Source: Balamuthia mandrillaris (taxonomy: Eukaryota). Taken from it: a stretch of 64,000 nucleotides of DNA. The position numbers were made by a program, and so were the translations under genes. This document shows positions 1-64,000 of this stretch, one piece after another. Every line of letters begins with the position of its first letter. The stretch's first letter is position 1. Below the pieces are notes generated by a model, which made no database searches, was not told the DNA's origin, and was given only the letters and a program-made list of their open reading frames with translations. The DNA is taken from NCBI GenBank assembly GCA_031835245.2, contig JAVKOQ020000067.1, positions 1 to 64,000 on the forward strand, in the 5' to 3' direction.

Positions 1-2311
<2,311 letters not shown>

Positions 2312-2425
2312 TAATACTCATAGTAAAACTTATTTAAGGGTGACAAAAAAAAAACACAAGAAAGAAAAAGGAGAAAGAAGAAAACAAGAAGAACAAGAAG
2401 AGGAAAGAAGAAAGGTGTTATTTCA

Positions 2426-4426
<2,001 letters not shown>

Positions 4427-4728
4427 CCTCTTCTCTTTTTACTACGTCGTTGTTTGTTGAGCTCTCTCTTTCTTCTGGCCAAAAAAAACCGAGAGTGCTA
4501 AAACGAGACTCCTCGTGCTCATATGTCGACATAAATTGAAACCATGTCGACACAGATCCATCCATGATACAATCTAGATCAAATGAAGCGATTGGGCTCC
4601 TTTTGACCAATAATGGTCCAAATTTTCTCGTCAAATACTGCAGCGTTATCGGCGCATTGTTGCAATATTTCCATGTAAACAGTGAATTCATTGCAGGATG
4701 TTTAATATAAAAAAATATAAAACAAAAA

Positions 4729-6556
4729 ATGGAGCGTAACGCAGACGGCAATGCGGACTGGCAGGAAGAGGTCAGGACGGCCTCCAAGGCCCTTCGCGAA
4801 AACCCCAACGATGCGGCCTTCCTCGCTCGCCGCTACCACGCCTACATGGCCCTCCACCAGACGAAACCGGCCGAGGATGACGCTTTGGCTTACATACGTC
4901 TCCATCCATCTTCGCCTCAAGTCACTTTCGTTTTTTTTGTGTGTCTTTATATCTGCTTTCTCCCTGCTTACTCTGTTTTGTCTCTTCACTTTTTTTTTCA
5001 CAACAAAAAAACAATTAGGGATATATTTTCCTGGGCCAATGCCACAAGCTCAACTCCAACTTTCTGCGAGCGGAGCAGGCCTATCTCCTGGGCCTGAGCC
5101 AAAGGAACGTGGCCACCACGGAGCAAAACAAAGCCCTTTTGGAGGAGCAGCTCACTCTCCTTCGAAAAGAAATGGAGCAAACCAACCAAGAGAAGGCCAA
5201 GGCCAAACAAGCCAAACAAGAGCAACAACAACTAACTCCAACAACACTGTTGGAGAAAACGATTCAAAGCAATAACGTACGTCGCCTTTTTTTGTTTTGG
5301 TAGAAAAGTGTTAACAAAAAAAAAACAACAACAATAAACAACAAAAGAGGAGAGAAGAAAGGTGGCACAAAAGCAATCGCAAAAAACTGTTTGAAGGCTC
5401 CCCGTGGATCCGCCCCCAAAAGCTCAGCCAAATAGCTGGGTGGGGAGTCATCGCCACCGCCGACATTTCCGCTGGTACCATTCTCTTGGAAGAAGATCCC
5501 TTTGCCGCTGGTCTCAGTCTTTTATCTTTTTCTTCTTCTTCGTTCTTTAATTCTTCGGAAGAGGAAGAAGAACAGGAAGAAGAAAAAGATGGAAGAAAGA
5601 GGGTGAAAGAAAGGAAGAAGGGCCTCTGTGATCATTGCTTTCGTTTTATCTGCATCGAAGAAAGAGGAAAGGAAGAAGGTGAAGGTGAAGGGAAAGAAGG
5701 GAGATGTGAAGATTGTGGAGTGATTTACTGCAGCAAAGAATGTTGGCAAAGAGCAAAGGAGGAATACCATCTTATGCTGTGCAACCATCATCTTCTTCAA
5801 AAGGAGAAACCCGCAGAAAGTGAAGAAGATCCGATGGAAAAGCTAGAAGAGTACTGCAGAAGCTTCCAAAACTTTTATGCGATGCTTCTCGCTCGTTTCT
5901 ATGCTCGTCTCTTCATCACCATGACTCATCTTCTTCACGAAGAGAAAGAAGAAAATAAGTTGACATTCGACCTGTTTGAAAGAGCATGTGAGCAGCATTC
6001 ACTAGATACGTTCTTGTCGTTTGATACTGTGCCTGGAGAACCCAATCAACGAGAAAGCATCCTCTTCATCATTCAATGCATTCGTCAACAACTATTGCCT
6101 CGTTTTCATCTTCTTCTCAATCATCAAATAGAAAGAGAAGAACGAAAAGAAGACAGGGAAGTGGCAAATCGGATCTTTTCGTTGGAACAGTTCATGAAGT
6201 TTTGGTGGATTGTAAGAATGAACTGTATTTCGATCCCTTGTTGGTGGAATGGGGAGAAAGTGAAAGGAGCGGAAATAACTGGTTTGTTTGTCAAGACCGC
6301 CATGTTCAATCATTCCTGCGAACCAAATGCACAATATCTCTTTTGCAAAAGCTTTGGACGAAAAGAGAAAGAAGGAAAGTATCAGCATCGATTGAAGATG
6401 AAAGCAGTGAAAGATATCAAAAAGGGAGAAGAGGTACATATTTCGTACGTTGGAAACGTTGACTTGAAAACTTTGGAGAGAAATACAAGAAGAGAGTATC
6501 TGTCGAGCAGTTACTTCTTCGACTGTGAATGCTCGCGTTGTCAAAGAGGAGAATAA
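4729..6556 (+). CDS. TPR + SET/MYND (SMYD-type) lysine methyltransferase
   Basis: N-terminal TPR-like helices (4729-5100) and SET-N GWGVIAT.DI.AGT.LLEE. MYND zinc finger CDHC...CEDC..IYCSKEC...H..LC, then SET-C MFNHSCEPNA...IKKGEEVHISY and post-SET YFFDCECSRC. Confidence 0.85.
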
Positions 6557-6640
6557 GGAACAAAAAAGCAACAAGAAAAATAAAGAATGAACCAGAGAAT
6601 GGAGTGGGCTTTAAAAAAAATAAAGAATCGCTTCATTCAT

Positions 6641-7784
6641 TCATGAGGAAGAATCAGAAGAAGAGGAAGGTGGATTCTCTGTGAGCCGTATGAGCGATGC
6701 TTCTGCATCCTTTCTGGATGGTGTTGCGGCGGCCGCTGCTGCCAAAGCGTTGCTTGTACTCGTTGCTGGTGCGGCTCTGCATTTAAAAACAAAGATGGAG
6801 AGGGGAAGAGGGAGAAGGAACGTCATAAAATTGATAGACAAAAAAAAAAGAATTCAAGTTCAAAACTTACGCTTTCTTCCGAACGCTTCCACGTTTCTTA
6901 GGAGTAACACCCACAATCGCAGATCCACTACCACCTGAAGAACCAGACCCGCCAGGCGCGGTGCTCTTCCGTGGATCCTTTGTCAAGAGGCTGTTGAAAA
7001 AGTCGGAGAGGACCTTATGCTCGCTGGGGCTACTGCCTTTGGGGCTGCCTTTGGCGGCGCTGACGGGAGTGCCAAGCTCTGCAGCTGCCTTGGAGGGTGT
7101 CATCAGGTTGATTGCACTCTCCGCGCGAGAGGTAATACTGCTGCCCTTGCTGCTTACTGGAGTTGTTGGGTTGGAGGGACGATTTGGGCGAGCCAAATCT
7201 ATAAATAGGTTGAAAAAAGCACAAACAAGCAAAAGAGTGAGATTAAAATAGCAATCACAACAACGGTGCTCAAACAAATAAAAAAAGCAAACCTTTGGAA
7301 GAAGCTTGCCGCATGGAGCTCCGTTTGGGCGTGACCGGAGAGGAATCAAATGAACTCGGCGAGCCCGGCCGCTGCGTTTCCGTCTCCTCAATAGCCTTGA
7401 GATGCTTAGCGAGGAACTCTTGGTCATCCTCGGCCAGGCTCTCCATCTCGTATTGAGAAATCTTGGTGTCCTTCATGAAAGGCAGAGGAGTGGGGATGAT
7501 CTCGTTGTAGAGGCTGAGGTCGGCCTCCCCACAGATGTTTTGGTTTTTAAAGTCAATGTCGATCTTGGCGAGGGAGTCCCAACCAGAGGGCACGAAGAGG
7601 GAGTCCTTCTCAAGAACTTGGGCGGGGGAATGGAACTCAAAGTTGTAGAGGCGGTGTTTAAGGTAGTTGAAGAGGAGGGAGCATTGGATGTTGCGTTTGG
7701 CGGAGGTGTACAGCAATGTGGCTCCATCTATGAGAGAAAGATAGAAGAGAAAATGAGACGAAAACCAAAATAAAGGAATGAAAG

Positions 7785-7819
<35 letters not shown>

Positions 7820-9426
7820 CATTGGAGGCAGATCCTGCGGAGGTACTGTTGAATGTACGTAAAGTGATCATCTCTATAACTATACTCCTTCTCTAATCCT
7901 TCCAACATATCAACCTGATACAAGAAACACACAGTGAGTTGAAAAATGCTGCCCAAGAAGTATTGTTGGTTTGGCAACAAATGGTTTTACCTTTTGACAC
8001 ACTACAACAATTGGGATGCCAAGATTGTGTGTTAGAACACCTTCCCCCAAAGGCAGCAATGTCTGAGTGGGTGAGAGAGGAAGAGAGAGAAGAAATGAAC
8101 ATGTAAGAAACAGGTAATTAAGTAAAAAGAATAGATGCCAAACTTACATCATCTCCACTACCAAAATCTAGTTGAGCGTCATTTGATGGATTATGTTCAG
8201 CATTGATGGCAGGAGGGGCTTCAGATGTTACAGAAACCGAAGAGGAAGTGCCCTTTTGTGTGGGTTTGGGTTCTTTGTAGTTTTGAAAGTGAAGCACAGC
8301 TGTTGAATGTGTTTGAGAAAACGTCAGCATCAAAGATAGGTGGCAATAAATGACGAGAGAGAGAGAGAGAGAGAGACATGTCAACGAGAAAGAGAAATGA
8401 AGAGAAACCTTTTTTCTTCAGTGATTCAAGAGCGCCTTTAGGGAGCTTAAGCTTTATGGCCTCGATGTGATCCTCGACGACTTTTAGCCAGTCCTGCAGG
8501 GTTTTGGCAAAGGTCCAAGGTTGAGTGAAGTCCAACACTATCACCACCATACTATTTCCTATCGTCTTTTCATTGATGGCAAACTCGAGAAGGGAGGCAT
8601 GGCCTACATCTCCCTCTAATGTCCAAACATGCGTCCTCGCCAGCACATCTAATCAAGGCAAGGATATGTTTAGCACATGCAGAGTAAGAGAAAGGAGAGA
8701 ATAAGGAAAAAAAGACAGAGAATGACTTAAAAGAAATGAGAGAGAGGACAGAGAACAGAGAACAGGCCAGGGACTTGAGAGAATAACGAATAGAAAATAA
8801 AGAACCGAGGACAGAGGATAGAGAATAGCGAACAGAGACCGATGAAAAAGAAGGAAAGATAGAGAGAGAGAACGAAAAGAAGAGGTAGCCACAAACACAA
8901 AGACAAACCACAAGAGAAAAAGGGGAGAAACGCTGCGAATAGGAAAGAAGGAAAAGTAGAAGATGAAAAACAACGTGAAACGAACCGTCGCTTTCGTCAC
9001 TCATAAAAACGTCGAGGTAAGTGTAGTCCAAGGCAACACCATCCTTCGAGGCTTCCGTATGATCCAATCCTTGTATGCGAGCAATGAGGCTTGACTTACC
9101 GGTAGAACGGTCACCTTTACATAAACAACAAATTTTAGATAAACATCATTCAAACAAAGGAGTGAGGGAAACCCAAAAAAAAAAAATAAGGAGAGAATAA
9201 GAAAACAAAAAATGAAACCTAAGAGCAGAACAGTTTTGCTTTCTAGCAGATGATTCTTTTGTGCAGAGTCGCGTAATACTTGTTGCCAAAGATTGTCTTC
9301 CTTTTGTTCTGTCTCCTTCTCTTTGCCGTTACTGCTGCTACTACTGCTGGCACTACCTCCTCCTTTCTTTTTGTCTTTTGCATCATCGACGGAAGCCGAC
9401 GCGGCTCCAACGCGAAGATCCGACAT
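6641..9426 (-). CDS. DYNC1LI: Cytoplasmic dynein 1 light intermediate chain (multi-exon)
   Basis: NLWQQVL, ALDYTYLDV, VWTLEGD..HASLLEFA, LDFTQPW..L..W, IQQYLRRICLQ, GATLLYTSAK, QVLEKDSLFVPSGWDSLAKI, AEDDQEFL, VLSDFFNSLL. Confidence 0.9.
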
Positions 9427-9684
9427 CTCTCGCGCTTACTCTCAGTGTCCTTCCCTTCTTTCTTTTTGGTTTTTTTTTAATTTTTGTTGTCTATTTTTGG
9501 AAAAATTTTAACCTCAATTTTCGATAATTTTGGATGTGTATCGATAATTTTATAACTGATTGAAAATATTTTACTTTTCGATAAAGAGCTAATTATTTTC
9601 AATTATTTGTGAAATTTTCAGATATAACTGAATATATTTTGGATAATTGACGGAAGAAGGAAAAGAAAAAGAAAGGCTAGGAAG

Positions 9685-10713
9685 ATGCTGCTTGTTCTGG
9701 ATGACGACCACCGGGAAGATTTGGCTTTGCTCAAAGACTTTGCGCCACAAAGTAAGTTTACTTTTACCCAAACGCTGTCTCTTGGTATCATCTTTTTGTG
9801 CTGATTTGTGTGTTTTCAAAAAAACAAAAATAGTAGTGAATGAGTTTTGCAAAATAGCTGTAAACTTTCTTCAATCGGGATCGAACAAACGACTCTTTGT
9901 TGGCGCTGCTCGTTCGTTTCCCCCTTTCTTCCTCTGTCTTGTTTACCAAAAAGACTCACTCAGTCTTCTCCCTCCCTTCCTCATGCAGAGAAACTTGGCT
10001 ACGAGGTCGCTACGGTGGAACACTGCGTGCAAGGATTGAGCTACCTGTTTGCTTTGAGCAGCAAAACCAATGTTTCTGAGAAAGACTTTACCGATTCTCT
10101 CATCACGCTTGACTTCACCCCAGAAGTTAACGACATGCTCAAAGAGGTACCGTTCTCCTCATTGTCTTCTTCTTGTTGTTGTTGGTTGGAGGTTGTTGCC
10201 TGTTCTTCTTGTTCTTCTTGTTCTCCTTCTTGTTGTTGTTCTTCTTCTTCTTGCGCTTCTATTTCTCTCATATATTTATCTCTTTTTCTATTATCTATTC
10301 ATGTGACACTCGCAATAGCATTACTTCAGCAACAGAGCTGATATTAGAAGAATTCTCTCCAAGTCCTCTTTTTCTCTACCCCGCTACAAGAATCTCCACT
10401 GGCGCTTAGACATTCAGGTAGACGGCCACCTTTCTCTCTTCAAAACCACTCTTTCTTCTGTGCTGTGCTCTTCGTATTTCTTTCCTTTAGTTATTTTTCT
10501 CAACCCAAACAAAAGGTCGCTAGTCGCTCCAACCACAATGATGTAAAACCAGTCTTTACTCTGGCCTTGGAAACGGAGGAGGACGAGCAACGCAAAACCG
10601 AATACCTTCAAGTGGACTACATGAACCTCAAGCACATGTGCACCCAACTGGAAGCAGCCCTCAAGGAAGCTCGCTCTGGTCACACACGGCGCATGATGCG
10701 AAACATCAAGTGA
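9685..10713 (+). CDS. COMMD2: COMM domain-containing protein 2
   Basis: ATG at 9685 gives MLLVLDDDHREDLALL; then VVNEFCKIAVNFLQSG, VEHCVQGLSYL, LHWRLDIQ|VASRS and the C-terminal LEAALKEARSGHTRRMMRNIK typical of COMMD2. Confidence 0.88.
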
Positions 10714-10935
10714 TTCACTTATCCTTCCCGTTTTCGTTTTTCGTTTTTCATTCTTCATTCATCTTCTTCGTTCATTTTCATTTTTTCAAGTTCTCTCTCT
10801 CTCCCGTTCTTTTGTCACTCTCCTCTAGAGATCTCCAACGGTTCATGATTCCAAAAAAACACAAACAAACAGGCAAAGCCTTACAGTGCACTTTTCTCTT
10901 TTTATTTTCTTTCATGTTTTCGTTTACACTTGTTG

Positions 10936-11639
10936 TTAGTTGCCATAGGGCTTGGAGTCGTAGAACGCTTTGATCTTTGGCAAGCTGGCCACCTTCTCGT
11001 AGGCAGCCTTCACCTGGGAGAAGCCCTCAAAGACCTCACGGGCGCCCTCCAGCCTGAACACAAGGTCCAAAGAGACAAAGAGGTGAACATCAGCATAGGA
11101 GACCTTGTCGCCGACGAAGAAGCCAGTGCCGTTCTTGGCGAAGGCGCGCTCAAAGTGGCCCAACCATTTGGGCAGGTCCTCGGAGAGGAACTTGGCGAGG
11201 AGCTCGGCTTTGGAGGCCTCGGGGGCAAAGATCGCCTTGATGCCTGTAGAACCAAAGTCCACCACTCCCTCATTGAACTGATCGATCAATGCAGCTTCTG
11301 TTTCGTTCGCGCCTGGAAAGAAAGATTGATGAGTTTGACGAAGGATGAAAACAAAAAACGGATAGTACCATTGAAGCCGTGTTTCTTGGCAAGGTAGCGA
11401 GCGATGGCGTTGCTTTGGACAAGGTCCAGACCCTCGGGCTCCTGGTACCGGGGCACCTGGCCAAAGGCCAGCTCCTCTCCGTGCTTGCTCTTGTACTCGG
11501 CCCAGTCGCCGCCAGCGGAGCCCTTGAAGGAGAAGCCAACCCACTCGTAGTCCACCCCAGCGAGCTCGAGGAGCAAGCGAGGGACCTCAGCGCGGCCGGG
11601 GACGTTGAAGTAAGTGAGCGTTGGCTTTTCGACGGACAT
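10936..11639 (-). CDS. Glutathione S-transferase (sigma/alpha-like; one intron at ~11314-11367)
   Basis: LTYFNVPGRAEVPRLLL, FGQVP, LVQSNAIARYLA, FFVGDKVSYAD, LPKIKAFY. Confidence 0.93.
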
Positions 11640-12777
11640 TATGTGTGTGTGTTTGTTGCGGTTGTGTGGAGGCGAGAAAATGGTGGAAGAAGTGAGAAAT
11701 ATCTAAAGCCTGAGCAGAGGAGCTCATTTGTTTAATGAGAGTCATTAGGAATGCTCCGATAGGTTCCTATTGGTTTGTTTTAGGCTACAACGGAGGATTA
11801 AAGAGGTTAGAATTCACCGACGCGGAGGAGGAGGAAAACGGCAGCAAACGTGCAGTTCTTCTGCAGGGTGAAAAGCGCGGCTGACGTCATGGGCTACCCG
11901 AAGAGGTCCCGCTTTATTGTTTTACTGACGGTGCATCATTCTGCGATGACCTGTCCGTTTTCACTGCGGCAAACGCTTGACCGCCGCTATGGGTCAACTT
12001 GTTTTTCGTTTGGGCTTCTGTGGGCTTGAGGCAGCCTATTTCGCCAGGGCGAGGCGACGCAAAATCGAGATGTTCGCAGAGGAGTGAGATGGCTCGGTGC
12101 TCTGCCGAAAAAGCAAGAAAACAGAAGGGTATCCTCGAGCTGCTGGGCTACGAAAAGGCAGATGAACCAGGGTCACCCGACAATAAATACAAGAGAATCA
12201 GCGAAAAGTAATGCGATTTATTCAAATTCGTCGACAATCCGAGTTTTTTGTCCTTTTGCAGATTTATCCGAAATTCCGGGATCGCCGGAAGTTTCCTTAT
12301 TCGCGCGAATTATCCTTTTTTAGGCAAAACCACGCGACATTTCCTGCTCTTGTCCCCATTGGTATCCAAAGGGGAGGCGATGGAGGTGAGAATGAGGACC
12401 CGCTGGGGGTCGTGCGTGTGAAAAATAGCAAAAGAAACGGAAACGGAGGTGCTGGTTTTTTTTTTTGCCTGGAGGCGCCCATTCCCGTCAACGACAACGG
12501 TAAAAAAAACTACAAAATAAAAAGGGGGTCGGGGGGGGGAAGACAGATACTTCCTCGGGAAGGAGGAAAAAGAACAACAAGGTTCGTTTTGTCTTCGTCA
12601 TTGTTGCTTGTTGGCGAGGAATAACACCCCCCTTTTCCTCTCCCCTTTTTTTTTTTGGGATATTTCACCTAGAAAATAATTGCCATGGAAACGGGGTTTG
12701 TAGATGTTGGATAAGCGTCGACACCTTCCCTTTTTAGAAAAAAAGGAGGGGTCTACAAAATTATTCTCAGGAAAAAA

Positions 12778-13290
12778 ATGGAGCTGCACGAGGTGAAGGA
12801 GGAAAAGAAAGAAGAGAAAGCTGTTTTCACGCGCGAGAAACAGATTTGCGAACAACACTTTGTTTTTTCTATCCCCATAAACGCCTCTTTCCCTTTGTGG
12901 TATGGAGAGTTCGCCATCATTCCCAATTCTGTACTTTTACGCATGTTTCAGGAGCTCCTTCTTCCAAAGTTGTTGCCTTTGGTTTCAGTCAAGCCAAAGC
13001 CACTTCCTATCAAGTGTGCTGTTCGCTTGGATCACGACCTTCATAAATTAATCTTCGGTAGCGCCAAAGAGGTGTTCCTCAACGAAGCACAAATCAACCA
13101 AGTTTTTGGTGTTTCTATTCGCCTAAACCTCAAAGGCGGATGTTATGCCCTCCTTTGTGCTCCAATCAAAGTTGCACGAAAGAACAAGAACAAAAACACT
13201 GTGTTAGAGGTGAATTATGAAGTTTACAACAAATATGACGTCCTTCAATGGCCAGAACACTGGGTTTGTTTTCCTCCCTTTAGTTCTTGA
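12778..13290 (+). CDS. Hypothetical 170-aa protein, convergent partner of the RAG1-like transposase
   Basis: Uninterrupted ATG-initiated ORF with non-repetitive, globular-looking composition; no family recognised. Its stop (13288-13290) abuts the inferred transposase stop (13291-13293, minus strand). Confidence 0.6.
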   Translation: MELHEVKEEKKEEKAVFTREKQICEQHFVFSIPINASFPLWYGEFAIIPNSVLLRMFQELLLPKLLPLVSVKPKPLPIKCAVRLDHDLHKLIFGSAKEVFLNEAQINQVFGVSIRLNLKGGCYALLCAPIKVARKNKNKNTVLEVNYEVYNKYDVLQWPEHWVCFPPFSS

Positions 13291-16195
13291 TCATTCTTCT
13301 TCTTCATCTAACTCATACTCTTCTGCATCTGTTTCCTCTTCTTCCATAGTAAAACTTGCATCATCCTCATCACTGTTCTCCGCCTCAGCCATTGCCTCCG
13401 CCTCGACTGCTGCCTCCGCCTCGATCGCTGCCTCTGCCTCTGCCTCGATCGCCGCCTCTGCCTCCGCCTTGACCGCTGCCTCCGCCTTGACCGCTGCCTC
13501 CGCCTCGACCGCTGCCTCCGCCTGACTCCCGCCTCACACTGGCTAAGTTTCCGCCTTCAATCCGCTGCCTCCGCGACCGCTTGCCTCCCGCTTTGACCGC
13601 TAAGCTCTCCGCCTTTCGACCGCTGCCTCCGCTCGACCACTGCCTCCGCTTTGACCGCTGCTCCGCTCGACCAAGCGCCTTCCGCGACGCTGCCTCCACC
13701 TCGACTGCTGCCTCCGCCTCGACCGCTGCCTCCGCCTCGACCGCTGCCTCCACCTCGACTGCTGCCTCCGCCTCGACTGCTGCCTCCGCCTCGACTGCTG
13801 CCTCCTCCTCAACTGCTGCTTTTATACAGTATTTCCTCCAAAGTTCTGGGGCTGTTTCCAACGTCTCTGTGCTCCAATTTTTTTTTTGAGCTTTTGTTGT
13901 TCGTTGTCTCTTCCTTGGTCTATGAGGAAGTGTTTGCTCTGCTGCATAGTATTCAGCACGAAATTCAGCTGTCAATTGTTGGTAAGTAGCATTTTTAGCC
14001 CCTGAACCAAGATGATATCCACTTGTTTTTTTCTTTTTGTTGAGGAAATGCTTATTTTCAATATCATAATTAGCAAGCTTTTCCAAGCATCCAAAGCGTT
14101 CAAGGAAAAAGCCAAAGTGGTATACAAAGATATGGATATAAGGAGTAACTTCTGGGTCTCGATAACGTTCAACAAAGGCCTTACCAAAAGGTCGAGCCTC
14201 CTCTAACCACTGTTGAGCTGTAATTTTGACCTGTTTTCTTTTGGTAAATATATCTTTCTTTCCTTTGCTCTCCTCTGCTCTGCTTTCCTCTTCTCTTTCT
14301 TCCCTCTCCTCCCCTCTCCTCTCCTCTTTCCTTTTCTTCACTTCTTACCTTTGGTTCCATTGTTAAAGCAGCAAGATGTGTAAAGAGATTCCAAATTAAA
14401 CGAGTGTTATTCACCTTGGTTTGCTTTCTTGCTTTGTCTGTTCCTTCTCTAATCACTGTTTCAAATGTTTTGAAAAACTCCTCACGTTTCTTTATAATAT
14501 GAAGATACTCTGCTCGATTAAACTTTGCCTTTTTTACCCGTTGAGCCATTGTGACAAGTTTTTTGCTCTTGTTTGGAAGTTTTAGCTTTAAACTGCAAAA
14601 TATAGTTTCCCATTGCATCTCAAGGTTTGTGTTTCGTCCTACATCTTCACTTAATAACTCAAGTAGTTTCCTCATAATAGCCATAAATGCATGTAAATTG
14701 CATGGCACTGTATGTTTGAGGTCAAAGTTGAGAAGGCGCTTTCCACTAATTCCATAATAAGTTCGTGCAAACTCTTTTTTTTGTGATATTGAGAGTTCTT
14801 CTGCTATATTTCCAAGTTCTTGCATCAACTCTTCATCACGAAAGGGCCAATTACTTATATCAAAGTTTGCTATTTCATCTTTTGTTACTAGGCACCATGG
14901 GCATTTAAACTTTGACTTTGGATGAAAGCAAGAATACATTCCAACAAACTCAACTAGTGCTTTGAGATCACAGACAAGCACAGGCTCTAGTTGGTACTCT
15001 TTTCCTCCTGCTGTTATTGTTGCTCCATTAATCAACTCATTAATTGTCTTTGTTGCTTCTTTTAACTCAGTTCTAAGCTCTTGTCTATTTTCTTCTCCTT
15101 CAAAGACAATATATTGATGTGCATTCTTGCCTGACTTCGTTATTTCAAGGGTATACTCTTCCAAAATAAAGCTAAAGGTACCAACTTCATGACAACGCTC
15201 TCTTCGATTTGTCATAATTGCACCATCCCATGCAAACTTCACTATTAACTTTTTGTTCACTTCACTTTTTGGAGGATTGTTCTCAAGAATCCAGCTCATA
15301 TATTTCAATAATGGAAATTCCCATCCATGTCCACCCACTGTAACCTGTGGCTCCATAATAGAGTTCACCACTGCTTTTTGTCGTTGGATATGATGCAATG
15401 AAGCTGAATCATCAAGTCTAAAAACAGACATAGTATAGTTCCAATGTTCATCTGTAATCAGGGAAGTGTCCTTATAAGCAAGAAGCACCTCTAGTGTTGG
15501 CTGTGGTAAGTATGCTTTTAATTCTTCCACATTTTCTTGCAAAAATCGAATAACAGAGGGATCTGCTTTTACTATCTCTGCCACAGTTGCACCAAAGCTT
15601 TGATAAGGAGCTAAGCAATGAAGAAGGGCCTTCGCTTTATCAACAAAGAAGCTTTTTTCTCTTTGATCTCTGTGAATAATTTCCTCCCAAGGTATTGTCT
15701 ATTGTTTGTGTTATACAAGTGAACAAAAACAAAATAACAAGGGGAAATGAACCTGTAAATGTGCGTTGAGTTCTTTTATATCCCCTTCTCTCTTTTTTAG
15801 TCTGTTTTGTGCTTCTTCTTTACTAACTGCTTCCAATCTTTCTTTATCTTTTTTAGCTTTGGCATTTGTTGCTATATCCACACAGCGTTGACAGTCATCA
15901 GTACAGTTTTGATGGTATGTATGAAGTTCATGATATACACATGCACTTTGGGAAGAGTATGAATTCTTACAACCATTGGTGTGCTCACATGCCCAATTAC
16001 CAACAGTTGCATTACCAGTTCTCTTTCCTTCCAACTTAGCACATATAGAACAGGTTTGTGGGTTACAGCTGTGCCCTTTTTTTTTTTCTCATGCTTTGTC
16101 CTACTACCACTAGTCTGATATTGTACTCGATCTGCAGAAGCAGTGAGATTACAACAACTCTCGTGGCGACAAGTGAACGTCCTTTCTTCCTCCAT
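13291..16195 (-). CDS. RAG1/Transib-like DDE transposase with N-terminal Cys/His zinc motifs (introns ~15701-15752 and ~14231-14348; frame breaks at ~16080 and ~13520-13690)
   Basis: Ordered motifs KFAWDGA (~15225), EGEE, LVCDLKAL (~14968), FKCPWC (~14895), PCNLH (~14695), TPYIHIFVYH (~14135), NYDIENKH (~14058). These parallel the RAG1 core motifs SCDG, GYDEK, CTLC, DALH, YFHKTLAH and SEGNES. Confidence 0.75.
13385..13815 (-). repeat. 18-bp coding minisatellite (EAAVEA-like units), degenerate in the middle
   Basis: Repeated GCCTCCGCCTCGACCGCT units on the + strand, in the transposase C-terminal tail. Confidence 0.85.
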
Positions 16196-17147
16196 CTTTT
16201 GTTTGTCCGTTGTGTAAAAAAAAAAACGGCCACCTTAATTAATTTGAGGAGGTCCAATTTCTACAAAAGCTTGGACCTCAGTTTTTATGCCGCGGGCAAA
16301 CGCTGCGCCAGCAGGAAAAAAATAAAGGGTAGCCCCTCATGTAGAAATTGGATAACTTCAGTGTAGTTATTTGCAGTACATGTTGTCCAACAAGTGAAAA
16401 AAATTGCCAACAAGAACAACAACAACAAAATATCATTCACTTATTTCTGGGTTGAGTTGACCCTGTTGGCCAAAACTAAAACGAAAACTCATTCCCGTAC
16501 AAGACAACACCAAACGTAACCTGCCCACCCACCCCCCCACCAAACAAAAAGGAACGTGTTTCTTAGTCAAACAACCCAGCTACAAATATATATACGACCC
16601 AGCAACCAACCCCCCACTCCAACCCGCCTACCTTCGTTTCTTTTTATTTAGTTTTTTTAATACTTCTTTACACCAAAACCCTCCTCCTCTTCCTCCTCTC
16701 CGTCGGAACAAAACTTTAAAAAAAAAAAGCGTAGCAACAACAACTTGACTTTGCTACGTTTTTTTCTGCTGCCTTATTTTTTGGGGTTTGTTTTTGTTTC
16801 TGAAGGGAAAAGCTACCACTGCCATTCACCTGCACTGCCCCCCCCTCTTCCCCTCTCTCCTCAACCCAACCCCTACACACACACCAACAACAACAACAAA
16901 AAAACCCCCAAAGAGAGAGAACAGAGAAGAGGAGAGAGAGAGAGCAAAGGAGAACAACTACTCAGTACCTCTCCTCTTTTATTTTTTTGTTCTCCTGGAT
17001 AAAAAGGTATCGTATGTTAAACCAAAACAAAAACATAAAACAGAACAGAACAAAATCCCCCCCACACGAACCTTCGACTAGACTTTGACTCACCAAAAAA
17101 CAAACAAACACGAAAACTTTATTTCAGGACATCAGGAGAAACATCAA

Positions 17148-19962
17148 ATGCACCATCGAGCGCCTGCTGGAACTCCTCCTCCGACTTCTGCCAATGCCAA
17201 CACCAGTGCTTCCGCCTCGCTCTTTTGCGCCTCCGCCACTTTGTCGCCGGTCAACCATCGGGCAACAACGGGTCTACCTTCCCAACAACCCCAACCCCAG
17301 CCTGCTGCTTCTTTCCTAGGGGAGCTTCAACGGCCAAACGCTTCTTCTTCCTCTTGCTTCTCCTCGCCTCCCCAATCCCTACGACAGTCCACCACCTTGC
17401 CCCCCCTTTCTCCTTTGAACGTGAACCTCGGCATGAGCCTTAACTTGCCTTTGCCCTCCTCTTCCTCCTTTTATTCCCCTTCTTCCTCAACGTTAACTCC
17501 GCCTTTTGAGGGTGCCGTCCAGCCGTCCAACAACATGTCATATCCCCATTTTCCTATTGCTCCGTCCTCTTCTCGCCCTCTTTGTTCTTCCACAACGGCG
17601 CCTACCTCTCTCTCTTCTTCTAGAGACGGAACGAGCTGTTCCCCTGCCAGCAGTTCGGGACTTCTCAAAGGCAAAACCTTCTACCTCGATGTAACTACTG
17701 CATCCCTCAGACAGCAGCTGTGCGCGCAATTGTGCTCTCTTGGCGCTGTTCGTATCCCCTTTCTCTCTTTTTCTCTCTCTCTCTCTCTCTCTCCGCCAGC
17801 AATGACTAACCATTATTTCTCTCTTCCACATCTGGAAAACAGACTGTCCATCCTTTCTTCTCCGACGCGGTGTCTCATATGATAACCGACCGCCACATTT
17901 CTTCGGAGGAGAAACGACAGATCATACAACAAAACCAACAACTTGCCGCCGGTCGGTCCGCCTCCTCTGAGAGATCGGGCGTTTCTCCGCCGCTATCTCC
18001 TCCATCCACCTCCTCCTCTTCCTCCTCTTATCCGTGCAGCAGCGCTGCCAACGCCAACGAAGGTTGTCCTTCTCCACTGTCTTCCGCCTCTTTCTATCCT
18101 CCTACCGATCGATCCAACGCCTCCGATCCCGAATCCAATGAAAGGTTTGTCCTCTCTCTCTCTCTCTCTCTCAATGTTTCTCTAGTGGTTAACATATTTT
18201 TCTTTCTAAAACACAGTTCACTAATCTCCCAACTTCGAAGCCTGAAGAAGTCTCATCTATCTTCTTCTGCCACCACAAAGAGATCCTGTCCTCGCCAACA
18301 ATCCACTAAAACCTTAAGCCCTTCCTCTTCCTTTTGTTTTCCTCCTTCGCCAGCTTCCTCGTGTACTTCTCCCATGTCGTTTCCTCATCACCACCTTCAG
18401 CGGATCCTCAATCCTTCCTCTTTGCCGCTACCATCTACCAACCACAATGTTGTTTCTGCTCCTTCGGGCTTGGCCCTTATCGGCTTGGCTTACAGCCTCA
18501 ACAAAAAGATTTACCATGTGAACAGTATCCTTTTCAACTGTCCTTATTTTCTTCCCTTCCTTAAGTTTCGTTTTCGCTCGTTCTTTCTCTTTCTTGTTTG
18601 TATTAGCCTTACATTGTTTTACTTAAAGAATTTCAACCGTGGTTGGATAAACACTGTTCGGAGCTCAAATCAACAACTACGGCAGGCTTTCCTCATCTTC
18701 AACAGCATTCCCAACAAAGAGCTTGTAATAACAAACTCCAACTTCAAATGCCATCTCAACGTTGTCTTCAAGCTTCTTCTGCTCCTTCTTCTTCAGGTGT
18801 TGTGCCAACATCGTTGCTGGGAGCAGACCCCATCTCCATTATTGCCGGCTCTCCTTGTCTTGCGCCTCCTCCCATTTCCATTCCGATTCCCATTTCCATG
18901 CCTCATTCTTCGACCCCAAACCTTCTCCAAAACGACACCATTCAGCAACGACAGCGACAACAACCGCAACATGCAGGTTGTGCTTCTTCGTTGGAACAAC
19001 CTTCTCTTCGTTTTCCGTTTGATCTTCGGCCAAAAACCAAGTACATCATGGTTGAAGGTTCGTTTACTTTTTAACAAAACCATTTACTCTTATAGTAGTA
19101 ACACTACGAAAAAAATAGATTTAGAAGGAGCGTTCAAACCGATTTGCAAACACTTTACTTGTGATGGAAGTTCCGGCTCCGAGGTTCCCACTCTCAACTT
19201 CAACGCCCCTAAAGGATGCTCTCCTTTCACTTCCTCTCCCTCCTCCTCTTCTGCTGTGGATAGAAGAACAACTGCAATCACCTCTAATTTAAACAACAAT
19301 CGATCCGCACCTTCAGTTCTTCTCCCTTCTCCAACTTCACCTTTTCTTCAAAATGACAACCACTTCTCAGCGACACCAACAATTTCATCGTCAGTAAAAC
19401 GGAAACGGAAAAAGACGGATACAACAACAACATCAAAGAGAAAAAAGAGGAGCATCAACAACGGACAAACGTCAACGAGCAGCCTCTTCTTCGCGTTGTC
19501 CTGTTGTTATTGTATTAGATAGTGAAGAAGAAGAGCAACAAGAAAGCAAGAAAGAAGCAGAACAGCAACAAGAAGAAAACGAAGCAGGAGAAGCGACGCT
19601 AGCAAGTGCCTAACAGCCCTTCTCTTCCTTGTTTTCGACTTCCGCCTTTGGTTCTTTCTTCTGCATCTTCTTCGCGTTGTCCTGTTGTTATTGTATTAGA
19701 TAGTGAAGAAGAAGAGCAGCAAGAAAGCAAGAAAGAAGCAGAACAGCCAACAAGAAGAAAACGAAGCAGAAGAAGCGACGCTAGCAAGTTGCCAAACAGC
19801 CCTTCCCTACCTTGTTTTCGACTTCCGCCTTTGGTTCTTTCTTCTGCGGCTTCTTCCTCATCACCTTCGTCATTTGTATCTTCTACAACACTCAACAATG
19901 GTGGCGGTCAGCCGTGGAGCCTGCATCTGCCTCCTCCCTTTGTACCCATCATCAACGTTTAA
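17148..19962 (+). CDS. DBF4: Dbf4/ASK-like Cdc7 regulatory subunit (motifs N and M; low-complexity, multi-exon)
   Basis: Motif N/BRCT-like: LKGKTFYLDV...LCSLGA..PFFSDAVSHMITDR. Motif M: KYIMVE|DLEGAFKPICKHF...PTLNFNAPKGCSPF. No motif-C zinc finger was seen, and the 3' end is uncertain. Confidence 0.6.
19485..19848. repeat. Tandem duplication of ~181-183 bp
   Basis: TCTTCTTCGCGTTGTCCTGTTGTTATTGTATTAGATAGTGAAGAAG... begins at both 19485 and 19666; the first copy has single-base deletions relative to the second. Confidence 0.9.
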
Positions 19963-20079
19963 CCTGATAAAAAACCCTTTTTTTTTTTCATCTTCTTCTC
20001 TCGATTCGCTGCTCTCCCCCATCGATGATGCTCCTCTTCAAAGAGAGTTTTACAAGTGCAAAATCGTTTGTTTCTTGTT

Positions 20080-20593
20080 TCATCCTTTGATACCATCCAA
20101 CACAGCTTCGTACGAAGCACTCGAAGGAGCGGCCTCCAGCAATGCAATCTCCTGCCTTAAATACCGCTCCAACGCCTCCAAACTGGTTGTCACGCTCGAC
20201 TTGTGCTCCATCATCACGTTCAACGTCTCAAAGATGCACTCCGCCACGGCCTCCTTCTCCTCCTCGCACTTTCGCTGCAACTTCTCCAGCTCTGCATTGG
20301 TGGCGGAGAGCTTCTCTCGACTGTCTTTCGAGAGGCGTTCCGCCTCCTGACGAAGTCGTTCCGCCTCCTTCTCCAGACGTTCCGTCTGTTGGGACTTTTG
20401 TCGGAGGGCCGAGAGAAGCGACTCCTTCTCTTGGTGGTATGTTTGTTTGAGCTTTTGGGCGAGGTTCTCCAGGGTTTGTACTTCTTCGCGCCGTTCGGCC
20501 ACCAAGTCCTCGTTTGCCTCCAGTTGGTCCAATACCCGCAGTTCGGTTTCTTGTGCTTTGTACACTGTTTGAAGAAACGGGGCGTTTAGGGTT

Positions 20594-20624
<31 letters not shown>

Positions 20625-22098
20625 AGCGTTTACCTTTGCTAACGAGGGAGGCATGAAAAGCTTCAAGCTGTGTCCTGACCTGACCCTTCAAATCGACATT
20701 CATCATCTCCGCCGCCGTGGCCGCGTGCGCTTTAAACGACAAGCCCGGCAAACATATCTGCGTCTCTTCCGTTTCTTTCTTCTCTGCCCCTCCTTCTCTC
20801 CTTTCCTTCTTGGTCTTCTTCACTGAGGTAAGCCGCAGCTCCGTCGACAGGGTGTTAAACTGAAAGATGAGTCGCTCCACATCATCCATACACTTGGAGA
20901 TGCTCATCTCTCTCTCCCAAATGGTCTTCTCCACTTCCGCCTTTTGGGCAGTGATGGATTGCAAGGTCTCCTCCAAAGAGGCCTTGGCCTTACAGATGCG
21001 TTCCACGTCCTCGGGGCTCAAGTCTTGAGCGGCAACGATGGAAGCCAGCTCCTCCCTTTCCGCGGCAACCCGCTCCATCTCCTCCTTGGTTTGTTGACAT
21101 TGCATGGCAAGGGCTTCCACCCGTTCAATACAGGCCTTGCGTTGGGCTTCCAGTTTTTCAGCATATCGTTGAAACTTGACAATGTCCTCCTCAAACTCGT
21201 TCTTTTTGCGACTCAGGGTTGCAATGCGAGACTGTTGAGAAGAAAGCAAGCGTGTAAGAAAGACAAACCTTGCCAAGCAAGAAACGGGGAAGACAAAGAG
21301 ACGTACAGGTTCGTTTTCCAAGCGTTCAGCTTCACGAGCAAGTTGCACATTTTCTTCTGTTACAATGTCTGCTTCACGGCAGATAACTGCATTCTTTTCC
21401 TCTTCAAGAATGGGGGAGTCAGAATCTCTTCGCCGACGATAAAAAGGAGGGACGCCATGAGAAACACAAACGTACCAAACTTCTTTTGAAACTCTGCTTC
21501 CAACAGGCTAAAGTTTTCCTCTCCTTGGAGCCACCGCTCGTACGAAGTGGCCATATAGTTGAAAAACAGCTTTTCTTGATTCTTTTGCTCAAACTCTCCG
21601 GTGCCCTCGTCCTCTTCCTCACGAACGCAAATGTCATACTCACACAGGTCCACCAGCCACACCAACGCCGCCAAGATGTGTGGCCATACGTGAGGACTCC
21701 CTGGTGACATTAGTTGACTCTGTATAAGCGCAAAAGAGAATACATGAGGACCTGTTCCCATCCGCAACAACAGCTACTAAAGAGAAAGAAACAAACACAA
21801 CATAGAACAGAGAACATACTTTTGTAAGTTTAACAGGATAGCCGAGATCTCTGAATAACATCGGGACTTCTTCCTGGAGGTTTTCCGAAAAGTGGTGCGA
21901 AGGGTCGACCACCAGATAGAGGAACCGAAACATGTTAAAGACGTCGCGGGCATTGGGTGCATTCTGCAAGTTGGGGATCTGTTCGCTATATTCGTTCTGC
22001 AACAAAAAGTTGACCAACCGTTTGGCGCTCTTCCTCATGTAGCCCTTATCCTTCATGTTTGTCCTCGGATCTCTTTTGTTTTGAAGTTGAGTTAAAAC

Positions 22099-22129
<31 letters not shown>

Positions 22130-22453
22130 CAAGTCATACCGGAGAGGTTCGTTCAAGAGAGACATGCGAGGATTCAGAGAGGCACCACGACTCATCCGGT
22201 TGCCGGCAGTCGATGTGCTGCGTGACCTAGAGCCGCTCAGCGAGGGATTGCGCGACAGCGTGCCTCCGCCAAGAGAGGGCTTGGGGCCGCCAGCCATGGA
22301 GGGACCCCTTGTGCCTCTTCTCTGTTGTTGGCTTTGCGGTGGATTGGGATTTTGGGGTTTGGTGGACTGCCGCCGACTGGGCGGACCCAGAGAAGGCCGG
22401 TTGGTGAGATTGGAGAACGCGCTTCGAGGCATGCCTGGGGCGTCGTGTGACAT
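20080..22453 (-). CDS. NDC80: Kinetochore protein NDC80/HEC1 (multi-exon)
   Basis: Basic Ser/Arg-rich tail, DPR..KDKGY, LVNFL, EEVPMLFRDLGYP, SPGSPHVWPHILAALVWL, followed by a long coiled coil. Confidence 0.9.
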
Positions 22454-23078
22454 TCGCTGTTTGCAAAGGATTATATGGAGCAAAAAAAAAAAAGATCAAA
22501 AGGATTATTGACACAAAGCTTCTTACAGCTGTGTCTCTCTCTCTCTTTCTATATTTTTTAGGGGGAGCTTTTGGATAACCGCTCAAGAGGAAACCGTTAG
22601 TATGCAACGGGAAAAAAAAAGCGCGCGGGAAAACTTTTTTGGCGGGAAGTGATGTCACTGAAAACTCCTCGGGAATGGAATGAAAGAAGGAAGAAGGAAA
22701 TCGGCGAGACCCTTTCTTTCTCTTTTTTTTTTGTGAGTTTTATTATTATTTTCGTGTTGTTTGTTTGCTTGTTGCGCGGTGATCTGCTCCTCCTTTGCAA
22801 ACCGCACAAAAAAGAGAAAGTGTGGCGTTGTTTCTTCCAACACCAACGAGCCCTTTCTTTTTACGATCCGGAGTTGAAGGTAAACAAAAAAAAAATTCTT
22901 GTCCATTCCTTATCTTTTTTTTTTGGCTTGTTTTTTTTTTGATTCTTTCCAACCTCCTCCTCCTTCTCCTCCTTTTTTGACCTTACCAACAACAAAACCG
23001 TTGAACACTTCAACCATTTTATTTTATTTTTTTTTTGATTTAAAAAATCCCGAAAACCAAAAGCCAATTGATTGAAAA

Positions 23079-24255
23079 ATGGTTGTCGTCAACCAACGCA
23101 AAAAACTCGACCAAGAGAAACAGCAACTCCAAGCAGAAGAGGACGGGCAAGGAGAAAGACTCTTGGACCTCTCCTCTTCCTCCTCCTCCTCCATCGATTC
23201 TGTCTCCTCCTCCTCCATGCTCGACGGGAAGCACCCTCCGACTCCGCTCCTCTCCCCGCGGACCATGATGATGACCTCCACGACGTACGTGAAGGGGGCG
23301 GCCAGGGTGTGTCGCCTCCACGAGACGCCGCTCTACATGCGGGGCAACGAGTACGTGCTCACCGGCTATCGCGTGGACTTTACCTTTTGGCAGGCCCTGC
23401 AGAGCATTTTCTGCGTGCACAACGGTTGGTTTGCTTGTGCTTTGTTGTTGTTGTTCTCAATGCGTTCTTGCCTTGTCTTGTTGTTTCGTTTTTCTTTCTT
23501 GCTTTCTCGTCACTTCCTTCTTTGTTGTTTGAGTCTCTTCTCTTCTCCCCTTTCTCGCCATTTCTTTCTTTACACGTCTCGTCCTTCTCGTTTCGTTGCG
23601 TTGCTGTAGTTTCTTGCTTCCTGTTGTTTCCTTTTGTTCTCTCTGGTCCTTCCTAGCGTTCGTTGTCGTTTTTCTTTCCTATCTCCTGCTCTGTTTTGCT
23701 TATTTCTCTAACAAACAACCACATATCAGAAACAATGAACATTTGGACTCGTAAGTGATTGCTCTTTTGTTTTTTCGTTGTCATCATCAACCACTTAACA
23801 CGTTTTAAACTTTGTTTTTTCCTCCACTATAGATCTTTTAGGGTTCTTCTTTTTCGTGGCATTGATACCCTATTCTTTGGCGACGTGGCTTGCTGATGCG
23901 CCGTTCGCTGATCAGTGCATGTTTTGCGTGTGGGGCGCCTCCGTTGCCTTTCAAAACTTTGCTAGTTCTTACTTTCATTGTTTCTCCTGTACTAACAAAG
24001 GGTCTCTCTCTCTCTTCCTCCTTTTTTTCTTGTATATTTTCTCACATACTTTATTGCTTTATATGTTAGTCACTTCCACTTTGGAGCACGTTTGGACTAC
24101 ACAGCAATAGCAGTGCTCATAGTGGGCTCCGACTATCCCATCTTCCAGTTCCTCTTTTACTGCCACACCTTCTGGAAGTTCTTTTATCTCTCCGTCTTTA
24201 CTGTCACCGGCATAGTGGCCATTGTTCTTTCCTGGCATCCTTATTTTGCTGTTAG

Positions 24256-24298
<43 letters not shown>

Positions 24299-24913
24299 AC
24301 TCTCCTATTTGCTGTTTCTCTGCTTTGCTTTTTGTTCGCTTGTTATCAACCTGTCACTTTGCAAACAACTACAACAATAAATACATCAGAAACCGCACCT
24401 GCAGGCATTGCGAGCTATGGCCTATATTGCCATGGCTTTGTTCCCAGTTTTGGCCATCCCGCATTACGCCTACCTCATTCCGAGCTTTTGGATTGCCTTT
24501 CCTTGCTTGTGGCGGCTGTTGATGATGGGGGTAACTTACATTGGTGGAGCCTACATCTATGCCACTAAGATCCCTGAAAAGTACTTCCCGGGTCGCTTCG
24601 ATGTGGTATTTATTTCTTCGTTTCTTAGCTTCTCCTTCGTCTTTATTTTTTATTTTTTGTGTTCAATCTTCTTTCTGTTATCCTTGTTACTCGTCTTGTT
24701 ATTCTTCTCTCCATCATTCTCAACTTTCTTTTGGCTTAACATCTCTCTCACTCACTCTCTCTCCAGTTTTCGAGTCACGTCATTTGGCATTTGTTCACGC
24801 TCGCAGCTGCGTGTTGGCACTACAGCGCCATCAAAGCGGCGTACGCCATGCATCTCGAACACACAGCAACCTGCCCTGAGGAGGAGAACGCACTGCTGCT
24901 CACTTTGGAATGA
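23079..24913 (+). CDS. PAQR / adiponectin-receptor (Haemolysin-III related) membrane protein
   Basis: PLYMRGNEYVLTGYR, SIFCVHN|ETMNIWT, SSYFHCFSC, LDYTAIAVLIVGS, YATKIPEKYFPGRFDV, SHVIWHLF. Confidence 0.9.
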
Positions 24914-25182
24914 ATGTACGAAGTGAACGTATCGAAATATGTAGATTGGTCTTCTGTTTGGTCCGTTGCAAGAACGAGGGCCAGCATTCTAATATCTCAT
25001 CTTTGGTGGACTACTAGGAACAACACAACTGTTGATGACTGTCCAATATGGTGGACGGAGGGATTTTCACACAAACATCTGATGGAAAGGAGACAAAACC
25101 AAAAACAAAAAAATAAAAACATCAAAAAAGTGCTCCAACCTCTTTTCTTTATTTTTTTTTGTATAATCTGTACTTGTTAAAC

Positions 25183-25231
<49 letters not shown>

Positions 25232-25450
25232 TTCTCCCTCTCCCTCTCTCTTCTCTCCTCCTGCTCTCTCCTCTCCCTCTCTCTTCTCTCCTCCTGCTCT
25301 CTCCTCTCCAGATCCATTTTTGTCGACTAGCCGGACAACATGACGTCAACAATCTCTCTTTAAAGTATTGATGACGTCTGATAATGTCGACAAATAAGAT
25401 CACCTAGAAAAATAAAAATAAAAAGAAAAAAGTGAAAAGAAAAGAAAAAA

Positions 25451-26521
25451 ATGAAATGGAAAGAAAAAGGGAAAGCGCTGCTGGTGGGTCGGCTGCGCCT
25501 CAACCGGCGCGTCCTCGTTGGGCTTTTCCTGGGCCAGGTCCTGTCCCTTCTGGTCACCGGCACGGGCATCACCAGCCAACTCCTCGCCGCGCGCCACCGG
25601 GTCAACCTCCCCATCACGCAGAGCTCCCTCAACTACCTGCTGTTGCTGCTTCTTTACCTGCCTTGCCTCATCTACCTTCGTCACTTTTCTTCCTCCTCTG
25701 CTGCTTGTTCTTCTCGGAGAGAGAAGACGAAGGTGAAGAAGCAGGAGGTGGAGGAGCCGGAACGTTTGTTGTATTGGTCCGATGAGCGTCGGCTCGGAGC
25801 CGAGAGTGATGAGGAAGAAGGAGGAGAGGAAGACGTGGTGGTGAAGAGAGAAGGAGGAGAGGAAGAGGAATGCGGAGAGGAGGAAGATATGGTTCGTATT
25901 TTGCCGGCTGCTCCTGCTGTTGCTGCCGCCACCACTCCGCTCAAAGCACAACTTGGCCAAAACATACCTCAAAGGTTTCCTTCTTTCTTGTTCTTGTTCT
26001 TGTTCTTGTTCTTGTTCTTGTTCTTCTTCTTCTTCTTCTTCTTCTTGTTCTTCTTCTTCTTCTTGTTCATCTTCTTCTTCTTGTTCTTCTTCTTCTTCTT
26101 CTTCTTCTTTTTCTTCTTCTTCTTCTTCTTCTTCTTGTTCTTCTCCTGTTTACATGCGTCTCACTTCCTACCCAAAAACGAACAACCAAACCAAAGCGTG
26201 ACCAAGGTCCTGAAAGAAAAGTGGTGGTTCTATCTTCTCATCTCGATAGCCGATGTGGAGGCCAACTTCCTCGTGGTCAAAGCCTACCAATACACCACCA
26301 TAACGAGCGTCATGCTGCTGGACTGCTTCAGCATTCCCTGCGTGATGCTGCTGACTTTTGTGCTGCTGCGCACCAGATATCGCCCTCTGCACTATGTTGG
26401 CGTGCTGCTATGTTTGGCGGGTTTGGCCGGTCTAGTTGTGGCTGACGCAAACTACAATCGAGAACATGGTAAGCTTCTCTTTGCTTCGTTCTTGAATCTT
26501 TTTCTTTCTTCTTCTCATTCT

Positions 26522-26553
<32 letters not shown>

Positions 26554-27361
26554 CAAGGAGGAGGAAGCAAACCGCTTTTAGGAGACATTTTGTGTCTTTG
26601 TGGCGCTTTGCTCTATTCTCTATCGAATGTGGGGCAAGAAGCATCCGTCAAACGGTTCGACAGAGTGGAGTTCCTTGCGATGATCGGTCTCTTTGGCTTT
26701 CCCATTAACTTCATGCAGGCTTCTCTTTTAGAATATCAAGAATGGAAGTCAACGACATGGAACACTCCTGTTGGCACGTTGTTCTCTTCATGAAAACTCT
26801 TACATATTCCTTTTCTCTTACCATTTTTTAAAAAATAATGACAGTATTGTTGATGTTAGGCTTTGCGGCGTGTCTCTTTCTACTTTATTCGCTGACTCCG
26901 TTCGTGCTGCAAATGTCAGGTTCTACTATGTTTAATCTCTCTCTGTTGACATCGGATGGATTCGCCATTATTGCTGGCATTTTTTTGTTTGATCATGTGG
27001 TAATGTTTTTCTCTTTTCCCTTCTCTTTTCTTTCTTTTTTATCGTTTGAAACGCTCTCTCCCTCTTCCTTCTTCCTTCTTCATCTTCTCTCTTTGAAATG
27101 GTATTTTTGTATTAATATTTTTTCATTTATCTGCCCTACTACATCCGCTATGGCTCTTCATTACTGTTTGCTTGTTATTTTCAGCCTTCTGTGTTTTATT
27201 TTTTGGCATTAGGCGTGATCGTTGTTGGCCTATTGTTGTATAATGCAACTTCCAGTCATCAACCACCTGATAGCGAAGCTTCGACTGTAACCACGACAGC
27301 CACGACGACGACGAAACAAAGCGACTACGAAGAGGTAGCCTCCGCTTATGTCATCACATAA
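25451..27361 (+). CDS. SLC35F: Solute carrier family 35 member F1/F2-like (DUF914) transporter
   Basis: LFLGQVLSLLVTGTGITSQLL, P.TQSSLNYLLL, DVEANFLVVKAYQYTTITSVMLLDCFSIP, GDILCLCGALLYSLSNVGQE, STMFNLSLLTSD. Start codon uncertain. Confidence 0.88.
25980..26145. repeat. Intronic (TTC)/(TTCTTG) microsatellite
   Basis: Directly visible. Confidence 0.9.
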
Positions 27362-27478
27362 CTCCGAACAAAGGTGTTTGTTTGTTTGCTTGCTTGTTTT
27401 ATTCCGTTTCTCTTTCTCTTTCTCTTTTTTCTTTCTCTTTTTCTTCTTTCTTTTCAGCTATTTCTCCTTCTAGTGTCG

Positions 27479-27534
<56 letters not shown>

Positions 27535-27816
27535 ACGCTTGTTTTCTCTTGAGCGATGAAGAGGCACGTTTACCTTTCCTTTATTTTTTGTTTATATAAT
27601 TAATTTGATAATTATGAAATTAACAGAAAAATTACCCCAAAACAATAAAAAAAATATAACAGACAAAGAAAGGGAAAAAGAAAACAGACCGCTAAGAACG
27701 AAAACGCAGGGAGGCTCTTTTGCTCTTCCCGTATCAAAGGTTGCTCCCTTTGTATTTTATTTTTTCTTCAGTGTATTTTTATTTTGAGTTTTATATTTGT
27801 AGTTAATCGCAAAAAA

Positions 27817-30800
27817 ATGAGCGAAAAAAATTTGGAGGAGAACATCTCTGAAACGATTTTGGAGAAAGAAAAAGAACAACCACCGAACAAAGAGGACGAC
27901 GCCTCTTCTCCTCCTAGTTCTTCTGTTCCCAAAGAAAAAGAAAAAGAAGAGAGAGAGAAAGAGGCTGAAGCTTCTCTTTCTCAAAGTGCCGATAAAGCTA
28001 TAACATTACCGCCTCGCAAAAACTCAGCCGCTTCTGAACCGATCAATAACAATAAACAATTTGAAGAATGGGAACGAGAAGATCCTATGGAAGGTGTTCT
28101 CTTCAACCTGCAACGCAACGACACTCGCCTCACTTCCTTCGACGGCCGTTACTTCGCTTCGTTGATCCCCGAAACCGAAGAAGCGGAAAATGAAAAGGAA
28201 GGAGAAGGAGAAGAAGACGACGAAAACGAAAGAAAGAAGAACGAAGAGCGCAGAGACGAACTTTTGAATCGCTTGTTTTCGAGCTTGGAGAGCAACACCA
28301 ACCTGAAACGCCTGAGTTTGATGGGAGCGAAACTGGAGGACAGACACGCGGAGGCTCTCTCTCGTTCACTTCGACAAAATACGGGACTCGTTTTGCTCGA
28401 CTTGAGCTTCAACCGAATCGGAGAAAAAGGGGCGCGTCACCTGTTGGAGTGTCTGTCTTCTTCTTCGCCGAATCGCCATTTACGGCAATTATTTTTATGG
28501 GGGAATAGACCTCTTTCTACTTCTTCCAATGAGACAAAAGATGAAGAACAAGAAAAAGAGCTGATGATAAGACCCGAAACAGAGCAAGAAATAATGAGAT
28601 GTCTTCGAAGGAACCGTGAAATGGCTCTCCATCGAAACGACAGTTCTGAACATCATCACCATTTCTCTTCGTTGGAGGACGCCACCGAGAAAGAAGAAGG
28701 AAAAGGAAGCTGGATTCTACGTTCTTTAGAAAGTCCACAACATCAACCAGAAGAAGACCTACTGATAACAACAGAAGTGGAAGAGCCAGTGAAGGAGAAG
28801 GAGAAGGAGAAGGCGTGGACGAAGAAGAGCGTTTCCTACATTGCCAAAATGGGAACAAGTGGAGGAACCGGTTTGCTAGCAAAACTCAGAGAAGCTTCTG
28901 GTTCCAATAAAGAACATCAACACGGAGACGATGCAGCAACCGATGATTCAGACTCTTCTACTAATCATCGCAGAAAGAGAAGTTTCACAACGGATGAATC
29001 CAAATCTTCTCCTACTGTCTTGCCTCCGTTAACTCTGTCGACTTCAGCAAATAACGCTTCTTCGAAGGAGAGCAACAATAACATCCCGGTAACTCCGCCT
29101 CCAACTCCGAAAAGTGGAGCAACACCGACGAGGCCTGTTTCGAGTCATTCTTTGTTCGAAGGACTTTCAGCTGGATCCAACATCCGTACTCGCAATTCTA
29201 CTTCTACAGCCATCTCTCCTCGAGGTTCTTCATCTTCGCCTAGCAACAATAACAATGTGCCGCTCAAGAAGAAGGAGAGGAAAGAGCGATACGAGAAGGA
29301 AATGGAAAAAGGTCAAGAAAAGATTTTGAAGTTGAAGCAAAAGTATCGCGAGAGCGAACGTTCACAGCTGGAACTTCGTCAGTTTAACGAGCAGTTATCG
29401 GAGCGCATCGAGGAGTTGCAGCAGTACATCGAGGACATGCAAGAAGGAAAAGGATTGTGGCTCCCAAGTTCTGCTTTGTCTGCTAAAGCAGCTTCTCCTT
29501 ATCCTTCCGTTCACCAGTTTCCCTCCCTCCCTTCTGTCGTTCATCCTCCACAACAGAGAAGCAATAATATTGAACAACAACGTTTATCAGCCCCAAGCTC
29601 CCCTCTAATTCAACGTAGTGCTTCATCGACTCGTTCTGCTTCATTCAACTCTTCTCCGTTGAAGCCGCCTTCCTCATCTTCTTCTCTGTTACCAAGGAGC
29701 AGTTTATCAGCGGATGAAATTCGAGGCAATGCTGAGGAAGGAGAAAATGAAAACGAAACTACTATGACGTTGGACAACCTATCTTCAGAAGAAGTGGCAC
29801 TTCCTCCTTCTCGCAAACGACGTTCTTTAGTCGGTGGAAGTTCATCTTCTTCTTCGTCTTCTTCGTCGTCGTCATCTTCAGCGAAAGACATCAAAAGAAG
29901 AACTTCAGCGAGTTCTCTCATTCAACAATTCGAACAAATGTCGTCTCCTGACAGTAGTGATGAAGATGGAGCTCCTTCCAACCACAGTAAAAGAAAACAC
30001 GCACACACTGTCTCAACTACTTCACCAGCCCCTTCTCCTTCTAAGGGATCCACTCGCGTAGGAACGTTAAGAAAGACAGCAAGTAAAGCGTCCTTTCAAA
30101 AAGGATGGGGAGCTCTCAAGAAAGGCTTTAAAGGAGAAAACAAACACAATGAAGAAGCAGGAAATATTGTTGCTGCAGCTGAAAAATCATCAGCATCAAC
30201 TTCTTCTTCGTTGGGAGTAGCAGCAGGAAAGAAAGCTTCTGCAAAAGCCAAAACCGAAAAGAATAAGGGCCATTCAAAGAAAGAGAATAAGAGTCCACAA
30301 GACAAGAATGCTTCTTCTGCTCAGCCTACTGTTTCAGCTCCTACTACAATAGTCCATCATTCTTCGTCAGGTCCTTCCTCTCCATCCCTTGCTTCGTCTT
30401 CTCCAACCGCAGAAGGTAAAGGAGTAGGTCTTAATGCTTCTTCTTCCGTCGCATCTTCTCCGTTGTTTGCTTCTTTCTTCGGAGGACAACAGCAACACAA
30501 GTCCTCCATGCCCATTAATCCACAACAACCTCGTTTCGTTGGAACGGTTGTCATCGGCCGAAAGTTGAGCGAGAGCGAACTTACCTGTAAAGCAATAGAG
30601 CATGAAGAAAAGAAGAAAGAAGATGAGGAAGAAAAGGAAACGGAAGAAGATGAGGATAAGAGCATATCTGCTAAAGTTATAGAATATGACTGTTTGGTGG
30701 AAGGTTGGAACTGTGTTATGCGCGAGCTGCGAGACGTCCTCTTGTTCACCGGCAAAAGGGCGGACAAAGTTGGTGCTCTCCGTTTCGCGGTGTGGAAGTT

Positions 30801-31972
30801 GGAAGTCCTTCCCTACCACTCCAACCTCGTTCGTTATTTCCTGCACAGAGAGTACGAGAATTCGTTCTATCTCTACTCTCAACGACATGGAATCCCGTTG
30901 AGCGAGTACCTCCGCCAAAAGAAGCAAAGCGAAGATGCTGGGTTTTCTATGGAGGAGCTGTTGCGTTACTGTACGAACCTTGTGGAGGCATTGCATTATC
31001 TTCACTCGATGGACTATGTGCTAAAAGGTAACTTTTTTCTTATTCTTCTTTCTTGTTGCTTCAAAGTTGATTTATTTCCTCCGTTTTTTTTTTTGAAGCG
31101 TTGCGACCAGAACACGTTTATGTAACGCTCAACCAAAAGAATGAGATTGCACTTTTGTCAGTGGACCCAATGGAAGGTTTCATTGATGATTTACGCACTA
31201 GCTCATCCTATGTCATTAGCGCTTACACGGTATTTCTCCCTTCTCTTTCTCTTTCTCTTTCTCTTTCTCTTTCTCTTTCTCTTTCTCTTTCTCTTTCTCT
31301 TTCTCTTTCTCTTTCTCTTTCTCTTTCTCTTTCTCTTTCTCTTTCTCTTTCTCATATTCTTTCCCACGTTCTTTAAAAAGGCTCCTGAGTTGTTGAAAGA
31401 AACAGACAAAGCCCCAACTCCTGAAATGAATGGTAAATCCTTTCTCAGTCCTTCTCTGCTCTTTGACTAAGCTTTCTTGCTTTGATAAAACAAAAGTATG
31501 GTGTTTGGGCATGTTGCTGTACGAGCTATTGACATTGGACATTCCGTGGGAGAACGAATCTCAGGAAAGCATCAAAGAGAAGCTTCTTGCCGGAGAATCT
31601 CCCTCTCTTCCCAACGAACTCAAACCTCTTCCCGGGGTTGTTCCCCAACACATTGCTTTGACAGACGATGCCTCTTCTTCGAGCTCCACCACTTCTTCGT
31701 CTGAAGAAAAACCAGAGGAGCAAGAGGAGAAAGAGAAACAAAACGAAGGAGAACAGGAAGAAAAGCAAGAAGGAGAAGAACAGCCGAAGAAGAAAGAAGA
31801 ACCGGTGGAAGAACAAGCACCCGTCGTCATGGTGGGAAGGAAGGAAAAGACGGAGAGGAAGCGTGTCGAGAAGTTGGTGGACCTGTTCCACAACATGACG
31901 GCTTTGGATCCCACCAAACGCCCTTCCCTGGACAAAGTTCAACTGTATCTCAACTTATGCGGTGCCTTGTAA
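27817..31972 (+). CDS. LRR (RNI/tropomodulin-like) + coiled-coil + C-terminal protein-kinase-like (probable pseudokinase) protein
   Basis: LRRs LESNTNLKRLSLMGAKL, LRQNTGLVLLDLSFNRIGEKGA and LRQLFLWGN. Kinase-fold remnants HSNLVRY, LVEALHYLHSMDY, YT|APELL, VWCLGMLLYELLTLDIPW, DPTKRPS. Confidence 0.8.
31242..31352. repeat. Intronic (CTCTTT)n repeat
   Basis: Directly visible. Confidence 0.9.
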
Positions 31973-32162
31973 AGCAAGAGAACAATGGCATTGGCCTTCC
32001 TAGGTTACAAACAGTAGGAAGAGTTAACCATCACCATCTTCTTTCTCTCTTCTTTTTTTTAAAAAAAAAAAAACCTAGCAGTGTCTATCTCTCCGTTTTT
32101 TTAAAAAAAGAAGAAAGAAGAAAAAGAAAGAGAGGAGAAAAAAAAGGCAAAGAAAAGAAAGT

Positions 32163-35057
32163 TTAAATGGTGTTATTGATGCTGCTGTCGTTCTCAAGGA
32201 TGTTCTCAGAAGAAGAAGAAGAGGAAGAAGAGGTGATGACAAACTGTTGGTTTCGGACATCCTCCCCATCCTCCTTCAGAAAGTTGGTCAAGAGACCGGT
32301 CTTCATGACCTGGGGGTTGTCCAAAAGTTGGTTGATGTACAGTTGAAGTTTGTTCTTCCTCTTCTTCACGTAGTTGTCCTTCTCCGCCCCAAAGAGCTTG
32401 GTGCCGGGAAACTTTGGCAGCTCTGTTTTGAACTTGCGTTTGCGTGTCAACACTTTCAACTGTTGTTCGAACCAATAAAGGAAGAAGCAAAGAAGCAAAA
32501 GCAGGTTAGAGAGTTTGTCGATAAGCTTTGTTTAAAAAGGGCGGAAAATGTACGTGGGCATGCAAGCCTTTAAAGTCTGAATAGGTCTTAAATACAGTCC
32601 ATGTTTGTTTGCTAAAAGTAATCCGGAGACGATACACCTATTTTTTTCATAGAAGATTCCATGTTAAAAGGGGAGAAGAAGAAAGAAAACAAAGGAATAA
32701 AAAGAAAAGTGAAGAAAAGTACTGTATAAGTAAAGAGTTTGTTCTTCCTAATCTCGTAGCCGGTAATAAGAACGATGTAACTCTGAGACTCTTTTATGCA
32801 AATGTCTTCAAACTTTCTGGAAATGTCTCTTACTCGTAACGATCGCGACTTGCCCTTTTCTTTCTCGTTGCTGTGATTGTTGGTGGGAGAGGAGGAATCC
32901 TCTGCGGACGTCTTCTTAACTCCTCTCGCTGACCCTCCTCTTTCCATAAGTGGTGTTGAAGGCTCTGACCTTGTAAATAACTGATGAAGCGTGGCAGATC
33001 AGTGAGAACAAAGAAGACAGACGACAGGAGAAAGAATATGTACATCGGTAGGCTCGCTCAAGTTCCAGTCGATGGAGGTAAGAGCGCCTCTGATGCTGCC
33101 TTTGCCAGAGCTACTGCTAGACCCTCCTGATGTGCCACTTCCGCTTTCATCCTCTCCAGCCCCCGATCTTCGTTTTTTGTTGTACTGTCGAACTGTTCCC
33201 AACGCTTCGTTAAAGTTTAATGCCCCTTCCTATATTGATGGCGGCTGTCGGGTCAGAAACAAAAAAAGGAATGAAAAAAAAAGAAGGAAGCAGATGGCGA
33301 ACCTTTAACCAAGTATGCTTCATTAGTTCGGTAGCCGTTGGTCTCTTAGTAGGATCTTTGTGAAAGCACCTTCGGAGAAAGTCTTGTAATTCCTAATTGA
33401 AACAAAATATAACCCTATAAGAAAAGAAAGACAAATGCAAAAGAAAGAGGGAAAGGAGTACGTACCGGGGAGAGTGTGTCAGGAATAGGAGGACAGTCAT
33501 CTTGTACAATTTTGAAGAGAGCAGACATGGATGGAATCTCAAAGTTGGGCGGTTGGCCCGTTACTAGTTCTATTATGGTACAGCCAAGACTCCTAATTTT
33601 GTGAAGTGAAAGGTTCAGTCAGCTTTGTGTAAAGAAAACTTTAAATAGAAAAGAAGCAAGAAAGGAGAGGACAAATAAAAAAAAAACGAACGAACGAACG
33701 AACAAAACAAACAAAACAAACCAGATATCACAAGCTGTTGTCGGCGGATGAAGCTCTATGATCTCGGGAGCCACTTCATGTGAAAAAACAAAAGTCAGCG
33801 AAAAGGAACCCAAACATAGAGAGAAACATACTCCAATAAGGAGAGCCTTCCACAAAGGAAGAAGCAACAGCAGCATCTCCACTGCCCTCCGCATTGGCAT
33901 CAATGGCAATACCAAAGTCAGCCAACTTCACAACACCATCTTTGTTGATGAGTAGATTGCTAGCCTTTATGTCCCGATGAATAACGTTCATTTTGTGAAG
34001 ATATTGAAGACCTTTCAGCACTTGACTGGTGTGAAGTGCTGCTAATTGTTCTGGAAACACTCCGTATTTTTGTATGATTTTGAGAAGAGATCCGTTTTGT
34101 ACAAATCTATGTTGTTGGAGAGAGAGGGAGAGAGAGAAGAAGATATAATGGTTAAAATGAGAATAAAAAGAGAAAGAGCAACAAACGATGAGCATACTCA
34201 AGCAACATATTGACATGATTGTCCGACTCAACTAAGCCGAGATATTTTACAATGTTGGGATGATCCAACGCTTTTAATAGATCTATTTCTCCCTTTGTTG
34301 TGCGGATATAAGTGAGTACAACACAATCACAAACAAAAAAAAATAAAGACAACGATAGTAAGTAGAGCGTACTTTGAGATTGATGAGCATTGCCTCATCG
34401 ATACCCTCCTTCTTCAAACGTTTGATAGCGATATACTCTGTCGTCTGCATGTCCAAAGCTTTGAACACTATCCCAAAAGCTCCTTTTCCCACTCTTTCCA
34501 ACAGTTGCTTTATCATAGCGGCATTGGAATAAACAAAGTCAGCAGGGAAAGAAAAGAAACAAAGAAACAAAAAAAAAAGGGTATTAAGTCTAAACAAAAA
34601 CGAATAGAAAAACAGAGCCAGAAGAGAAAGGGGAAGCGGAAAGACCATGAAGCAAGAAGCAAAGAAGCAAAGAAGCAAAGAAGCAAAGAAGCAAAGAAGC
34701 AGACGAAGACGAAGAACAACACCAAGAACAAGTTGGGAAAAATAAAGAACGAAAATAAAAACGTACGTATTGCCCAAGCACAACGGTCATAGCCCCTTTC
34801 TGCCCTCTCATCGAGACCGTCGAGAACTTGTCATCATAGTCGAGGTCCGCAAGTGTCATGGACGGCTTCTTGGAGTGCCGTCTGTTCTTTTTCAGTTGCT
34901 GTTGCTGCTGTCGGGTGGCCCCTCTCGGGGAGAGCGGGCCGACCAGAGCCTCCACGTCCGTCATGGCTCGCCTTGAGCGCTGGTGGACGGGAGTGGAGGG
35001 AGCCGAGGAAGAAGAACCCAAGGCTAAGGGAGGCATACCACCGCCGCCACCATGCAT
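32163..35057 (-). CDS. STE-family Ser/Thr kinase (SepA/Cdc15/MAP3K-epsilon-like) with C-terminal PX domain
   Basis: [69 protein letters not shown]. The C-terminal [10 protein letters not shown]...[15 protein letters not shown]...LTNFL is PX-like. Confidence 0.88.
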
Positions 35058-35759
35058 CGTGTGTGTGAGGTGATTGATATAAAATCTGGTGGTCGAAAAA
35101 AAAAGTAGTGGAATGGCGGGAATCAGAAAATCCCCCAAAGAAAAAGCAAAATAAATAACAGGAGTTGCTCAGAAAAAAAAGAGGGCGAGGGAGATGAAAG
35201 AAGAAGAAGAAAATAATATAATAGGCGTACACTTGAAAAGACTTTCTTGTTGGATGAATCGAATCAAATGAACGATCCGTTCGTCCTGTTACGTTTTTGT
35301 TGTTGATGGCTTGCTACTTTTTTTTTTTAATAATTTTAAAAACTTTTCAAAACAGAATCGAATCATTCTCATTATATTAAAAATATTGAAAATTATCGCG
35401 AATCGCTAAACAAACAACCTTAAAGAATCGGTTTTGAAGGTGACGTGGAACGGTCTTGAAAAAGAAATTCGGGTCAGATAACCTCTTTTTAAGGGAATCC
35501 TGACGTGTGTTTCCAAAATTGTAGCACGATTTTTTTTTTCGCTTGTGCCCCAAAAAATAAAATAAAAACTAAAATAAAAGAAAGAAAGAAGAAAAGAAGA
35601 GAACAACAAAAAGATACCTTTTTTTTTTTTTCTGTTGTCGTTAACGCAGCGGGTGGAGTGGGGCGCATTTTTTCTCCTCTTCTTCTTCTTATAAAGAAAA
35701 ACCGATCCGGCTGGAAAGATTTTGATTTTTTGAAAAAAAGAATACTCGCTGCGCGAAAG

Positions 35760-36100
35760 ATGGAGCTTCGAGTTGGGGGAAAGTATCGATTGGAGCGAAA
35801 GATTGGGAGCGGCTCTTTCGGAGAGATCTATCGCGGCGTCAACGTGCAAACGGACGAAGAGGTAGCGGTTAAGCTGGTTCGTTGGCTCCTTCATTTGCAT
35901 ATATATATTTTTTTTTCTGTTCTGTTGCTGTTGTTGTTTGACCGTTCAGTTCAATCCCTCCATTTTTTTTTTCACCAGGAAAACGTGAAAAGCAAACATC
36001 TTCAACTCTACTACGAATCGCGTCTCTACAAGGTTCTTGGCGGCGCTGGTACTCTCTCTCTCTCTCTCTCCCTCTCTTTCACTCTCCCTTCTCCCTGTTG

Positions 36101-36132
<32 letters not shown>

Positions 36133-38248
36133 GCTCTCCCTCTCCCCCTCTCTCTGTCGTCTGTCTTTCTCTCCCTCTCTCCCTCTCTCCCTCTCTCTGT
36201 CTCTATCTCTCTGACTCTTTTCTCTCTCTCTCTCTCTCTCTATTCTTGGGCTCTTTCTCGTGTGTTATTTCTTTTCTTTTCTTTCTTATCCTTTTCGTTC
36301 CTTTTTACTCGATTTTAGTGGGTTTTCCGTATGTACGATGGTATGGAGTGGAAGGAGAGTACAATGTGATGGTGATGGACCTGTTGGGACCCAGTCTGGA
36401 GGACCTCTTTAACTTCTGCGATCGAAAGTTCTCTCTGAAAACTGTGCTTATGCTTGCTGATCAATTGGTTTCTATCTTCTCGTTCTCTCTCGCTCGCGCT
36501 CTTTCTCTCTCTCTCTCTCTCGTTTATTCTCCATACGTATACTTACTCTTTTACAACTCAACGAATCGGACTGCAACCAAAGCTGTTAAGGATAGAATAC
36601 TTTCATAGCAAAGGCTTTATTCATAGAGATATCAAACCTGACAACTTTTTGGTACTTTTCTTTCCTTTTCTTAAGCAGAAGAATAAGAAGGAGGAGAAGA
36701 AGAAGAACAACAAGAACAAGAAGCAACAAAAAGGTCACTTTCTTTGGTTTTTGTTAACCCTTTATTCGCTCTTTTTTAAAAAAAAGTTGGGTCGAGGCAA
36801 TAAGAGCAATGTGGTTTTCATTATTGATTTTGGATTGGCAAAGAAGTTCAGAGACTCGCGGACACTTGTACACATTCCCTATCGCGAACGTAAAGGGCTC
36901 ACCGGCACTGCCCGTTATGCAAGTATCAACACCCATCTGGGCATTGGTTAGTTCTTCATCCCTTTAAATGCTTCTTTGCTTCTTTCTTTGTTTTTTCTTT
37001 TTAGCTTTATATTTTTTCTTCCATCTTGATGAACTCGTATAATTCTTCATCGTTTTTTTAAATGAACTAATTTTTTCATTTTAACTTTTCGTTCTTATTC
37101 TACTACGCATTTAAAAGAACAAAGCAGGAGGGATGATTTAGAGGCAATAGGATATGTATTGCTTTATTTTTTGAGGGGCAATTTGCCGTGGCAAGGCCTT
37201 AAAGGGGCCAACAAAAAGGAGAAATATGAACGGATCAGCGAACGGAAGATACTTACTTCCGTGGAAGCTCTTTGCCGGGGTTGTCCTGGTTAGTTTCTGT
37301 TTCATTCTTTTGTTTTGTTTAAGTTGTGTCTTTCTTTTTTTTTTTCTTTCTTTTCTTTCTTTTCTTTCTTTCTTCTTTCATGTATTTAGCTCATTGTGAG
37401 GTTTGATGACTTGTAAAACTAACTGTGATATAGCTGAATTTGCGACATATTTGAACTATACTCGGTCGTTGCGTTTCGACGGCGAACCCAACTATGCCTA
37501 TCTGCGGAAGATCTTCAGAGAACTTTTTATACAACAAGGATATGAGTATGACAGCAACTATGATTGGGTGCGTGAGGAACGCAATTTACCTACCACCAAG
37601 CTGACGCCAGAAGTATGTTCTTTTCGTCTTCCACTTCCTATCTCCCTTATTCTTATTTCTTGTTTCCGACCTATTTCTTCCTTTTCGTTCTTCTTTCTAT
37701 TCTTTTTTAAAACCAAAAACTCACCAATTGAGTAAAGTTAGGAAGTAATCAGGCAACAAGAGGATCTCCTGAACCACGCGCACGAGCAGACTTTAAGTCC
37801 CAAAGAGGGAGAGGAGGCGCTAAGGCTAGAGCGGGAGGAGCAGTCGGAACTCGAAACAACGGGTCCACCACAAAAGTTATCAAAAATGGTAGCGGAGGAG
37901 ATGGAGAGAACATCGCCAGTACATCATCATCCCCAGCAACAACAACTTTAGCGCCAGGAGAAGGAAGCGGAAGAACGACAGCTTCTGTTGGATCTGGAGC
38001 GAAAAGCAGCAGAGACACTAAAGATGCAACGCGTTCTTCGTTCATCAAAATGTCCAATATGGGACGACCACAACCCCGCAGAGCGGAACAGGATGACGCC
38101 GCTGCCTCCAGACGCAAGCCCACTCGGATACTTAAACGTTCTTCTTCAAAGGTTTGGTCGTTCTCTGTCTCCTTTGTCTTTCTTTTCCTTTGAGCCTAAC
38201 ATTCGGTTCCTACTACAGAAAGAAGAAAAGCCTGCAGGAGGGAAATAG
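35760..38248 (+). CDS. CSNK1: Casein kinase I (delta/epsilon-like), multi-exon
   Basis: [86 protein letters not shown]. Confidence 0.96.
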
Positions 38249-38796
38249 TTTGTACAAATGCGAATTTATATTTACAACAAAATGAATCGTTAATAAGATG
38301 AGAAAGTAAAAGTTACTAAAACTTTTCGCTTTCTCTCTTTGGAGCTTTAGGAGGGTGATAATTTTGTTCCACGCCAATCCAAATCATGAACAGGTATAGC
38401 TCCATTTTCTCGTTTCTCTTTGCTTATCTCCCTTCTTTCTCTTTCCCTCTCTCCCTTCTTTTCTCCCTTCTTTTCTCTTTCTCGTCCCTTCGTTTTTGAA
38501 CCAACAGGACAAGGATTAAGTTTAAACAAAACTGCGTTATCTTCCTGAACTTTTATTTGTTGACACATACACTTTGCTGAGTCCTTTCATTGTTCTTTTC
38601 TCCTCCCTCCTTCTCTCTCTTCGTTCTCTTTTCTCTGTTCTTCTCCTGTATTGACCATTTCTCTCAAAAGGCAAATAATATGTCCTGTTAACTTCTCTTC
38701 CACTGTCTACTACACCAATTGATAACTTCTTGTGCTATTCTGAACAAACTATGATGCCGATGGCCTTTTCTAAAAAAATCAACACACAACACAATG

Positions 38797-38833
<37 letters not shown>

Positions 38834-39160
38834 GGAAGAGAGAAGAGAGAGGGGAGAAACAACAGAGAAGAGCGAAGGCAAACAGTGAAGAGAGAGAAGA
38901 AAGAAGAGAAAAGAGAAAAAGGTGGAATGTCAGCCAGTTCCACAACGCCGCCTTTATTAACTTTTCCTTTTATATAGGGCAATGCAAATTTTCTTGGATA
39001 TTCTTGCAGAAAGGCACTCCTCAAAAGGAAGTGCCATGGCTTTTGGTGAGTGGAGATTGTTCGTTTATTCGATGTAATGCTTTGGACAAACTCACCACCC
39101 CCAGGAAAAAAATAAGAAAAAAAAAAACAAACAGAAACAACACCAACATCAGCACCAACC

Positions 39161-41254
39161 ATGAAGCGCAATAGACAGGCATACATCCTCCTGGCCTTGC
39201 TTGCTTTCACGTTTCTTCTTTACAAATTTGTCTCTTCATCATCTACGCCTGCTCCCAAGCCATCGAGTTACTTGGAGCTGCAAGAAAACTATCCTGGGAG
39301 TTGTCACCTTGACGCCTTCATGAAGGTGGACAACGTCCACCCAGGCTATACCGCCAGCGGCTATGTTTATGCCAAGAAAGCTCAAAGAGCCCGTTTCCAG
39401 TGGAAAGTGTTCTCCGAGAAAACACGGACCTACTTTTTGAGGCTTCGCTACTCTGCTGGGCAACCCTTCAGCGTCTCTCTTCTGGTCAACTGGAGACCTA
39501 CCCGACAACTTCAAATGGAGGCCACAAGTTCTTCCTGGAAGTTCCTTTTCCTCTCTGCCACCTTACGCGAGGGCGTCAACAGCCTTGTCCTCCAAACCAA
39601 TCAAGACACCCAAAACGTTTCTACCCTTCTCGTGGACAGTCTGGAGTTATACAACGAGCACAACTTCCTTCTTCCGGTGGAGTGCCACAACAACCAACGG
39701 GTGGCGATGCTTCAACCCAACCCTCGATGCGTGGCGGGGGCAGTCTTTCGAGACGAGACGGTGGACTGCGGAGGGGCTCGTCTGGGGATCTCCTGCACGG
39801 GCGACCAAGAGGACCAACCCGCGGTCATCACCTTGCAGAACGCCTCCTTGAAGAACCTCCGCCTGGCAGCAGACGGAGGGGCGGACGGCATCCATTGCGA
39901 CAGCGGGGATTGCACCCTGGAGAACGTGGTGTGGGAGGACATCTGCGAGGACGCCGCCACGCAAGCGGCGGAAGGCGGGACCATGACCATCAAAGGAGGA
40001 TGGGCGTTCAACGGGAAAGGGGGGTGGGGAGACCGCCCGGACAAGATCTTCCAACACAACTCCAAGAACAGCAAGGTCATTGTGACGGGAGGCTTCACCG
40101 CCAAAGGACACAATGGCATCCTTTACATGTCCTGTGGGAACTGCGTGGACAACGGAGGGCCTCGCTTTTCACACTTGGAGGATGTGAGGGTGGAGGGAAA
40201 GCTTGGATATGTGGCCCTTGCAAACGGGAACTACGGAGACAAGGCCACCATTCGAAACATGGTCATGCAACAAGAGAATCACCGGGCTTGCTTTGAATAC
40301 TTTGGGGTGGACAAGACCCTGGTGGACGGCGAGATGAAGGGACAACGATGGAATACGGAGCTGTGCGATGTCTCGCCAGAGGACGTGAAGACGTTGGACA
40401 CCATTCATGTGGTGGTGGCAGTGAACAAGGAATACCAGGCGGGGTTGTTGGCATTGCTTCGCTCCATCGGGAAGAACACCCCTCACCCACAAGCCGTCAT
40501 GGTGCACGTCATCCTGTGCAACAAGAAGGACGGGGAAGGAGGGGAGGAGGCCCTTTGGGCTGTGGGTCAAGAGATTCTGTGCGAAGGATGTCCTCCCGTG
40601 GAGGTCACAGTGTTCCACTTGGAGAAGAGCATCAAGGAGAAGCTGAACAACAAGTACCGCGAGGAGCTGAACGAGGAGAGCAACTACGCTCGTCTGTTCT
40701 TGCACGTGTTGTTCCCTTCCTTGAAGAAAGTCATTTGGTTGGACAGCGACACCTTGGCCTTGGGAGACCTGCGTGAGCTCTGGCACACCTCGATGAAAGG
40801 GAAAGACACATCCTTGGCGGCCGTTCCTCAAGCAAACAAACCACTGAGAAGTGCAGTGAACAATGCTCGGGTGAAAGAGCTGTTCAAGAGTCGGTACGGA
40901 AAGAAACGGTACGATTCTGAGGAAGCAACGTACAATGCAGGGGTGTTCATGGCAGACCTGGAAAAGTGGCGGAGAAGGAAGGTGGAGGAGGAGTTCCTTT
41001 GGTGGATTGAGCAAAGGAACAAAGAGGAGGACCTCTGGATGTTTGCCACGCAACCTCTTCTCATCGTGGTGTTTCACGGCCAATGGCAACAGCTCGGGCA
41101 AGAATGGAACGTCATTGACCTGGGATGGAGGAACGATGTCTCGGAGGAGAGCATCCAGTCGGCAAAGGTGCTGCATTGGAATGGAGAGCAGAAACCCTGG
41201 CTGCCTTCTGCTTTTGAGGAGTACAAAAAGATATGGGATGAGTATTATGTGTAG
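39161..41254 (+). CDS. Copy 1: signal-anchor + CBM35/CBM6-like + PL3 pectate-lyase-like + GT8 glycosyltransferase fusion (697 aa, intronless)
   Basis: N-terminal TM YILLALLAFTFLLY. CBM-like HPGYTASGYV...LRLRYS...LREGVNSLVL. PL3 motifs GADGIHC..GDCTLENVVWEDICEDAAT, DKIFQHN, SCGNC, NGNYGDKATI. GT8 motifs NYARLFL, KKVIWLDSD, YNAGV, VLHWNGEQKPW. Confidence 0.88.
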   Translation: MKRNRQAYILLALLAFTFLLYKFVSSSSTPAPKPSSYLELQENYPGSCHLDAFMKVDNVHPGYTASGYVYAKKAQRARFQWKVFSEKTRTYFLRLRYSAGQPFSVSLLVNWRPTRQLQMEATSSSWKFLFLSATLREGVNSLVLQTNQDTQNVSTLLVDSLELYNEHNFLLPVECHNNQRVAMLQPNPRCVAGAVFRDETVDCGGARLGISCTGDQEDQPAVITLQNASLKNLRLAADGGADGIHCDSGDCTLENVVWEDICEDAATQAAEGGTMTIKGGWAFNGKGGWGDRPDKIFQHNSKNSKVIVTGGFTAKGHNGILYMSCGNCVDNGGPRFSHLEDVRVEGKLGYVALANGNYGDKATIRNMVMQQENHRACFEYFGVDKTLVDGEMKGQRWNTELCDVSPEDVKTLDTIHVVVAVNKEYQAGLLALLRSIGKNTPHPQAVMVHVILCNKKDGEGGEEALWAVGQEILCEGCPPVEVTVFHLEKSIKEKLNNKYREELNEESNYARLFLHVLFPSLKKVIWLDSDTLALGDLRELWHTSMKGKDTSLAAVPQANKPLRSAVNNARVKELFKSRYGKKRYDSEEATYNAGVFMADLEKWRRRKVEEEFLWWIEQRNKEEDLWMFATQPLLIVVFHGQWQQLGQEWNVIDLGWRNDVSEESIQSAKVLHWNGEQKPWLPSAFEEYKKIWDEYYV

Positions 41255-41674
41255 ATGACCAACAACAATGTTTTAAAAGGTGTATATGTATGTACATTGG
41301 AAACACTTCAAAGGTTTGCCCTCCTTGTCGAGAGAGTTTGTTCAGCTCACCTTCTGCATCCTCTGCTACAACGAACTGTCCTCCTTGCTCACCACCCTCA
41401 GCGATTAGTAACCCTTCTCCCGTCCTTGCAAACGGTGACAAGTTTCTTCCGTCAACCCATTCAGCGGCTAGAAGCACTTCTGCAACCAAGGGGAAGAGCA
41501 TCTGGATAGGAGGGATAAGTGGCGGAGGAGGAGGAAGGGGCAAAAGCAGAAGGGGGAAACAGGGCCAGTGGTGAGGAAGTATTTCGACGAGGGTGGGTGT
41601 GGTGGGAGTTGGTTTGTGGGTTGGCCAGTTTTGCGGCAACAATGCTTCCGTCTTGTATTGGGAATCAAAAAAAA

Positions 41675-41746
41675 TGGTTCCGGCGAGTGTTGATCTCGCG
41701 ACCTTGAGCGTGTTAGGCTCACGTGCTACCGTTGCACCACGGAACC
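41675..41746 (-). tRNA. tRNA-Val (anticodon AAC)
   Basis: Reverse complement folds as a cloverleaf: acceptor GGTTCCG/CGGAACC-A, anticodon arm TGAGC-CTAACAC-GCTCA, T arm GCGAG-ATCAACA-CTCGC. An oligo-T terminator follows. Identical to the copy at 53756. Confidence 0.85.
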
Positions 41747-42287
41747 GCTTCTTGCCTTCTGCTTGCGGAAGGTTAGTTCCACGAACGGAGCTCGAGCCCT
41801 GTGCCCTCTCTGTGCTAGTTAGTGTTTGAGGGTGAGTACGGAGTTGTGGTGTTGTGGTAAAATTGCGACAGTGGATTGGAGGAACTCCTTCGGAGTTCTG
41901 GTCGGAATTTTTGAGGAGAGGTGGTTTCTTGGGCGCTCTAAGAAGTTTATTCTTAGTGCGCGTTTTTCTGAAGTTTAGACGGACGTAGTTGGCGTTCGGC
42001 TCAACTTGTGGGTGAGGTTCTTCCCGCCCGCCCACCCTCTCTGCCCATCTCTGGAGATGCGTAGGTTCATTGAGGTTAGGCCAATGTGTATAGGCCTGTA
42101 GGTGCCTTTATTGAGCGTAATAAAGGCTCCTGAGGAGGGAGCGCGCTTCTATCAGCTTCTCTGCATGGTGAGAGGGCCAGGGCTCGGCGTAGTGGGGAGT
42201 GGAACGTGGATAAATTGCCTTTCCACTTGTGTCTCAGTTCTTTGATCTGACGATGATTAGTCAGGAGCCTTTGGCTGTAAAGGCCAT

Positions 42288-44528
42288 TCATTGTGCATTC
42301 TCTAATGCGATTGTATTATTTTGCACATAATACTCATCCCATATCTTCTTGTACTCCTCAAAAGCAGAAGGCAGCCAGGGCTTCCGCTTGCCATTCCAAT
42401 GCAGCACCTTTGCCGACTGGATGCTCTCCTCCGAGACATCGTTCCTCCATCCCAGGTCAACGACGTTCCATTCTTGCCCGAGCTGTTGCCATTGGCCGTG
42501 AAACACCACGATGAGAAGAGGTTGCGTGGCAAACATCCAGAGGTCCTCCTCTTTGTTCCTTTGCTCAATCCACCAAAGGAACTCCTCCTCCACCTTCCTT
42601 CTCCGCCACTTTTCCAGGTCTGCCATGAACACCCCTGCATTGTACGTTGCTTCCTCGGGGTCGTACCGTTTCTTTCCGTACCGACTCTTGAACAGCTCTT
42701 TCACCCGAGCATTGTTCACCGCACTTCTCAGTGGTTTGCCTGCTTGAGGAACAGCCGCCAAGGATGTGTCTTTCCCTTTCATCGAGGTGTGCCAGAGCTC
42801 GCGCAGGTCTCCCAAGACCAAGGTGTCGCTGTCCAACCAAATGACTTTCTTCAAGGAAGGGAACAACACATGCAAGAACAGACGAGCGTAGTTGCTCTCC
42901 TCGTTCAGCTCCTCGCGGTACTTGTTGTTCAGCTTCTCCTTGATGCTCTTCTCCAAGTGGAACACTGTGACCTCTACCGGAGGACATCCTTCGCACAGAA
43001 TCTCTTGACCCACAGCCCAAAGGGCCTCCTCCCCTCCTTCCCCGTCCTTCTTGTTGCACAGGATGACGTGCACCATGACGGTTTGTGGGTGAGGGGTGTT
43101 CTTCCCGATGGAGCGAAGCAATGCCAACAACCCCGCCTGGTATTCCTTGTTCACCGCCACCACCACATGAATGGTGTCCAACGTCTTCACGTCCTCTGGC
43201 GAGACATCGCACACCTTCGTATTCCATCGTTGTCCCTCATTCTTCCCGTCCACCAGGGTCTTGTCCACCCCAAAGTATTCAAAGCAAGCCGGATGATCCT
43301 CTTGTTGCATGACCATGTTTCGAATGGTGGCCTTGTCTCCGTAGTTCCCATTTACACCTGCCACCCGCTGGACCATCCCCTCCACCCTCACATCCTCCAA
43401 GTGTGCAAAGCGAGGTCCTCCGTTGTCCACGCAGTTCCCACAGGACCTGTAAAGAGCACCATTGTGTCCTTTGGCGGTGAAGCCTCCCGTCACAATGACC
43501 TTGCTGTTCTTGGAGTTGTGTTGGAAGATCTTGTCCGGGCGGTCTCCCCACCCCCCTTTCCCGTTGAACGCCCATCCTCCTTTGATGGTCATGGTCCCGC
43601 CTTCCGCCGCTTGCGTGGCGGCGTCCTCGCAGATGTCCTCCCACACCACGTTCTCCAGGGTGCAATCCCCGCTGTCGCAATGGATGCCGTCCGCCCCTCC
43701 GTCTGCTGCCAGGCGGAGGTTCTTCAAGGAGGCGTTCTGCAGGGTGATGACCGCGGGTTGGTCCTCTTGGTCGCCCGTGCAGGAGAGCCCCACACGAGCC
43801 CCTCCGCAGTCCACCGCCTCGTCTCGAAAGACTGCCCCCGCCACGCATCGAGGGTTGGGTTGAAGCATCGCCACCCGTTGGTTGTTGTGGCACTCCACCG
43901 GAAGAACAAGTGGAAGAGGAAGAGGAAGAGGTGATTGGTTGTTGGGGTGGTTGTGGGGGTGGATGGTGAGGCTGTCGATGAGGAAGCCAGAAAGGTCCTG
44001 TGGGGTCTTGTTCTCGCTGGAGGCGTGGAGGACGATGCTGTTGACGCCCGTTTGCAAAGTTGCGGGGAGCAAGACGGTCCGCCAGGAGGAGTGCTGCGTG
44101 GCTTCCATGTGCAGCTGAGCAACCGCTCTCCAGTTGAGGAGAAGGGAAAAAGAAAGGGCTTGGGAAAGAGAGGAAGAATAGCGGAACTCCAAAGTGTGGC
44201 TTTGCCTTTCAGCGGCGTGAACTTTCCATTGGAAACGGGCCTGATGAGGGTGCTCACTGTGAACATAGCCGCTGGCGGTGTAGCCTGCAAGGACGTTGTC
44301 CACCTTCATGAAGGGGTCAAGGTGACAGCTGCCAGGATAGTTTTCTTGCAGCTCCAACCTTGCCGCATTGCCGTTTGAGAGGGAAGAAGAAGAAGAAGGA
44401 GGAGAAAAAGAAGAGGGAGAGGTGAAGAAGGGCCCGTTCCAAATAAAGAGCTGGAGCAGCAAGGCAAGGCACGCCAAGAGGGTGTAAAACAAACGTCGGT
44501 TGCTGCCCGGCCGCAACATGGCAAACAT
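42288..44528 (-). CDS. Copy 2: signal-anchor + CBM35-like + PL3-like + GT8 fusion (746 aa, intronless)
   Basis: Same architecture as copy 1, with near-identical PL3 and GT8 regions; PL3 motif reads GALYRSCGNC. Confidence 0.88.
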   Translation of the reverse strand: MFAMLRPGSNRRLFYTLLACLALLLQLFIWNGPFFTSPSSFSPPSSSSSLSNGNAARLELQENYPGSCHLDPFMKVDNVLAGYTASGYVHSEHPHQARFQWKVHAAERQSHTLEFRYSSSLSQALSFSLLLNWRAVAQLHMEATQHSSWRTVLLPATLQTGVNSIVLHASSENKTPQDLSGFLIDSLTIHPHNHPNNQSPLPLPLPLVLPVECHNNQRVAMLQPNPRCVAGAVFRDEAVDCGGARVGLSCTGDQEDQPAVITLQNASLKNLRLAADGGADGIHCDSGDCTLENVVWEDICEDAATQAAEGGTMTIKGGWAFNGKGGWGDRPDKIFQHNSKNSKVIVTGGFTAKGHNGALYRSCGNCVDNGGPRFAHLEDVRVEGMVQRVAGVNGNYGDKATIRNMVMQQEDHPACFEYFGVDKTLVDGKNEGQRWNTKVCDVSPEDVKTLDTIHVVVAVNKEYQAGLLALLRSIGKNTPHPQTVMVHVILCNKKDGEGGEEALWAVGQEILCEGCPPVEVTVFHLEKSIKEKLNNKYREELNEESNYARLFLHVLFPSLKKVIWLDSDTLVLGDLRELWHTSMKGKDTSLAAVPQAGKPLRSAVNNARVKELFKSRYGKKRYDPEEATYNAGVFMADLEKWRRRKVEEEFLWWIEQRNKEEDLWMFATQPLLIVVFHGQWQQLGQEWNVVDLGWRNDVSEESIQSAKVLHWNGKRKPWLPSAFEEYKKIWDEYYVQNNTIALENAQ

Positions 44529-45149
44529 CTTTCCGTTCTTTCTTACCCCACCTACTTTGTTCTTGCGTTACGCCCCCTTCCTCCCTCTGTTGCCTGACGG
44601 AGTAAAATGTCCGGGGATGCCAAATGTGCTGGCCGGCGGTAGTTGGGAGAAAAATTTGACGGCAGCTCTGGACATATTTTGCCCTCGACCCTCCTCGCAC
44701 CGATGATCACATATGATGATCTGATCACGTTATTGGTGCGCGAAGAAGGGCAAAAAATGTCCAGAATTTATACGCATCGACGGCCCAGCTGACACAAAAG
44801 CAAGCGACTCCTTGCAAGGGGGGGACAAGACATAAGAGGTTCCCTTGTTTGCCTGCCCTCGGCGCTGAGCACATCGGACGCAGCTGAGCCCTTTTGCTTC
44901 GCGTGGTTGGCGGCTCCTAGGAGAGTAAATAAACGGTGTTATTGCATCGCACAAAAAAAGAGAAGAAAAGAAAATAAGAAGAGCAAAGAGAGGAGAGAGG
45001 AGCGGAGACGGAGGAAACAGAGGCGACAGGAGGAGGTTGGTCCAAATACAGAAGAAAAAGAAGATGGATAGAGGATCGAAATGATGAAGAGTCCGGCTGG
45101 GAACAGTTTTATTGTCGTTCCTTGTGAACGGTGCACTTTCTTGGCCGAT

Positions 45150-46390
45150 TCAGGCAAGAGAAGATGCTTTGGCGTTTCTGGAGGTGGCTCTCTTGGAGCG
45201 AGCATTGCCTCCACCGGGCCTTCCTTTGACTTTCTTCCCCTCTCCCAAAAAGTCGATTTGTTCTTGTGATATCTGCGTAGTTCCATCATCAGAAAGAAGA
45301 AAAAGGAGAGAGAGAAGCACAAAGAATACATACACCCCAAGCTTGGCTGGAAATGATCTCTGTGACATCGTTCAGCACGTCTCCTTGAATATCAATTGTA
45401 CCATCCTCCGCATTGACACTGGCTCCACAACCTAACTTCTTTTTGAACAGGGAACTGGCGTCCTTCAGGTTAACACCTGTAGGTTGTAATAAAAAGAGAG
45501 TGAGTCAAGGTACAAAAGGCTAGAGAGAGAGAGAGAGAGAGAATGCGAGAACAGGACGCCCAAAAGAACGAGAAGAGAGGACAGAGAAGGGCGGGGAGAG
45601 AACTAACCAAATGTTCCTAACCCTGTGATCGTGGTAACAAACTTGCGTTTGCCTCTTTGAGACCGGAAAATGCCAACCATGGCATCTTCTGGCGGTCCCT
45701 ATTGCGGTTGAGCAAAAAAGAAAGAGGATGAGCGATCAAAATGACCAGCGTTGCGCTGCCCAACAGGGTTGAAGTCATAACTAACCTGGTCTTTCTTCTT
45801 TGCCTTTGCTGTTCCTTTGCCACCTTCAGGTTTGTGATTTAGAAAATAGAGAGAGAGAGAGAGAGGAGAGAGGAGAGAGAGAGAGAGCAGATCGGAGACA
45901 GAACGAGACAGAACAAGAGCAGAGCAACAAGTGAGACAAACGCATAAACAAAGAAGCAAGGAGCTTTTCCGTACCTCGTTTCTGTCGCTTCTTTTCGCCT
46001 TCATCCTCCCCTTCCGCTCCCTCTTTGCCCTCCTCTGTGCTTTCCCCCTTCTCGCCTCCCTCTTTCTCCTCCAAGATCTCTGGACAGTGCTCCCTCAACC
46101 ACGGCTTGCACGCTTCAAAGTCTGGTCCGTACTCACAGAACTCTGGAGGCAAACCACAAACTGTTGGCCAGCAGCACCCAAAAATAATAATCAATCAATC
46201 AATCAATCATTGGATTAGCTTGTCCCGAGTGGAAGCTTAGAATAGAATAAGAAAACACACACACACCTCCACAGTAAATAACGGTCTTGGCAACAAGTCC
46301 AGTTGGTGCAGCCTCACCGGAGGACGTTTCCTCGGCAGAAGTAGCAGCTGCAGCAGGGGTGGCCTCGTGAGCCGTCGCGGTGTCTTCCAT
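45150..46390 (-). CDS. DENR: Density-regulated protein (DENR/Tma22, SUI1 domain), multi-exon
   Basis: VIYCG|VCGLPPEFCEYGP..EACKPWL, RGKRKFVTTITGL.TFGV.LKDAS..FKKKLGCGASV...IDIQGDV. Confidence 0.9.
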
Positions 46391-47699
46391 CGCTCTCTGT
46401 TCGCGTAGCAGCTGGGTTGCTTGTCGACAAATTTCCAGAAAAATTTTTTACCGTTTTTTTCATTTATTCAATTTTTTGTTGTTATTTTTCGAATATTTGT
46501 CTGCAAAAAATGACAAGAGAGAGTAAAATTCAAACCACCTATCGAAAATCAAACAAACACACAAACGAAAAAGGAACGCGAAAGGCGAGCAGAGCGCTGT
46601 AGTGGGCTGACATCCAGGAATTGTTGGCGATCGCTGGGCTGACCTCAACAACACTAACCACAACGCCAAACGCCAACGGCAAGCTATAACAACAACGGCG
46701 GCCAACAACAAACAATCTGTTGGGAGGTGGAAACAATCACCATGGCAATGACAACAACATCGACGAGGATGTTTTTGAAAACCTTCTTCGACGATGTTGG
46801 ACGCTCACGAAGCTGCCTGACCCAGAACTTTGGGGTGGAGAGCATCGCTGCCATGTCATTGCTGAGGCCAAGGCCGCAAAGGAAGGATCGACCAGTGGGA
46901 TCGACTTGGCCCGAGTGGTCACCGACGTGTCCCATTGCCTCTTGCTTGTTTCCCCCCGCAACACATGGCCAAAGACGAGAACTTCTTCACCCACATCCCA
47001 ACTCTCTGGAACACAAGGAGATTCCAAGGTCGATAGGGTGGTTCACGAGAAGCTCTCCGTGCCATTGCTTTAACAGAACACACGAAAGAAAGCATTCTTT
47101 TTTTTTTTTTTGTACAAAGAGGCTTGGTTGGTTTTGACTGGAGCAGCAACTGCTTGTGAGGCCATTGGATGAGCGTGCTGGTTGAAGTGGAATAGCGGGA
47201 GAAGAGGGCCACGGGATGTCCAGAGAAGGAGGTGTTCGAGAAGGAATGCCCTTTTCAATGGAAACAGCCAGCCGGGAAAACAATACATCATGCGAGGTCC
47301 TCGCATTCGACGATAGAACGCAGCGACGTACGAAGCTGGACTTCGGGTGTGTGTGGTAAAAGTTGTGACTGTCTGGGTGCTCGTTCCGGAGATGAAAACA
47401 AATGAAAGCAAAACTAGTTTCTTGCAAGAACAGCAAATAGAAAAGAAGAAAAAAACACAGAAACACAACAAAGAAGCAGCGAATGACGGGAAAAGGTCTT
47501 TGTTGGTTGTTTTACGCCGCGAAAGTGCTGTGCTATCGGAAGGGCGTCTGAGAGGGAGCGTTTGGACGACGAACAAACGCTCCCTCTCTTGCAGTTCAGC
47601 GGTGGGTCTTTCTCCGTTGAGCGAGCGATGAGGACGTGCTGGGGAGTGAAGGTAATTGGCTGTGCCGCTTCCTTTCTTGCACCGTTCATTGTTCATACT

Positions 47700-49914
47700 C
47701 TAATGCGATATTGTATTCTGCACGTGGTACTCATCCCATATCTTCTTGTACTCCTCAAAAGCAGAAGGCAGCCAGGGCTTCCGCTCTCCATTCCAATGCA
47801 ACACCTTTGCTGACTGGATGCTCTCCTCCGAGACATCGTTCCTCCATCCCAGGTCAATGACGTTCCATTCTTGCCCGAGCTGTTGCCATTGGCCGTGAAA
47901 CACCACGATGAGAAGAGGTTGCGTGGCAAACATCCAGAGGTCCTCCTCTTTGTTCCTTTGCTCAATCCACCAAAGGAACTCCTCCTCCACCTTCCTTCTC
48001 CGCCACTTTTCCAGGTCTGCCATGAACACCCCTGCATTGTACGTTGCTTCCTCAGAATCGTACCGTTTCTTTCCGTACCGACTCTTGAACAGCTCTTTCA
48101 CCCGAGCATTGTTCACCGCACTTCTCAGTGGTTTGTTTGCTTGAGGAACGGCCGCCAGGGATGTGTCTTTCCCTTTCATCGAGGTGTGCCAGAGCTCACG
48201 CAGGTCTCCCAAGGCCAAGGTGTCGCTGTCCAACCAAATGACTTTCTTCAAGGAAGGGAACAACACATGCAAGAACAGACGAGCGTAGTTGCTCTCCTCA
48301 TTCAGCTCCTCGCGGTACTTGTTGTTCAGCTTCTCCTTGATGCTCTTCTCCAAGTGGAACACTGTGACCTCCACGGGAGTCGCACAGAATCTCTTGGCCC
48401 ACAGCCCAAAGGGCATCCTCCCCTCCTTCCTCATCCTTCTTGTTGCACAGGATGACGTGCACCATGACGGCTTGTGGGTGAGGGGTGTTCTTCCCGATGG
48501 AGCGAAGCAATGCCAACAACCCCGCCTGGTATTCCTTGTTCACTGCCACCACCACATGAATGGTGTCCAACGTCTTCACGTCCTCTGGCGAGACATCGCA
48601 CAGCTCCGTATTCCATCGTTGTCCCTTCATCTCGCCGTCCACCAGGGTCTTGTCCACCCCAAAGTATTCAAAGCAAGCTGGATGATTCTCTTGTTGCATG
48701 ACCATGTTTCGAATGGTGGCCTTGTCTCCGTAGTTCCCGTTTGCAAGGGCCACATATCCAAGCTTTCCCTCCACCCTCACATCCTCCAAGTGTGCAAAGC
48801 GAGGCCCTCCGTTGTCCACGCAGTTCCCACAGGACATGTAAAGGATGCCATTGTGTCCTTTGGCGGTGAAGCCTCCCGTCACAATGACCTTGCTGTTCTT
48901 GGAGTTGTGTTGGAAGATCTTGTCCGGGCGATCTCCCCACCCCCCTTTCCCGTTGAACGCCCATCCTCCTTTGATGGTCATGGTCCCGCCTTCCGCCGCT
49001 TGCGTGGCGGCATCCTCGCAGATGTCCTCCCACACCACGTTCTCCAGGGTGCAATCCCCGCTGTCGCAATGGATGCCGTCCGCCCCTCCGTCTGCTGCCA
49101 GGCGGAGGTTCTTCAAGGAGGCGTTCTGCAGGGTGATGACCGCGGGTTGGTCCTCTTGGTCGCCCGTGCAGGAGAGCCCCACACGAGCCCCTCCGCAGTC
49201 CACCGCCTCGTCTCGAAAGACTGCCCCCGCCACGCATCGAGGGTTGGGTTGAAGCATCGCCACCCGTTGGTTGTTGTGGCACTCCACCGGAAGAACAAGT
49301 GGAAGCGGAAGAGGAAGAGGTGGTTGATTGTGGGGGTGGATGGTGAGGCTGTCGATGAGGAAGCCAGAAAGGTCCTGTGGGGTCTTGTTCTCGCTGGAGG
49401 CGTGGAGGACGATGCTGTTGACGCCCGTTTGCAAAGTTGCGGAGAGCAAGACGGTCCGCCAGGAGGAGTGCTGCGTGGCTTCCATGTGCAGCTGAGCAAC
49501 CGCTCTCCAGTTGAGGAGAAGGGAAAAAGAAAGGGCTTGGGAAAGAGAGGAAGAATAGCGGAACTCCAAAGTGTGGCTTTGCCTTTCAGCGGCGTGAACT
49601 TTCCATTGGAAACGGGCCTGATGAGGGTGCTCACTGTGAACATAGCCGCTGGCGGTGTAGCCTGCAAGGACGTTGTCCACCTTCATGAAGGGGTCAAGGT
49701 GACAGCTGCCAGGATAGTTTTCTTGCAGCTCCAACCTTGCCGCATTGCCGTTTGAGAGGGAAGAAGAAGAAGAAGGAGAAAAAGAAGAAGAAGAAGAAGA
49801 GGGAGAGGTGAAGAAGGTCCCGTTCCAAATAAAGAGCTGGAGCAGCAAGGCAAGGCACGCCAAGAGGGTGTAAAACAAACGTCGGTTGCTGCCCGGCCGC
49901 AACATGGCAAACAT
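47700..49914 (-). pseudogene. Copy 3 of the CBM35-PL3-GT8 fusion, frameshifted at ~48378
   Basis: An 8-nt deletion (AGGATGTC, in the ILCEGCPPVEV codons of copy 1) splits the gene into ORFs 48298-49914 and 47700-48434. A hAT element lies 24 bp upstream of the ATG. Confidence 0.8.
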
Positions 49915-50709
49915 CTTTCCGGTCTTTCTTACCCCCCCTAAAGCGGACCAATCTGGCGGTCTACAATAAAAGGCCTTTTTAGGGCAAATAGTCGACTAAA
50001 AATACCTAATATAAGCTGACACGTCAGCAATTATCGATGATTTAGCTCTATTTTGGACTGCAAAAGCTGTCACGAGGACAACACAAAAGAAATCAAAGCC
50101 AACAGTAGTAGGCCTTTCTTCGGTGGGAGCAGGGAGCAAGCACAATAGTATTTTTTTTTTACATTATCCGCTATGTTGCTTCATATGACCAACCGCCAAC
50201 CAAGGTAGGTTTGAGGCCATGTGAAATAATACAGCGCATAATATAAAAAAAAAACGGAAGACCTTGTTTGATGGCAAGACCAACGAACCCTGAGAAAACC
50301 AGGACAGGGAGAGAGATGGTAGCCCCTAAACTCTGAGCGTATCTTTCAATAGAAAGACAAACTCAACATCTACTGAAGCGATCAAGTACTACTAGGGACA
50401 GTTTACCCTGGGCAAAAAGTATAGTAGTCGCATGGTATGTACTTCATGTAGAGACCATTTCCTTGTACTTCTTTACAAAGTAGCCATCTTCCTTATGTTA
50501 AACACAAGGACCTACCAGGTAGGTGTGCATGAGAGCATGTTGTTTGTTATTGTGCTTCCTTAATGAGTCAGTCTAGCCAACCCACCAAGGAGGACAACAA
50601 CCAACACACCATGATAGATGTAGTTAGTATAGCTTTTGGTGCAAAAGGGGGTGGAATTAAGAGAAACTGCCACTTTACCTGAGTACAGTGAGCAGCTCTG
50701 TTGAGCTCT

Positions 50710-53484
50710 TTAACTGCTGCTGCTGTTGTTGTTGGGTACAACATTAGTGGCAGTGGCAGCAGCACCAGTATTGGTGGCTGCACAGTGGCTACGCTCCAAC
50801 TCGATGAATGCATGAACATCTGCTAACAAGAAAGGACGAGTGGTACTGATCTTCACTGAAAATGTCCAACGAGGATCTTCCCGTTTGGAGCGGAGGAACT
50901 TCTTCAGGTATGCAACAGTAAGCTTGGATCCAGAAGGTAGAAAGTTAATGTGATGTAAATAGTCCACCACATCTTTCTCTGCTTCTTGAGCTTTCTGCCA
51001 TTAGAAGCAATCCATTGCAAAGCTGAACAAGAAGGTTGCATCCCATTATTATTGTCCTTCCACAGGCGATTCAGCAGGCTGAAAAGTCTTTCACCTGAGC
51101 GATTGGTTCCACGGATATATTTCGCTTGTGGTGGTGGTGACAGTGACGGTGACAGCTGCGGTGACGGTGACGGTGACGGTGACGGTGACGGTGACGGTGA
51201 CGGACGGTGACGGGACGGACGGTGACGGCGGTATGACGGTGATGGTGACGGACGGTGACGGTGACGGTGACGGTGATGGTGATGGTGACGGTGATGGTGA
51301 CGGTCGACGGTGACGGTGACGGTGACGGTGACGGTGACGGTGACGGTGACGGTGACGGTGACGGTGATGGTGACGGTGACGGCAATGGTGACAGTGACAG
51401 TGGCAGCGGTAGTGGCAGTGGCGAAGTTGGCAACTGCTTGTTGAGCTGTTGTTGTGATGGCTGTTGTTGCTTGTATAACTGCTGCTGAGAAGGTATGGTG
51501 TTGTCCTCTTCTTCTCCTTTCAATGCTTCTTTTTCTTCCAATGACAACAAGGATTGGTTGTATTTGGAAAGAAGCATATGAGCACAGTCACACCAATCTT
51601 GAGCCAAGTAAAACGCCAGGACGTCGTGTGGCATTCCACTACTACCCATTCCATTTGTTTTGCTGTTGCTGCTCACATAGGGCTCTATGAGTGACCACAG
51701 AACATTCAAGTTAGTAGCCAACTGTTTTGGACTTTGTTTGAAGCGCACAATATCTTGAAAGAAAGCTTGAAGGTGGGCAACATAAGTTTCCCTTTTCTTT
51801 ACCTGATTACCAACTGCCATTAATTGCTTCAGCCACCTCAAGCCCCACGTCATGACATGAAGAACTCTGGTAACAAGGGGGTTTGAAAGTACTTGGAACA
51901 AAAGCTTGGCCGTTTCTGCGTCTGTATCTTGGCTATGTAGCTTAAAGAACTCCAACAAAGCATCATGATGTTCCAAAACTACACCTGCCATTCGCTCAAA
52001 AGAAACATACCTTGTCTCCGTTACCCGTGGAATAGATATGTGAGGATCCTTGTTGGAAGCAGAGGAGCCATCAGTGGTTTGTTGTCGTTGTTTTCTCTCT
52101 TGAACCAGTCCTTGAAAACTGCTTTTCCATGGAAACATGCAAAGGCGTTTAGATAACACTTTTAAAAAAGTACTAACCGAGTTCATATGATTTGGCAGAT
52201 GACATTGACAGCTGGAGCATGGTACCATTGGCATGCCATTACCGTTGTTGATGACAGTCTGACTGTTACAAACAGATAGTCCTGAGCATTTCGTCCAAAG
52301 AGCCAGTCGCTGTTCCATCTTTTCCAAGAAACGCTGAGAGATCAAGGAGGCTATGTGGTCATTGTAGCCTTTGATTTCCAATTCTGTTGGAGGGTAAGAA
52401 CCAGCCCCATGTTCCTTCTGCCACGCTTCCACTCGCTTTTTCCGCAACAACACACCAAGGTGTTAGAAAGGGCGAATAACATGAACAGATGGGGCCAAAA
52501 CGTATTATTCAAGAGGGAACAAAGGAACAAAGAGTGTCAGGAGAGAAAGGTGTGGTGTGAACTAAACAAAACTAACTAACTAAAAGAAAGAGAGAAGGAA
52601 GCAACGGAATAAAAGGAAGAAGCCTAGCGATGTGGCAACAGGCGATTGGTCCACGTCAAGGATGTCGACAGGAAGAAAAGGAAAGGAAAGGGGCAACAGA
52701 ACTAATATGTTGAGAGTAATTCTCAACAAAGGCCACCGATAATACCCGTGTTGGTGGAGGTCAAGTCGAACACTATCTGTTGGAAATGATAGAGCTTGGT
52801 GATGTTAGCTTCACTAATACCTTGTGCTCTTTGCTTCGCCTGAGTGTCCGATAGACACTCCTCAATAAGGTCGCAAAGCTGTTGTGCAGTGTGACCAAGA
52901 ACTTCTTTTACCACCACGGGTCAACTAACTTCGGTGGCAACAGGCTCTACTGCTGTCTTGGCCCGCTGGGTGGTGGTGGAAACTGGTTCCTCACAGAATC
53001 CTCCGAACTTCACCTCCACAAAGCTTCTACCATCCACTTTGGAAGACTCGTCCACACCGACAAACAGCTCCTTCAACTTCAGAAGTTCAGAAGCCATCGC
53101 ATAATCCACCGCCAGGCCTGCTTCCACGACTGCTCGGTTGACCGAGTCTTTGGAAAAAGCCTTCTTTGGAGGAGGCAACCTGAACTGGATAACTTTGGGA
53201 ATGGCAGAAGCCGAAACCAAGTTCCGACGGAGCTGTGCGCATGCGATCCGTTCCTGTAGGGTTAGATAGCGCGGGTTTTTCTCTCCAGACAACGCCTTTT
53301 CTCTCTCTCTTTCTCGTCTCTTTTCTTCTATTTTTTTTTGTTTTTGTTTTGCAACGTACTTATTTTTTCTTGCCTTGTACTCTGGCTGATTGCTAGCACA
53401 ACTTCGGCAATGTTTTTTCGTAGCCAACAGCTTACCACACTTGGCACAAGGCTGTCGCGGCTTTCTTTGTCTTTTGTTTCTCAT
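50710..53484 (-). pseudogene. hAT-type transposase, interrupted
   Basis: N-terminal CAKC..HCRSC zinc motif, FVGVDESS, VFDLTSTNTG, CQCHLPN, TETRYVS and TNRSGERLFS (hAT D, D, CxxH, TRW.S and ERxFS motifs). In-frame TGA stops at 52921 and 52723, and a frame shift across a hexamer repeat. Confidence 0.75.
51128..51420. repeat. (GGTGAC)n hexamer repeat inside the hAT transposase
   Basis: Directly visible; encodes (PS)n on the minus strand. Confidence 0.95.
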
Positions 53485-53755
53485 TGTCGTTGCTTTTCTT
53501 TTCTTTTCTTTTCTGTAAAATGATTTGTTGTTCGTTATCGTACTGAGAACCTGAAGAATTTCTGCACTAGACGTTAGATCTTTTTCGTCGACTTTCCTTT
53601 TCTGTACCCGATCACCTCAGATCAAGATTGAATTTCATCAGCCAATCAGCGTCATTGCTCCGCTTTGCCCCCCCCTACTTTGGTCTTGCGCTAAAACAGA
53701 TTTCCCCATGGACGTCCTCGTCTCTCGCCCTATGGCAGCTCGAAATTTTCAGCGA

Positions 53756-53827
53756 GGTTCCGTGGTGCAACGGTAGCACGTGAGCCTAACACGCTCAAGG
53801 TCGCGAGATCAACACTCGCCGGAACCA
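53756..53827 (+). tRNA. tRNA-Val (anticodon AAC)
   Basis: GGTTCCGTGGTGCAACGGTAGCACGTGAGCCTAACACGCTCAAGGTCGCGAGATCAACACTCGCCGGAACCA followed by TTTTTT; complete cloverleaf. Confidence 0.85.
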
Positions 53828-53940
53828 TTTTTTGTTATTTTTGATAGAATTAATATAGTGGCAAAATTTTATTATAACTTTTCGATAGAAAAGTTTTTTT
53901 GTTGTGATTATTTGCTCAGAGAGGAGAATAATTGTTTATT

Positions 53941-55055
53941 TTACTCTTCCTTTTGTTCTTCGCTGCTGCTTTTTTCTTTCTTTGCTTTCTTCTCTTTCTT
54001 TTTCCTCTTATCTTTCTTCTCCTCGCCGCCCTCCTTCTCGTCTTGCTTCTTTTCCTCCTTCTCTCCATCTTCTTCTTCTGCCTCCTCCCTTTCTCTCTCT
54101 GCCTCTTCCTCCTCTTCCAGCTTTGTTATAGCGGCAATGTACTCATCCGCATCGAAGCAAAACTCGTCATCCCCGCCAAACTCCTTTCTCAGGTCCTTCA
54201 AGTCAAAGTACTGCTCCATCATTTTGCGCCGCTCGCTCTCCCCGCTCGGCATAAACTGAACCTTCTTCAACGTCGTTCGGTCGATCCAGGGCGCGACGAG
54301 CTTCCAGAAGGCGCGAAAGACGAATGGAGCATCGTAGAGAAAGAGAACGCCCAAACGCTCCGGATAGTGGTTGGCCAGAATGGAGATCAACTCCCGAGCA
54401 AAACCTACTTCTCCTGTTTTTTTGTTTGTTTGGTTGGTTTTGTTGTTTTGAAGCAAGAAAGGGGAATGAAGAAACACAAAGGCAGAAGAAAGAAGAATGA
54501 GGAAGAAGACATGAAGAAGGAAGGAAGAAGCAACCGTTATGTTTGTAGCTGTATCCTTTGCAAGCCACTAACCAGATCATCTTCTCAACTCCATTCTCTT
54601 CATCCATGTGCTTTTTTATTAGCATAACAAAGGATAAGAGCAAGAAGAACAAGAACAAGAACAAGAAGAAGAAAAACTAGAACAAGAAGAACTAGAAGCA
54701 TAACAAGAACCAGAAGAAGAAGAAGCATGAAAAAGAAGAAGAAGAAGAAGAAGAAGAAGAAGAAGAAGAAGAAGAAGAACAAGAAGAAGAACAAGAAGAA
54801 GAACAAGAAGAAGAAGAACAAGAACAAGATCAAACCCGAATGGCATTCTCCTGAGCGTGAATCATAAACTTGAACTTTTGTTCCGTAGAGTGAGGGTCAT
54901 GGTCGGTGTTGACCTTCACGTAAAGGGCGGGGCGTCCAAACTTGTCGTGCTTATAGTGGTACAGTTGGCCTCTTCGAATGTTGCTCTCCACCTCTTTGGC
55001 TTTGATCTTATGTGGCTTGTATTCTTCTCTCCACTTTTGTTTTTGTTGAAAGAAG

Positions 55056-55099
<44 letters not shown>

Positions 55100-55679
55100 G
55101 AGAGAGAGAGAGCAAGCGGGTAACGGTGAGAAAAAAAATAAAGAAAAAGAAAGAAAGAAGAGTAAACCGGAAAGAACGATGAAGAACAAAAGCAGAAAGA
55201 ACTGAGGAAACGAACCCAAAAAAAAAAAAGAAAGAAGAGAACGAAATAAAAACAAGATAAAAAAAAACTATAAAAGAAAATAGAAAAAAAAAACAAAAAA
55301 AAAACATAAAGAAGTAAACCCCATCCACCTGAAGAGTGTTGGCCAACATGTCTTTGGCGTCCGCAAATTTCCAGTTCCTGGCGCGAAGGTACCTATATAA
55401 CAGGCTGTCCGTCACCCACTTTTGTTGCGCTTTCGTCATTTCGATCTCCTCCTTTTATGTGTTATGTTACAAGCAAAGATTACAATCCCGTTTTTTAAAA
55501 AAATAACGAAAAAAAATAATCGAACGGACCTCAACAAACTTTCGGAACTCGTCAATCTTTTGTCGGCGTTCCTCATCCAAGAGTTGCAAAGGAGGTTCGT
55601 CTCCCGGAACATGGTACTGCTCCAGCTTGCTTTTGTCGTTGCTCTCCGATGAAGAGGTTTCGGTGGTTTGCTTTTTCAT
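53941..55679 (-). CDS. CRAL-TRIO/Sec14-family lipid-binding protein (PDR16/RsC5-like)
   Basis: TDSLLYRYLRARNWK..AKDMLANTL|KWREEYKP, DKFGRPALYV, ILANHYPERLGVLFLYDAPFVFRAFWKLVAPWIDRTTLKKV; acidic tail. Confidence 0.9.
54640..54830. repeat. Intronic (GAA)/(GAACAA) microsatellite
   Basis: Directly visible. Confidence 0.9.
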
Positions 55680-56164
55680 TCCTTATTGTATCGGAAGAAA
55701 GCAAACAGATCAAAAAAAAAAAAAACGGGGACGAGAAGAAAAGGAAGACGAAGAAGAAGAGGAGGAAGGAGAAGCGTTTGGTACTTCTGTTCAACAAAAA
55801 AAAGCGAATGAAAAAGTAATTTAGGCGACCAAAAGTTATTAAAGAATAAATAAAGTTTTACCAATCTACCAATAATTATCTCTTTATATCAACACAATCG
55901 AATATTATGAATCGATTGATCAGATTATCGACTTTCACAAAAAATTTCGAGAATTATCATGGCTTTGAACTAAAATGGTAAAATATTTACGTCGACACCC
56001 TTAAAATGGTAATTTCAGATAGATTAAACCCCAAAAATTCCAATTAATGGATTGTTTTAGAGCTAAATTAAACAAAAAGAGGAAAAGTCAGACGTCAACG
56101 AACCAAGGCCCTCTTCTTCCATCCTATCCGATCCGACAGAAGAACAACAGCAAAGAGAGAAAGA

Positions 56165-60305
<4,141 letters not shown>

Positions 60306-60349
60306 AGCAAAAAAAATAAAACAAAAGAACGGCAAACCTTGCAAACAGA

Positions 60350-61814
60350 TTACTGAAGAGGAGAGAACGGGGTTGGAAGTATGAGTTTGGTCTCTTCTTC
60401 CACGATGTAAGGCAGCACATGTTTCAGCAGCAGGCGAAATTCTTTGTTGTCGCGTGTGGTAAGCTGCTCTAACTGCATTTGGTCAAAGTCTTCGAACTGG
60501 TGAAGAAGCACCAGGCGATAGATCTTTCCTATCTGACTGGCCCACGCTCCCACTGGGTTGGTCATTTCTGTCGCGCGCAGCAGGCTAGCCAGGTTTATTT
60601 TGTTACAAGCATGAAACAAAACAAAACAAAGAGAAAGAAAAGACTTACTATTCGATGATCTCGTTGGGGATTTCAGCTCGAACCTTTTGGACGGTGAGCT
60701 CATACACGGAGCGAGGAGGAGGAGGCGAGGCGGTAGTGTCCCGAGCAAGAGGAGCCTTGAGCGCTATGGAAAGCGGCTCCAGCAGCATGTTCTCCTGTTT
60801 TTGGAGCATGGGCCTCATCTTGGCCATGTAGTTTTCGTTCCAGGTGACGTCCTTGCCCAATGCCTCTCGCACTCGTTGTCTGTGGGAAAGGTCTATGCTC
60901 CATTGTTACCATTTACTTACAAGAAGAAGGAGGAGAAAGCAAAGCAGAAGAAGAAGAAGAAGAAGAAGAAGAAGAAGAAGAAGAAGAAGAAGAAGAAGAA
61001 GAAGAAGAAGAAGAAGAAGAACAAGAAGAAGAAGAAGAAGAAGAAGAAGAAGCAGAAGCAGAAGAAGCAGAAGCAGAAGAAGCAGAAGCAGAAGAAGCAG
61101 AAGCAGAAGAAGCAGAAGCAGAAGAACAAGAACATGAAAAAGAAGAAAAAGAAGAAGAACATGAACATGAACATGAAGAAGAAGAAGAAGAAGAAGAAGA
61201 AGAAGAAGAACAAGAAGAAGAGCAAAAGAAGAAGCAGAAGAAGCAGAAGCAGAAGCAGAAGCAGAAGAAGAACAATAACAAGAAGAAGAAGAAACATACT
61301 ATTGTACTCCCATAAATGAACTACCTCCTACATCAGAGAATTTATGTTAGAGAAAGTTAGGAGGGAGGTGAGAGCGGAAGAGAAGAGAGGAGGGGAAGAA
61401 GAAGAGAAAACAAAAGCCACGAACATTAATGCCACCGATTTCGGTGGTGAAGTAGCCAACAAGTTTCGAGTGAGACATTCTCAGCCCGATCTGTTCGTTG
61501 GTGAGGGCAAGGAAGGACGGGTAGTCCTTTGGGTTCAGGGTGTACGTCCTCAGCTCGTACACCGATGGGGGCTGCTCCTCCTGTCCAACCTCCTGTTCGG
61601 GAAGGCGGCCTTCCCCTGCCTGGTGTTGTTGTTGTTGATCATCAAAGCGGCAAAAGCCAGAAAACGACAGCTCCCTTCTTCCTCCGTCGCCCAGGGTTGC
61701 TCCTCTCCTGGCCGACCACACGCCACCCTTGCGCAATGGGCCAACACTGCGCTGGGCACCACGCAGAGCAAACGAAGAAGACCAAGAGAGCAGCGTTGTT
61801 GCGTTGCTCCTCAT
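60350..61814 (-). CDS. NIPSNAP: NIPSNAP-family protein (probable mitochondrial presequence), multi-exon
   Basis: VYELRTYTLNPK, SKLVGYFTTEIGGIN|EVVHLWEY, RVREALGKD..W, VGAWASQIG, C-terminal LILPTPFSPLQ. Confidence 0.85.
60945..61295. repeat. Intronic (GAA)n/(GCAGAA)n microsatellite
   Basis: Directly visible. Confidence 0.95.
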
Positions 61815-61844
61815 CTTTCTTTCTTTTTTTTTTTGTTTTTGCCT

Positions 61845-62040
61845 CCAGTTCGAATCCCACCGAGCACAATTTTTCCAATTTTTTTTTGTAGAAGCAACGT
61901 TGCCAAGTTCGAAGCCCACCAAGTGCAACTTTCCTAAATTTTTGGTGGAAGCAACCCTTCCCAAGTTCGAAGCCCACCAAGCGCAATTTTTTTGAAATGT
62001 TACAACAGTTCGAATCCCGGCACCTGCAACGTTTTTAAAG
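61845..62040 (+). promoter_or_regulatory. Four repeated B-box-like motifs AGTTCGAA(T/G)CCC, each followed by a T-run
   Basis: Motifs start at 61847, 61906, 61964 and 62007, between the divergent NIPSNAP and F-box/ankyrin genes. Confidence 0.5.
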
Positions 62041-62128
62041 GTAAAACAAGAAGCAAAAGAAGAGAGACCGAAGCACACAGCAACGATGTGGGACGCCTCG
62101 GCAAAACGACGAAAGCAGCAGGACCAAG

Positions 62129-63462
62129 ATGGAGAAAAAGAGGCTTACCAACAGCAAGAGGGTAGCAAAAAACAAAAACTGGCAGTGTGTAAGGCACGTA
62201 CTCTTCCTTTTTTTTTTTCAAGTGACCTGACCTGACCATCTTTTCATTCACTTGGGAAGGACTCGGCTTGTTTGGTGGAAGAACGCATCCCCGACGAAGT
62301 GCTGTGCCACATATTGGGCATGTTACCTGAATCCATGGTTGCGATTGCGGCCAGGACCTGCCGCCGCTGGTTTGCTTGCACTTTGCCATCCCTCAGGCTG
62401 AAACTCTCTGTTCGGGTGATGTGCAGCAGGTTGGAGCTGTTGCAATGGGCTGTGAGGAATGGATATACCATGGACAAGGCAACCTGTTACTCGTCAGCAG
62501 CACAGGGTCAGTTTGAAGTGCTGAAATGGGCACTTGAGAACGGGTGTCCTTGGGACAAGTTCGCTTTCTGGTGGGCAGCACACAGGGGGTACCTAGACAT
62601 GGTGAAGTGGTTATTTGCCAACCATTATACTGAGAAGAAGGACATCGAAGTGCACAGCACACACTTGGAAGTGCTTGACTGGGCTCATGAACATGGCTTC
62701 CTGTTGAGCCCTGCCTCCTTCTATTCAGCAGCGGAAGGGGGATTGATGGAGGTGATGCTATGGGGATTGGACCATGGCCATGTTTGGGACCCGGAAACGA
62801 GCGCCCACGCGGCAAGTGGTGGCCAGCTGGAGATGTTGAAGTGGGCCAGAAAGAAAGGATATCCATGGGATGAGGAAAGTTGCTGGGCAGCTGCAACGTG
62901 CGGCCATTTAGAGGTATTGAAATGGTTACGGGAGAACGGCTGCCCTTGGGATAAGAATACTTGCGAGGGAGCGGCTGAGAGTGGGCATTTGGGAGTGTTA
63001 AAATGGGCTCGAGAAAATGGGTGCCCTTGGGACCTTTACACTGGCAACTCAGCAGCCGCGATGGGCCATCTGGAAGTGCTTAAGTGGGCTCATGAACACG
63101 GATGCCCTTGGAATGAGAGGACGTGTGCTGTTGCAGCCTCTCACGGCCACTTGGGATTGCTACAATGGGCAAGAGAGAATGGTTGCCCTTGGGACGAACA
63201 GACGTGCAGCTTAACCGCCCGCTCTGGTCGGCTAAAGGTATTGCAATGGGCGAGAGAGAATGGCTGTCCATGGGACGAGAGCACTTGCGCACAAGCAGCA
63301 GCAACTGGTCAACTGGTCGTGCTGCAATGGGCAAGAGAGAATGGCTGTCCTTGGGATGAACGCACATGCGCTGCGGCAGCCAAGAACGGACATCTGAAAG
63401 TGTTAGAGTGGGCTCGTGAACATGGCTGTCCTGTGCCTGATGATCTTTCTCTTTCAACGTAA
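62129..63462 (+). CDS. F-box + ankyrin-like repeat protein (GCPWD-type repeats)
   Basis: Predicted exon 62129-62188 (GTAAG donor) splices in frame to 62260. F-box IPDEVLCHILGML...ARTCRRW, then many AA..GHLEVLKWARENGCPWDE.TC repeats. Confidence 0.85.
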
Positions 63463-63480
63463 ATAAATAACAACATAATC

Positions 63481-64000
63481 TCAAGAAAGAGGAGAGAAAG
63501 GCCAGAGTCCACGTTTTTCCGATGGCGCAGTGTTGAAATGGTGCCCACGTTCGTCGTGAAGACGACACAGAAACTTGTCCAACGAGGCAAAATAGTCCTC
63601 TTGCCCAAAGAGCTTCAACGATTGTCCCACCTTTCTTAAACGTATGTCATGACCTTTGTAACATTGGTCTGTTTTCAAACGTGTTAGCTAGGAGTAACCA
63701 CACAAAGACCAAAAGAAAGAAAACCTTTATCTGTTGTTTCAATAAACTCGTTTTTCTGAATATCCCACCCCCAGGACCGAACAAGCAGTTCCACTCCGCG
63801 TCTATAACTCGCCATATAAGCTTCGTCCTCCTGCAACTCGGCCACGTCCCCTGCATAAACGGTGTACGCGTAACCGTAACTGCTGTCCAGTTCAATCGGA
63901 AACATCCACCTTTTGTTTGATTTTACAAAAAAATGTTACTCATCTGGTATGGATGGATCAGAACAACGTTATAGGCCGCGCAAGAGATGTACCAATCAAA
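63481..64000 (-). CDS. Hypothetical protein, 3' part (FDWWMFP motif; possibly OGFr-N-like)
   Basis: Spliced reading gives FDW|WMFPIELDSSYG.AYTV...SYRRGVELL..SWGWD...HDIRLRKVGQSLKLFG. The resemblance to the opioid-growth-factor-receptor conserved region is loose. The 5' end lies outside the window. Confidence 0.4.

Follow-up and report, generated by a model that had tools for sequence, protein, structure and literature searches.

The open reading frame that begins at position 12778 in the 64,000-nucleotide stretch of Balamuthia mandrillaris DNA analysed here (the window) is the second gene of a RAG1/Transib-like DNA transposon. In the reading that we favour, its product, a 162-aa protein unrelated to RAG2, likely helps or regulates transposition of the element. 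This partner gene travels in the element, is convergent with the transposase in distant relatives, is constrained at the protein level and is transcribed and spliced. The original prediction of a two-gene RAG-like system is borne out in that a conserved, transposon-borne gene other than RAG2 stands convergently beside a transposase of predicted RAG1/Transib fold. A second-gene family on this type of transposon is real and conserved, and it is apparently undescribed: no published account of the element or of the partner family was found in the literature, Repbase and subscription journals being outside the scope of the search. The survey of RAGL and Transib elements across eukaryotes is without such a partner (PMC9435367), and five amoebal names gave no matches in one of its supplements, where names in tables given as pictures would escape. 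The Balamuthia genome preprint, in the part available, describes transposons as still to be annotated (10.1101/2025.02.25.640156). It has long been asked how RAG1 became dependent on a partner; the descriptions of RAG1-type elements so far are of Transib, without a partner, or of elements with RAG2L.

Structure of the element and of the partner gene

The whole DNA transposon spans 3698 bp (12666..16363) and was delimited by comparison with an empty site and with other copies. The empty site is found in an X1 contig, where the flank ending at 12664 is joined straight to 16364; a contig shared by multiple copies begins at 12669, and another copy diverges from the window sequence just beyond the right end of the element. 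The left end (12666..12674, plus strand) reads CACCTAGAA in this copy and, judging from a first-letter mismatch at 12668, CACTAGAA in the others. The right end (16356..16363, minus strand) reads CACTGAAG here and CACTAGAAG, in the inward direction, in other copies, and X3 contigs, X4 contigs and a loose end of X1 all have one extra T behind 16359. The flanks, TATTT and TAGTT, match at 4 of 5 positions, the ends of this copy differ from those of the other copies, and the empty contig is compatible with a target duplication of 0-1 bp or with an excision footprint. The termini at 12666 and 16363 are of the form CAC...GTG; in metagenomic relatives, L001 has CACTGCG at either end and L002 has CACTGTG on its left. 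The end regions have in common only short words of 8-12 nt, few ends having been compared.

Two non-autonomous derivatives were also recognized, in which a loss of 3068 bp has removed all of the transposase and fused partner codons ~128-131 to the right end. The segment absent from the first is 13165..16232 and that absent from the second ~13169-16236, and their loose ends match the C-termini of the database proteins P0001 and P0002, respectively, so that the joining of the ORF to the right end accounts for both proteins. Both derivatives truncate the partner ahead of its most conserved C-terminal motif. The empty-site contig and the two deletion derivatives place the partner ORF inside the transposon. 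Copy number and linkage in Balamuthia are based on alignments of reads and contigs together with database proteins. Contig depth was ~2x that of the flank over the transposase and ~3x over the ends, depths that are not equal to copy numbers.

In its unspliced reading the ORF runs from an ATG at 12778 to a TGA at 13288-13290 on the plus strand (12778-13290, 170 codons), and an ORF of at least 162 aa was found in none of 1000 shuffles of 12666-13350. A contig of X11, an RNA-like run, has no differences over 12790-13263 and then jumps to 13350. The 86 nt skipped, 13264..13349, start with GT and finish with AG and form the partner intron (plus strand), which holds the TGA and within which the acidic-tail frame of the transposase ends on the minus strand. 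The coding exon is 12778..13263 (plus strand), the stop of the spliced gene is a TAA at 13350..13352, and the spliced product of 162 aa, with C-terminus PEHW, is identical to the database protein P0003. The alignment of the partner family stops just past the W-P motif, as at this spliced C-terminus. The clean 170-aa ORF claimed at first therefore exists as a frame, but its TGA is intronic, so that the partner is 162 aa long and the ends of the two genes are interleaved; the TGATCA at which both stops were said to abut without a spacer loses its TGA with the intron. An unspliced 170-aa form of the partner may occur alongside the spliced one.

The transposase and known two-gene elements

The transposase gene lies on the minus strand. 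Its predicted exon 1 (15753..16195) encodes a Cys/His-rich N-terminus and has one frame break at a T-run (~16076-16089), which X1 and X3 contigs read differently and the NCBI protein P0009 reads through; this break is probably an assembly error. Exon 2 (14349..15698) has 450 open codons, containing FAWDG and VCDL, with the first two catalytic Asp residues, as well as CxxC and LH, while exon 3 (13291..14230) contains H-x4-H, NYDIE with the catalytic Glu, an Ala/Glu repeat and the acidic tail. The two predicted introns (15699-15752 and 14231-14348) have GT-AG ends and fit the homologues. With its 940 nt (remainder 1), exon 3 as assembled has a frame break inside an imperfect 18-bp tandem array with a noisy middle part (13357..13858, repeat family D1), and either assembly error or decay may be responsible. 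The acidic tail (EEYELDEEEE) closing at TCA 13291-13293 on the minus strand, which had been assigned to the transposase, is present as a frame, but in the assembly it is read in a different frame from the catalytic core.

The motifs FAWDG, VCDL, CPWC, H-x4-H and NYDIE, in agreement with the CMCT definition (PMC12730594, in part), are found in the window transposase and its relatives, which occur with 32-47% identity in Balamuthia and in metagenomes; none of 215 candidates in viral contigs and none of 55 in prokaryote genomes was a relative. No RAG1 or Transib match was obtained by sequence, either with Pfam or with PDB sequence profiles, and the link to these enzymes is therefore one of fold alone. 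With a modest model of the paralogue P0004 (pLDDT 58, built with 13 sequences), Foldseek found 44 matches at E<=1e-3 and, among the matches listed, all were to RAG1, HzTransib or BbRAG1L: the best match was RAG1 (E 3.8e-6, TM ~0.3), with HzTransib at 4e-5 and BbRAG1L at 6e-4; Hermes, at 0.087, is above this threshold. To judge from this model, the transposase is a RAG1/Transib-fold enzyme.

The spacing from the second catalytic Asp to the Glu is 260 in P0017 and 265 in P0007, the only two relatives counted (P0004, P0012 and P0014 were excluded because their E position was a pattern mismatch), compared with 253 in RAG1 and 206-214 in classic Transib (PMC1131882, in part). This spacing is a likeness to the RAGL elements (ProtoRAG, protostome RAGL and AanRAGL), with which the Balamuthia element also shares a RAG1-type fold, CAC ends and a convergent second gene inside the element. 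The differences are that the second gene encodes a 162-aa alpha/beta protein instead of a kelch plus PHD protein, that the single readable Balamuthia site has no clean 5-bp target duplication, that the ends of the element have ~8 bp in common and that its transposase goes undetected by Pfam and PDB sequence profiles. The length of the target duplication is variable in Transib (bioRxiv 2026.08.26.747230, in part). Since the second gene is not RAG2, the Balamuthia element is not a RAGL member. Transib, for its part, has been described alone, whereas the Balamuthia element carries a conserved second gene whose family has neither a Pfam nor a clear PDB match.

Maize MuDR, with its genes mudrA and mudrB, is similar in having a convergent pair of which the second gene is small and of unknown function, and in producing antisense RNA by failed termination between the genes (PMC3440606, in part). 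MuDR belongs to another transposase superfamily and has long TIRs; the likeness is one of layout. The Balamuthia partner is most likely a helper or regulator of transposition, in an element that combines a RAG1-type enzyme with a layout like that of MuDR. TnpA of the CACTA elements is another lineage-specific accessory protein of a DNA transposon. Kolobok Kol0 (transposase plus KolX) carries one as well (PMC9587614, in part); KolX, however, has a Cys-rich zinc fold, while the Balamuthia partner is without a conserved Cys cluster.

The partner family and its possible role

When metagenomes were scanned with the transposase, 15 loci, belonging to 8 distinct elements, were obtained from 198 candidates. 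Compared alone with these 15 loci, to which alone the E-values refer, the window ORF matched L011/L012 (31% over 153 aa, E 2.5e-17), L001 (E 1.2e-12), L002 (E 3e-12) and L004 (E 8e-4), where the homologues follow the transposase and are encoded on the other strand. A family profile matched 8 of the 15 loci, with the matches on L002, L007 and L011 being partly circular; all are tail-to-tail and they represent 5 of the 8 elements, or 5 of the 6 that extend past the transposase. The elements of L005 and L015 terminate within the transposase. The remaining element (L008-L010) has a long insert, which we take to be unrelated, after a broken transposase, and no partner was found there by the profile. 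The tail-to-tail arrangement with this transposase, whose constancy was to be checked, holds for all the far-reaching metagenomic elements except this one. In the two intact relatives the stop-to-stop gap is 38 nt (L001) and 11 nt (L002).

The comparison of substitution rates that had been proposed as a check indicates constraint on the protein: pS (0.73-0.83) is higher than pN (0.32-0.53) in all five partner pairs, synonymous sites being saturated. From the absence of a Pfam family, and from a first, single-sequence search that returned only two other clusters, one could have suspected a normal host gene or a frame that arose by chance beside the transposase. We regard this as extremely improbable: the ORF is missing from the empty site, is present in the derivatives and is under constraint, and its homologues converge on the transposase in 5 distinct metagenomic elements. 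The condition under which the original prediction was to be abandoned, namely a single-copy host gene or an unconserved, untranscribed frame, is contradicted on all three counts. With a five-sequence profile the search reached 120 clusters at E<=1e-3, 48 of them at E<=1e-10, among 1.84 billion; the 10 clusters looked up included another Balamuthia subfamily (two contigs) and Paradermamoeba levis. Some of the 120 clusters, which are known without genomic context, may be unlinked to a transposase.

The partner alignment consists of 96 sequences (P0003 and 95 matches, short and repetitive ones excluded), and the partner is modelled as a compact alpha/beta domain containing three helices (pLDDT 90.5, pTM 0.75), covering about residues 40-160. 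Pfam gave no family for the protein and 3 single-member matches among the 96 members, none of them common to several members. Against the PDB, the best E-value by sequence was only 0.34, Foldseek gave no matches to the model at E<=1e-3 and VIA-align reached a best Z of 4.3, with none of 48,161 chains at Z>=5; the ESM Atlas contained no usable match to the window ORF. The weak VIA-align rows (R3H, winged helix, parts of TnpB/Cas12) are below Z 5 and were not accepted as evidence of a fold. The lack of a clear structural match may be compatible with a new fold, but it is not a proof of one, and the family, with 120 clusters and a confident model, represents a target for structure determination.

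RAG2L is convergent with RAG1L in ProtoRAG-type elements (PMC7204232, in part), and the partner occupies the same slot, as a strongly reduced RAG2 homologue would. Such an origin is nonetheless hardly credible, since one small alpha/beta domain with three helices contradicts a six-bladed propeller, the alignment has no conserved Cys/His cluster and no PHD-type Cys/His pattern, and none of the 96 family members has a kelch or PHD Pfam match. These results agree with the earlier judgement that the protein is too short for a kelch propeller plus PHD. In divergent elements, a transposase with the RAG1 fold has retained another partner, one without a clear structural match, in the convergent position that RAG2L takes elsewhere, and it can now be tested whether a second subunit is a recurring need of RAG1-type enzymes and whether the surface that binds RAG2 is used.

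As regards function, the basic alpha/beta domain would bind nucleic acid, at the ends of the element or in the transpososome, and would thereby promote or tune transposition. A role as a nucleic-acid-binding helper or regulator, proposed by analogy with the second genes of other DNA transposons, which act in this way, appears somewhat more plausible than not; the domain has a net positive charge in 91% of 92 members, which hints weakly at nucleic-acid binding. Direct contact of the partner with the transposase is possible, though we would not expect it. It is slightly more doubtful still that amoebal RAG1-like transposases independently gained a subunit of unknown fold in the RAG2 position, with the read-through RNA acting as an antisense brake; if true, evolution would have tried out the two-subunit RAG design a separate time in these amoebal elements.

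Antisense RNA across the transposase

Two X11 contigs describe a non-coding RNA, antisense to the transposase, that runs from 13727 to 16180 on the plus strand, with limits counted from lengths, and that has 10 GT-AG introns of 56-131 nt: 13982-14073, 14244-14368, 14419-14504, 14625-14680, 14761-14891, 14994-15070, 15506-15586, 15761-15856, 15915-16006 and 16054-16137. At each of the 10 X11 joints within the element, the skipped segment reads GT-AG on the plus strand, which is that of the partner; 8 of the joints carry the flag 'between: not known', and since the X11 contigs are unstranded the strand is deduced from the splice dinucleotides. The RNA nature of X11 is presumed; its contigs leave intergenic regions uncovered and have host genes spliced, and it is the only run of this kind here. 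The antisense overlap of the two genes that had been suggested is therefore larger than guessed, spanning the whole transposase. A second long protein encoded by the antisense exons was considered and discarded, because the joined exons have stops in all three plus frames and a longest open stretch of 109 codons.

Similar features were found in the metagenomic relatives. Between the sister contigs L006/L007/L013/L014, 5 of 5 length differences are GT-AG on the partner strand; between L011 and L012 this holds for 1 of 2, and the other, a 48-nt difference in L012 examined as a candidate intron, is a repeat copy. Several internal blocks of P0005, a nearly identical protein, are missing from L011. 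Antisense intron positions mostly differ between elements, and polypyrimidine-AG (acceptor-like) motifs number 28 on the partner strand against 2 on the other, so that the antisense splicing looks opportunistic; probably the recurring feature is the read-through itself.

We propose that, as the stops leave almost no spacer, the partner mRNA would continue antisense over the transposase, where the T-rich strand would be spliced at cryptic sites, and that the antisense RNA would damp transposase expression while the partner is still made. Between the contig of the ORF and those of the antisense RNA, 13423-13726 is left unbridged, and we consider a single continuous transcript a reasonably good bet; that the antisense RNA has a regulatory, damping effect on the transposase is less probable than this. 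With spliced antisense read-through seen in three elements, built-in self-control of a transposon can be tested in a simple way.

In a stronger form of this idea the partner would be an inhibitor, its protein and the antisense RNA together serving as a built-in brake on copy number. Antisense splicing over the transposase in three distinct elements, and an overlap that is unavoidable given the layout, are in line with it, but extra antisense RNA in maize MuDR left sense transcripts unsuppressed (PMC3440606, in part), the antisense intron sites are mostly unconserved and derivatives with a truncated partner are not in obvious measurable excess. We therefore judge an inhibitor to be quite unlikely.

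A transposase-sense GT-AG splice was seen at none of the 10 X11 joints, and one predicted transposase intron is retained. That the partner is seen expressed while transposase-sense splicing is not would suit an anti-silencing or chromatin factor, acting outside the cut-and-paste reaction to shield the element against repression by the host; TET/JBP cargo, for which a role in the escape from silencing has been proposed, is found in related CMCT elements (PMC12730594, in part). The partner, however, has no catalytic or chromatin-reader motif (no Pfam family, Cys/His cluster or clear fold match), and we hold this role to be unlikely, though less so than that of an inhibitor. A helper or regulator of transposition remains our preferred reading.

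Other runs gave little signal over the partner. In the raw-read run X17, of which 3% was considered, no reads fell on the ORF, against 31 on the neighbouring host gene, which we take to be a GST gene, while run X13 gives shallow coverage of 183 nt of the ORF. The host-gene intron in which the element is inserted (12582..16366, plus strand) has GT-AG ends and is skipped in an X11 contig, where 12581 is followed by 16367; the host exon upstream of this intron is probably untranslated. Since the partner strand has the same sense as the host gene, read-through from the host could feed the antisense RNA.

Variants of the element and relatives of its two genes

Exactly 3068 bp are lost in both deletion derivatives of the RAG1/Transib-like element (window 13165-16232 and 13169-16236), in identical register and with different microhomologies. 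Where the partner and transposase genes adjoin, one contig of sequencing run X1 skips 13245-13367 at a short microhomology, which suggests that another variant exists with a small deletion there.

In the metagenomic locus L007, which holds a related transposase, the partner frame departs from the family pattern at about position 1741, directly before the C-terminal W-P motif, whereas the database protein P0020 retains this motif; from these sequences, alternative splicing within the coding end of the partner is suggested. A broken transposase followed by an insert is found in two other such loci (L008, 2900-4892; L010, 1800-5916), and the insert, with its endonuclease- and reverse-transcriptase-like frames, is probably retroelement-like, judging by its motifs. 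Concerning database transposases, the NCBI source annotation of P0004, P0012 and P0014 reads 'unconventional myosin-VIIb-like' and 'Caldesmon 1', names that are apparently wrong.

A candidate end of the antisense RNA

The plus-strand spliced RNA that crosses the transposase (13727..16180) could terminate at an AATAAA on the plus strand at 16321, just within the right end of the element; the only other plus-strand AATAAA in 13264-16363 lies at 15165.

Host genes and inverted repeats in the window

The element lies inside the upstream intron of a plus-strand host gene (12505-12581 and 16367-19500), for which a Pfam search returned no match; its stretch near 17680-17750 may resemble a BRCT/Dbf4-type motif. 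On the minus strand, an expressed glutathione S-transferase gene (11000-11639; Pfam GST_N, E 3e-12) is spliced at 11313-11368, and paralogues of it were seen among the sequences matched to the window.

Farther on, at 39100-50000, a long gene is present in three near-identical copies (97-98%) of alternating orientation, forming large inverted repeats; their open frames, of 565-759 codons, start signal-anchor-like.

Follow-up and report, generated by a model that had tools for sequence, protein, structure and literature searches.

The 64,000-nucleotide stretch of Balamuthia mandrillaris DNA analysed here, called the window below, carries a DNA transposon that is recently mobile, occupying its site in some samples but not in others. 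It is probable that this is a 3.7-kb element with CAC..GTG termini and two genes, one encoding a transposase with a predicted RAG1/Transib-type core and likely cut-and-paste activity, and the other, in convergent orientation, encoding a 162-aa protein that is likely to be an accessory partner. The element is best classed as an unnamed CMCT/RAG1-clade lineage that has expanded in amoebae, and not as Transib or RAGL proper. The first-pass annotation of 13291..16195 had recognised the transposase, but the element is larger than this span and its ends, its mobility and its second gene had been missed. The features of the element are listed in Table 1.

Table 1. Coordinates of the transposon, its genes and the surrounding host intron in the window
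Feature	Position	Strand	Remarks
Whole element	12666..16363		3,698 bp, CAC...GTG termini; from empty allele, foreign flanks and junction sequence
Host intron holding the element	12582..16366	+	86 nt in empty allele; upstream of + strand host gene
Terminal repeat, transposase 3' side	12666..12674	+	CACCTAGAA in window; one C more than the other-end repeat of other copies
Terminal repeat, transposase 5' side	16357..16363	-	CACTGAA in window; CACTAGAA in two other copies
Subterminal 13-nt motif	12699..12711	+	Candidate protein-binding site
Subterminal 13-nt motif	16340-16352	+	Candidate protein-binding site
Subterminal 13-nt motif	16253-16265	-	Candidate protein-binding site
ORF2	12778..13263	+	162 aa after removal of intron 13264-13349; stop 13350-13352; convergent with transposase
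Antisense introns	13264..16137	+	Eleven, GT..AG, 56-131 nt; 11 joints in X12, at least 5 in X5
Transposase exon 1	15753..16195	-	Pair of zinc-finger-like Cys/His modules (residues 9-52, 70-105); coiled helix
CRHESC	16171	-	
HSC..C..C	16073	-	
CEHTNGC	15989	-	
Transposase intron 1	15699..15752	-	54 nt, GT..AG; identical join in NCBI protein P0002
Transposase exon 2	14349..15698	-	450 aa, open frame; predicted helical region, dimerisation domain, RNase H fold
WDG	15230	-	D306 (15227)
GEE	15098	-	E350 (15095)
CDLK	14972	-	D392 (14969)
CPWC	14903	-	C414/C417 (14903/14894)
NLH	14699	-	
CxxH, residues 481-484		-	In exon 2
Transposase intron 2	14231..14348	-	118 nt, GT..AG; full-length relatives such as P0003 read continuously across
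Transposase exon 3	13291..14230	-	C-terminal helix, acidic tail
YIHIFVYH	14140	-	H631/H636 (14134/14119)
DIENKH	14065	-	Catalytic E656 (14059)

Element ends and insertion site

The ends of the element were defined by comparing four runs over positions 12000-17000. The empty allele is found in X2, where record 13 joins 12664 to 16364, and in X14, which has a joint of 12632-16364. Foreign flanks are present before 12669 in X14 and X5 and behind 16359 in X14 and X2, with two foreign flanks at one end of the element and one at the other. Behind 16359 the loose ends in X14 and X2 read TAGTG followed by flank, the end of other copies here being CACTAGAA inverted. Both ends of the window copy differ by one base from the 8-bp repeat of the other copies.

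The net insertion is 12665-16363 with CAC..GTG termini and therefore one T is duplicated. The target duplication is thus 1 bp in an AT-rich target, at the single filled/empty pair measured. A duplication of 2 bp would require a single deletion together with a single insertion in the window, the junctions of which may carry consensus errors, and one of 5 bp would require the loss of four bases from the window junction. The empty allele could be an excision scar, though an ordinary 86-nt intron is restored.

Other insertion sites, a deleted derivative and decayed copies are present in the runs. The derivative, which is non-autonomous, is present in X14 and X1, where 13167-16237 is skipped and both ends are kept. 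A 1,900-nt piece in X2 differs from the window by one change and one gap. Single-contig depths in X2 are 11.9 for the flank, 5.6 for the empty allele, 23 for the interior and 36.5 for the end of the element; depth is not equivalent to copy number, and these values suggest a heterozygous site together with several near-identical copies. Proteins of the same element are found on three different NCBI contigs (P0002, P0167, and P0169).

The pattern of the 13-nt subterminal motif occurs three times in the 64-kb window, in each case within about 110 nt of the element ends. Neither a heptamer-spacer-nonamer arrangement nor a long TIR was found, the end-to-end alignment giving only a 15-nt subterminal match. 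The sequence CACAGTG at 13197-13203 is like an RSS heptamer and was rejected as an end; it sits inside ORF2. The motif ATAATTG[AC]C is found near the ends of the window element and of the related loci L001 and L002, which is a weak lead, one of its five matches across the window being at an end.

The transposase gene

The motifs described in the first-pass annotation, ten in all with the N-terminal Cys/His clusters, were all located in order on the minus strand, from 16171 to 14050. The spliced gene that it proposed has three exons, with both introns bounded by GT..AG in the sequence. The join of intron 1 is matched by P0002 and intron 2 by relatives, but no sense-strand splice of the transposase is among the joints listed, which are 13 of the 13 in one set and 15 of the 25 in another. 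Residue numbering presumes the reading frame of P0002.

The catalytic core of the window copy contains no stop and no frameshift. An 11-A run (16077..16087, minus strand) breaks the frame inside the first Cys/His cluster. This frameshift is most likely an assembly error, because runs X1 and X2 carry one more base at 16077-16087 (depth 180.3/180.3 and 23/23, respectively) and P0002 reads through the A-run, differing from the window at 1/252 of its other residues. P0002 itself breaks off immediately ahead of a CGA codon (15383), and another copy may have a nonsense change there.

The acidic tail, an 18-nt tandem-repeat array at about 13378-13820, has its coding sequence spread across three frames in the window. 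In an X2 contig 13712 is joined directly to the final part of the tail, so that its array is much shorter than that of the window, and depth at 13503-13669 is zero in both X2 and X14. The middle of the tail in the window is therefore probably inflated or noisy. A repetitive acidic tail is present as had been noted, but it is not a family trait, as acidic sequence is found in 3 of the 11 tails examined, all from one sister family.

The N-terminus, said to be the transposase's own and to contain two Cys/His clusters, is indeed a distinct double module (P0002 residues 9-105). The Cys/His module is present in 29 of the 174 stored proteins and in 0 reversed controls, and may resemble a C2H2 finger with four extra ligands. 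Its Cys/His spacing does not fit the RAG1-type N-terminal motifs (H-x3-L-x3-C-R-x-C-G and RING) given in PMC1131882.

Fold, catalytic residues and zinc site

A fold of the RAG1/Transib type, as claimed from the motifs, is supported by the ranking in structure searches and by the family profile. The model searched was that of the full-length sister P0003 (pLDDT 90), which is 51% identical to the window protein and stands in for it. The Foldseek check that had been proposed, run on this model, matched RAG1 at E 1e-14, BbRAG1L at 1.6e-10, HzTransib at 2.9e-9 and P element at 3.7e-4. Likewise, VIA aligned residues 223-704 of the P0003 model with RAG1 460-1007 (Z 26.4, rmsd 4.4, 451 aligned), with Z of 24.1 for BbRAG1L, 23.7 for HzTransib, 13.6 for P element, 10.5 for ISCth4 and 9.1 for Hermes. 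Identity in the structural alignments of the model is 12-15%. The predicted fold is like that of RAG1/Transib from the dimerisation domain through the C-terminal domain. One VIA row reaches model residue 153 on RAG1 408, a hint of a possible nonamer-binding-like region.

Similarity of the transposase to RAG1 is weak as judged from sequence searches. Single-sequence Pfam and PDB searches of the window exons gave no significant match, and PF12940 is matched by 1 of the 85 family members (E 0.02). The family profile, built from the 85 sequences, has BbRAG1L as its sole PDB match (E 1e-5), in which the CxxC, the H following C/D, both H of HxxxxH and the last E are all in register. A second profile, anchored on exon 2, reached BbRAG1L at E 0.027 only. 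Atlas ranked RAG1 first for exon 2 of the window (0.97, 203/256 features), at a recognition value below the bar of the tool; besides RAG1, its neighbours there are DUF1280 and animal clusters without a name.

Conservation was counted in alignment A1, which has 85 rows, using only the rows with a residue at the column concerned. The acidic columns are conserved in 53/56 rows for the first D, 59/63 for the equivalent of E350, 54/54 for the second D and 26/30 for the last E, and the zinc columns in 67/68 and 61/63 for the two C and 33/38 and 31/34 for the two H. Window residues D306, E350, D392, C414, C417, H631, H636, and E656 fall in these columns, conserved in 87-100% of rows with a residue. 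The D/D/E, CxxC and HxxxxH residues that had been claimed are therefore intact in the window and conserved across the family. We take D306, E350, D392, and E656 to be the equivalents of RAG1 D600, E662, D708, and E962, and C414, C417, H631, and H636 those of C727, C730, H937, and H942. A column that may be that of RAG1 R848, unreliably placed by eye, has R in 31 of 46 rows. The distance from the second D to the E is 264 in the window, with a range of 236-278 among relatives, compared with 253 in RAG1 and 206-214 in classic Transib (PMC1131882).

Relatives and host range

A cluster-representative search found 277 representative proteins that match exon 2 at E<=1e-3; given these matches and the conservation of the residues, the motif set is not due to chance. 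Among 20 relatives looked up, seven are named, six being from Balamuthia and one from Planoprotostelium. P0002 and P0167 are Balamuthia mandrillaris proteins, which agrees with the protist host that had been claimed. There are several unrelated multi-copy families within this same species, and in a quick family-only tree, which carries long-branch warnings, the Balamuthia families lie at several places among environmental relatives.

In the metagenome relatives L001 and L002 the first bases are those of the same CACTG terminus, the inverse of which closes L001. No target duplication was seen in either. A blind search of the metagenome loci for TIR/TSD pairs was at chance level, the credible ends being only the 5' ends of L001 and L002 and the 3' end of L001. 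One relative carries a Tet/JBP fragment, a Tet-like cargo, beside the partner gene. None of the pattern matches in viral contigs (0/17) or prokaryote genomes (0/10) was confirmed as a relative, and BFVD gave no match at E<=0.001.

Earlier work has described RAGL from Aureococcus, as well as Transib-like proteins from bacteria, fungi and plants (Tao et al. 2022, PMC9435367). The accessible part of the supplement to that paper, the figures of which are not searchable as text, contains none of six amoebozoan names looked for. Dupeyron et al. (10.1101/2021.09.26.461848) report the recovery of 35 Transib transposases and regard amoebae as minor hosts. No report of a RAG1/Transib-like element in Balamuthia or Amoebozoa was found in a literature search that had Repbase and subscription journals outside its scope.

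The partner gene

The intron at the end of ORF2, 13264-13349, is spliced out in X12 and X5, and the product is exactly the 162-aa annotated protein P0169. Homologues of ORF2 are located downstream of the transposase, in convergent orientation, in 6 of 11 related loci (L001, L002, L004 as a remnant, L005, L010, and L011), which represent five distinct elements. L003 and L006 stop short of where a partner could be seen, while L007-L009, all the same truncated element, lack it. The homologues share 22-34% identity, and leave-one-out profiles recovered each omitted member at E 3.5e-26 to 1e-43 among 2,655 ORFs. ORF2 was first noticed as conserved reverse-strand coding in L001/L002.

The ORF2 model predicts a small mixed alpha/beta domain (pLDDT 74, 10-row alignment). 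The family has no match in Pfam, PDB sequences or Foldseek, no clear match in VIA (best Z 4.3, rmsd 2.8, 75 aligned) and no match in Atlas (best 0.75). ORF2 thus appears to belong to no known family, and the failed searches do not make its fold new. RAG2 was rejected as an identity for ORF2, since a protein of 162 aa is too short for a six-bladed propeller, the model is alpha/beta and none of the 10 members has a kelch or PHD Pfam match. No support was found for a resemblance to the SWIB domain.

Transcripts across the element

X12 and X5 are contigs from two studies that are spliced, though neither they nor any other run containing the stretch is on record as RNA. Plus-strand RNA begins in ORF2 and crosses the entire transposase gene in antisense, without a long ORF besides ORF2. 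At least some of this RNA comes from another copy, because the first piece of X5 begins in foreign flank. The GT..AG joint 12579-16365 of the host intron has a depth of 61.9 in X12 and 81.4 in X5 and may derive either from the empty allele or from the splicing out of the whole element. Three raw RNA runs from another strain, of which 3-5% was read, have no reads at 12657-16424, and this bears neither way.

Comparison with known systems and alternative explanations

The likeness to the RAG1 core, ProtoRAG and RAGL (BbRAG1L 6b40; mouse RAG1 4wwx/6xnx; AanRAGL PMC9435367) lies in the predicted fold over RAG1 460-1007, the order of D/E/D/E and CxxC plus HxxxxH, and the D-to-E spacing. BbeRAG1L/2L also has two convergent genes between CAC termini (PMC10629977). 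However, the amoeba partner is a predicted alpha/beta protein of 162 aa instead of a kelch and PHD RAG2, the N-terminus has two small Cys/His modules and no RING, the ends are not bipartite and RSS-like, and identity in the structural alignments is low. With Transib (HzTransib, PDB 6pqx; PMC1131882) the element shares a size of 3-4 kb, a transposase of about 700 aa, CAC termini and non-autonomous derivatives, and the modelled match covers HzTransib 21-500, reaching the C-terminal tail. It differs from Transib in having a conserved second gene rather than a single gene, terminal repeats of 8 bp rather than TIRs that are RSS-like, about 38 bp long and include heptamer and nonamer-like parts, a 1-bp AT-rich duplication at one measured site rather than a 5-bp GC-rich one, a longer D-to-E spacing and N-terminal zinc modules.

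The CMCT clade (EnSpm/CACTA, Chapaev, Mirage, ESTA, Plavaka, Lanisha; PMC12730594) shares with the element C2C plus H3-4H in the stretch from the second D to the E, CA..TG termini, CACTA-like ends that carry subterminal repeats, and Tet/JBP cargo, which is seen here in a relative. Of the traits of the CMCT/RAG1 clade, the element has C(2)C plus H(3-4)H, a predicted RNase H fold with DDE and a large insertion, and 5'-CA..TG-3' termini. Compared with the 2-5 bp reported for CMCT (PMC12730594), the duplication is 1 bp at the one measured site, where the window's junctions may carry consensus errors, and the partner resembles no named second gene; these lineages were compared by description. The zinc motifs are common to every CMCT lineage, and ESTA was found by its HHpred match to RAG1 (Kojima 2025, PMC12730594). 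A best match to RAG1 does not therefore fix the lineage. The earlier description of the transposase as RAG1/Transib/Chapaev-related holds for its predicted fold and its residues, but the 8-bp repeats and 1-bp duplication are not Transib- or RAG-like.

It is unlikely that we are dealing with a genuine Transib (Subgroup I-like) or with a RAGL sister, with the short repeats and 1-bp duplication being artefacts of error-prone assembly. The whole-core match of the model to RAG1 and HzTransib, the 3.7-kb size, the CAC termini and the window ends that are each one base off the repeat of other copies would all agree with this, as would a D-to-E spacing near that of RAG1 and above that of Transib, yet the four bases that a 5-bp duplication needs to have been lost at the window junction, the absence of a heptamer-spacer-nonamer or long TIR among the ends, the AT-rich target and the single gene of Transib argue against it. 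Equally doubtful is an element of CMC type (EnSpm/CACTA, Chapaev, ESTA or Plavaka-like), for which RAG1 would top the fold search as no CMC structure is among the matches. CACTA-type termini, subterminal repeats, two genes, a short duplication, zinc motifs common to all CMCT and a Tet/JBP fragment in a relative, as in fungal CMCT elements, point this way; against it, none of the 85 members matches CACTA, Plavaka or KDZ Pfam families among the best 25 of 28 families at E<=0.05, the Atlas neighbours are of other kinds, and the window N-terminus is without the Chapaev/RAG1-type motif (pattern from PMC1131882). Somewhat improbable as well is the further-reaching proposal that the element belongs to a still active, amoeba-expanded sister lineage of RAG1/Transib that reached the ProtoRAG layout independently, in which an obligatory cofactor of new fold, 8-bp ends and a 1-bp duplication would mark a new CMCT superfamily.

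Domestication of the transposase as a fixed host gene is very improbable. Introns, an intact core and a position within a host transcript are what it would predict, but the existence of the empty allele largely refutes it, and several flanks, deletion derivatives, decayed copies and several unrelated multi-copy families in the species are also against it. As for the partner, an accessory factor that binds the transposase or the ends and a role in evading silencing are about evenly balanced. A passive cargo or an anti-silencing factor, without a physical role in transposition, is a tentative reading that we place a little below even. No fold or family match points to DNA or transposase binding, and a relative carries Tet-like cargo next to the partner, which would both fit; however, the same position and orientation at such low identity across five distinct elements is unexpected for passive cargo.

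Proposed mechanism

For the preferred two-gene transposon, a mechanism can be proposed by analogy with the biochemistry of RAG1/Transib (PMC10629977). A transposase dimer would hold both element ends, nick at the CAC terminus and leave hairpins on the flanks, followed by insertion elsewhere. The two N-terminal zinc modules may recognise the subterminal 13-nt motifs instead of an RSS nonamer. There is about an even chance that the partner would bind the transposase or the ends. Read-through of partner RNA antisense over the transposase, together with CpG methylation, may keep the transposase low.

Implications for RAG1-fold transposons

The bearing on the origin of V(D)J recombination suggested at first was overstated, because non-animal RAG1-like/Transib elements have already been described (PMC9435367) and the element lacks RAG2; the link is indirect, without RAG2, RSS-like ends or a tree. 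RAG1-like elements outside animals (Aureococcus, fungi, plants) are already known, and RAG1-fold transposons have ceased to be a rarity in protists; what stands out here is the conserved partner of no apparent known family and the odd duplication. Balamuthia and Planoprotostelium extend the host range of RAG1-fold transposons to Amoebozoa, and the element is testable, as there are copies that were active recently, their ends are defined and an empty site is at hand. If the 1-bp duplication is real, the RAG1 fold can engage target DNA in a way that is unlike the 5-bp geometry of RAG/Transib. If the partner is a cofactor, enzymes of RAG1 type have been combined with a convergent second gene on more than one occasion, and RAG2 would be one solution among several.

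Related transposases and their partners

At least four further families of the element's RAG1-like transposase are present in Balamuthia, at about 25–50% identity, and Planoprotostelium fungivorum has one family of the same transposase; the proteins concerned are P0003, P0006, P0008, P0020, P0039 and P0013. Some of the Balamuthia relatives are wrongly named myosin or caldesmon at NCBI. In another relative, P0005, the transposase is fused at its C-terminus to a Ulp1-type C48 peptidase domain (E 9e-19). In the environmental relative at locus L005, the partner gene lies immediately downstream of a Tet/JBP-like fragment, and a single gene call joins the two.

Features flanking the element in the window and beside the partner gene at L005
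Feature	Location	Strand	Domain match
Glutathione S-transferase gene	window 11286-11702	-	GST_N, E 7e-8
Host gene 3' of the interrupted intron	window 17148-19500	+	
Tet/JBP-like 2OG-Fe dioxygenase fragment	L005:6658-7014	-	PF12851, E 0.001 (under the curated cut-off); also protein P0172

Host genes and copies of the element

The glutathione S-transferase gene is divergent from the element-containing transcript. Within the host gene 3' of the intron, window 17660-17750 resembles the BRCT-like N motif of Dbf4; Pfam searches of the unspliced ORFs of this gene gave no match. Inside the element, points at which run contigs leave the window sequence (13378, 15639 and 14956-14987) are common to several runs, a sign that some copies carry different insertions or are truncated.

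Divergent copies of the element (12666-16363) are present in sequencing runs X14 and X1, and among the differences listed (40 of 238), 16 of the 28 C>T/G>A changes are at CpG, against 54 of 497 C sites in the background. The CpG observed/expected ratio is 0.45 in the element and 0.78 elsewhere. Together, this CpG share and this ratio suggest that the transposon copies are CpG-methylated.

Follow-up and report, generated by a model that had tools for sequence, protein, structure and literature searches.

A 64,000-nucleotide stretch of Balamuthia mandrillaris DNA (contig JAVKOQ020000067.1, positions 1 to 64,000; hereafter the window) raises the question of what a eukaryotic GT8 glycosyltransferase does with a PL3 pectate-lyase domain and a CBM35-fold module in the same chain. 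ORF analysis identified three homologous, uninterrupted coding regions, which a first-pass annotation had described as three four-part, intronless and comparatively GC-rich genes for a possible enzyme that builds and trims a uronic-acid glycan. The uninterrupted regions and their composition agree with that description (GC of 0.545-0.559 in copies 1 and 2, against mostly 0.37-0.52 elsewhere in the window, in 1-kb bins), but copy 3 is frameshifted in this assembly.

Gene copies and their transcription

The features, located by ORF analysis, domain searches and alignment, are as follows.

39161..41254, + strand: copy 1 (g1), whole, with anchor, CBM35 fold, PL3 and GT8; 697 aa (ORF and domain searches)
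39179..39235, + strand: g1 predicted type II signal anchor, residues 7-25 (hydropathy 1.96, the sole such segment; putative topology)
39272..39655, + strand: g1 CBM35-fold module; region D2 His (H60) kept, other uronate-site residues gone
39716..40393, + strand: g1 PL3 (PelI/Pel3-type) beta-helix; D242, E263, D264 and base K295 kept, I320 at the Pel3 K252 position, M323 at the R255 position
40394..41251, + strand: g1 GT8; R511, DxD 528-530, NAGV 592, Q631-P, H672, KPW 678
42288..44528, - strand: copy 2 (g2), whole; 746 aa (ORF and domain searches)
about 44357-43960, - strand: g2 CBM
43859-43182, - strand: g2 PL3
43181-42324, - strand: g2 GT8
49914-47700, - strand: copy 3 (g3), full coding region, frame broken
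48298..49914, - strand: g3 upstream ORF with anchor, CBM, PL3 and the first part of GT8, followed by a tail that is frameshifted; 538 aa
between 48379 and 48380, - strand: g3 8-base gap site, from alignment with copies 1 and 2
47700..48434, - strand: g3 GT8 core (PF01501, E 5.6e-39), in a frame different from that of the upstream ORF

Copy 1 is contained within NCBI protein KAL6067722.1 (P0002), the upstream ORF of copy 3 equals P0019 in length and sequence, and the NCBI product name for Balamuthia members of the family is pectate lyase. Because g3 is without 8 bases found in copies 1 and 2, its ORF stops at 538 aa, before the GT8 core; the longer form was carried by both RNA reads (2/2) and by the one DNA contig that span the gap site. 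Copy 3 has a 5' part resembling g2 and a groove and 3' part resembling g1, and similarity between copies ends at the coding boundaries. Contamination was considered and ruled out, as the neighbouring genes are eukaryotic and rich in introns, the GT8 fusion is in frame and the stretch is present in runs of five studies.

RNA reads span the coding region at low depth, with 14, 19 and 8 of 30 bins occupied in three RNA runs. Matching reads numbered 25, 30 and 6 of 12.9 million examined per run, counts that would scale with the Balamuthia share of each run, and they come from raw-read mapping in which about half of the mapped reads were only partial fits. The PL3/GT8 junction at 48570 was crossed continuously in RNA run X15 (bin mean depth 2.86; three reads at 48544 and three at 48584). 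No splice joints were listed in the RNA mapping, where a three-read threshold at such depth leaves room for an intron, and the run index listed no RNA run as carrying the stretch.

The frameshift in copy 3, the loss of similarity at the coding boundaries and the low RNA depth would suit a chance fusion that was amplified and homogenized by gene conversion and does little. We regard this as highly improbable: a Balamuthia paralogue at 62-64% identity (P0003) retains the full frame and all key motifs, the stretch recurs across studies, and RNA depth would vary with the Balamuthia share of the runs.

A CBM35-PL3 unit of bacterial type and its altered groove

A single N-terminal hydrophobic segment is present in every copy, its best 19-residue Kyte-Doolittle window averaging 1.93-1.96 and beginning at residue 7 or 13; in g2 it is modelled as a helix at residues 11-30, although a cleaved signal peptide would also be compatible with the prediction. 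The domain assignments proposed at first pass hold, and all of the motifs quoted there were found in the sequences. PL3 (PF03211; E 2e-45 to 8e-42, 143-155 bits versus a gathering score of 25) and GT8 (PF01501; E 1.5e-42 to 6e-39, 142-146 bits versus 24.3) both pass their Pfam cut-offs. In copies 2 and 3 the CBM falls short of its Pfam cut-off (E 0.06-0.19), and for copy 1 it is unlisted; it is assigned by matches to the solved CBM35s 2W3J, 2W46 and 2W87 (E 2e-7 to 4e-6). An AlphaFold2 model of g2 (mean pLDDT 80.3, pTM 0.71) has a strand-rich prediction at residues 232-449.

In protein searches, PL3 and GT8 shared one chain in Balamuthia alone, in keeping with the original remark that no described protein joins all three domains. 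The CBM35-PL3 tandem also occurs in Cellvibrio polysaccharolyticus P0178, locus L001 and five lipoprotein-like proteins, with 31-42% identity to g2 in the CBM and 54-62% in PL3, and in the PL3 tree the sister group of the Balamuthia PL3 consists of Cellvibrionaceae proteins with this tandem (support 96/90). The match across the whole unit and the sister grouping support acquisition of the CBM-PL3 part from bacteria, as first suggested. An AU test rejected grouping of the Balamuthia PL3 with P0053, P0132 and P0159 (p 0.008); since P0159 looks actinobacterial and not eukaryote-type, the test is weaker evidence on a eukaryote-type grouping.

Both parts of this bacterial-type unit appear to have changed. 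Relative to the uronate-binding CBM35s (Pel-CBM35 2W3J and Xyl-CBM35 2W46/2W87), the module shares the strand pattern, but by alignment its uronate site is largely lost: across six aligned rows, the region A Trp, the metal-binding Asn of region B, the region C Asn and the region E Asn and Arg are absent, and the region D2 His is present in two (g1 and P0020). Regions A-E were placed on motifs by alignment without a structure, a placement of our own. The suggestion that the module binds uronic acids is weakened by the absence of most signature residues.

The PL3 domain matches PelI of Dickeya (3B4N) and Pel3 of Pectobacterium (4U49/4U4B) at E 9e-68, with common beta-helix motifs, Ca ligands and base Lys, and scores 259-272 bits against the NCBIfam PelI model, below its cut-off of 620. 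Unlike PelI and Pel3, the Balamuthia proteins have no Fn3 domain and place PL3 between a CBM35 fold and GT8. In Pel3, K227 is described as the base and K252 and R255 as substrate-binding (PMC7949064), and we assigned roles at the Ca site and base from the same source and PMC10992409. The Ca ligands (Asp, Glu, Asp) and base Lys are kept in 7/7 Balamuthia rows, which are close paralogues or alleles and represent no independent events. The K252 position is Ile in five and Ala in two of these rows, versus Lys or Arg in 53/53 others; the R255 position is Arg in three, Met in three and Lys in one, versus Arg in 51/53 others. Retention of the predicted catalytic Lys and Ca ligands while the substrate-binding Lys is lost is, judged from these alignments, a new feature of the Balamuthia PL3.

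Two groove variants coexist. In g1, g3 and P0020, both basic groove residues are gone and none is gained at the next-rung position; g2, P0001 and P0003 have gained basic residues one rung on, as in g2 with K333 (base), A358, R361 and R388, and in two other homologues (P0084 and P0150) residues are swapped between the same rungs, rung adjacency being deduced from the beta-helix register. Between g1 and g2, the 144 codons that precede the groove differ by 3 residue changes, the 40 groove codons by 9 and the 285 GT8 codons by 7, a pattern in which the groove variants persist in spite of gene conversion. Among deep paralogues, PL3 is as well conserved as GT8 (69-71% versus 65-66%). To our knowledge, the harpin HrpW is without lyase activity. 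This type III secretion protein, from another PL3 cluster in the published tree, also has a PL3 fold with a non-Lys residue at the K252 position, a Thr, and is described as pectin-binding (PMC7949064). The same source reports that K252T/S/R and R255Q/C arose in several PL3 groups, changes interpreted there as substrate adaptation.

The 'trim' half of the original proposal is weakened: the Lys at the K252 position is lost in 7/7 rows and the Arg at the R255 position in 4/7. A genuine build-and-trim enzyme, in which GT8 polymerizes a uronate chain and an active, re-specialized PL3 caps and releases it, with groove variants for differently modified substrates, would draw on the intact base and Ca site, the compensating next-rung residues and rung swaps, and the survival of the variants under gene conversion. 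Copies with both basic residues gone and none gained argue against it. The Golgi is mildly acidic. Optima listed for PL3 enzymes are pH 8.0-9.5 with Ca (PMC10992409), a poor fit to Golgi pH, and we consider such an enzyme unlikely, though still a serious contender.

A cell-surface protein that binds or degrades pectin of plant or algal food or surfaces, with GT8 incidental, is improbable. It would agree with the secreted-type bacterial pectate lyases that appear to be the donors, and with the NCBI product name, but it is the GT8 site that is intact, whereas the CBM site has decayed, as has the lyase groove, and protein searches found no free-standing CBM-PL3 in Balamuthia apart from frameshifted copy 3.

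The GT8 domain and its sugar donor

The GT8 motifs (DxD, the R of N.AR, NAGV, the Q/D region and H..G..KPW) are present, and the domain is whole in copies 1 and 2 only. In the GT8 tree the Balamuthia domain groups with anchored stand-alone GT8s (SH 95-98), and in the three best trees it lies outside GAUT-like and GLT8D-like clades, the GLT8D-like reference rows being labelled by motifs and one sponge protein; an AU test leaves a grouping with GAUT standing (p-AU 0.113). The GAUT_1 domain (PF25557), present in P0125 and P0157, had no match in the Balamuthia copies, which carry ATQP in place of the GTLP seen in GAUT-like rows, and among the hits no row was recognized as GATL. All clusters obtained from ESM Atlas were bacterial GT8s (0.95-0.97) and uninformative on subfamily. 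P0023, a candidate stand-alone Balamuthia GT8, starts inside PL3 and was rejected as a fragment of a P0003-type fusion.

Hints to the donor come from fusions in related GT8s. P0091, from the choanoflagellate Salpingoeca helianthica, has an N-terminal epimerase with intact motifs that is closer to a UDP-GlcA 4-epimerase entry set (E 7e-49) than to the best UDP-glucose 4-epimerase (3.5e-30); its top PDB match (E 2.6e-69) is 5U4Q, labelled a dTDP-glucose 4,6-dehydratase, which we take to be a member of the UDP-GlcA epimerase group. P0044 joins the same GT8 type to a PL1-like fold (PF00544, E 2e-6) without the arginines of the PL1 catalytic motif at its presumed position, and none of 41 candidates in a metagenome scan was a relative of it. 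Among 125 GT8 proteins, five have an epimerase-like domain, one of them with intact motifs, and one has the PL1-like fusion. Fusion of related GT8s to a domain resembling UDP-GlcA 4-epimerase and to a PL1-like fold points to galacturonate as the donor sugar, and gives indirect support for a uronate donor in Balamuthia; these proteins are distant (about 30% identity) and their link to the Balamuthia clade is weak (SH 80-89).

A GT8 that instead decorates a glycoprotein or glycolipid with a neutral sugar (Gal, Glc or Xyl), in the manner of GLT8D1 or LgtC, with CBM-PL3 as a lectin-like, acceptor-selecting stalk, also seems unlikely, if worth weighing. The nearest solved GT8s are WbbM and LgtC, the g1 groove is hydrophobic (I320, M323, Y350, L353), GT8 is described as a polyspecific family (PMC3797821) and GLT8D1 as using UDP-Gal (PMC10709319). 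Glucose (79.1 mol%), mannose (20.9) and trace galactose make up the composition reported for the cyst wall, with no uronic acid in that list (PMC4326988); the trace galactose would suit a neutral sugar, and the list as a whole weakens the idea of a cyst-wall setting. The retained acidic Ca site would better suit an anionic ligand, and both donor-hint fusions point away from a neutral sugar.

Proposed function and comparison with known systems

We tentatively favour a Golgi-type GT8 that adds uronate, probably from UDP-GalA, and whose altered lyase groove retains the product, with slow cutting or none. One ORF and one low-depth transcript unite all domains. The CBM35-PL3 pair would have arrived by transfer and lodged in the stem of a GT8 that had an anchor; this GT8, with its motifs intact, may be a metal-dependent, retaining and lumen-facing transferase; the UDP-GalA donor is the one that the related fusions would predict. 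Given the changes in its groove, the protein probably assembles an acidic chain, possibly of a pectin-like kind, that it grips instead of rapidly cutting. With base and Ca ligands in place and one or two of its carboxylate-binding residues gone, the PL3 domain could hold the chain via Ca at an altered specificity, serving as a clamp or a gauge of length, and the CBM35 would now be mostly a spacer. Any rare cut by beta-elimination would slowly cap the anchor-side chain with a 4,5-unsaturated end; because such an end has no 4-OH, which alpha-1,4 extension requires, a cut would halt growth. Against a clamp, the base Lys is in all copies, and the next-rung basic residues of g2, P0001 and P0003 could restore activity.

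Homogalacturonan is regarded as characteristic of land plants and of charophyte algae. A bolder version of the favoured reading, which we hold doubtful, is that Balamuthia makes a homogalacturonan-like polymer by means of a GT8 lineage outside GAUT that other protists share, and that the captured bacterial lyase cuts the newly made chain and so terminates it at a 4,5-unsaturated end closed to extension, with groove variants setting length or chemistry. The protist GT8 fusions to a UDP-GlcA 4-epimerase-like domain or a second lyase fold make the question of a non-plant protist galacturonan testable. More broadly, the locus shows clearly how a eukaryotic biosynthetic enzyme has recruited a degradative module of bacterial type, whose active site is visibly remodelled. 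It also offers an enzyme architecture without a counterpart found in the host, and a direct, testable lead to a glycan in a human pathogen that is little understood and usually fatal.

Plant GAUTs, of which GAUT1 makes homogalacturonan (PMC3797821), resemble the Balamuthia proteins as anchored GT8s with DxD, NAGV-like and H..G..KPW motifs; they have no lyase domain, and the Balamuthia proteins differ in the missing GAUT_1 domain, the ATQP motif and their separate position in the best trees. Animal GLT8D1/2 are likewise anchored GT8s with a similar core, and GLT8D-like rows have a Q-P-like motif, but the Balamuthia GT8 forms a separate clade in the best trees. The Cellvibrionaceae CBM35/6-PL3 proteins (WP_193907352.1; L001) share the tandem and its linker motifs, but retain both K252 and R255, lack a GT8 and stop directly past PL3. 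In bacterial alginate (AlgL), cellulose (BcsZ) and Pel (PelA) systems, synthesis is coupled to a cutter of the same polymer as a separate protein, whereas in Balamuthia the two are one eukaryotic chain, with the groove degraded.

Architecture, copies and transcription of the fusion genes

The first-pass annotation described three fused genes, each joining a CBM35-like module, a PL3 pectate lyase and a GT8 glycosyltransferase. The copies lie as follows:

Copy 1: 39161-41254, forward strand, single ORF of 697 aa
Copy 2: 44528-42288, reverse strand, single ORF of 746 aa
Copy 3: 49914-47700, reverse strand, coding region homologous to copies 1 and 2, with an ORF of 538 aa

Copies 1 and 2 are whole fusions, with Pfam matches to PL3 (E = 7e-42 and 2e-45) and GT8 (E = 2e-41 and 1.5e-42). 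The N-terminal module falls under the Pfam CBM35 cut-off, yet matches CBM35s of known structure (E = 2e-7 to 4e-6), and one hydrophobic segment lies near the N terminus of each copy. An AlphaFold2 model from a 26-row alignment (mean pLDDT 80.3, pTM 0.71) runs from a helix at residues 11-30 through a disordered Ser-rich stem, a strand-rich CBM and a beta-helix-like strand run to an alpha/beta GT domain. Copy 3 does not fit the description as assembled, since eight bases absent between 48379 and 48380, overlooked in the first-pass annotation, end its ORF early. At this site the longer form is present in 2/2 RNA reads and in the sole covering DNA contig of sequencing run X2.

Likeness among the copies is restricted to the coding regions. 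The 5' part of copy 3 is 97-100% identical to copy 2, and its groove (the PL3 substrate-binding region) is about 99% identical to copy 1 and only 83% to copy 2, a mosaic consistent with gene conversion. NCBI proteins matching the window ORFs have Balamuthia mandrillaris as their source, and five more related proteins (P0001, P0021, P0020, P0003 and P0023) are spread across four other contigs; some may be haplotypes, and P0003, at 62-64% identity a deep paralogue, has the complete architecture. NCBI model P0018 (945 aa) prolongs copy 2 at the 3' end by a spliced tail, and P0002 (721 aa) prolongs copy 1 at the 5' end; both additions are absent from the other paralogues and are probably gene-prediction artefacts.

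Three RNA runs, with 12.9 million reads scanned in each, yielded 25, 30 and 6 matching reads, none at least 99% alike, filling 14, 19 and 8 of 30 bins, all inside the coding span. These reads may derive from any of the copies, and their counts, from runs with an unspecified amoeba share, give no expression level. In run X15, the bin with the PL3/GT8 junction has a mean depth of 2.86 with three reads on either side, and reads therefore span the junction. No splice joints are listed in the RNA reads, at a depth too low to rule out introns.

An intron-rich gene that is casein kinase 1-like by sequence (35760-37735, forward) lies immediately upstream of copy 1, and a SET-domain ORF occupies 5315-6556 (forward); neither has a link to the fusion genes. 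Long reverse-strand ORFs at 13385-15698 and 50904-53616, the latter group directly upstream of copy 3, gave no significant Pfam match (three ORFs scanned) and, by eye, look like transposon-derived remnants. An uninterrupted ORF at 62236-63462 (forward) encodes an F-box-like domain together with numerous ankyrin repeats, in a style that we take to resemble giant-virus ankyrin proteins.

Distribution and origins of the parts

A search of full-length proteins (410-1306 aa; 17 matches among 7992 candidates) found PL3 with GT8 in Balamuthia only. Using phmmer against 1.84 billion representatives, we took the best 150 of 5401 matches, down to 95.8 bits; among 183 collected sequences, both domains occur in ten, every one from Balamuthia. 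A GT8 profile search of proteins of 691-2000 aa, which we rate as weak evidence, gave three matches, all Balamuthia. Literature searches, with most subscription papers outside their reach, returned nothing joining ‘Balamuthia’ with ‘pectate lyase’ and nothing on such a fusion. Within these searches the architecture is confined to Balamuthia and has no earlier description, in keeping with the first-pass annotation.

The suggested bacterial acquisition of the CBM-PL3 part is supported. Lipoprotein-like proteins P0004-P0008, Cellvibrio polysaccharolyticus P0178 and the Cellvibrionaceae locus L001 carry the same CBM35-PL3 tandem, sharing with Balamuthia the ENYPG and GY.ASGY motifs and a linker cysteine. 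A 60-row FastTree phylogeny (11 of 71 rows removed as short or duplicate) nests Balamuthia PL3 among the bacterial tandem proteins (SH 92) as sister to the Cellvibrionaceae pair (85), a sister grouping recovered at 96/90 by IQ-TREE with 24 rows. The simplest reading is that the pair moved as a single unit from a gammaproteobacterium into Balamuthia, the direction being indicated by this nesting and a patchy eukaryotic distribution. In L001 (24-6128), the CBM35-PL3 gene follows TonB-dependent-receptor-like and carboxylesterase-like ORFs (named by eye) on the same strand, as in a polysaccharide-use cluster.

The Balamuthia GT8 motifs are intact. Among the best 150 of 5401 phmmer matches, the closest GT8 relatives are the anchored, stand-alone proteins P0036 (41%) and P0102, grouped at SH 95-98, which suggests that a gene of this kind received the bacterial unit in its stem. 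The best trees place the Balamuthia group with a broad GT8 set carrying a W..G(T/S)QP motif, with named members from choanoflagellate, ichthyosporean and other eukaryotic sets, and apart from GAUT-like and GLT8D-like rows; support for the deep branches is weak (SH 80-91), and a GAUT grouping was not rejected (p-AU 0.113). Ten of 125 rows were removed before the 115-row tree, and the 42- and 24-row trees used hand-picked subsets.

Two other fusions within this GT8 set bear on the sugar donor. P0091 (Salpingoeca helianthica) has an N-terminal epimerase with intact NAD-binding, SSSSVYG, YxxxK and RFFTVYGP..RPDM motifs; it matches 6ZLD/6ZLL/6ZLJ at E = 7e-49, described in PMC11519531 as UDP-glucuronate 4-epimerase, maker of UDP-GalA, and matches 5U4Q, labelled dTDP-glucose dehydratase, more strongly. 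Degenerate epimerase domains occur in four further GT8s of 125, two of them named as Amoebidium parasiticum. N-terminal domains of this degenerate UDP-glucuronate 4-epimerase-like kind sit on P0049/P0177 (Amoebidium parasiticum), P0086 and P0050, which belong to the same wide GT8 grouping, and several epimerase-GT8 fusions carry EGF-like modules. Relatives of animals may thus have a single-chain enzyme that both supplies UDP-GalA and transfers from it. In P0044 (712 aa) an anchored GT8 precedes a PL1-like beta-helix fold (PF00544, E = 2e-6; PDB PL1 matches from E = 4e-7) in which the catalytic-motif arginines are apparently absent; this single sequence, with no relatives in one metagenome scan, pairs GT8 and lyase independently and in reverse order.

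A retuned groove and its candidate role

K227 serves as the base in Pectobacterium Pel3, substrate contacts come from K252 and R255, and K252T/S/R and R255Q/C changes arose repeatedly, according to PMC7949064. Base Lys and Ca ligands are retained in 7/7 Balamuthia PL3 rows. The K252 position holds I in five and A in two (K in 51 and R in 2 of 53 other homologues), and the R255 position R in three, M in three and K in one. Copies 1 and 2 differ at 3 residues in 144 pre-groove codons versus 9 in 40 groove codons, and the next rung has Arg in copy 2 and Tyr in copy 1. Two other PL3s, P0084 and P0150, have Arg/Met at K252/R255 and, one rung further, Tyr/Arg, as if the basic residue had changed rungs. 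Identity between deep paralogues is 69-71% in PL3, 65-66% in GT8 and 52-59% in the CBM. With base and Ca ligands kept, the groove changed and PL3 conserved at least as well as GT8, the lyase domain is maintained but retuned. A near-neutral fusion is very improbable; an active, re-specialised lyase would suit the retained base, and with the altered groove we consider it unlikely.

Most residues described for uronate binding in PMC9843283 are absent from the Balamuthia CBM, as from several of its closest bacterial relatives. A neutral-sugar transferase with a lectin stalk is a rival reading that we consider as unlikely as the active lyase. The anchored chain read as a surface pectinase or adhesin is more improbable still.

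Our tentative preference is for a lumenal GT8 on an anchor that transfers uronic acid, probably GalA, onto a glycan, with the PL3 groove holding the chain via Ca and cutting it slowly or not at all. A lyase cut leaves a 4,5-unsaturated non-reducing end (PMC10992409); lacking a 4-OH, this end would not be extended, and even slow cutting could fix chain length. The cyst wall, earlier offered as one possible setting, is disfavoured by the sugars reported in PMC4326988: glucose, mannose and trace galactose.

The fusion is clear, lineage-specific and directly testable, its donor, product and lyase activity being inferred. Compared with Pel3, Balamuthia PL3 keeps the base and Ca ligands and replaces K252 by I or A; pectin-binding HrpW likewise lacks Lys there, carrying Thr (PMC7949064). 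The Balamuthia domain lies outside GAUT-like rows in the best trees, with the unrejected alternative noted; a protist homogalacturonan GT8 would be notable because such enzymes have been described as a trait that defines charophytes and land plants (PMC3797821). The component families are already known. Some bacteria couple polysaccharide synthesis to a cutting enzyme, and what appears new in Balamuthia is the lineage-specific joining of the two in one chain.
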